From Candidatus Zixiibacteriota bacterium (lineage in GTDB: Bacteria > Zixibacteria > MSB-5A5 > UBA10806), in NCBI GenBank assembly GCA_003520965.1, contig DOTU01000101.1, positions 4,069-29,278 on the forward strand: 25,210 bases of DNA. Reading direction: 5' to 3'. How positions within the stretch are numbered: the stretch's first letter is position 1; the number at the start of each line of letters is the position of its first letter. Positions 1 through 25,210 of the stretch are shown here, in pieces. The notes under the pieces are model-generated. The model searched no databases, had not been told where the DNA came from, and worked only from the letters and a program-made list of their open reading frames with translations. A program made the translations under genes and the position numbers.

Positions 1-2088
1 TTTCATTATAAGACGCCTGTCTTAATGCGAGAGCAGGTTGTTGGGTATGCATATTTCGGCCTTAAAGAGCAATCACTTTTAATTGATATCAGCCATGCCC
101 GAAGGAATCTCTTTTTAATCAGCTTCATTGGCCTGGTGATTGGTTTTGTGGCGGTATTTGTCCTGTCCAACTACTTCGTAAAACCAATCCAAAAGCTCAC
201 CGAAGGCGTGATGCGAATAGGGGAGGGGAACCTCGATCAAAGCTTGCCTATCGAGGGCGCTGACGAGTTTTCTGATATCGCGCGGGCCTTTAATGAGATG
301 ACTACTAAGTTCAAAAAGGCCCAGGTTAACGTGGTTGAGCAGGAGCGCCTGCAAAAAGAGATGCAGGTTGCTCAAGAGATTCAACACGCACTACTGCCAC
401 GCCATTTCCCCGATATCGAAGGGTACGATATTTCCACAGTCTACCGTGCGGCCAAGGATGTCGGCGGCGATTACTTTGATTTTGTGCAAATCGATAAGGA
501 CGTTCTGGGAATTATAGTGGCCGATGTATCCGGTAAAGGTGTTCCGGGTTCGCTGGTTATGACCATGATTCGTACGGCGCTCCGCCTTGAGGCCAGAGAA
601 AACTACTCACCCACAGATATTTTAGGCAAGGTTAATCATTTTGTGACAGATGATGTCAAGCGCGGCATGTTTATCACTATCTTTTTCATCACCCTGGATA
701 GCGCCAAACGGACCATCTCTTACGCATCCGCCGGACATAATCCGATGATCCTCTACCGCAAAGATTCCGATAATTGCTATTTCCTCAATACACGTGGAAT
801 GCCCTTGGGGATTGCTCTTCCGGATGGCGTAAGCTTCGAAGATTCCCTGGAGTTTGATCGGGTTAAGCTCAAAAAAGACGATATGCTTGTGATCTACACT
901 GATGGTATCACCGAAGCCATGAATAAGGCAGACGAACAGTTCGGGAATGATCGTTTGATTCAATTTATAAAGTCACATGCTGAGCTTCCGCCTGAGGAAT
1001 TCACTAAGAAGCTTGATGCCGAGCTGCACCGCTTCACCGGTGGTGCGCCGCAGGGGGATGATATCACCCTGGTGGTAATTAAAGAAAAGATGATGCTCGA
1101 TGAGCTCGTTTTCGAAAAAAGAAAACGGCTTATGGAGATGGTGGAAAACGAGGGAATTCCCATCGAAGAAGCCTGTGCCCAGATGGGTATCTCACCTTCG
1201 ACTTTTTACAAATACCGCCGTCGCTGGCAAACGCTGGGCGATGTGGGGCTTCTCAACAAAAATCTGAGGGCCGATTCTGTCATCAAACAGATTTCCTACG
1301 AGGTTAGGAAAGAGATTCTGAAGCTGGTCCGTGAAAACCCAGATTTCGGCGCCAAACGGATTATGGATGAGCTAAATAAAAAAGGGATGGCCGATATTGA
1401 TCAACGTGGGCTATATGAGGAGCTTATACGTCTTCGTCTTAATACCAAAAAACTGCGTTTGGAATATGTGGATAGGGTCGGTGGCCTGACGCCGGAGATG
1501 AGCGCCGAGCTTGAAAAAGAGCTGCTCAAAGAAAATGAGAAAAAAGAGGATATCGATCGGGTCGAGTATCTTGAGGAAATAAAGAAAAGCCTCGAATCTA
1601 AAAAGGGTCAGCTTTCATCCACTGCGCGCGATCTTGTAGAAAAGCTTCAAAAAATGGAGCCGGTATTGGGTGATACTATTCTTTATGGCGAGATCGCGGC
1701 TGAACTCACCAAACTTAGAGGCGGTGAGGATATCGCCAAGCTATTCGAAAATATTATTCTCAAGATGGCCGATATGTCCAAAACGCAGGTCCCTGAGCCA
1801 ATCGCTATACCGACTGAAATCCCGGCGGAGCCTGTAGCTCCTCCAAATCTATTTGCTTTAGGCAATCCCAAAGCCAGCGTTGATGCAGAACCAGATCTCG
1901 CTAAGCCTGAACAGGAACAAAGCGCGGTGGAATCCAAGTTAGAGATATCGGAGTTAAGCAGAGATATATCGACGATTAACATAGTTGAATCTGCTTTCAA
2001 AGTTGAAAATGAAAGCGGAGAGGAAGAATCTAAATTTGATTGGGAGGAATATTCGCGCAAACTTACCGATAAGAATAAAGGGAAATGA
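1..2088 (+). CDS. HAMP + SpoIIE/PP2C (RsbU-like) Ser phosphatase with C-terminal transposase-type HTH domains and acidic tail; 5'-partial
   Basis: Frame is open from base 1 (FHYKTPVLMREQ...). It has a TM helix followed by HAMP (KPIQKLTEGVMRIGEGNL...DEFSDIARAFNEM) and PP2C motifs DVGGDYFD, IVADVSGKGVPGSLVM, AGHNP, YTDGITEA, DDITLV. An HTH region (GISPSTFYKYRRRW) follows. Confidence 0.9.
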   Translation, partial: FHYKTPVLMREQVVGYAYFGLKEQSLLIDISHARRNLFLISFIGLVIGFVAVFVLSNYFVKPIQKLTEGVMRIGEGNLDQSLPIEGADEFSDIARAFNEMTTKFKKAQVNVVEQERLQKEMQVAQEIQHALLPRHFPDIEGYDISTVYRAAKDVGGDYFDFVQIDKDVLGIIVADVSGKGVPGSLVMTMIRTALRLEARENYSPTDILGKVNHFVTDDVKRGMFITIFFITLDSAKRTISYASAGHNPMILYRKDSDNCYFLNTRGMPLGIALPDGVSFEDSLEFDRVKLKKDDMLVIYTDGITEAMNKADEQFGNDRLIQFIKSHAELPPEEFTKKLDAELHRFTGGAPQGDDITLVVIKEKMMLDELVFEKRKRLMEMVENEGIPIEEACAQMGISPSTFYKYRRRWQTLGDVGLLNKNLRADSVIKQISYEVRKEILKLVRENPDFGAKRIMDELNKKGMADIDQRGLYEELIRLRLNTKKLRLEYVDRVGGLTPEMSAELEKELLKENEKKEDIDRVEYLEEIKKSLESKKGQLSSTARDLVEKLQKMEPVLGDTILYGEIAAELTKLRGGEDIAKLFENIILKMADMSKTQVPEPIAIPTEIPAEPVAPPNLFALGNPKASVDAEPDLAKPEQEQSAVESKLEISELSRDISTINIVESAFKVENESGEEESKFDWEEYSRKLTDKNKGK

Positions 2089-2828
2089 TTAAATTAGCCA
2101 TCTTGACAGCCAAGGGGGGCACGGGTAAGACCACGACAGCCATTAATCTTGGCCACGGCCTCGCACTTTCGGGCCATCGTGTTCTTATCGTCGATTGCGA
2201 CCCGCAGGGCTCGGCATCGGCAGCTTTTGACGTTAATGGCGAACGCGGCCTGGCGGACCTGCTCTTAGATGGCAAAGTCGATATATTTCAGGTACGGCCC
2301 CATCTCTATTTGCTCCCGTCCGGGCGCAAACGGCTTGCTGAGCTTGAGATTAAGCTTGCAGCCCGCTCGGATCGCCTGGAACGGCTGAAAAACGCAATGG
2401 CGCGCCTCTCTGGTTGCGATTGGGTTATTTTGGATTGCTCTCCTTCCATAAATATTGTAAATTTGAACGCATTGGGGTTTGCGGAGAAGCTCTTGATCCC
2501 ATCCTCGCTCGATTATTTTTCCCTGGAGGGGGTCAAATCGACAATTGAGCTTTCAAACGATATTACGGCTAATGGCGCAGGTAAGCTTGAGATACTTGGC
2601 ATTTTGCCGACATTTTATGATAAGCGAACAAGCGTTTCGCGATTGGCACTTGAGACTCTGAGAAACACTTATGGCAAGATGGTATTCGATACCGAAATCA
2701 GACTTAACGCTGAAATTAAGAAATCGCAGTGGTATAGAAAAACCGTTTTCGAATTTGCTCCTTATTCTCATGGAGCGTACGATTATTTCAAATTAGCAAG
2801 GGAAGTTCTGGAAAGGATACAGGTTTGA
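2085..2828 (+). CDS. ParA/Soj/MinD-family ATPase
   Basis: Deviant Walker A KGGTGKTT, then VLIVDCDPQG, VILDCSPS and LGILPTFYD. ATGA overlap with the upstream stop. Confidence 0.92.
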   Translation: MIKLAILTAKGGTGKTTTAINLGHGLALSGHRVLIVDCDPQGSASAAFDVNGERGLADLLLDGKVDIFQVRPHLYLLPSGRKRLAELEIKLAARSDRLERLKNAMARLSGCDWVILDCSPSINIVNLNALGFAEKLLIPSSLDYFSLEGVKSTIELSNDITANGAGKLEILGILPTFYDKRTSVSRLALETLRNTYGKMVFDTEIRLNAEIKKSQWYRKTVFEFAPYSHGAYDYFKLAREVLERIQV

Positions 2829-2834
2829 GGAGAT

Positions 2835-3566
2835 ATGAGCGATATTAAAATCTCTCTCGACAGTTCGGGGCCCAAAGGGGAGATATCGGTGGTCAGAGTC
2901 GATGGCGTTATTGATACTATGACCGCCACTGACCTCGAAAAGGTAATGAACTCCCTTTTGGAGCGGAAACGATACAATGTCATCATCGATTTGGGTGGAG
3001 TCGATTACATCTCCTCGGCCGGATGGGGCATATTCATCTCCAATATCAGGGAGATCCGGCAGCATTCGGGAGATATCAAACTGGCCCGTATGATTCCCAA
3101 CGTTTATGAAATATTCGAACTGCTGGAATTCGACAGCATTCTGAAGGCATTCGACAGCGTAGAGAAGGCAAAAACTGATTTTGATGGTCTGAAAAAGAGC
3201 CCAGCTGAAGGCGAGGGGGTCGCGGTTATGGCGGAATCCGCTATCAAGAGCGATACGGTAAAAGGCATTCCGCGGGCGCCAGAGGCTCAAATCAGTTCTC
3301 CGTCGCCGCAGCTGCTAAGCGATCCTTCTGAAATCAAGGTAGTAGTCGATGAACCTATGGTTGTGCCTCAGTTGCGCGATATTATCCTTGAGATGATTTC
3401 AAAAGATCCGTTCCTGACAATCTCGGAAATAAAACGAGAGATCCAAAGAAAGCATCCATCATTAAGAATCGGATGGTGGAGAATCTGGGGTGTTTTAAAA
3501 CGGGAAGGACTACTAACCAGGAAAAATCGTTTTCGCAAGGCCAGGCTTAAATCCGGAGGTAATTGA
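2835..3566 (+). CDS. STAS-domain anti-sigma factor antagonist (RsbV/SpoIIAA-like) with C-terminal HTH
   Basis: VVRVDGVIDTMTA...IIDLGGVDYISSAGWG; Ser61 aligns with the phosphorylated Ser58 of SpoIIAA. A Pro/Ser linker leads to an approximately 60 aa HTH-like domain. RBS GAGGAG. Confidence 0.88.
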   Translation: MSDIKISLDSSGPKGEISVVRVDGVIDTMTATDLEKVMNSLLERKRYNVIIDLGGVDYISSAGWGIFISNIREIRQHSGDIKLARMIPNVYEIFELLEFDSILKAFDSVEKAKTDFDGLKKSPAEGEGVAVMAESAIKSDTVKGIPRAPEAQISSPSPQLLSDPSEIKVVVDEPMVVPQLRDIILEMISKDPFLTISEIKREIQRKHPSLRIGWWRIWGVLKREGLLTRKNRFRKARLKSGGN

Positions 3567-3569
3567 CAC

Positions 3570-5405
3570 ATGCCAAACTCCAGGCTTTGGCCTATAGTCC
3601 TGTTAGTATTATTTTTCTGTCTTTTGGTCATTGGCATAGCTTTATTATTTAAAACAGCCTGGATCACCGTACTATTGACTGCTTTGGTTTTGTTGGTTTC
3701 TGCACTAATTATTATTTCCTCTATTCGTGCTTCGCGAGATATTACCATTCTTTCTAAAATTTCAGTTCCGAAAAAGCCCGATGATAATATTTTAGCCTGT
3801 AAGCTATTAACCGAAATTGACCTGGCGCCTGGCGATAAAAAATCGCTGGCCATGAAGGCCTCTGAGGTGCTCAGAGAGAAATTTCAGTTGGAACGATTCG
3901 CCGTCTTCTTTAAAGAAAATGACAAGTACGTCTTAAGAGTCTACTCCGGATTGAACAAGGGCGATCTCGCTATTCCGGCAGCTAATAAATTTAGTCCGTC
4001 TCTTGTGGAAAATATCCAAACCGGCGCCCTTTCGAATAACGAAAGCGATTACCAATTAGCTTTCAAGCGGACCGGGTTCAATTTCGAATCTTCAACGGTA
4101 GCGTTTGCATATTCCTGGGGGAAAACCCGTTCGGTATATTTGGTTGGAGATGATCCCAAGGGTCGTTTCTCGGAGGTTGCCAAGGATTTGGAATTCAACC
4201 GAATTTTCTGGCCGGGTTTGGAAAACGATCTCAAATTAAATCAGAAGCTCTATGAGCGGGGTCAGGAAAACCGTGAGCTTACTCAACTTTTGGAGCAGGC
4301 AAAGAGGGATGTTAGCGAGTTAAATAACGAGCTGAAAAATAGGTTGTTAGATCTAAAGGCTTTTGTTAAAATCTCGAACGACCTTTACTCCTTATTTGAT
4401 GAAACGGAGCTTTTCTCACGGCTCAAAAAGACTGTCTGTGAAAAACTAGGTGCTGTATCTGCCCAGATCCTTGTGCCATCCGGAGACGGGCATTTTATTC
4501 CAGCTGGCGAGGCTGAGCAATCGGAAACAATTCTGTCACTTGATTCCGATTCGGAACTGGCTGAGCTTTTATCCCAATCAGCCAGGCCGGTTCTTCTGCC
4601 TCTCGCCGGTACAGGCTACAAGCATGATGAGCCATTTCTGCGCGCTGCTTTGGGGGCCAACTTTCAGATAGCTTCATCTATTAAAGCCGATGGGAAACCC
4701 GCCTGTATTCTGCTTGTTTCCCAGAAAATGGATAAAACCCAGTACACTAGCCTGGAACTTGATTTCCTTTATATTATCTCGAATATCGCTTCCCTGGCGC
4801 TTGATAATATTCACCAATATAGCACTATCGAAAAGCTATCTTATACCGACAGCATGACCCAGATCTATAACTACCGTTATTTTTACAAACGTCTCAGCGA
4901 GGAAGTTTTGCGTGCCAAACGGTATGACCGTGAGTTGGCGCTGGTCATTCTTGATATTGACAATTTCAAATCTTTTAATGATAATTACGGCCATCAGGCG
5001 GGAGATCTTGTTTTAAGGCAGTTATCTGATCTGATTACGAAAACCATCCGGTCAATCGATGTTGTCAGCCGGTATGGAGGAGAGGAGTTCTGCATTATCA
5101 TGCCCGATACGGGAATTGGTGATTGCGAGACTTTTATCGAAAGGCTGCGTTGCCAGATCGCCGATTTCAAGTTCGAATCCGAACTTTTCCCGCAGGGCGG
5201 TAAAATCTCGGTTTCTGTTGGAGGAGCAGTTTATCCGCATTATGCTTCCATGCCGGATCGGCTGATCTATTGTGCGGATATGGCTCTCCTTAAGGCCAAA
5301 TCCCTGGGGCGGAACCGGGCCGTAATGTATGAACCAGAAGCGCCTGTTGATTCAAAATCCATGGAAGGGGGATTTAATGAGAGCCATCAAGAATCTATTC
5401 TTTAG
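3570..5405 (+). CDS. Membrane-anchored GAF/coiled-coil diguanylate cyclase (GGDEF)
   Basis: Two N-terminal TM helices, a coiled coil and a GAF-like region. Catalytic motifs LDIDNFKSFNDNYGHQAGD and SRYGGEEF; I-site RSID (RxxD) lies five residues upstream of GGEEF. Confidence 0.92.
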   Translation: MPNSRLWPIVLLVLFFCLLVIGIALLFKTAWITVLLTALVLLVSALIIISSIRASRDITILSKISVPKKPDDNILACKLLTEIDLAPGDKKSLAMKASEVLREKFQLERFAVFFKENDKYVLRVYSGLNKGDLAIPAANKFSPSLVENIQTGALSNNESDYQLAFKRTGFNFESSTVAFAYSWGKTRSVYLVGDDPKGRFSEVAKDLEFNRIFWPGLENDLKLNQKLYERGQENRELTQLLEQAKRDVSELNNELKNRLLDLKAFVKISNDLYSLFDETELFSRLKKTVCEKLGAVSAQILVPSGDGHFIPAGEAEQSETILSLDSDSELAELLSQSARPVLLPLAGTGYKHDEPFLRAALGANFQIASSIKADGKPACILLVSQKMDKTQYTSLELDFLYIISNIASLALDNIHQYSTIEKLSYTDSMTQIYNYRYFYKRLSEEVLRAKRYDRELALVILDIDNFKSFNDNYGHQAGDLVLRQLSDLITKTIRSIDVVSRYGGEEFCIIMPDTGIGDCETFIERLRCQIADFKFESELFPQGGKISVSVGGAVYPHYASMPDRLIYCADMALLKAKSLGRNRAVMYEPEAPVDSKSMEGGFNESHQESIL

Positions 5406-6438
5406 AACATTCTTGATACAAACCATTATCGCTTTATCTGCGTTGATATTATTGGGCCAATTCATCGCATTGGGCGGAGCTATTGCTCAAACACAAACAG
5501 AGCAGCAAACTAATGAAAATGATCAGGCTCAAGCCAAAAATGAATTATACCTTATTGGAAATCTGGATAGATTATCGGTAACTTTTTGGCAGCAACCCGA
5601 TCTCAATCGTGAGGTTAGGGTTGATGAGAACGGTATGATCAGTTTACCGGTTATCGGCGAAATCAAGGCCGCGGGGCAAACGCCCAATGAGCTATCCAAA
5701 AAAATTATCCAGCAAATGAGTATCTACAATACTCCGGTGTCCCAGGCGACTGTCAATGTCGTAGAGTTTAATTCTCGAAGCGTAGTAGTATCCGGGCATG
5801 TGTTGACCCCCGGCAGTCGTCGATACGAGAAAATTCCCGATGTATGGCAGGTCATCCTCGACGCGGGTGGTCCGACATCCGATGCCGATCTCTCTCGAGT
5901 CAGTATAGTTAGAAAAGAGGGCGGTAAATCGAATATTATCAATGTTGACTTGTATAAAATTATTCAATCGGGCGATCTCAGCAAAGCTCCTCAGCTTCAA
6001 CCCGGGGATTTGGTCAATGTGCCTCTTTCGACTCTGGGCTCCAATTTGGCTTTTCCCAGCCAGCAGAAATTTGAGGGTAGGAATATTTTCTTCGTCTTCG
6101 GCCAGGTTACAGAACAGGGACCCCGGAACCTTGAGGACGGGATGGACGTTTTAGACGGCATTGCGGCCGCTAAGGGCTTTACCATAGATGCTGATCTAAA
6201 AAATGTTACTGTTATAATGAAAGATGCGAAATATTCAAATGTGGTAAGACTCAATATGTCCAGATATATAAAAACCGGCCAGCCAGCCAGAATGATGTTG
6301 CATCCCGAGGATACCATAGTCGTACCGGCTAAGGGTGGGTTTTTCCGAGCCATGTCAAATCTAAATACGGTCGTACCGATTTTGGGAACTATGGCCACCA
6401 TGATAATTCTAATCAGGGATATCAGACGCAATCCTTGA
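5377..6438 (+). CDS. Polysaccharide export protein (OPX/Wza-like; Poly_export + SLBB domains)
   Basis: RVDENGMISLPVIGEIKAAGQTPNEL, SLBB repeats (VVVSGHVLTPG, FVFGQVTEQG) and LQPGDLVNVP / LHPEDTIVVP. Start re-set to ATG 5377 after SD GGGGGA; signal peptide present. Confidence 0.88.
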   Translation: MRAIKNLFFRTFLIQTIIALSALILLGQFIALGGAIAQTQTEQQTNENDQAQAKNELYLIGNLDRLSVTFWQQPDLNREVRVDENGMISLPVIGEIKAAGQTPNELSKKIIQQMSIYNTPVSQATVNVVEFNSRSVVVSGHVLTPGSRRYEKIPDVWQVILDAGGPTSDADLSRVSIVRKEGGKSNIINVDLYKIIQSGDLSKAPQLQPGDLVNVPLSTLGSNLAFPSQQKFEGRNIFFVFGQVTEQGPRNLEDGMDVLDGIAAAKGFTIDADLKNVTVIMKDAKYSNVVRLNMSRYIKTGQPARMMLHPEDTIVVPAKGGFFRAMSNLNTVVPILGTMATMIILIRDIRRNP

Positions 6439-6491
6439 TGAATGGATAGTTTTAGCACTCAAGGCCTAAGGCAATAAAAAAAGGCAACGTT

Positions 6492-8078
6492 TTGGAAAAC
6501 GAAAAATCACAAATTGATCTTAAAAGTTATTGGGCCATTCTCGAAAGGCGTAAGGCGCTGCTTATCTTGCCCCTGATGATTGTGCCTTTGGTGGCTTTTC
6601 TCATCACCTATTTTATGAAGCCTACCTATGTTTCAACTGCGACAATATTAATAGGCGACACAAGGGTTTTGCCTACAACAGTTCAACAGGATATTGGGGG
6701 TCGCGCTGGAGGTTATGATTTTCGTACCATTCAGGATATCCAAAGTTCCTTTCTTAACCAGATTACCTCAACCAAGTACTTGAAACGGCTTATCGCCGTT
6801 CTCGATATTCCGATTCCGGAAGAAATTAAAAAGGTAGTAGCTGTTACCAAGGCCAGCTTCCCTCAAATAACCGAAAATGAACTGGCAGAGAACATACTTG
6901 TTGACTTGCTGCGCAAGCAAGTCATTGTTAACATGAAAGCGAATAATCTTATCGAAGTTTCCATCACGGGTACCGATCCGATTGGAGTTCAAAAAGAAGC
7001 AGCCGCCTTAGCCGATATTTTCATCGAGGAAAATCTGGCTGCCGAATTGGCCGGAATTCGTTCCAGTATTTCATTTTCGGAGGATCAACTCGAATTTTAT
7101 AAAAATAAACTTAAAGATGCTGAAGATAAGCTTCGTAATTTCCGCCAGAGCCTTTTAACCTCGTCCTTCGGACAGGACACCAGTTCCAACAATCTCAGAG
7201 AAATCGCCGCAGCAGTACAGGCGCTGGATATGGATATCGCCGGAGAGAGCGATCAACAAGCTAACCTGCGTACAGCTCTGGATAACTCCAATGTCGATGT
7301 CAATAATATGGTACTACCGGCCAATATCGATTCAATTCGTGATAAACTCCTGGGAAGCGTCACCCAATTATCAGATTTATTGACCAGTTACAATTGGAAA
7401 GACGTTCGGGTGGTGAGCGTCAATGAGGAAGCACGCGGCCTCCTGGACCAAATGGCCGCTCAAATAAAAGCATGGGCCGAACAACGCTATCCTGATCAAA
7501 CCCCGGATATGCGGGCAACTATAATCAGTTATCTTTCTGGCAATATCATTATGGATTTCAATCGGGCCAAGCGCGCCAGCCTCGACTCTTACATTGGTAA
7601 AACACGTGCCAGGTTAGGAGAGAACCCTGGTACAGCAATTACCATGCAACGATTACAAAGCGAGGTCGATAGCTATAAAAAATTCTATGATCTTTTCGTT
7701 TCTCATTCGCAAAATGCTGCTATTAATCAGTCAGCTATTAAGGTAGAGGCCGAGGCCAAATATACCGTTATCAAACCGGCCACGCTTCCGTTATCGCCTG
7801 ATTCGCCAAAAAGATTCCGCATTCTTGGCATGGGCTTGGCTTTGGGCCTGGCTCTGGGATTGGGCGCCATTATGGTTGTCGAGCTTTTGGACGACTCCTT
7901 TAAAAAAGTGGAAGATGTAACAGCTTATCTAAGGCTGCCGGTGATCGGGACTATCCCCAGGATGGAATTACCCTTTGGTAACTCGTCGAAGAAACATGTG
8001 CCTATCATAATTGGATTAGCCATTAGCTTTCTTCTTTTTATTTCGATAGTGATTTTACACTTAAAAAAGAACGGATAA
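6492..8078 (+). CDS. Polysaccharide co-polymerase / chain-length determinant (Wzc N-terminal, GumC-like)
   Basis: Wzz-type N-terminus (IDLKSYWAILERRKALLILP...KPTYVSTATILI), a long periplasmic coiled coil, PATLPLSPDSPKR + TM, and the DDSFKKVEDV...LPVIGTIP activator segment. TTG start. Confidence 0.88.
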   Translation: MENEKSQIDLKSYWAILERRKALLILPLMIVPLVAFLITYFMKPTYVSTATILIGDTRVLPTTVQQDIGGRAGGYDFRTIQDIQSSFLNQITSTKYLKRLIAVLDIPIPEEIKKVVAVTKASFPQITENELAENILVDLLRKQVIVNMKANNLIEVSITGTDPIGVQKEAAALADIFIEENLAAELAGIRSSISFSEDQLEFYKNKLKDAEDKLRNFRQSLLTSSFGQDTSSNNLREIAAAVQALDMDIAGESDQQANLRTALDNSNVDVNNMVLPANIDSIRDKLLGSVTQLSDLLTSYNWKDVRVVSVNEEARGLLDQMAAQIKAWAEQRYPDQTPDMRATIISYLSGNIIMDFNRAKRASLDSYIGKTRARLGENPGTAITMQRLQSEVDSYKKFYDLFVSHSQNAAINQSAIKVEAEAKYTVIKPATLPLSPDSPKRFRILGMGLALGLALGLGAIMVVELLDDSFKKVEDVTAYLRLPVIGTIPRMELPFGNSSKKHVPIIIGLAISFLLFISIVILHLKKNG

Positions 8079-8084
8079 AAGGCT

Positions 8085-9203
8085 ATGCCGCCGATTGGAT
8101 TCACAGATAAATTTCGTCGCCTGGGACGGGACTACCTGTTGCAAACATCATTCAGCGAAGCCCGCAAGATGATTGTTTGCTCGCTATTCCACTCAGGCCA
8201 ACTAATTAGTAGCCGCGCATTTCCCCTGACTGATGAGCTTGAGGGTGACGCGTTGCTTACTAAGGTTTCTCAGAAACATGAATATTGTCTTTCTGATATT
8301 ACCGCTCTGCTTGGTTTGGCGGAGAATATGCGCGAGTTGGAGAAACCGGAACTTATCGAAAAGCTTGGGCGAACCCTATGCTCCCGGGAGCTTTACGATG
8401 AGGGCTGCGAACTCCTCACTTTCGCCGTACAGCGGTATCCGGAGGTTCCCGGATTGCGCCTTGCGTTGGGACGGATATACCATGCTAAACGGCAGTTTGA
8501 AGAGGCCAGAGAGCAACTATCACAAGCGGTGGAGTTGGCGCCAAGTTATCCCGATTATAGAAATATCCTCGGTGTTACTTATTTGAAATTGAACAAGCCG
8601 GTAGCTGCTATTGATGAATTTCGAAAGGCTGCCGAATTAAATATTTACTACGAAGAAGCCTATTTCAATCTCGGCCTGGGTTATATCTTAAATGGTATCG
8701 TTAAAGAGGATTTTAACCTGGCTAAAAACCTCCTCGGTAATTGCCAGGAAGCTTTTCAGAAGGCCGCGTTGTTCAATCCAGCCTATATTACCGAAAATTA
8801 CGAAAAGGGTATTGCGCTTCTCAGCGAGGGGAATCTTGAGCAATCCTATGAAATTCTCACCCAAGTTGGGGGTGATGTTGTAAGTCACGCTAACGATGAG
8901 AAACTCCTTGAGATGTATATGCGCTGTATTCACGGACAAAATGGCCTGACTGAGGCCGGAATTAAGCAATATGTCGATGAGTTAAGCGAGCTTCTCAAGG
9001 CAAATCCCGGCCACGCCGATCTGCACAACGAGTTGGGTATGGCCTACACCATCATGAGTAAATTCCTAAACAATAAAGCAATGGAGCACTTCCAGGAAGC
9101 CTTGCGGATAAATCCCGGTTTCGCAAGGGCCGTCAGAAACTTAAAGCTGTCACAAAATGACCTTAAGGGCTTTGAGGTACTGCTGGAAGCGATTATACGA
9201 TGA
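8085..9203 (+). CDS. Tetratricopeptide-repeat protein (cytoplasmic, no signal peptide)
   Basis: Repeated TPR consensus (LALGRIYHAKRQFEEAREQLSQAVELAPSY; NILGVTYLKLNKPVAAIDEFRKAAELN; NELGMAY...EALRINPGF). Confidence 0.85.
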   Translation: MPPIGFTDKFRRLGRDYLLQTSFSEARKMIVCSLFHSGQLISSRAFPLTDELEGDALLTKVSQKHEYCLSDITALLGLAENMRELEKPELIEKLGRTLCSRELYDEGCELLTFAVQRYPEVPGLRLALGRIYHAKRQFEEAREQLSQAVELAPSYPDYRNILGVTYLKLNKPVAAIDEFRKAAELNIYYEEAYFNLGLGYILNGIVKEDFNLAKNLLGNCQEAFQKAALFNPAYITENYEKGIALLSEGNLEQSYEILTQVGGDVVSHANDEKLLEMYMRCIHGQNGLTEAGIKQYVDELSELLKANPGHADLHNELGMAYTIMSKFLNNKAMEHFQEALRINPGFARAVRNLKLSQNDLKGFEVLLEAIIR

Positions 9204-9919
9204 GAAAACCAGTTTCTTTGTTGTCGCTTTACCATAAAGAATCATCGATGGGAACCGAGTTTCGCCGTCTTTACGCTAATATTAAAAGCAAAAACCGCGA
9301 CCAAAACCTGCAAAGCTTGCTGGTCACATCAGCTACGGTGGGCGAGGGTAAATCGCTAACCAGCAGCCTTTTGGCTATTACTATTGCCGAACTTACCAAG
9401 CTTAAAGTCGCCTTAGTTGATTTCGATATGCGGCGTCCAAGGATAGCCCAATATTTCGATCTTGAAAATGAAAATGGCGTAGCCGATGTTTTAACGGGCA
9501 AATTATCACTAAAAGCCGTTTCACGGAAAACTACGGTCCCCAACCTAACTGTTGTTCCTGCTGGTCGTTTGGACGTTCTACCCACTGACGTTTTAGAGCA
9601 TGAGCGTGTCTCCAATTTCTTTCAGGAACTCAAATTTTACTTCGATCAAGTTATCGTAGATTCTCCGCCGGTAATACCAGTTTCCGACCCGATGCTTATT
9701 TCTGAGCATGTCGATGGGGTTATCATGGTAGTCAGGGGCGGTTCTACTCAAAGAGAAGTTGTCAGCAGGGCATCTAATTTATTGATCAATGCCAAGATAA
9801 ACGTCATCGGAGTTGTCCTGAATGATTATGAGGAAGTTCTGCCTTACTATTACAAAGAACGCTACTATGGGTATCAATATTACCACAAGGATTTGAAGGA
9901 AAACAAATCTTCATCCTAA
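9200..9919 (+). CDS. CpsD/CapB-family bacterial tyrosine kinase (BY-kinase)
   Basis: VTSATVGEGKSLT (Walker A), LVDFDMRRP (A'), VIVDSPP (B) and a C-terminal Tyr cluster YYYKERYYGYQYY. ATGA overlap with the TPR gene. Confidence 0.93.
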   Translation: MRKPVSLLSLYHKESSMGTEFRRLYANIKSKNRDQNLQSLLVTSATVGEGKSLTSSLLAITIAELTKLKVALVDFDMRRPRIAQYFDLENENGVADVLTGKLSLKAVSRKTTVPNLTVVPAGRLDVLPTDVLEHERVSNFFQELKFYFDQVIVDSPPVIPVSDPMLISEHVDGVIMVVRGGSTQREVVSRASNLLINAKINVIGVVLNDYEEVLPYYYKERYYGYQYYHKDLKENKSSS

Positions 9920-10135
9920 ATGCTTTTACTGCATTATTTCTGCATTTAATTGCATAATTAACAGCTTAAGCTGATTAGAGTTTAAGCCATTTTGTATATC
10001 CAATTGTTGTCTGACTCAAACTGGAACATAAGCAGCCTACCCTAACTTATTATATCTTATATAATTACAACTATCGGGGGATGGTTTTTCAAGATTGCTA
10101 TTTTTCTCAAATTCTTTTCCCTCATAGCGTATTTG

Positions 10136-10151
10136 TGGCAGCAAATTTGCA
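10136..10151 (+). promoter_or_regulatory. sigma-54 (-24/-12) promoter of the sugar transferase
   Basis: TGGCAGCAAATTTGCA has GG-N10-GC with TGGCA and TTGCA flanks, 60 nt upstream of ATG 10211. Confidence 0.7.
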
Positions 10152-10210
10152 TTAAACCCTAAGCAAAGGGGTAAAAATCGATTAACAATGATTATTGGAG
10201 ATACGACTTT

Positions 10211-11110
10211 ATGAGATATCAATATTCTGCACCAAACCCGCTCGGACACTACTGGGACGAAGAGTCGGTCAGTGTTTTGGGCATCAGGTTTGGGATATCG
10301 AGGAAAGCCGGGTTTTATTTTAGCTATCTTCTCGAAGAAATACTTCTCGCCAATTTTTTCCTCCTGTTTCAGTTAATCCTCAACCAAGCTTTGATACTTG
10401 GGGCGAGAAGATCATTTGTTCGAGCATCGCATCGAATCGATATCGGCGCAACGGCTAAGAGAACCATAGATATATCGGGCGGCGTGGTTGGATTGATTTT
10501 GAGCCTGCCGCTATGGATAATGGTAGCGATAGCAATTAGACTCGATTCCAAAGGCCCCATTTTCTACAGGCAGGAGAGAGTCGGACAGAATCGCCGCCGT
10601 CGGGATCGCCGGGCAGTAAACCTTGCCGGCGCAGAGAGACGATCATCTGTTGATCGTCGAACCACTGTCGGACACGGTAAAAGGTTCTGGATCGTTAAAT
10701 TCCGCAGCATGTACGTCAACGCAGAATCGACCACAGGACCGGTTTGGGCTCAGAAAAATGATCCTCGCATTACTCGTGTCGGACGCATTTTACGAGCCAC
10801 CAGGCTGGATGAGCTTCCCCAGATATTAAATGTTCTCGCCGGAGATATGAGCCTGGTTGGGCCTCGGCCGGAAAGACCGTTTTTCGTGGAAGATTTGCAG
10901 ACCAAGATAAAAGATTACACTACTCGTTTTTATGTAAAACCCGGGATCACAGGATTGGCCCAGGTTGAGCACAAGTATGATGAAAGCATCGAGGACGTTT
11001 CCAAAAAGATCACCTACGATCTGCATTACATTCGCAATTGGACAGTTCTGCAGGATGTTAGAATCATTATGAAAACGATTGTGGTAGTCTTGACAGCCCG
11101 TGGCATGTAA
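10211..11110 (+). CDS. Priming sugar transferase (Bac_transf; WcaJ/WbaP/PglC-like polyprenyl phosphoglycosyl transferase)
   Basis: KRTIDI...[11 protein letters not shown]...KFRSM...[38 protein letters not shown]...[11 protein letters not shown]...YDLHYIRNW. Confidence 0.94.
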
Positions 11111-11140
11111 AACAATGAATTATTGAATAGAATCTTTGCC

Positions 11141-11163
11141 GGGGGAGTTGCTCCCCCTTTTTT
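11141..11163 (+). terminator. Intrinsic terminator after the sugar transferase
   Basis: GGGGGAG-TTG-CTCCCCC hairpin followed by TTTTTT. Confidence 0.8.
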
Positions 11164-11178
11164 ATTGCTATAAATTAC

Positions 11179-11207
11179 TTGCGAAAAAAGTCCCTTTGAT
11201 TTAAGTT
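11179..11207 (+). promoter_or_regulatory. Candidate sigma-70 promoter for the 11416-16953 operon
   Basis: TTGCGA-N17-TAAGTT. An alternative TTGAAA-N17-TATAAG lies at 11278-11306. Confidence 0.3.
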
Positions 11208-11415
11208 AATTTCCGAGGGACAACGGATGCGAATACAGAACGTCTTAGCCCCAGGCTGAGGCAACATAATTTCCTGATTGAAAAGATCCCGGATACATTA
11301 TATAAGAATGACTAAGAGCAATGAGTCTCGATCCTTTAGAAGGGGATAATCGTTCCGATAAAAATACAGGCCCTTCTGTTTCGGGACAATTGAGTTACAG
11401 TGAGGGGAAGGAGCA

Positions 11416-12135
11416 ATGAAAATGAGAATCTTTTTTTGCATAACGGCGATTGTTTGTTTGACCGGCTTGTTCCTGGCACAGCCTGGCGTTGCCCAAAAAA
11501 CGGATAATTATATTTTGACCACCAATCCAGCGGGGGCAACGGCATATTTCTGTGGCGAATATAGCCTCGTCGTCAATACACCGGCCGCATTACCGTCAAA
11601 TCTATCAGGTCAATACAAGGTTAGAATTGCCCGGTCCGGATACGAAACCTGGAAGGGAGAACTGTCTTTCCTGCCCGGGAGTCCGAACAGCGTGAATATT
11701 AATCTTTCCCCAAAAACGCGATTTAAAGCTGGCCTACGTTCCCTGTTTATTCCTGGCTGGGGGCAGCATTATGAGGGATGCGGCACTCGGGGTACTGCAT
11801 TCACTTTGGGGATTATTGGGGCAGGAACCTTGCTCTATATTTCCGATCGAAAATATCAAGATAGACGCGGCGACTACGATATTGCCAACTACAACTACAC
11901 TAATGCGACATCCATAACCCAAAGGGAACAGCTTATGGTAATCAGGGATGCTGCCCAGCGAAAAGCCTATAAGGCGGAAACGGATCGCCGACGCGTATTC
12001 TATGCTGGAATCGGGATTTGGGTCTATAATATTTTTGATTCAATGATCTTCTTTCCGGAAGGTTCAGCTTACTACCCCACGGTCACGGCCGATAACGGGG
12101 GTGGGGCAAAGTTATCACTGGTAGTCAAGTTTTAG
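11416..12135 (+). CDS. Exported PEGA-domain protein with DUF5683-like C-terminal domain
   Basis: Signal peptide; PEGA-like ILTTNPAGATAYF...NTP...YKVRIARSGYETW; SLFIPGWGQHY motif with hydrophobic helices; C-terminal beta-strand ending in Phe (KLSLVVKF). Confidence 0.65.
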   Translation: MKMRIFFCITAIVCLTGLFLAQPGVAQKTDNYILTTNPAGATAYFCGEYSLVVNTPAALPSNLSGQYKVRIARSGYETWKGELSFLPGSPNSVNINLSPKTRFKAGLRSLFIPGWGQHYEGCGTRGTAFTLGIIGAGTLLYISDRKYQDRRGDYDIANYNYTNATSITQREQLMVIRDAAQRKAYKAETDRRRVFYAGIGIWVYNIFDSMIFFPEGSAYYPTVTADNGGGAKLSLVVKF

Positions 12136-12145
12136 GAGGGATATA

Positions 12146-14299
12146 ATGAACACCAGAATCAAATTGATTGCGATTGCAGGGGTATTGTTGTTAACAGCAT
12201 TCTCCTGCTCGCGAAATATTCCAGAGCCGGTTTCGCCGCCGATTAATGATAATATCCCACCCAAGCCTGCCAATTTCACAGCATCAGTGGGTGATCGGAT
12301 GGCCTTTTTAACCTGGTCAATATCCGATACTCAGAATATCAGCATCTATCGTATATACCAGTCTGATTCGGATAGTCTGCATTTTAGGGTAGTGGCTGAA
12401 GTAACGCAAACATCTTATGCGGCTAATAACCTGCACAACGGAATAACTTATTACTTTAAGGTCGCGGCCGTAAACAACTCAGGGTTCGAAGGCTATAGTA
12501 GCGATATGTTGTCAACAGTACCAGACCTTTACGGAATAATAATTAACGATGGAGCCAGGTATACTAATGATCGCAACGTAGGCCTGACTATGGTCGCCCC
12601 AACCGGCACCCGATATATGCAGGTTTCCAACGACTCAACCTTTGCCGGAAATCCATGGGAAAATTACGTCCTTACCAAAATTTGGGAACTGACCGCCGGA
12701 GATCAGACCAAAGCCGTTTTTGTAAAATATCGCAATCATAACGATGAGATAACATCAACATACTATTCGGCTAATATCACGCTGGATACCCATGCCGCCA
12801 TTGATTCGATTACCTTTACACCGGAAAGCCAACCGTATGTTGCCGGTGAGCTTGTTCATTTCAAGTTGTTTGCTGAAGAATCGGAGGGTCAGGCTCGAAC
12901 AACCGTGGGGCAGGGACTGATTAACCTTACTCTATATGATGACGGCAGTAGAGGGGATGCGGTTTCCGGCGATGGTATTTACGAGTGCGATTACATAATT
13001 GCAGGGAACCTAGATTTCGCCAATGCAACTGTTTATGGGAATTTTACCGATCGCGCTTCTAATACAGCTCAGCAAATCCAGGCTCGGAGAAATATGTCTG
13101 TAACCCGAGCGCCGGACCCGGTGACGATCTTCGGAATCGTTCCTCCAACCGGTTTTTTCGATCGTTTGCAAATCAATTGGAATGCTACACCGGCCAGTGA
13201 TTTCGCCCAATATCGTGTCTATCGAGCATTATCCGCCAATGTCGATTCCAGCGATTATTTGGTGGAAGTCATAAGTCAAATATCTATTACCTCTCTTACC
13301 GATACCGGTCTAACCGCGAATACGGTTTATTACTACAAAGTTTATGTCGTAGACAATACCGGCTTATGGGCTGGATCAAATGAGGTCCATGCCAGCACTA
13401 ATGCGAATCTCCCACCTGATCCAGTGGTACTTTTTCCGCCGGTTGCTCTTCCTGGAACGCATGACAGATTGAGTCTTTCCTGGTCCGCCAGTCATGATCA
13501 GGATTTTCTGCGCTACGAACTGTACCGCTCTTATGATAACAATGTTACGGTGTCTGATATCCTGATACTGGCATCAGCTACCCAGACCACGGCTGTAGAT
13601 TCCAATCTTGCGGCGGATTCAGCATACTATTACCGTGTGCAGATTATGGATCGGGCGGGGAATTTATCCTGGTCAAATACTGTCAGCGGACGAACCGGGC
13701 TGGACCTTGGTCCCGATCCGGCCACCTTGTATCCGGTCGAAGTTGCACCAGATTATTATCAAAGTGTGAGATTACAATGGTCACAGCCATATATTTCCGA
13801 TTTCCAATCATACAGGGTCTATTCCTGGAAGACCGATTCCGGCCGCTCAGACAGCCTATTAGCGGCAATTATATCCCGTCAGGATTCGATGGCCCTGACT
13901 CTTCATCCCATATTCGATGTCGGGGCTGATACGCTCAATTACTGGTTTATTATCCATACCAACGATATTGGAGGACATCATGCTGCCTCTAACAGCCTCA
14001 GGGTGCATCTTGTTGATAACCCTCCGGGTCTGGTAAGCGGAACGGTTATTGCTGAGAGCACCTTTATTTCTGTTTCCTGGAATGCGACGGAAATCCCCGA
14101 TTTCGGCAGTTATCGTTTGATGCGGGATACCCTTTCGTCCCCTGCTCAAAGCGTGCCGGTTTTTATGTCGACCACCCAGAGCGTTACCAATTACCATGAC
14201 TACGGTCTTGTTCGGGGACACACTTACTATTACTGGCTTGATATTTATGATACACGGGGGCATAGTTCTAGATCGAATTTGGGCAGTCGCCAATGGTAA
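12146..14299 (+). CDS. Lipoprotein with about five fibronectin type III repeats and a choice-of-anchor-X-like segment
   Basis: Lipobox AFS-C21. Fn3 units (L.W...DF..YR.YR......YYY.V...D....S.SN): one N-terminal and four tandem C-terminal. LYDDGSRGDAVSGDGIY motif. Confidence 0.85.
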   Translation: MNTRIKLIAIAGVLLLTAFSCSRNIPEPVSPPINDNIPPKPANFTASVGDRMAFLTWSISDTQNISIYRIYQSDSDSLHFRVVAEVTQTSYAANNLHNGITYYFKVAAVNNSGFEGYSSDMLSTVPDLYGIIINDGARYTNDRNVGLTMVAPTGTRYMQVSNDSTFAGNPWENYVLTKIWELTAGDQTKAVFVKYRNHNDEITSTYYSANITLDTHAAIDSITFTPESQPYVAGELVHFKLFAEESEGQARTTVGQGLINLTLYDDGSRGDAVSGDGIYECDYIIAGNLDFANATVYGNFTDRASNTAQQIQARRNMSVTRAPDPVTIFGIVPPTGFFDRLQINWNATPASDFAQYRVYRALSANVDSSDYLVEVISQISITSLTDTGLTANTVYYYKVYVVDNTGLWAGSNEVHASTNANLPPDPVVLFPPVALPGTHDRLSLSWSASHDQDFLRYELYRSYDNNVTVSDILILASATQTTAVDSNLAADSAYYYRVQIMDRAGNLSWSNTVSGRTGLDLGPDPATLYPVEVAPDYYQSVRLQWSQPYISDFQSYRVYSWKTDSGRSDSLLAAIISRQDSMALTLHPIFDVGADTLNYWFIIHTNDIGGHHAASNSLRVHLVDNPPGLVSGTVIAESTFISVSWNATEIPDFGSYRLMRDTLSSPAQSVPVFMSTTQSVTNYHDYGLVRGHTYYYWLDIYDTRGHSSRSNLGSRQW

Positions 14300-15147
14300 A
14301 AACCAAGCTCTCGTTTCTCGATAAGCTGAACATGTTTGTAAGTATCTATGGGCAGCTTTTTATCAGTATTTTTCGTTTTTCCTGGTGGTCGCCTTTCTTT
14401 ATCTATGCCATTTTTCAAACAATCGGTTTTTTAGCATTGTTATGGTATTATGCCCCCATTTTATCGTCCACAGTTTATCCGATTATCTCTCTCTTCCTGC
14501 CGCCAAATGCTTTTCATTACCCACAATACTACCTGGCTTTACCATCGCTCTATGCCACCTACGAGAGTTTGATTTTAGGTATTACTGTCTGGATAGTATT
14601 GGCAGCCGCTGCGGTTTACAGGTTTTCGGGAATTTACAATGGTAAAGTACCTGCGCTTCGAGATAGTATCAGGCTGGCGATGCGCTCTTATCTTCCATTG
14701 CTTTTAGTCTGGCTCCTGGAAACGGTGTTGGTCATTATTATCCTCTACCTACCGAGTCATTTATTAAAAAATATGATTGCCGATTCGCCGAACCGGGCTG
14801 CCCTGGCTGATGTCGTTTTTGAAACGATCGGGCTGGGAGTGACCGCGATGCTGATCTACGCCGTTCCCGGTATTATACTTGATGGTAAAAAAGTTTGGCA
14901 GGCTATTCAGGACAGTATTGGTCTTTTTATGCGCAATTTCATCTTTACTTATTCGATTGTATTCTTCCCAAGCTTTTTGCGCATAATTATGAATCTGCTG
15001 CTTACCAGTTACGCACCCAAAATCATAACGATTCTAAACCCCGAGTTAATTCCTACAATCATGTTTATTTACATTTTCGCGGGGATATTCATTAATCTAT
15101 TTATTTATGGCGCGGCAGTATTTGCCTACAAGAGAATGGCGGATTAG
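14293..15147 (+). CDS. Multi-pass integral membrane protein, unknown function
   Basis: About 6-7 hydrophobic helices; overlaps the upstream stop; the long ORF fills the operon gap. Confidence 0.75.
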   Translation: MVKTKLSFLDKLNMFVSIYGQLFISIFRFSWWSPFFIYAIFQTIGFLALLWYYAPILSSTVYPIISLFLPPNAFHYPQYYLALPSLYATYESLILGITVWIVLAAAAVYRFSGIYNGKVPALRDSIRLAMRSYLPLLLVWLLETVLVIIILYLPSHLLKNMIADSPNRAALADVVFETIGLGVTAMLIYAVPGIILDGKKVWQAIQDSIGLFMRNFIFTYSIVFFPSFLRIIMNLLLTSYAPKIITILNPELIPTIMFIYIFAGIFINLFIYGAAVFAYKRMAD

Positions 15148-15192
15148 ATTGGCGGATGCTCTAACGTTTCAGGTTTCCGGATTCTCGACGAA

Positions 15193-16953
15193 ATGAAATA
15201 TTTGAAGCAAGCCATAATTCCTCTGGCAGTTTTCCTGGGCGCAGGATTTTATTACTATCACCAAGCCTGTCCCACATTTTATTATTGGGATTCCGCTGAG
15301 CTTACTGCCGCGGTTCTTGGCCGCGGCGTACCGCATCCTCCAGGTTTCCCATTCTTTTTAATTTTATCCAGTGCCTGGCAAAGGTTTCTCTCTCTCGATC
15401 CCAAACTCAGCCTGAATGTATTCTCGGCTTTATTCGGGGCTTTGGGGCTTTGCTTTTGGTATCAGGTTACGGTGAAGGTTCTACGACTATTGCGCCTTGC
15501 CAAAAGCGAGGGTATCATTTCTCTGGTATCGTTGGTGTCTGTGGCTATTATGGGAGTATCGCTCACATACTCCATCCAGGCTACCCGCTTCGAAGTTTAC
15601 TCGCTTAATTTTGCAGGATTTGCGGCTCTAACTCTAATCTGCTTATCCATAATCAATCGAGAAACGCCATCGAAACTATTGAGCTTGGGGTTTTTTATGT
15701 TGTTGGGGGCGTTCCTCGCTGTACATAATCTGACTATTGCTTTAGCGATTCCGGGTCTTCTGTTGCTGGTGGTATGGCCCCAAAAAATGACTCTGGGAAA
15801 TGCACTGCTTGGGACAATAGGCTCTTTTATATTTTCAGGGTTGTTTTATCTGCTTCTGCTCTTTAACGCGCAAAGTAATCCCCCGCTTAACTGGGGTGAT
15901 CCCGCCAATCTTGGTAATCTTGTCGATTATATCCTGGTCAAAGGATTCGTTACCTCAACTTCGCGCTTTACGCTTTCGCATATCATCGCGCAGTTATCGT
16001 TTGCCTACGATATATTTATCAGGCAGATCGGACCCGCTGCTCTGGCCCTGGCCTTGTTTGGATTTGGTTATGTCATTTGGAAAAAACGAGAGATTGGGAT
16101 TCCGCTGACTTTGATCTTTGGCCTGAATATCGTATCGGTCGCTTTTGCCGAAAATTACTTTTATGAAAACTATGATCTCCACGGCTATCTCATGATCTCC
16201 CTGGCTATTGCGATCATCTTTTTAGCTGTTACATTTCTACTGATTCATAATCTTATCATGTCCCGTTTCAAGGGCAAACGGGCCGAGGTCACCCGCGCTC
16301 TGGCTCTTGGGATATTTCTGATATTCGCCATGCTTATTCTGGCGCCCCCGGCAAAAGACAATTTTCGTTCTGCAGATCTGTCAAAAGTCAGAGGAGCTGA
16401 AGAGTATGCCGGCCGATTTCTTGCCGATGCTCCCGATAGTTCGGTGGTGATTACATCATCTTATAATACCTATTTCTGTGCCCTTGCATATCAAGCTTTA
16501 TTTCCCAATACGAGGGGAAAGGCGGTTGTTAATCTTTACAATTGGGATCATGAGTGGGGACGGGATGAGAGCGATCGGGCGTTGAAAATTCCGGCGCAAG
16601 AGAAATTCATCAGAACAAGCTATTACAGCGATTTTATCAATCGGGCCAAGAAAAGCCACCCGGTGTTCATCGAGTACGATCAATCCAGCGCTCCCATTGC
16701 TCGCTATCTTATCCCTCGGGGAATGGGATATCTATTCTCGCTTTCTGATACCTTAAGCGATCCTGCAACATTCGCTGTTGATGATCCTTATATTTCATTA
16801 TCCTCCAAGGCCAGCGATCTTGAAAGCATCAGGACCTGGGTCCTCTGGCTACAAAGCAGGGGAGAGTATTTCACCCGTCTGAAATGTGATAAAGCTGCCA
16901 GCCGCTATATCGCCCAAATTGATACCCTGGCCTCCAAAGCAGACTTACAATAG
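15193..16953 (+). CDS. DUF2723/TMEM260-like GT-C membrane glycosyltransferase
   Basis: Signature CPTFYYWDSAELTAAVLGRGVPHPPGFPFF, about 11 TM helices, ATRFEVYSLN, PPLNWGDP and a C-terminal soluble domain. Confidence 0.82.
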   Translation: MKYLKQAIIPLAVFLGAGFYYYHQACPTFYYWDSAELTAAVLGRGVPHPPGFPFFLILSSAWQRFLSLDPKLSLNVFSALFGALGLCFWYQVTVKVLRLLRLAKSEGIISLVSLVSVAIMGVSLTYSIQATRFEVYSLNFAGFAALTLICLSIINRETPSKLLSLGFFMLLGAFLAVHNLTIALAIPGLLLLVVWPQKMTLGNALLGTIGSFIFSGLFYLLLLFNAQSNPPLNWGDPANLGNLVDYILVKGFVTSTSRFTLSHIIAQLSFAYDIFIRQIGPAALALALFGFGYVIWKKREIGIPLTLIFGLNIVSVAFAENYFYENYDLHGYLMISLAIAIIFLAVTFLLIHNLIMSRFKGKRAEVTRALALGIFLIFAMLILAPPAKDNFRSADLSKVRGAEEYAGRFLADAPDSSVVITSSYNTYFCALAYQALFPNTRGKAVVNLYNWDHEWGRDESDRALKIPAQEKFIRTSYYSDFINRAKKSHPVFIEYDQSSAPIARYLIPRGMGYLFSLSDTLSDPATFAVDDPYISLSSKASDLESIRTWVLWLQSRGEYFTRLKCDKAASRYIAQIDTLASKADLQ

Positions 16954-17214
16954 CGTTTTTTTTACATTACTCCATTTTCCATAGCGCTTTTACAAAAGCT
17001 GCGTCGAGCTTATAAAATCGCCGAATCGTTGCATTTTGCACCATTTGGGGATATGATTAATTTTCGCGATTTGCAAAGCGCAATGGTCATAATCAGCTGT
17101 TTTTCCAATAATCCAGCTTTTTGAGCAGTTACGCCGTTTTTAATGGCTTGTCGAAACCTATGGTATTCAAGGAATTAGGACGGGCGAGAGGAAAATAATT
17201 TTGAAAATTGAGGC

Positions 17215-17231
17215 TGGGCATGGTCTTTGCC
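17215..17231 (+). promoter_or_regulatory. sigma-54 (-24/-12) promoter of the pilin cluster
   Basis: TGGGCATGGTCTTTGCC: GG(17217-18)-N10-GC(17229-30). Pilin genes are classically sigma-54/PilR dependent, and a PilS-like kinase lies downstream. Confidence 0.65.
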
Positions 17232-17372
17232 TTATACGACGGTGGTTATTTGAAAACTGAAAAACCAAAAACCGCCAATTAAGGGCAATTGGCACACTAA
17301 AGTCGAATAGACAAAGTTCGATAAAACAAATGAAGAAACATTAAACCCCAATTTCGAAGTGAGGTAAAAAAA

Positions 17373-17786
17373 ATGAGAACTGGAAACAAGAAAGGCTTTA
17401 CGCTGATTGAGCTGATGATCGTGGTGGTCATTATCGGCATCCTGGCCGCTTTAGCAATACCCCGGTTTATGCGCTCAACTACCAAAGCCAAACAATCGGA
17501 AGCCAAGCAGCTTCTTAAGCAGATTTACACCATGCAGCACGCCTACAGACAGGAATTCAACGCTTACTGCCTGAACGGCATAACGGCAGCCGCGGGTAGC
17601 GCCAACTTCGCCAGAATAGGCGTCGACGTGGGAGCATCTGCTCGCTACAGCTACGCGATGGTTTCCGCAGCTAACACCTTCACCTGTACAGCCACAGCCA
17701 ATCTGGATGACGATGCCACAACTGACACCTGGACCATTACCGAAACAGGTACTTTAACCTGTACCATTGACGACTCGGTAACTTGA
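17373..17786 (+). CDS. pilA: Type IVa pilin, copy 1
   Basis: Class III signal KKG|FTLIELMIVVVIIGILAALAIP with Glu5; RBS GAGGT; 129 aa mature. Confidence 0.93.
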   Translation: MRTGNKKGFTLIELMIVVVIIGILAALAIPRFMRSTTKAKQSEAKQLLKQIYTMQHAYRQEFNAYCLNGITAAAGSANFARIGVDVGASARYSYAMVSAANTFTCTATANLDDDATTDTWTITETGTLTCTIDDSVT

Positions 17787-17806
17787 TCGTAAGCTGGACC
17801 TACAGC

Positions 17807-17830
17807 AGGGGGATGGTTCTCCATCCCCCT
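17807..17830 (+). terminator. Stem-loop between pilin 1 and pilin 2 (weak terminator or mRNA stabiliser)
   Basis: Perfect 10 bp stem AGGGGGATGG-TTCT-CCATCCCCCT followed by an imperfect U tract (TATTGATTT). Confidence 0.6.
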
Positions 17831-17876
17831 TATTGATTTCCAAAATGATGATAGTTCAACCATAAAGGAGACGATA

Positions 17877-18293
17877 ATGCAAAGGGGAAATAGAAAAGCC
17901 GGCTTCACGCTAATCGAACTGATGATCGTGGTGGTCATTATCGGCATCCTGGCGGCACTGGCTATACCTCGGTTCATGCGTTCAACAACCAAAGCCAAAC
18001 AGTCTGAAGCCAAGCAACTTCTAAAGCAGATTTACACTATGCAACACGCTTACAGGCAGGAATTCAATTCTTACTGCCTGAATGGTATAACAGCAGCTGC
18101 GGGTAGCGCCAACTTCGCCAGAATAGGCGTTGACGTGGGAGCATCTGCACGCTACAGCTACGCCATGGTTTCTGCAGCCAATACATTTACTTGCACAGCT
18201 ACAGCCAACCTGGATGATGACGCCACCACCGATACCTGGACCATCACTCAGGCAGGTACGTTAACCTGCACCATCGATGATTCGGTAACGTAA
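17877..18293 (+). CDS. pilA: Type IVa pilin, copy 2 (3 aa differences from copy 1 in the mature protein)
   Basis: KAG|FTLIELMIVVVIIG; RBS AAGGAG. Confidence 0.93.
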   Translation: MQRGNRKAGFTLIELMIVVVIIGILAALAIPRFMRSTTKAKQSEAKQLLKQIYTMQHAYRQEFNSYCLNGITAAAGSANFARIGVDVGASARYSYAMVSAANTFTCTATANLDDDATTDTWTITQAGTLTCTIDDSVT

Positions 18294-18307
18294 GATTTAA
18301 TGGCTTT

Positions 18308-18337
18308 GGGGGGTGAGTTAGCGCCCCCCTTTTTTTT
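18308..18337 (+). terminator. Intrinsic terminator after pilin 2
   Basis: GGGGGGTG-AGTTAG-CGCCCCCC (8 bp, one G-U pair) followed by T8. Confidence 0.82.
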
Positions 18338-18366
18338 GCTAGATTGACAACAGGATTGAGGCTGCC

Positions 18367-18792
18367 ATGAACACGAAGAAGAAAAATAATTCGGCTGGTT
18401 TTACACTGATTGAGTTGATGATTGTTGTAGTAATTATCGGCATCCTCGCCGCTCTGGCAGTCCCCAGATTCATGAAGGTCGCATCGAAATCCAAACAATC
18501 GGAAGCCAAGCAACTATTGAAGCAGATATACACAATGCAGGGGGCATATTTCGGTCTTTATGATACCTACTGCCTTAACGGTGTCCAGGCTTCCACGGCA
18601 GCGCCATTTGCCTTCGCCCAAATTCATGTGGATGTAATGTTACCGGCAAGATATGTTTATAGTATGGTTTCCACGCAGAATACTTTTACGTGCACCGCGA
18701 CAGCCAATTTAGATACCGATCCCACGGTTGATACCTGGTTGATAACTAATACCGGTACTCTTGTTAATACCATTGATGACTCTCAAGATTAG
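18367..18792 (+). CDS. pilA: Type IVa pilin, divergent copy 3 (about 69% identical to copy 1)
   Basis: SAG|FTLIELMIVVVIIG; hand alignment gives about 90/130 identities. Confidence 0.9.
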   Translation: MNTKKKNNSAGFTLIELMIVVVIIGILAALAVPRFMKVASKSKQSEAKQLLKQIYTMQGAYFGLYDTYCLNGVQASTAAPFAFAQIHVDVMLPARYVYSMVSTQNTFTCTATANLDTDPTVDTWLITNTGTLVNTIDDSQD

Positions 18793-18827
18793 ACGATATT
18801 GCCACTCCCACATCTGTTTTTTTCCGG

Positions 18828-18856
18828 TTTACATAATGATATTAAGAGCGTATATT
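18828..18856 (+). promoter_or_regulatory. sigma-70-type promoter of pilD
   Basis: TTTACA-N17-TATATT, one mismatch from consensus in each hexamer. Confidence 0.6.
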
Positions 18857-18862
18857 TAAGGT

Positions 18863-19645
18863 ATGCATGACCCTCTTTACTTGACTTTCGTTTTGTTATT
18901 TGGACTGGCTTTCGGCAGCTTCTTTAACGTCGTAATCTATCGCCTGCCAAACGGCATGTCTCTTTTAAGGCCCCCCTCGCATTGCCCCAAATGCGATAAC
19001 CTGATAAAATCCTATGATAACATTCCTATCCTGTCATTTCTCATACTAAGAGGTAAATGCCGGCACTGTAAGGCGAGTATTTCCTGGCGTTACCCCGCGG
19101 TGGAGGCCTTAACCGGGGTCTTGGCGGTTGTGGCAATTTATCATTTTGGTTTTACGATTAAGGGGATTGAGGCTGCTCTGCTATCCCTGCTGTTCGTGCC
19201 GATATTTTTTATTGATATGGAGCACTGGATTATCCCCGATTCCCTGGATCTTCCCTGGATTCTCGTGGGACTGGCGCTGGCATTTGTGTCAGGCGGTTTC
19301 GTTGGTTGGAAAGGGGCGTTAATCGGCGCTGTAGTTGGCGGAGGTCTATTTTTCCTGATTATGCAACTCGGGAAAGTCGCTTTCAAAAAAGAGGCAATGG
19401 GGTTTGGGGATGTTAAATTCGCGGCTATGTTAGGGGCTTTTTTGGGAGGCTGGAAACTACTTTTAATCATACTCCTGGCGTCATTTCTTGGTTCAGTTGT
19501 CGGAGTGACATTAATTATCTCCTCCAATAAAAAGGGAAAACCCACTTATGTGCCTTTCGGGCCATTTCTGGTTATTGCCGCTCTTATCGCCATATATTTT
19601 GGCGATAGCATTATCGGCGCATACTTGAATTTAATCCGTCCTTAA
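18863..19645 (+). CDS. pilD: Prepilin peptidase / N-methyltransferase (A24A)
   Basis: GSFFNVVIYRLP, CPKC...CRHC Zn motifs, FIDMEHWIIPD, MGFGDVKF, VPFGPFL. Confidence 0.96.
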   Translation: MHDPLYLTFVLLFGLAFGSFFNVVIYRLPNGMSLLRPPSHCPKCDNLIKSYDNIPILSFLILRGKCRHCKASISWRYPAVEALTGVLAVVAIYHFGFTIKGIEAALLSLLFVPIFFIDMEHWIIPDSLDLPWILVGLALAFVSGGFVGWKGALIGAVVGGGLFFLIMQLGKVAFKKEAMGFGDVKFAAMLGAFLGGWKLLLIILLASFLGSVVGVTLIISSNKKGKPTYVPFGPFLVIAALIAIYFGDSIIGAYLNLIRP

Positions 19646-19684
19646 AATGCTTCACAATAGACTATTTATGCCGATAAATGGTAT

Positions 19685-21472
19685 GTGAAGAAAAAATACG
19701 ATTCCTACGAACTTGAGATAATAATTTCGCTTGGTTTTTTTATCCTATTTCTGCTTTCCATAAATTTTGTCTCCGGTTATTCCTTTGAAAAAGCCCGCAA
19801 AGAACAAGCGGCTCAGTTTCAATCGCAACTTAATCTGGCTGCCGATTTCGCTTGTAACCTTCTGGAAAAAGACAATTTAAAACTTGAGTATTTCGGAAAG
19901 CCAATAGAAGGCAGTCTGGGTACCATCGCCCTTCAGGCAGGCGTGAGAAACATAACTTTAATCGATACGCTTGGCAGGACCATCGTTTCGTTGGAAAGCT
20001 CGCCTGATCCGTCAGAAACGCATATTACGCGGCCTCTGGTGCTCAAGGACGGCCGACGGTTTGGGTATATGACCGTTGGCTCGCCGAATTTGGTTGGGCA
20101 GGAGTTAAGCCGCCTGGCCCGCTGGGATATCCTTTTTCGTTTGGCAGGGCTGTTTGCGGCCCTGATTATGGGCGCTTATTTCATAAGGGCTATTCTGCTT
20201 CCATACCGGCGTATTAAGCGCGAAGCAATCGATTATAATTTTGATTTGGGAAAAGCCGGTAATCAGGCCGGAATTGAATATATCGTCAGCACTTTTAAGG
20301 ATGTCATCGTCGAGTTGGAGGATAAAAAAGCCGTTCTCGAGACGATGTACAAAAACTCAGAAAAACGGGCTGATTCTCTAGCGAGATATAACGAATATAT
20401 CCTTGGCTCAATTTCCTCGGGCGTGGTCATTTGCGATTCAAGGGGAATTGTCACCTGTTTCAATCCCTCTGCTCGAAATATCCTTCAGTACCTTGAGCAT
20501 GACTGCCGTGGCCGACATTACCGTGAAGTTTTTGGCTCTGAGCATAAGCTTGTCGGTCTCCTTGATGATGCTCTATTGCATAAAAAAGTGCATTCGCGCC
20601 TGGAATTCGAGATTCGCTGCTCCGATGGTAAGAAGCTATGGTTGGGATGCTCATCATCCCTGATTAATGATGAAAGAGGGGAGGGCATGGGGGCAGCCCT
20701 CCTTCTTATAGATCTCACCGAGATACGCCGTTTGCAGGAGATCTCATCATATACTGAAAAGATGGTTATCCTCGGCGAGACGGCCGCCGGCCTGGCGCAT
20801 GAGGTCCGAAACTCCTTTGCGGCTATCATGGGGTTTGCAAATCTGCTGCGCAAGGGGGTTACCGATGATAAAAACTCGGCTAAATTGGCTGATGCCATTA
20901 AAAGCGAATCACTGGCAGCGGAGTCTCTCATGTCTCGGTTCTTAAGCTTTGCCCGGCCATTGAACCTTAACCCCGAGATATTTGATATAGCAGAACTTAT
21001 CAGTGCAATATTTGAAAACTTCTCTCATCCCAATTTAAAGAAAATCAGGGTGACCAAACAGATAGATGGCAGTTTGCCGCCGATTCAGGGTGATAAGATG
21101 CTTCTTCGGCAGGTTCTGCTTAATCTAATTATCAATGCTTGTGATGCCTTACCAAACGGGGGAGAGGTACGGCTGAGCGTAACGGTTGATGAAAAAGATA
21201 AGGCAGGCAATCTCGTTATTTCAGTAATTGACAATGGCGTCGGAATCGATCCCGAACTGGCCGGCAAAATATTCGATCCTTTTATTAGCGGAAAGCCCGA
21301 CGGCACCGGTCTTGGTTTGGCATTAGTAAAAAAGATTGTAGTTTTACACGGCGGACGAATCGAAGTTCACAGCCGACCCGGTAAAGGCGCTCACTTTATT
21401 ATTAATCTGCCAATCTTGCGCGATCATCAAATGAAATCCACACAGGCCAGTTCTGCTATGGCTGAAAAGTAA
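19685..21472 (+). CDS. PAS-domain sensor histidine kinase (PilS/NtrB-like)
   Basis: Two TM helices and a PAS domain; H box AHEVRNS, N box QVLLNLIINACDA, G1 DNGVGI, F IFDPF, G2 GTGLGL. GTG start uncertain. Confidence 0.9.
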   Translation: MKKKYDSYELEIIISLGFFILFLLSINFVSGYSFEKARKEQAAQFQSQLNLAADFACNLLEKDNLKLEYFGKPIEGSLGTIALQAGVRNITLIDTLGRTIVSLESSPDPSETHITRPLVLKDGRRFGYMTVGSPNLVGQELSRLARWDILFRLAGLFAALIMGAYFIRAILLPYRRIKREAIDYNFDLGKAGNQAGIEYIVSTFKDVIVELEDKKAVLETMYKNSEKRADSLARYNEYILGSISSGVVICDSRGIVTCFNPSARNILQYLEHDCRGRHYREVFGSEHKLVGLLDDALLHKKVHSRLEFEIRCSDGKKLWLGCSSSLINDERGEGMGAALLLIDLTEIRRLQEISSYTEKMVILGETAAGLAHEVRNSFAAIMGFANLLRKGVTDDKNSAKLADAIKSESLAAESLMSRFLSFARPLNLNPEIFDIAELISAIFENFSHPNLKKIRVTKQIDGSLPPIQGDKMLLRQVLLNLIINACDALPNGGEVRLSVTVDEKDKAGNLVISVIDNGVGIDPELAGKIFDPFISGKPDGTGLGLALVKKIVVLHGGRIEVHSRPGKGAHFIINLPILRDHQMKSTQASSAMAEK

Positions 21473-21508
21473 TGATACTTGTTACTTGCTTTCCTTAAGT
21501 TAGTATTC

Positions 21509-22870
21509 TTACGCGCCGCTCACTGTCATACTCGCCACTCTATACGTTGGTGAAGCCACCGATCCCAAAAAGAGCAGATCACTTCCGATCATATCAACCT
21601 TCATCAGCAAATCAAGCATGTTAGCCGCGACAGTAATCCCCTCTACCGGATACGCAAGCTTCCCGTTTTCGATCCACAGCCCTGCGCCCCCCAATGAAAA
21701 ATCTCCGGTCACAACATTAGCGCCAAACCCCATTAGATTTGTCAGGTAGAGTCCGCTCTTTATGGAGCCTATAATTTCATTGAATGACGATTTCCCCGCT
21801 TGCAAATAAAAATTGAGCGGACCAATAGATGGCAAAGATGAATATTCTCGTCGCGCATTACCGGTCGATTTTGTCTTCGCTTTTCGAGCGGTATAGGAAT
21901 CGTAAAGGTAGCTTTGAAGAACGCCCTTCGAAATGACCTCTTTCCTATTTGTCGCTATGCCTTCTCCGTCAAATGGTGATGAAGCCAACCCCTTAGGCAT
22001 CAAGCCATCATCAACAATCGTAACAATTTCGGTAGCCACTCTCTGGCCAAGCTTATTTAGAAGAAATGAGCCGCCCTTGAAAATGGCATCCCCATCGAGC
22101 GCCCCGACCAGATTTCCCAAAAGCGCCGCGCCGGTGACATTATCGAAAACCACTGGCACTACCGCCGTTGATGGCGTACGGGCCCCGAGCATTCGAACGG
22201 TACGTTCGGCCGCGATTGTGGCTACATCCTGTGGTGAATGTAGATCATTAACAAACCGTGCCGTCGATTGCCAGCCGTTGGATTGAAGCTTGCCGTTCTC
22301 TGAAGCTACGGGATTAACGGTAAGATGACAGAATGTCGACGCGAAGGCGTTGCATTCTCCGGCCGTGTTGGCCATTACCACCGTTCCCTGCCCGTCATAA
22401 AATCCGACTCCATCCGAATTTGTGATCCGCTTGTCATAATCGAACATGGTCCGCTCGGCTTCCAGGCAAAGATCAATCTTTTTCTGGCCGGGGATCAAAT
22501 CAACCTCAGGATCATAGATTTGCAGATCAAGCGTCTTTTTTATCTTTTTCTGATCAGGAAGGCCATTATACTCGTCGGCTGAGACCTCCTGCGCAAGTGA
22601 TATCGCCTGCTCCACTGCCAATTTAATTGCGCCCTTCGAGAAATCCGAACTGTAGCTGAATCCAAGTTTCTTATTTTTAAATACGCGCAAACCGAACCCC
22701 TGGGAGATCGATTCTTTCAAGTTCTCGATCTTTTCCATTCTGGTCGTAATCTCGGATTCCCGTCCCATCTCGATATAGACATCCGCCTCATCCGCGCCGG
22801 ATCGTTTGGCAGCTTCGATTATATCGCCGGCGAGTTTTTCTAATTCAACCTGATTTAATTGATTCACCAT
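21509..22870 (-). CDS. pmbA: PmbA/TldE metalloprotease subunit
   Basis: GFGLRVFKNKKLGFSYS, DDG...SSPFDGEG, SYLYDSYTARK, STGNA, VTGDFS, PVEGIT. Start re-set to ATG 22870 after RBS GGAGG. Confidence 0.92.
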   Translation of the reverse strand: MVNQLNQVELEKLAGDIIEAAKRSGADEADVYIEMGRESEITTRMEKIENLKESISQGFGLRVFKNKKLGFSYSSDFSKGAIKLAVEQAISLAQEVSADEYNGLPDQKKIKKTLDLQIYDPEVDLIPGQKKIDLCLEAERTMFDYDKRITNSDGVGFYDGQGTVVMANTAGECNAFASTFCHLTVNPVASENGKLQSNGWQSTARFVNDLHSPQDVATIAAERTVRMLGARTPSTAVVPVVFDNVTGAALLGNLVGALDGDAIFKGGSFLLNKLGQRVATEIVTIVDDGLMPKGLASSPFDGEGIATNRKEVISKGVLQSYLYDSYTARKAKTKSTGNARREYSSLPSIGPLNFYLQAGKSSFNEIIGSIKSGLYLTNLMGFGANVVTGDFSLGGAGLWIENGKLAYPVEGITVAANMLDLLMKVDMIGSDLLFLGSVASPTYRVASMTVSGA

Positions 22871-22883
22871 TGATTTAACCTCC

Positions 22884-24356
22884 CTATACCCTGGTACCAC
22901 CGACAGTCATCTCGGAAATCTTACAAGTTGGCATACCAACTCCAACCGGTACTCCCTGGCCGTCTTTGCCACATGTCCCTACTCCGGTATCATATTCAAG
23001 ATCTTTACCGACCATGACTACTCTCTGCAATATCTCCGGTCCCGATCCAATCAGATTAGCCCCCTTAACCGGATATGTTATTTGGCCATCCTCTATCATA
23101 TAACCTTCGGTTACCTGAAATACGAACTGCCCATTGGATATGTCAACCTGTCCGCCGCCGAAAGTTTTAGCGTAAAAGCCTTTTTTAACAGATTTCATAA
23201 TCTCTTCCGGATCGTGTTCACCGGCAGTCATAAAAGTATTGGTCATACGGGGAACAGGAAAATATCGGTATGATTCCCGTCTGCCCGAGCCCGTAGATTC
23301 CAGGCCCATTAGTTTGCCATTGAGTTTATCTACCATGTAGCCTTTCAAAATTCCATTCTCGATCAGCATTTTTCGAGCTCCAGGTTCGCCTTCATCATCG
23401 ATATTTATCGAGCCGCGAAGATGGGGGAGTGTGCCATCATCAACAACGCTAACCAACTCTGAGGCCACTCTTTGGCCGATTTTGCCGGCAAAAAGCGATG
23501 TCTCCTTGCGATTAAAATCAGCTTCCAGACCGTGACCGACAGATTCATGCAGCAGCACCCCAGCCCAGCCATTTCCTAACACAACAGTCTGTGGTCCTGC
23601 CGGGGCCTCCTGAGCGCGAAGCATAACTGTGGCAGTCCGCACCGCTTCTTTGGCGAATAGCTCCGGAGTCATCCTATCGAAATATTCGAACCCGATTCTC
23701 CCGCCGCCGCCGTGACGTCCTATTTGCTTATTACCGTTATCTTCCACAAGCGTCATAACATTAAACCGGAGCATTATTCTCTGGTCAGCGGCGAATAGGC
23801 CATCCGAGTTGGCGATCAGTACCACCTTCATGGCATCCCACAATGAACCCTCTACTTGATAAACTCGTTTATCTTCGTCGAACGCCGCCTTATTGGCTCT
23901 CCAAAGGAGATCGGCGCGCTGCTTGACTTCAATCTCATCCGGATAAATTTTTATCGGGGAGTTATTAGGAACGTCAACTGAACGCAAATTGAGCTTGTGA
24001 TTCGCCCGTCCGGCGCCATCGGCAATCATTGAGGCTGTTTTTGCGGCGTGTAAAAGATCAGCCATTTCGAAACGCTCCGAATACGCGTACCCCGTTTTCT
24101 CGCCATTAATAACCCTTATGCCGATCCCCTGCGTAATACCAGATTGTGCCTGCCGAATCTTATTCTCTTCAAGAGAAAGGCCATTTACAACCGAATACTC
24201 GGCGTAGACCTCGGCAAATTCGCCCCCCCGGCTCAAAGCCTGGGAGATTAACTTCTCAATATTCTCCGCTGATAACAGACCGGTGATAGCGTCGAAACCC
24301 GGCTTGACTATTTTCGCTACCGTTGCGGTATTTAATCCTTCGTTCATTTTTTTCAT
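22884..24356 (-). CDS. tldD: TldD metalloprotease subunit
   Basis: GIGIRVINGEKTGYAY, HExxxH LLHESVGHGLEAD, DDEG, GSGRRESY...PRMTNT, GxCGKDGQ.VPV. Start may be ATG 24347. Confidence 0.95.
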   Translation of the reverse strand: MKKMNEGLNTATVAKIVKPGFDAITGLLSAENIEKLISQALSRGGEFAEVYAEYSVVNGLSLEENKIRQAQSGITQGIGIRVINGEKTGYAYSERFEMADLLHAAKTASMIADGAGRANHKLNLRSVDVPNNSPIKIYPDEIEVKQRADLLWRANKAAFDEDKRVYQVEGSLWDAMKVVLIANSDGLFAADQRIMLRFNVMTLVEDNGNKQIGRHGGGGRIGFEYFDRMTPELFAKEAVRTATVMLRAQEAPAGPQTVVLGNGWAGVLLHESVGHGLEADFNRKETSLFAGKIGQRVASELVSVVDDGTLPHLRGSINIDDEGEPGARKMLIENGILKGYMVDKLNGKLMGLESTGSGRRESYRYFPVPRMTNTFMTAGEHDPEEIMKSVKKGFYAKTFGGGQVDISNGQFVFQVTEGYMIEDGQITYPVKGANLIGSGPEILQRVVMVGKDLEYDTGVGTCGKDGQGVPVGVGMPTCKISEMTVGGTRV

Positions 24357-24727
24357 TCCTGCTATATTGTCAAAATAATTACAATCAATGTTATTTACAG
24401 AACTAATAATTCCATAAAAAAGGTTTGCCGATTACTTGTATTTAACATAATGATTTTGTTTTTGTATGTCCAGATATTCGATTGTGGTAGCTATAAGTAC
24501 CTTACGGATTCGTTGGCGCTTTGTAACCCTATACGCAATAATAATTTATGGTAATATTGATAATTGAATCGACAACCAGGCATTTTTTTCATTAGTAATT
24601 GATTAAACTCAACTACCAACTGATTCCAAATCAAAGCGGCGCCAGATAAGCTATCCATTATCAGGGAAAGTTTCTCAGGCGCCGCGAACTAACATTAATA
24701 CCGCAACTAAAATACCGTTACGCGGTG

Positions 24728-25210
24728 TTATTTTACGACTATTACTTTACCGGAGGTAAATGCCGGTTTCCATGAATGATAACCGTCTATCGAGCCAAAA
24801 TATAAGCCGCCCTGTAGCGGGTCTTTGGTAAGCTCGAAAGTATATTTCCCCGGCTTTGCTCCAGCTTTAATCTGCATAAAGAACGTGGCAATTTCCAATG
24901 GTTTATCAGGGCTGATTATGGCCGGCTTTTCAGCGCCTTTTAACGTATATATTCCCGCCAAAGATACGAAACCGGTATCGATACCCTTATTAGTAAACTT
25001 CTCATCCCATTGGGTGACCATATTCCTAAATATGACTGAATCTAATTTGATAACCGAAGGGTTGTACTTTAATGGGATACAGAAACTGCCGACTCCCGAC
25101 CACGTCTTACCGTCGAACGATGTTTCGTCATCAACGAGAACTTGCAGGCCCATTTTAATACTTTGACCGGCTTTTGCTTGTAACGAGTCCAACAGAATCT
25201 GATCCGGTTT
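24728..25210 (-). CDS. Cohesin-like beta-sandwich exported protein, 5'-partial
   Basis: Frame is open to the window end (KPDQILLDSLQAKAGQSIKMGLQV...IPLKYNPSVIKLDSV...EIATFFMQIKAGAKPGKYTFEL...FTSGKVIVVK); the pattern resembles cohesin/CBM3-like domains. Confidence 0.6.
   Translation of the reverse strand, partial: KPDQILLDSLQAKAGQSIKMGLQVLVDDETSFDGKTWSGVGSFCIPLKYNPSVIKLDSVIFRNMVTQWDEKFTNKGIDTGFVSLAGIYTLKGAEKPAIISPDKPLEIATFFMQIKAGAKPGKYTFELTKDPLQGGLYFGSIDGYHSWKPAFTSGKVIVVK

Follow-up and report, generated by a model that had tools for sequence, protein, structure and literature searches.

Partner switches act through sigma factors, cyclases or enzymes, and in HsbR the kinase and phosphatase domains reside in one polypeptide. 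HptB-HsbR-HsbA-HsbD of Pseudomonas aeruginosa and BgrSTUWV-BgrR of Sinorhizobium meliloti are partner switches that control a diguanylate cyclase, and HsbD, BgrR and SiaD are cyclases governed by a STAS or STAS-like protein (PMC8457831). In Anabaena, the partner-switching-like module HenR/All4160 controls a heterocyst polysaccharide enzyme (bioRxiv 10.64898/2026.04.08.717354).

Putative partner-switch operon of Zixibacteria

The window, a stretch of 25,210 nucleotides from the genome of an uncultured Candidatus Zixiibacteriota bacterium, contains the following features, all of them on the forward (+) strand.

1..2088, +, sensor kinase/phosphatase gene, 3' part (695 aa; Pfam, tblastn of orthologue P0122 onto L001)
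163..306, +, HAMP domain, aa 55-102 of the kinase/phosphatase (PF00672, 52 bits)
499..1083, +, PP2C/SpoIIE phosphatase domain, aa 167-361 (PF07228, 173.9 bits)
1117..1260, +, HTH1 of the IS481-type bipartite region, aa 373-420 (HTH_23/28/29, IS481 model, hhalign, AF2 helices)
1297..1455, +, HTH2, HTH_32-like, aa 433-485 (HTH_32 sub-cutoff score, AF2 helices)
1456..2085, +, acidic tail, aa 486-695, net charge -18 (conservation profile, alignment, charge)
2085..2828, +, ParA/MinD-like ATPase, 247 aa (AAA_31 and CbiA)
2835..3566, +, STAS protein with C-terminal domain, 243 aa
2877..3170, +, STAS domain, aa 15-112 (PF01740, 63.4 bits; TIGR00377, 61.8 bits vs cutoff 53.45)
3183..3365, +, variable low-complexity linker, aa 117-177 (alignment)
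3366..3563, +, C-terminal domain of the STAS protein (C-dom), aa 178-243, an HTH_32/Tc3_2-like three-helix domain with a basic fourth helix
3570..5405, +, membrane GAF-like diguanylate cyclase with GGEEF active site and RxxD I-site (PF00990, 144 bits; TIGR00254)
5329..6438, +, Wza-like polysaccharide export protein, first gene of an EPS export block (Poly_export and SLBB)

The initial annotation described the first protein as RsbU-like; from the window alone, its nature as a fused kinase-sensor-phosphatase could not be recognised. The Pfam domain order of full-length orthologues is HATPase_c_2 kinase, sCache, HAMP, PP2C, bipartite HTH and tail, and the RsbW-type HATPase_c_2 Ser kinase occupies aa 13-138 of the same polypeptide. 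In this genome, HATPase_c_2 is located upstream of the window (L001:123-509); it is partly masked, and its junction with the phosphatase part is masked. Judging from the orthologues, the “phosphatase” of this MAG is accordingly predicted to be a fused RsbW-type kinase-sCache-HAMP-PP2C sensor. Its counterpart is a STAS antagonist with a conserved phosphorylatable Ser in a D/x-S-S/T-G-x-G loop. Ser61 (nt 3015-3017), which we take to be the phospho-acceptor by analogy with Ser58 of SpoIIAA, is part of the motif DYISSAGWG that is invariant in 21 orthologues.

The cassette of kinase/PP2C-HTH, ParA-like, STAS-C-dom, GGDEF and Wza genes recurs in divergent genomes with overlapping or near-abutting genes, and it contains no sigma factor gene. 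The cyclase motifs RSID...GGEEF are readable in the translation. By analogy, candidate outputs of the switch would be the cyclase or the C-dom. The operon resembles HsbR-HsbA-HsbD, BgrSTUWV-BgrR and SiaABCD because it combines a fused kinase/phosphatase sensor with an active-site GGDEF cyclase and export genes. As in the Hsb and Bgr systems, a PP2C phosphatase and an RsbW-type kinase would set the phosphorylation state of the STAS protein, with a GGDEF cyclase as neighbouring or downstream effector and biofilm or polysaccharide as output. In contrast to these systems, the Zixibacteria enzyme is a membrane sCache/HAMP sensor and not a response regulator, and neither Hsb nor Bgr has the IS481-type HTH with its acidic tail, the ParA-like ATPase or the HTH-type C-dom of the STAS protein. 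The SiaABCD locus likewise encodes, besides a kinase and a cyclase, a membrane phosphatase of the HAMP-PP2C type and a small protein that acts as the switch, and the best NCBIfam matches of the window phosphatase and cyclase include SiaA and SiaD. However, both scores fall far short of the equivalog cutoffs (SiaA, 90 vs 700 bits; SiaD, 146 vs 290 bits), the switch protein is a canonical STAS protein whereas SiaC is a DUF1987 protein, and SiaABCD is devoid of HTH modules and of a ParA-like gene. The control of exopolysaccharide formation by STAS phosphorylation without a sigma factor, which is proposed for the Zixibacteria, would be shared with HenR/All4160, but the Zixibacteria STAS domain is joined to an HTH-type domain.

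Our preferred reading, to which we assign about even chances, is that of a conserved Zixibacteria operon whose partner switch controls c-di-GMP synthesis and EPS export and which has received two independent transposase-derived HTH add-ons. The membrane kinase/phosphatase would determine whether Ser61 of the STAS protein is phosphorylated, and the STAS protein may then act on the EPS genes and/or the GGEEF cyclase next to it.

C-terminal domain of the STAS protein

The C-dom is a conserved, basic domain of 65 aa (net charge +11) with an Arg-rich fourth helix and the invariant elements DPF, GWW and R..R..R. Its AF2 model consists of three helices plus the basic fourth helix (pLDDT 85), and the top structural neighbours are all HTH or winged-helix DNA binders (Z 5-6). 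The domain remains below the Pfam gathering threshold (HTH_Tnp_Tc3_2, 17.8-18.2 bits vs 31.5), and sub-threshold matches to this family are found in 15 of 21 orthologues (E < 1, best 3.4e-4). A profile search against 1.8 billion proteins retrieved the HTH_32 positions of other bipartite-HTH proteins (E 1e-5 to 1e-4), with hhalign support for P0340 (prob 75%, E 2.5e-5) and an E-value of 0.059 for the HTH_32 of an IS481 transposase. At the profile level, the C-dom is hence homologous to the second HTH in bipartite units of the transposase type, and its model shows a three-helix HTH fold. Its third helix is Trp-rich (GWWxIW), which is unusual in a recognition helix, and a candidate operator repeat was not found within the window.

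In our preferred reading, the C-dom would be the output element under the STAS phospho-switch and would most likely act by binding DNA near the EPS operon. It is conceivable, but we consider it rather unlikely, that the C-dom does not bind DNA but links STAS, as a protein- or ligand-binding adaptor, with the cyclase or the machinery for EPS, its candidate partners being a Wza/Wzc-type exporter, a glycosyltransferase, a GGDEF protein, or c-di-GMP contacted via Trp/Arg. Its most constant neighbour across phyla is a polysaccharide export gene and not a regulator target, and among proteins without STAS, its closest relatives form the N-terminal modules of GT2 glycosyltransferases, one of which is encoded beside an exosortase-like gene. 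This fusion to membrane glycosyltransferases agrees equally well with the binding of a protein or ligand and with that of DNA. The invariant GWW and R..R..R could serve to stack against a nucleotide ligand and to form ionic contacts with it, or to hold an acidic partner protein in a similar way. The adaptor role is at odds with the fold of the domain and with every structural neighbour, which are of the DNA-binding HTH or winged-helix type, with DNA binding of the parent family in transposases, and with the strong positive charge that fits nucleic-acid binding.

Relationship of the two HTH modules

The initial annotation also proposed that the enzyme carries a two-HTH region behind its PP2C domain, comparable to the N-terminal DNA-binding part of transposases without a DDE core, and this proposal is well founded. 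The bipartite region (aa 373-485, nt 1117-1455) passes the Pfam cutoffs of HTH_23 (36.8 bits, cutoff 24.6), HTH_28 (34.1, cutoff 25) and HTH_29 (29.5, cutoff 28.1), and it forms two three-helix units in the AF2 model, where HTH2 comprises helices 73-85, 91-100 and 108-117. Positions 1-111 of the IS481 transposase model NF033577 (NCBIfam) match aa 373-484 (E 7e-16), and hhalign aligns the region with a genuine IS481 transposase, which is present in multiple copies in a related genome and contains HTH_28, HTH_32 and rve (prob 97.5%, E 5.9e-12). The best Foldseek matches are TnsB, the paired domains of Pax6/Pax5, MuA, IstA and Tc3. The enzyme accordingly has the N-terminal bipartite HTH of the IS481 family (HTH_28+HTH_32, LZ_Tnp_IS481) and the bipartite transposase/paired-domain fold. 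The catalytic part is a different matter: real copies bear rve and rve_3, whereas Pfam detected no rve/DDE core anywhere along the 695 aa of the enzyme, nor in the four orthologues of full length, and the enzyme HTH is present as a single copy at a fixed site of a signalling gene in six families. The Pfam families suggested for both segments were thus recovered in part, i.e. HTH_28 and HTH_29 on the enzyme, while HTH_32 on the enzyme (27.5 vs 33.7 bits) and the STAS C-dom stayed below the thresholds. HTH_32 scored 33.4-33.8 bits in two of the four scanned orthologues, which is about at and still below the cutoff of 33.7.

The STAS C-terminus had furthermore been regarded as a homologue of HTH2 based on about 14 identities, and the hand alignment does contain 14. 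BLASTP did not report this similarity, and the local alignment score of 35 was reached by 100 of 5000 shuffles (p about 0.02), but the best local match of the C-terminus anywhere in the PP2C protein is situated in HTH2. The profile-profile comparison retains the register of the hand alignment at a weak E-value of 0.001 (probability 21%), and under this alignment the helix boundaries of the two AF2 models coincide. Among the matches of the C-dom profile search with E <= 1e-3, other HTH_32 proteins were found and the PP2C-HTH family was absent. Based on the Pfam, profile, AF2 and structural-neighbour results for each of them, both modules are of the HTH_32/Tc3_2 type, yet they are not each other's closest relatives.

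Their distribution among the 285 genomes of the phylum shows that neither fusion is a peculiarity of this genome. The C-dom is present in 227 genomes with one copy each, and strong matches to the enzyme HTH are found in 57 genomes of the families f1, f2, f3, f11, f12 and f13; about 170 genomes thus contain the C-dom without the enzyme HTH. In 19 sampled loci the kinase/phosphatase stops right after the PP2C domain and the C-dom is still there, either fused to STAS or as a separate ORF of 55-100 aa. Outside the phylum, STAS-C-dom genes are located in EPS loci with no kinase/phosphatase nearby. In our reading of these patterns, the HTH-tail of the enzyme and the C-dom of the STAS protein probably represent two independent acquisitions and not a matched pair.

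The scenario favoured in the initial annotation, i.e. that one shared module pairs enzyme and substrate or brings both to the same DNA in a nucleoid-tethered partner switch, is accordingly only partly supported and in our view improbable, because comparative genomics separates the two modules. Their common HTH_32/Tc3_2 type, the single register with coinciding helices and the tight operon that encodes both would agree with it, and the opposite charges of enzyme tail (-18) and C-dom (+11) make an electrostatic contact conceivable in lineages that have both. The scenario is at odds with C-doms that reside beside HTH-less enzymes, that are free-standing or that lack a nearby kinase/phosphatase, and with the preference of the C-dom profile for other HTH_32 proteins. 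The idea that the enzyme HTH is an inert relic of an IS481 insertion, which fused a 5' fragment of the transposase to the gene and is functionless today, can practically be dismissed. Real IS481 copies that share this N-terminal HTH are indeed present within the phylum, with as many as nine in one genome. In the enzyme, however, the reading frame of the HTH is preserved throughout the six families (about 57 genomes), with 40-83% identity among orthologues, 20 invariant residues, invariant positions in the recognition helix, an always identical junction to the PP2C domain and no rve remnant detectable with Pfam.

HTH-tail and ParA-like ATPase

ParA-type ATPases cooperate with adaptor partners in ParA-ParB and in orphan ParA-like positioning systems such as PpfA-TlpT and BcsQ. 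The ParA-like gene of the window is located between the enzyme and STAS genes, and its start overlaps the stop of the upstream kinase/phosphatase gene. The initial annotation did not weigh it in its interpretation. The protein contains the deviant Walker A motif of ParABS systems (xKGGxxK[ST]) as KGGTGKTT at aa 10-17, which is invariant in 28 orthologues, and it misses the NCBIfam family cutoffs for ParA_partition (82.9 vs 180 bits) and BcsQ (77.7 vs 157.85). Orthologues (E <= 1e-50) are present in 56 genomes of exactly the six families with the enzyme HTH and in none of the other 14 families; the discordance is limited to three genomes, all of which are incomplete. In 10 of 10 inspected long-tail loci the ParA-like gene is directly downstream. 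In the tail, a segment that follows the HTH is conserved, and the C-terminus bears an acidic ..FDxxEYxKKL-like motif, which is missing in the ParA-less variants of two f18 genomes with a diverged HTH. The six families may represent one clade, and the co-occurrence of HTH-tail and ParA could therefore reflect a single gain rather than repeated selection.

As in ParA-type systems, a deviant Walker A ATPase gene adjoins and is co-inherited with an HTH plus charged-tail segment. In contrast to ParA-ParB, a ParB-type domain was not found in the cassette and a parS-like repeated site was not found in the window, and the role of adaptor would fall to the C-terminal part of a membrane kinase/phosphatase. 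When the ParA-like protein was modelled together with the last 335 aa of the enzyme, the predicted complex scored 0.47 (best control 0.00) and attained a mark that 58 of 80 solved complexes and 2 of 110 mismatched pairs also attain; scores up to 0.60 that pass this mark comprise just seven of the 80 solved complexes plus both passing mismatches. At least 36% of the contacts agree between the runs with a partner pLDDT of at least 56, and the prediction does not define an interface. The modelling thus weakly suggests a direct contact between the ParA-like protein and the HTH-tail.

According to our preferred reading, the IS481-type bipartite HTH and the acidic tail (about 210 aa) would have been gained and kept together with the downstream ParA-like gene, and we infer that they cooperate as adaptor and ATPase, much as ParB and ParA do, and may thereby tie or position the membrane signalling complex relative to the DNA or nucleoid. 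The co-inheritance of HTH and tail with the ATPase makes such an enzyme-DNA link plausible, so that the nucleoid tether of the initial annotation may survive for the enzyme, but not as a module shared by both proteins. The second add-on, the C-dom, accompanies STAS in EPS loci regardless of the first one and can also be a separate small protein. A more far-reaching version, which we consider rather unlikely, regards STAS-HTH as a transcription factor switched by Ser phosphorylation, whose kinase/phosphatase is in one clade held at the nucleoid by a domesticated IS481 DNA-binding head and a dedicated ParA-like ATPase, thereby uniting input, switch and target DNA at the EPS locus. STAS receiver and HTH output would be either fused or a two-protein pair in this version.

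A limited literature search retrieved neither a report of a STAS domain that is fused with an HTH-type domain nor one of a kinase/phosphatase with a domesticated transposase DNA-binding head and its own ParA-like ATPase. The natural variants, i.e. the fused and split C-dom, the f18 intermediate and the presence or absence of the HTH-tail together with ParA, offer a direct way to test these ideas. Should the C-dom prove to bind DNA, STAS would stand beside REC as a phospho-receiver that controls transcription directly. If HTH-tail and ParA-like protein form a pair, they would represent a new type of cargo for ParA-like positioning systems and a clear case of the reuse of a transposase DNA-binding domain in bacteria.

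Gene order and the fused sensor

The first 6.4 kb of the window contain five co-directional, closely packed genes, which are listed here together with the domains of the phosphatase (enzyme) and its STAS partner.

Genes and protein domains of the cassette
nt 1-2088, large sensor gene, 3' part (PP2C enzyme, 695 aa seen)
enzyme aa 55-102, HAMP domain
enzyme aa 167-361, PP2C/SpoIIE domain
nt 2085-2828, ParA/MinD-like ATPase gene, start overlapping the stop of the preceding sensor gene
nt 2835-3566, STAS protein gene, 243 aa
STAS protein aa 15-112, STAS domain with the invariant loop DYISSAGWG
nt 3570-5405, membrane GGDEF cyclase gene (GGEEF site, RxxD I-site)
nt 5329-6438, Wza-like exporter gene

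Genes for Wzz-like, TPR, BY-kinase-like ATPase, priming sugar transferase and surface proteins follow 3' of the Wza-like gene. A further ParA/MinD-superfamily P-loop ATPase, separate from the ParA-like gene of the cassette, is encoded at 9200-9919 and exceeds the cutoff of TIGR01007 (polysaccharide tyrosine autokinase domain; 138.8 bits, cutoff 108). Three tandem pilin-like genes at 17394-18539, whose 5' parts are 81-90% identical to one another (repeat families D1-D3), are followed by a prepilin peptidase gene (18863-19645), and a PmbA/TldD-type metallopeptidase gene pair on the minus strand (21509-24356) converges with the EPS/pilin block. A repeat scan of the window revealed no plausible operator. 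The homologues of the sensor, ParA-like and STAS proteins are all named Zixibacteria, and a literature search found no paper on STAS-HTH fusions, PP2C-HTH fusions or the present operon.

Full-length orthologues of the enzyme measure 940-980 aa and are composed of an RsbW-type HATPase_c_2 kinase, a transmembrane segment, sCache, HAMP and PP2C. Because they start with the kinase domain, the enzyme is regarded as a sensor in which kinase and phosphatase are fused. In the source genome, a 2.6-Mb MAG of about 70% completeness, the kinase domain is likewise found upstream, and its junction to the enzyme lies in masked bases. Two N runs just 5' of the window (L001:511-862, 352 nt, and L001:1129-1500, 372 nt; L001 is a locus of the source genome) compare with gaps of about 96 and 87 nt in an 81%-identical orthologue, and the frame is shifted. 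The upstream gene structure of the MAG is unreadable, since these runs are overlong and frame-changing, and the kinase domain there may belong to the enzyme or to a gene of its own.

Transposase-type HTH domains of the enzyme and the STAS protein

The initial annotation had described a transposase-type two-HTH region without DDE core behind the PP2C domain, and several lines of evidence confirm this assignment. HTH_23, HTH_28 and HTH_29 exceed their Pfam cutoffs at enzyme aa 373-462, with HTH_32 slightly under its own, and positions 1-111 of the NCBIfam IS481 transposase model align with aa 373-484 (E 7e-16). The orthologue profile of the region matches a genuine IS481 copy of a related genome with a probability of 97.5%, the AF2 model consists of two units with three helices each, and a domain scan of the 695-aa protein and four full-length orthologues detected no DDE/rve domain. 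The top Foldseek rows comprise the bipartite DNA-binding domains of TnsB, Pax6/Pax5, MuA, IstA and Tc3; neither this model nor that of the STAS C-terminus had a PDB match at E <= 0.001, and the lists are informative by make-up only. Taken together, these data identify the region as the DNA-binding head of IS481-type transposases. Real multi-copy IS481 transposases with HTH_28, HTH_32, LZ_Tnp_IS481 and rve domains occur in genomes of the phylum (L053:187-1362, with nine copies in genome G009, and L054:57-1220), and the domesticated enzyme HTH could plausibly derive from them. In the source genome itself, an HMM search for second copies of the enzyme HTH or the STAS C-terminal domain detected none and returned only weak hits (E 8e-4 or worse).

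In the STAS protein, a variable linker leads from the STAS domain to a conserved C-terminal domain (C-dom, aa 178-243), whose invariant residues in the orthologue alignment are DPF, GWW and R..R..R. This domain had been interpreted as a homologue of the second enzyme HTH (HTH2), which holds for the superfamily and fails for a closer kinship. The 14 identities of the proposed alignment are present, and HTH2 is the best local match of C-dom within the 695-aa enzyme. Judged from single sequences the likeness is marginal: its local score was reached by 100 of 5000 shuffles, and a pairwise BLASTP between both segments missed the alignment, giving only a different 25-aa match (E 0.073). Profiles and structures are more informative here. 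Profile-profile comparison recovered the same register with E 0.001 at a probability of just 21%, and the independently predicted AF2 helices of both domains coincide under that alignment. Matches to HTH_Tnp_Tc3_2, all sub-threshold, were obtained with 15 of 21 C-dom orthologues; VIA-align matched numerous HTH or winged-helix proteins at Z 5-6 without singling out a family, and an ESM Atlas feature search with C-dom provided no usable match.

A C-dom profile search among 1.8 billion representatives retrieved 125 proteins and did not recover the PP2C-HTH family. Besides STAS-C-dom proteins and short ORFs, the retrieved set comprises duplicated HTH_23/28 + HTH_32 units, many of them fused to GT2, and the match lands on the HTH_32 position (hhalign probability 75%). 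The HTH_32 units of the GT2-fused proteins are the nearest non-STAS relatives of C-dom. We conclude that C-dom is an HTH_32/Tc3_2-type domain that belongs to a common superfamily with enzyme HTH2 and is not its sister; both are domesticated transposase-type HTH modules. Proteins with two tandem bipartite units (HTH_23/28 + HTH_32), such as P0342 (L052:3954-7544), P0329, P0343, P0337, P0333 and P0345, are GT2 glycosyltransferases of 600-1500 aa with these units fused at the N-terminus; one of these genes is located directly 5' of an exosortase (EpsH)-like gene.

Distribution of the two domains

Neither fusion is unique to the source genome, as documented by a survey of the phylum.

Phyletic distribution in 285 genomes of the phylum (20 families; 198 genomes of good quality)
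C-dom, 227/285 genomes (171/198 good-quality), one copy each, 16/20 families
Enzyme HTH region (E < 1e-40), 57 genomes, families f1, f2, f3, f11, f12, f13
ParA-like orthologue (E <= 1e-50), 56 genomes, families f1, f2, f3, f11, f12, f13, none elsewhere

Weaker matches to the enzyme HTH are IS481 transposases and two diverged f18 proteins, and the three genomes with disagreeing HTH and ParA-like matches are all incomplete. The six families may represent a single evolutionary event, so that the co-occurrence counts overstate independence.

Gene order was inspected in 36 loci. Ten distinct genomes exhibit the long enzyme (HTH and tail) followed by the ParA-like, STAS-C-dom, GGDEF and Wza genes. 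The enzyme of nineteen loci stops at the PP2C domain (630-695 aa) and the ParA-like gene is missing; C-dom is retained, joined to STAS in some and encoded in others by its own ORF of 55-100 aa between the STAS and GGDEF genes. The split form is found in f7 and f10 (L018-L020, L029, L030, L036-L039) with a STAS protein of about 130 aa, and was seen in many genomes including single-contig ones. Two f18 genomes (L044:1388-4042, L045:8995-11646) encode an intermediate enzyme with a diverged HTH and a shorter tail without the C-terminal acidic FDxxEYxKKL-like motif; they lack the ParA-like gene, and in one of them the enzyme gene does not adjoin the STAS cassette. Outside the phylum, in a Calditrichia MAG and one other contig, STAS-C-dom is flanked by a priming sugar transferase gene on one side and a Poly_export gene on the other, with no cyclase or kinase/phosphatase nearby in either locus; some distant contexts lie on contigs too short for use.

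The counts and the loci inside and outside the phylum thus associate C-dom with STAS and EPS loci, and the counts and locus comparison associate the enzyme HTH-tail with the ParA-like ATPase. A matched HTH pair as explanation for the pairing of enzyme and substrate is therefore not supported: C-dom is far more widespread than the enzyme HTH and persists in the nineteen loci whose enzyme ends with PP2C. The interpretation of a shared HTH module is accordingly supported in part, and a DNA link of the system is plausible.

Two additions to a probable partner-switching circuit

Partner switches are known to control cyclases (HsbA-HsbD, BgrV-BgrR, SiaC-SiaD; PMC8457831), and the core circuit of the Zixibacteria resembles them. 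It is likewise similar to a partner switch that controls EPS enzymes (bioRxiv 10.64898/2026.04.08.717354).

Co-inheritance, adjacency and the start/stop overlap suggest that the enzyme HTH-tail and the ParA-like ATPase form a functional pair. When the ParA-like protein was modelled together with the C-terminal 335 aa of the enzyme, the complex scored 0.47 (best control 0.00), in a range of 0.60 or under where the mark is reached by just 7 of 80 solved complexes and by both passing mismatches; at any score, 58/80 solved complexes and 2/110 mismatched pairs reach it. With a contact agreement of at least 36% and a partner pLDDT of at least 56, the runs weakly support a direct contact. By analogy to ParA-adaptor systems, this addition could tether or position the membrane complex on DNA.

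The second addition is C-dom, for which protein or ligand binding is a less likely alternative, in keeping with the fusion of its relatives to GT2 glycosyltransferases and with a third helix rich in Trp. A DNA-binding role fits the domain because of its fused/split pattern, its HTH fold, its charge of +11 and its constant place heading the EPS export genes; C-dom would then represent a putative DNA-binding output under control of the STAS switch.

Follow-up and report, generated by a model that had tools for sequence, protein, structure and literature searches.

Do the signalling and polysaccharide export genes that lie side by side in a Zixibacterial genome form one circuit? The uncultured Zixibacteria are frequent in soil, wetland and sediment, and we know of no work on how they build biofilms. 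We analysed a window of 25,210 nt from a soil/wetland Candidatus Zixiibacteriota bacterium (by the window we mean this whole stretch of DNA), where ORF calls and Pfam/NCBIfam domains delimit eight co-directional genes, all on the + strand with gaps of at most 53 nt, followed by a priming transferase gene with candidate control elements:

1..2088 (in-window part 25..2088), + strand: 3′ part of the sensor kinase/phosphatase gene (HAMP-SpoIIE(PP2C)-HTH by Pfam; ORF open to base 1)
2085..2828, + strand: orphan Soj/ParA-type ATPase (AAA_31, E 8e-34; CbiA)
2835..3566, + strand: STAS switch protein with a C-terminal domain (PF01740, E 1.8e-17)
3570..5405, + strand: membrane diguanylate cyclase (GGDEF, E 3.9e-42)
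5377..6438, + strand: OPX, Wza-like outer-membrane polysaccharide export protein (Poly_export, E 1.3e-20; SLBB/SLBB_2)
6492..8078, + strand: PCP, PCP-2b-like polysaccharide co-polymerase without kinase domain (N-terminal Wzz, E 3.7e-07; GNVR, 2e-04)
8085..9203, + strand: TPR protein (TPR families)
9200..9919, + strand: stand-alone BY-kinase, CapB/EpsB type (TIGR01007, 138.8 bits, above the cut-off of 108)
9930..9956, + strand: triple TGCA direct repeat directly after the BY-kinase stop, candidate upstream activator site
10136..10151, + strand: predicted sigma-54 type -24/-12 promoter (TGGCAG-N5-TTGCA, one mismatch to consensus), 60 nt before the priming transferase gene
10211..11110, + strand: polyprenyl-phosphate sugar-phosphate transferase, the priming enzyme (Bac_transf, E 9e-66; EPS_sugtrans, 288.8 bits)
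11141..11157, + strand: strong intrinsic terminator, a 7-bp GC stem then a T run

Gene content and tight packing were read directly from the DNA. Rereading of coordinates and junctions bore out the layout given in the initial annotation: ATGA overlaps lie at 2085-2088 (phosphatase/ParA) and 9200-9203 (TPR/BY-kinase), the cyclase and OPX genes overlap by 29 nt, and the remaining gaps are 6, 3, 53 and 6 nt. The OPX start codon, ATG at 5377, is preceded by a strong Shine-Dalgarno sequence, GGAAGGGGG. A hairpin scan of positions 1-12200 gave 15 terminator-like hairpins against 13.3 ± 3.4 in shuffles, i.e. no excess, and none convincing inside the unit, the + strand candidates before 9919 being weak and within coding sequence; the first strong terminator is the one at 11141..11157, which closes the transferase unit. 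Contigs from RNA libraries (99-100% identity) span the PP2C/ParA junction in three runs and the STAS/GGDEF junction in two, in partial agreement with co-transcription, these contigs being shallow and short, with DNA carry-over possible. The single operon that had been proposed agrees with the packing, the hairpin scan and these contigs, but not with relatives, in one subclade of which (L004, L019, L041, L044, L045 and L050) the export block is inverted and convergent while still next door. Because of this, and because export genes are missing beside the cyclase in about 3-4 loci (L051, L061 and L080 among them), co-transcription of signalling and export is not obligatory, and the cluster cannot be called a single indivisible operon.

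Upstream of the window the cluster continues with a PorV-like/TPR gene and an RsbW-like kinase domain. The window edge truncates the first of the eight genes, whose ORF runs on upstream, and the part inside comprises the second transmembrane helix, HAMP (7e-14), a PP2C domain of the SpoIIE family (PF07228, E 4.6e-51, profile positions 3-190 of 192), two HTH modules (HTH_23/28/29/32) and an acidic tail with the conserved peptide F-D-W-x-E-Y-x-R-K-L at its end. The RsbW-type kinase that had been expected upstream was indeed found directly upstream of the window (HATPase_c_2, E 2.4e-25, at L002:2691-3078). On this contig the kinase and PP2C pieces are in different frames with an N run between them, and the fusion is known from relatives: kinase and sensor-HAMP-PP2C are a single ORF in the nearest relative and in 63 of 65 related loci, where orthologues of about 970 aa begin with the HATPase_c_2 domain. 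Between kinase and PP2C lie a transmembrane segment, sCache_3_2 and HAMP, and the domain scan found no receiver (REC) domain there. Judged by these reading frames, kinase and phosphatase are predicted to be one SypE-like polypeptide in relatives, a point missing from the initial annotation. Together with the STAS protein they complete a partner-switch trio, whose catalytic motifs are directly seen to be intact.

The STAS protein consists of a STAS fold (residues 1-121), a disordered linker, a three-helix HTH-like bundle and a basic terminal helix. Its model matches SpoIIAA (1tid_B) with Z 19.7, as compared with only 8.3 for SiaC. Ser61 occupies the phospho-acceptor position, aligning with the phosphoserine of SpoIIAA/TM1442, and is invariant in two alignments of 21 and 50 homologues. 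The cyclase encoded downstream has two transmembrane helices, a GAF-like domain, a coiled coil, a second GAF-like domain and a GGDEF domain with a GGEEF active site and an RxxD I-site; its model (pLDDT 87) has phytochrome-DGC and GAF-DGC structures as top Foldseek matches. The GG(D/E)EF motif and RxxD site are invariant, with R494, D497, G503, G504, E506 and F507 among the invariant residues. As the genome (70% complete) holds just two full GGDEF genes, alongside one PilZ gene, much of its c-di-GMP production falls to this cyclase. No c-di-GMP receptor was recognised within the cluster.

The export genes form a recognisable set. The BY-kinase carries Walker A, A′ and B motifs and a C-terminal tyrosine cluster, with 8 Tyr in the last 25 residues, and is always paired with the TPR protein, both being present in 55 of 55 loci with room downstream. 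No signal peptide was seen in the TPR protein when its N-terminus was read by eye. OPX, PCP, BY-kinase and priming transferase all lie within 7 kb downstream of the STAS gene. The set resembles split OPX/PCP-2b/BY-kinase modules (CapA/CapB type; XrtA-associated EPS loci) in its Poly_export/SLBB exporter, Wzz-GNVR co-polymerase, separate Walker-A tyrosine autokinase and C-terminal Tyr cluster, but differs from them in the TPR gene between co-polymerase and kinase. An XrtA/PEP-CTERM-type EPS locus was considered and rejected, the XrtA-specific export, chain-length (pepcterm_ChnLen) and kinase models all scoring below cut-off (129.8 vs 180, 160.3 vs 278.85 and 136.7 vs 230.65 bits); the genome has an exosortase gene, on a different contig. 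Among the window ORFs scanned with Pfam we recognised no Wzx/Wzy family and no further glycosyltransferase, and one 284-aa protein (14293..15147) matches no family.

The sigma-54 boundary in front of the priming transferase is directly observed. All 18 loci compared have the promoter motif when two mismatches are allowed, with a variable spacer (13 of the 18 when one is allowed), and at no more than one mismatch it was found at no other cluster gene start in these 18 loci. Contigs from the RNA libraries start at 10167, 10180 and 10192, past the promoter. From its promoter and terminator, the priming transferase is predicted to be a separate sigma-54 unit outside the eight genes. The TGCA repeat is unique in the window, with 0 expected in shuffles, and recurs at the equivalent place in 10 loci representing 9 distinct relatives (L003 and L007 are the same stretch).

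The same gene order is kept across the phylum, which settles the question of synteny in relatives raised by the initial annotation. Kinase/PP2C, ParA, STAS, GGDEF, OPX, PCP, TPR and BY-kinase recur in this order in most of 80 species-level loci, an arrangement far beyond chance. The STAS homologue is present in 238 of 285 phylum genomes (178 of the 198 high-quality ones); GGDEF directly follows STAS in 65/69 loci, and OPX follows GGDEF on the same strand in 54/62. Another clade is without ParA, the phosphatase HTH tail and PCP. Four loci have no GGDEF match after STAS, and in two of them, L048 and L078, OPX comes next, so c-di-GMP may be bypassed in the link between STAS and export.

Two known systems had been named as analogues, SiaABCD and the syp locus. 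SiaABCD identity was rejected, as SiaA and SiaD models scored far below their cut-offs (90.2 bits vs 700 and 146.2 vs 290) and the switch protein is a true PF01740 STAS domain, with SiaC matching at only Z 8.3. SiaC is a DUF1987 protein, and SiaB is, to our knowledge, not a HATPase_c_2 kinase. The likeness to the Sia operon, which controls aggregation in Pseudomonas aeruginosa, lies in the combination of a HAMP-PP2C membrane phosphatase, a kinase, a small switch protein and a cyclase (PMC8457831). In the Vibrio fischeri syp locus, the RsbW-like serine kinase and PP2C of SypE flank a receiver domain, the substrate is the STAS protein SypA, and sigma-54 is used (PMC10120452, PMC4517449). As in syp, one polypeptide (in relatives) has an N-terminal RsbW-like kinase, a C-terminal PP2C and a regulatory module between them, with a STAS protein as predicted substrate, and the STAS gene is part of a polysaccharide locus that includes export genes of Wza-like, Wzz-like and kinase-like type and has a predicted sigma-54 promoter. 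In contrast to SypE, the central module is a transmembrane Cache-like/HAMP sensor rather than a receiver, and the cluster additionally encodes a GGDEF cyclase and a Soj-like ParA, while both phosphatase and STAS carry HTH domains. The suggested parallel to the sigma-54-driven EPS genes of syp stands for the priming transferase only, none of the eight genes having such a promoter.

The closest STAS-cyclase analogue, missed by the initial annotation, is HptB-HsbR-HsbA-HsbD of P. aeruginosa, where phosphorylated HsbA binds the neighbouring membrane cyclase HsbD and promotes biofilm, the cyclase being spatially controlled (PMC5085249). Both systems have a bifunctional kinase/phosphatase (predicted here from relatives) and a STAS gene adjoining a membrane cyclase gene (here with a 3-nt gap), and by this analogy STAS may bind the cyclase. 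However, HsbR has the order receiver-PP2C-kinase and a phosphorelay input, its cluster is without export genes, and HsbA, which binds FlgM as well, consists of STAS alone. A STAS switch also controls heterocyst polysaccharide (bioRxiv 10.64898/2026.04.08.717354). The Zixibacterial cluster is a new layout of a biofilm-control type already known from Vibrio and Pseudomonas.

We propose, with somewhat better than even confidence, that this conserved cluster of Zixibacteria serves envelope signalling and secretion: a sensor would act through Ser61 of STAS on the cyclase, the exporter or both to drive polysaccharide secretion. A membrane sensor with the RsbW-type serine kinase on one side of a periplasmic Cache-like domain and HAMP, and PP2C on the other, would follow the logic of SypE with a transmembrane sensor replacing the receiver, and would determine whether Ser61 is phosphorylated. 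The precedents of HsbA-HsbD and SypA lead us to infer that the phospho-state of STAS gates the GAF-GAF-GGDEF cyclase, the export machine or both. Local c-di-GMP would then promote secretion via the co-encoded OPX, PCP, TPR protein and BY-kinase, and may also reach the priming transferase, which is transcribed separately, through a sigma-54 activator, while the Soj-like ParA probably places the complex in the cell. Binding partners and direction of control are putative, as are the c-di-GMP receptor and the parts played by ParA and the HTH domains.

A DNA-binding output, in place of control over cyclase or exporter, is a possibility raised by the HTH-like C-terminal domain of STAS, which is conserved. 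STAS might accordingly be a phosphorylation-switched DNA-binding regulator whose HTH-like domain, with the phosphatase HTH tail, would bind operators of the locus such as the TGCA repeats at 9930-9956, the cyclase being parallel or downstream rather than a direct target. The bundle and basic helix (residues 180-240) are confidently modelled, with pLDDT about 90, they come with invariant DPF, GWW and R-x-R-x-x-R columns, and the repeat is a conserved element 5′ of the sigma-54 promoter. The domain matches the second HTH of the phosphatase tail in profile-profile comparison (probability 82%, E 1e-5), whereas a direct BLASTP alignment of the two falls short of significance (E 0.19). Counting against this reading, sigma-54 activator sites usually sit where the TGCA repeat does, and such activators are plentiful in this genome; furthermore, many genomes of one family match only the STAS part, in ORFs of about 130-150 aa. 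We regard this regulator as unlikely, and consider less likely still a classical anti-sigma switch, in which the RsbW-like domain would hold a sigma factor at the membrane until dephosphorylated STAS frees it for surface genes, cyclase and export genes being its regulon or mere neighbours. The kinase is RsbW/SpoIIAB-like, and SpoIIAA in its complex with SpoIIAB is the nearest match to the STAS fold, but the L005 orthologue matches RsbW models at 63-71 bits (70.9 for the RsbW model), below the curated cut-off of 145, and in relatives one polypeptide joins the kinase to a membrane sensor and a phosphatase; SypE and HsbR are likewise fused and are not known to bind sigma factors. The window genes scanned include no sigma factor gene, and a separate canonical STAS with a stand-alone RsbW lies on another contig of the genome.

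Signalling and export operons could also be chance neighbours in an island of surface-structure genes, each working independently. In favour of this, some loci have the export block inverted or lack it, a predicted promoter of its own precedes the priming transferase, and, because there are only about two arrangement changes on the tree, much of the conservation is shared descent. Nevertheless, adjacency persists between families with STAS identity down to about 42-45% and survives the inversion; STAS, GGDEF and export genes stay together in L036, L052 and L065 despite no kinase/PP2C within the ~4-10 kb covered upstream, and in this genome the genes overlap. We find such independence highly improbable, and retain the sensor-STAS-secretion circuit as the preferred reading.

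The ParA protein has a deviant Walker A motif (KGGTGKTT, residues 10-17), matches Thermus Soj (1wcv) over its full length (E 5e-41, residues 3-246), and occurs only where the phosphatase has the HTH tail; no ParB-family match was found among the window genes scanned. The C-terminal peptide of the phosphatase follows a conserved pattern, hydrophobic-D-W/F-x-D/E-Y-x-K/R-K/R-L. A speculative reading, to which we give little credence, is that the tail serves as a built-in ParB-like adaptor: the HTH modules would touch the nucleoid, the peptide would recruit or stimulate the Soj-like ParA, and the resulting gradient would place the phospho-switch, its STAS-HTH substrate, the c-di-GMP source and the polysaccharide nozzle at particular cellular sites. 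If true, it would mean nucleoid-guided placement of a secretion and signalling machine.

What the cluster offers is a concrete, testable circuit that spans envelope signal, Ser phosphorylation, c-di-GMP and polysaccharide export, encoded in neighbouring genes and conserved phylum-wide. The solutions that Proteobacteria have in SypE/SypA and HsbA/HsbD recur, fused and extended, in a distant lineage, and the additions of ParA and HTH domains, if functional, would tie partner switching to spatial organisation. The cluster is also an unusually compact system for studying how a STAS switch relates to a cyclase and an export machine.

The window comes from a 70%-complete metagenome-assembled genome (contig C93, positions 4069-29278), and soil and wetland metagenomes carry near-identical DNA (0.92-0.97 of sampled words). 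By the labels of its STAS homologues, its relatives are Zixibacteria. The initial annotation had placed eight genes in 1-9919; our ORF and domain evidence puts all of them on the + strand and bears out both the genes and the domains assigned to them.

Features of the window (the first eight by domain matches)
25..2088, +, HAMP-PP2C-HTH protein (phosphatase), in-window part
2085..2828, +, ParA-type ATPase
2835..3566, +, STAS protein, 243 aa
3570..5405, +, GGDEF protein (cyclase), 611 aa
5377..6438, +, OPX exporter
6492..8078, +, Wzz/GNVR co-polymerase (PCP)
8085..9203, +, TPR protein
9200..9919, +, stand-alone BY-kinase
9930-9956, triple TGCA repeat
10136-10151, sigma-54 -24/-12 motif
17373-21472, three tandem type IV pilin genes, a prepilin peptidase and a PAS histidine kinase, after surface-protein genes
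21509-24356, -, TldD/PmbA metallopeptidase gene pair

Direct reading of the junctions confirmed both ATGA overlaps, an overlap of 29 nt between the cyclase and OPX genes with a strong Shine-Dalgarno sequence ahead of the OPX start, and the absence of any gap above 53 nt (the remaining junctions are 6, 3, 53 and 6 nt). Hairpins with the look of a terminator occurred at chance level, and we saw no convincing internal terminator splitting the unit before 9919; the first strong terminator lies at 11141-11157. Matches of the sigma-70 type were likewise at chance (20 versus 20.5). One of 11/12 positions (TTGACA-17-GATAAT) is seen inside the cyclase gene at 4957-4985, some 390 nt short of the OPX start codon; it may be an internal promoter or a chance match.

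The BY-kinase gene is separated from that of the priming sugar-phosphate transferase (10211..11110) by 292 nt containing two conserved elements. The triple TGCA repeat is unique in the window and occupies the same position in nine relatives. All of 18 loci compared carry the sigma-54 motif, with a spacer that varies, and it is absent from the other gene starts of the cluster; a search ahead of the regulatory genes gave no sigma-54 site. Over the whole window the sigma-54 consensus shows no overall enrichment (9 matches, 10.4 expected), and, judged by sequence conservation, only the site before the transferase gene is taken to count. The conserved repeat and promoter thus set the transferase apart as a separate unit, which is probably activator-dependent; genes for nine or more full sigma-54 activators are present in the genome.

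Metatranscriptome contigs (99-100% identity) span the PP2C/ParA junction in three runs and the STAS/GGDEF junction in two, and those over the transferase gene start at 10167-10192, which is 16-41 nt past the sigma-54 motif. None of the RNA contigs listed spans ParA/STAS or cyclase/OPX, and large parts of the cluster are uncovered (for example, 3841-4992 and 6529-8448); such gaps do not count against a continuous transcript. These contigs are weak hints only, because coverage is shallow and DNA carry-over is possible. Taken together, the boundary, junction and RNA evidence indicates that the eight genes plausibly form one unit here. The single operon initially proposed is thus plausible for these genes, but 'one operon' is too strong a term; the unit continues upstream and the transferase lies outside it.

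Indeed, the first gene is truncated by the window edge, and an HATPase_c_2 domain of the RsbW/SpoIIAB type, the kinase that had been predicted to lie upstream, is found about 1.4 kb further up (E 2.4e-25). Relatives carry this domain at the N-terminal end of the phosphatase protein itself, whose architecture runs kinase, transmembrane helix, Cache-like domain, transmembrane helix, HAMP and PP2C, with or without an HTH tail. A single ORF of about 970 aa encodes kinase and PP2C in 63 of 65 loci, as it does in the nearest relative (91% STAS identity). On contig C93 two runs of N in the sequence just upstream of the window (L002:3079-3430 and 3697-4068) break the gene, its visible pieces lie in different frames, and between the start of the kinase and the stop of the phosphatase there are 541 nt more than in the nearest relative. 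Two further conserved neighbours are seen upstream: a PorV/PorQ-like outer-membrane barrel with fused TPR repeats (L002:909-2630; 79.8 bits against a cut-off of 90) and the last part of a giant protein that ends in a T9SS type A sorting domain (L002:1-804).

Conservation of gene order was assessed by tblastn and ORF tracing in 80 species-level loci retrieved with the STAS protein and labelled as Zixibacteria or with coarse or other labels (mostly Ignavibacteria). The order is kept in most loci compared, in line with the initial proposal. In 65 of 68 loci STAS is preceded by kinase/PP2C, and in 65 of 69 GGDEF follows it directly. A same-strand OPX gene comes after GGDEF in 54 of 62; OPX is convergent in 4, as well as in loci L019 and L004, and was not found in 4. 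The TPR and BY-kinase genes are paired in every case. Across the phylum, 238 of 285 genomes have a STAS homologue, and three families are without one. In many genomes of one family (f7), the STAS domain alone was matched, in ORFs of about 130-150 aa with the C-terminal domain not in frame. In the window, a single ORF encodes the STAS protein.

One deep clade is without all three of ParA, the phosphatase tail (the HTH modules and acidic end of the PP2C protein) and PCP; ParA and PCP are missing from L040, L043, L054, L055, L059, L060, L064, L066-L070, L075, L079 and L083, and in this clade the TPR and BY-kinase genes come directly after OPX. ParA and tail are both present in 48 loci, both absent in 23 and mixed in 1. 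Since this split requires only 2-3 changes on the tree, we regard the co-occurrence as a clade trait, and rejected it as statistical evidence of co-evolution or coupling. In nearly all ParA-containing loci the tail-bearing phosphatase ends in a similar short peptide (FDWEEYSRKL in the window, 2029-2058), with the pattern hydrophobic-D-W/F-x-D/E-Y-x-K/R-K/R-L followed by basic residues. Locus L037, which has kept the tail and lost ParA, is without it. The peptide is a candidate ParA-docking motif.

The individual parts appear intact. In alignments, Ser61 of STAS falls on the phosphoserine of SpoIIAA and TM1442, and it is invariant among homologues, and the STAS model matches SpoIIAA with Z 19.7 in a fold search. 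The cyclase is modelled with two transmembrane helices, a GAF-like domain, a coiled coil, a second GAF-like domain and GGDEF, and its GGEEF and RxxD sites are invariant. The BY-kinase scores above the curated cut-off and has a tyrosine cluster at its C-terminal end; ParA is of the Soj type (E 5e-41 against the Thermus protein).

In the 70%-complete genome, searches gave no more than two full GGDEF genes, a single PilZ gene (GGDEF/PilZ search hits on contigs C57, C93 and C125) and one other STAS gene. The PilZ gene lies at the end of a contig, next to genes for response regulators and GAF histidine kinases. The second STAS belongs to a canonical pair on contig C291, where a 112-aa STAS-only protein (L086:2280-2618) is followed by a 157-aa stand-alone RsbW-like kinase (2662-3135). 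The module in the window is, therefore, distinct from the canonical anti-sigma pair.

The main rival to the proposed control of the cyclase or the exporter is that the output of the STAS switch is DNA binding through an HTH-like domain. The STAS C-terminus is modelled as a disordered linker, then three helices in a confident bundle and a basic helix. Profile-profile comparison matched this domain, with moderate strength, to the second HTH in the tail of the phosphatase (82% probability, E 1e-5); BLASTP between tail and STAS C-terminus was not significant (E 0.19). In the fold search, run with the whole STAS model, STAS structures took up all the matches. Co-folding of STAS 1-125 with the cytoplasmic cyclase 70-611 (matched 50-row alignments), run without controls, scored 0.00 and bears neither way.

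Our searches of the literature on Zixibacteria with exopolysaccharide, and on STAS with ParA, found no paper on this cluster. A STAS switch is wired to a cyclase in HsbA/HsbD of Pseudomonas aeruginosa (PMC5085249), and direct control of polysaccharide synthesis by STAS switches is also known (bioRxiv 10.64898/2026.04.08.717354). The phospho-switch resembles SypE/SypA of Vibrio fischeri, whereas the transmembrane sensor is a feature of the Zixibacterial module; the likeness to HsbA/HsbD, with the adjacent cyclase as putative STAS target, is by analogy. The observation behind the original proposal holds, and its interpretation is supported in part, with gating of the cyclase or the export machine by the STAS phospho-state proposed by analogy. 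By these analogies, the cluster is best read as a SypE/SypA-like phospho-switch with a transmembrane sensor, which would be wired to the adjacent cyclase as in HsbA/HsbD, within an export locus; it may be one part of a wider island of genes for surface structures.

Follow-up and report, generated by a model that had tools for sequence, protein, structure and literature searches.

The pilin locus

The window, which is the whole stretch of 25,210 nucleotides analyzed here, forms part of contig C93 of a Zixibacteria MAG (G000) of 2.6 Mb that is fragmented into 379 contigs, short-read in style, and 70% complete. Three pilin genes, A, B, and C, are arranged in tandem from 17373 to 18792 on the + strand. 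A GT-C glycosyltransferase gene precedes them, and a prepilin peptidase gene and a PAS histidine kinase gene follow in that order; beyond the kinase gene are TldD/PmbA genes on the opposite strand. The usual Zixibacterial locus has one type-1 pilin, the type of A and B, and one type-2 pilin, the type of C. The genes that matter most here are:

15193-16953, preceding the pilins: TMEM260-like GT-C glycosyltransferase gene
17373-17786, + strand: pilin A, 137 aa, putative promoter-proximal type IVa major pilin; leader MRTGNKKG; mature part from 17397; N_methyl 1.1e-9
17877-18293, + strand: pilin B, 138 aa, second copy; leader MQRGNRKAG; three mature residues unlike A
18367-18792, + strand: pilin C, of type 2, an older paralogue with 70% identity to A and B and saturated silent sites
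18863-19645, + strand: prepilin peptidase (PilD, A24 family), beginning 70 nt past pilin C; Pfam A24_N_bact 1.1e-36, Peptidase_A24 2.7e-18

Minus-strand open reading frames over the pilins, such as 17651-18013, mirror the conserved N-terminal coding region and were rejected as genes. A homologue of the GT-C gene adjoins pilin genes in ∼20 of 47 loci across the phylum, mostly upstream, and the TMEM260-like glycosyltransferase may modify the pilin.

The long-read MAG of a congener, G001, has its pilin locus on a 1.9-Mb contig. The A-B-C-PilD-kinase order is common to both genomes, which are colinear here at 76% identity.

Identity and predicted fold of the pilins

A, B, and C each carry a class III signal (G/FTLIELM) and match Pfam N_methyl. 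The signal of A reads MRTGNKKG followed by FTLIELMIVVVIIGILAALA, with equivalents in B and C, and is recognized by both N_methyl (1e-9) and TIGR02532. It combines a short basic leader, Gly at -1, Phe at +1, Glu at +5, and a hydrophobic α1-N. An AF2 (AlphaFold) model of mature A with a pLDDT of 88.1 places a helix at residues 4-55 and strands at 86-91, 96-102, 111-116, and 121-125, which is the lollipop arrangement of a ∼50-residue N-terminal helix on a four-stranded antiparallel sheet. The best Foldseek matches of this model are 8tj2 (M. xanthus PilA), 6xxd (Thermus PilA4), and 1oqw (PAK pilin).

The expected genomic partners are also present. PilD is encoded at the locus, and the genome has 11 T2SSE-family matches, 10 of them above the family cut-off, spread over several genes for ATPases of the PilB/PilT type. 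A and B are thus assigned, on signal, family, and predicted fold, to the type IVa major pilins. Their status as the main filament subunit is suggested by the promoter-proximal position, the sigma-54 promoter described below, conservation, and the matches to major pilins.

Promoter, hairpins, and transcript layout

The following elements surround A and B:

17070-17084, + strand: T[TC]GCAAA..GCAA motif, ∼145 nt 5' of the -24/-12 element, identical in G000 and G001
17216-17231, + strand: sigma-54-type -24/-12 element GGGCATGGTCTTTGCC, 157 nt 5' of the A start
17807-17830, + strand: hairpin after A with a poor U-tract, arms GGGGGATGG/CCATCCCCC
18308-18329, + strand: strong intrinsic terminator after B, a G+C stem and then T8

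A strict sigma-54 consensus (at most two mismatches) missed the -24/-12 site; a looser pattern found it, and its conserved position validated it. GGCAY-N5-YTGC, mostly ending in TTTGC, occurs 5' of the first type-1 pilin gene in 13 of 13 family genomes, at -152 to -165 (-116 in G004), and in these 13 genomes it never lies 5' of second or third pilin copies. The genome of the window also encodes rpoN, on contig C19. No PilR-type enhancer-binding response regulator adjoins the pilins at the locus, where PilD is followed by a PAS histidine kinase alone. The motif at 17070-17084 looks like an activator (enhancer-binding protein) site, and 12 of the 13 family genomes have a similar motif some 300 nt 5' of the start codon. 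The 5' UTR of A (∼140 nt, within 17216-17372) shows ∼90% conservation between the congeners, even though silent sites in their coding genes have reached saturation. An Rfam scan of 16800-19000 with E values up to 1 returned no RNA family, so the pilins are preceded by no known riboswitch or leader.

The hairpin after A is likely a partial terminator or stabilizer. No promoter-like site was found between A and B. Taken with the weakness of the hairpin, this leads to the expectation that a single sigma-54 promoter serves both genes with partial termination after A. B, which lies past the hairpin and has its own ribosome-binding site, would most likely be expressed by read-through from the A promoter. 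Such a two-copy arrangement would raise or buffer pilin supply, and the dosage need proposed for it in the preliminary description is plausible.

The tandem pair in two assemblies

An assembly artefact is unlikely as the source of the tandem pair. Assembly of a MAG can in principle set the alleles of two strains in tandem, and the fragmented, short-read-style, incomplete assembly that contains the window would be open to such an error. However, the leaders, spacers, ribosome-binding sites, and terminators of A and B differ from each other, and the same A-B-C layout with orthologous spacers occurs on the long contig of G001, making two misplaced alleles an extremely improbable explanation. The A-B spacers of the two genomes align, including identical hairpin arms and the start region of B, and the A leader is the same in both. 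A metagenome scan for a second assembly of the same species returned nothing above 81% identity.

Divergence and constraint

For comparison, mature A is taken as 17394-17783 and mature B as 17901-18290, 130 codons each from the G of GFTLIELM, with residues numbered from F as 1. The two differ at 55 of 390 nt (85.9% identity), whereas the mature proteins are 98% identical. Fifty codons are silently different, more than half of silent sites differ, and there are only three replacements: A56S at the end of the long helix, and E116Q and T117A in the turn that joins the last two strands of the AF2 model. The likeness spans exactly the mature-coding part to the stop codon (17394-17782 versus 17901-18289). 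Flanks are unrelated, as are the leaders, which differ by a further three replacements and one indel. The Shine-Dalgarno sequences are GAGGT before A and AAGGAG before B.

Four methods agree on the size of the constraint. NG86 gives a dS of 0.98 and a dN of 0.010, LWL85 gives 0.97 and 0.010, YN00 gives 0.79 and 0.013, and maximum likelihood gives 1.06 and 0.011, for a dN/dS of 0.010-0.017. By a rough binomial test, three replacements among 55 differing nucleotides, when ∼76% would be expected without selection, have a p of ∼5e-29. The preliminary description had proposed nearly identical proteins encoded by diverged DNA, a ribosome-binding site for each copy, and intense purifying selection on both, to be checked by dN/dS, and all of these hold, as do the three replacements that it listed.

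The silent changes are as expected for drift: codon usage shifts in neither direction (27 versus 23), and the 41:14 ratio of transitions to transversions is normal. Nor did A and B differ in codon usage, a difference that was sought as a mark of different expression or selected recoding.

The constraint is not special to the paralogues; the orthologues are equally constrained. dN/dS is 0.013-0.028 in the G000-G001 orthologue comparisons and mostly 0.016-0.08 in other close orthologue pairs, with a value of 0.33 in one very recent pair (dS 0.08). Between the congeners, the type-1 pilin has a dN of 0.03 versus 0.15-0.30 for PilD, the kinase, the GT-C gene, and two other neighbors. It is the slowest-evolving gene of the locus, changing 5-10 times more slowly than the genes around it, and it is 55-87% identical across 41 genomes of the class. 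The general expectation that major pilins diversify, on which the preliminary description drew, is therefore inapplicable in this phylum. Pilin C forms a separate clade that follows the species tree. Despite a shared locus and N-terminal half, it evolves far faster, with 74% protein identity between the congeners versus 95% for A and B.

Might selection act on the divergence itself? Silent differences could be favored because they block recombinational deletion, as the preliminary description suggested, or uniformity could be favored because the products form one filament, as argued for tufA/tufB. The paralogue dN/dS of 0.010 does fall at the low end of the orthologue range (0.013-0.07), but this gap amounts to ∼3 versus 9 expected replacements and is partly due to a converted patch (see below). 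Neither the direction nor the type of the silent changes points to selection, and relatives keep tandem copies that are 96-100% identical. Either form of selection is highly improbable, and nothing supports selection for silent divergence; a guard against deletion is hard to reconcile with relatives that tolerate copies 100% identical.

A more specific proposal is that the copies are kept protein-identical for co-assembly except at one charge-changing turn, and that invariance across the phylum reflects some uncommon constraint, for instance a pilus surface masked by glycans or functionally fixed in another way. This is improbable. If true, the uniformity and fixed surface would set Zixibacteria apart as a natural exception to the diversification of pilins.

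The turn in question is the β-turn at 17739-17744 in A and 18246-18251 in B, which differs with the same polarity in both congeners (the G001 copies are those of locus L041). A has one acidic residue (ET in G000, QD in G001), B has QA in both genomes, and the turn holds the sole replacement between the A and B copies of G001. The shared polarity could be due to chance, the turn being variable across the phylum.

Age of the duplication

The spacers, hairpins, and leaders are orthologous between G000 and G001, so the duplication is older than the split between these genomes. That split is deep: the proteins of neighboring genes share 61-77% identity, and the silent sites of these genes are saturated (pS 0.74-0.82). 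In contrast to this shared ancestry, the mature parts group by genome. The two G001 copies pair with a bootstrap of 99, and the four copies of both genomes come together at 93%. The A and B copies of the window are sisters in the maximum likelihood tree, with a bootstrap of only 49-52% by segment on a reduced taxon set. Similarly, dS is 0.16 between the G001 copies, 0.98 between A and B of the window, and 1.17-1.84 in all four comparisons between the genomes, although the difference between 0.98 and 1.17 is within noise near saturation. Grouping by genome despite a duplication shared by orthologous spacers and colinearity is the sequence signature of concerted evolution.

Independent duplications at the same place in G000 and G001, without conversion and with an older event in G000, would likewise place the copies of each genome together. 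This explanation would also accommodate the lone type-1 copy of G002, which belongs to this genus, and the gain of extra copies in several separate lineages. Yet it leaves the orthology of the A-B spacer and hairpin, the B start and leader, and the A leader unexplained. Moreover, the repeats comprise the mature coding part only, rather than a unit duplicated with its flanks, and the differences cluster at tract edges. Separate duplications are very improbable in light of these features. Under a single shared duplication, the single type-1 copy of G002 reflects either loss in G002 or a duplication after the split of G002.

Probable gene conversion tracts

In G001, A and B differ at only 15 nt. 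Five of these fall within nt 1-350 and the final 40 nt hold the other 10, a clustering that appears to mark the edge of a gene-conversion tract. Residual orthology signal was sought at this unconverted 3' end of the G001 pair, and none was found (two sites versus two). Comparable patterns occur elsewhere: 10 of the 17 differences in the G004 pair lie within nt 48-92, and the 100% identical repeats of G027 (489 nt of a 728-nt period) and G026 (462 of 764) comprise coding sequence only.

The window's pair is a mosaic, for which the evidence is a maximum χ-square permutation test (p = 0.023), not segment trees. Its most uniform part is:

17574-17655, + strand: segment of A nearly identical to its B partner at 18081-18162, with six differences in 82 nt

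This segment is likely a later gene-conversion patch. Within mature nt 186-245, A equals B but is unlike the congener at 12 of 14 informative sites. Over nt 180-262, A and B have six differences, whereas each has 15-19 from G001, and the low dS of the pair is confined to this stretch, dS being ∼1 overall. On either side the relationships change. In nt 1-180, A has fewer differences from the G001 copies (15-16) than from B (23), and over nt 262-390 roughly the same distance separates all copies (26 versus 29-33). The segments are short and their trees weakly supported, so that the central patch is the main evidence for conversion in the G000 lineage.

The pattern in nt 1-180 bears on another possibility, namely that one copy, most likely B, was replaced by recombination with the DNA of a diverged relative that imported its silent divergence all at once. 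B is the odd one out there (15 sites versus five) and has a long branch. However, a search of 41 related genomes, 49 genome loci, and 79 metagenome loci gave no DNA closer to B than that of A and of the copies in G001, and both the leader and the spacer of B are orthologous to those of G001. Replacement is accordingly rated as quite improbable.

These results probably reflect an old tandem duplication that preceded the split, exceptionally strong purifying selection, and sporadic gene conversion. A and B would be tandem paralogues of a major type IVa pilin gene duplicated before separation from the sequenced congener. The protein appears to be under exceptionally strong purifying selection throughout the phylum, and such constraint on the protein would let silent sites drift to a dS of ∼1 with just three replacements, all of surface-loop residues. 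Conversion limited to the mature-coding part would re-homogenize the copies now and then; the congener and several other lineages would have undergone it recently, and G000 either long ago or over a short central patch only. The earlier view of the pair as an old duplicate thus stands as to age, given that the A-B-C order, orthologous spacers, and leaders are shared with a congener whose neighboring genes have saturated silent sites, as the suggested comparison of orthologous loci brought out. It does not stand as to an undisturbed history, because the pair is mosaic and the paralogues of relatives have been repeatedly homogenized.

Extra copies in relatives

At least nine other sampled genomes or contigs, most of them from separate lineages, have extra near-identical type-1 copies, with dS values of 0 (G027, and copies 3 and 4 of G026), 0.09, 0.13, 0.16, 0.19, 0.21, 0.28, and 0.87. 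Among pairs that are still ∼98% identical in protein, those of the window and of G026 are the most silently diverged. Duplication, conversion, and purifying selection probably form an ordinary continuum, with the pair of the window at the end that has long gone without conversion.

Duplicates are not always held uniform. Copy 3 of G004 (L040:3935-4378) is an older extra type-1 copy that is 20-21 residues off its two near-identical neighbors, with a dN of 0.13.

Parallels in other systems

Paralogues that are closer within a genome than to their positional orthologues are known from tufA/tufB and from the tandem flagellin (fla) genes of Alteromonadales. As in the Zixibacterial pilins, the duplication in those cases is shared by synteny, the tracts are confined to coding sequence, and the products are abundant and form complexes. 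A survey of concerted evolution lists 26 genes, none of which is a pilin, and explicitly contrasts purifying selection with conversion as alternatives (Wang & Chen 2018; PMC6053082). Unlike the cases in that survey, in which silent sites are alike too, the pair described here is silently diverged and held alike mainly by purifying selection.

Loci with two or three tandem genes for pilins of the major type, beside pilus biogenesis genes, also occur in S. sanguinis (PilA1-3/PilE1-E2; PMC11121087), L. pneumophila (PilA1/PilA2; PMC13170364), and Stigmatella (pilA homologues; PMC3776727). The pilins of these published loci are clearly different proteins that differ in role or expression, whereas the mature pilins of the window are 98% identical.

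A non-diversifying major pilin has a precedent in the class II pilins of N. meningitidis, which are sequence-invariable and masked by multisite glycosylation (PMC4569582); the counterpart here would be the GT-C gene near ∼20 of 47 loci. The systems differ in that the Zixibacterial transferase family is TMEM260-like, host immune pressure is absent, and glycosylation of the pilin is only a candidate activity.

The finding is real but ordinary, and it opens no new mechanism. The pair is a clean, dated example of silent drift in a duplicated structural gene that barely changes in protein, and it cautions that near-identical paralogues with diverged DNA need not be exotic. In Zixibacteria, the major pilin is among the slowest-evolving genes of its neighborhood and has been repeatedly duplicated and homogenized, which helps annotation of pilin loci in uncultured bacteria of the FCB group.

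Pilin-head modules outside the locus

Modules related to the pilin head domain also occur elsewhere in the genome of the window. Contig C276 encodes two lipoprotein-like open reading frames of 535 and 449 aa (L008:274-1881 and L008:1891-3240) in which Fn3-like modules alternate with modules that share ∼45% identity with the pilin head domain, a match that takes in the C-terminal half of α1. Both are without a class III signal and without a hydrophobic α1-N. Matches similar to these pilin-head modules are present in G001, G006, G017, and G023.
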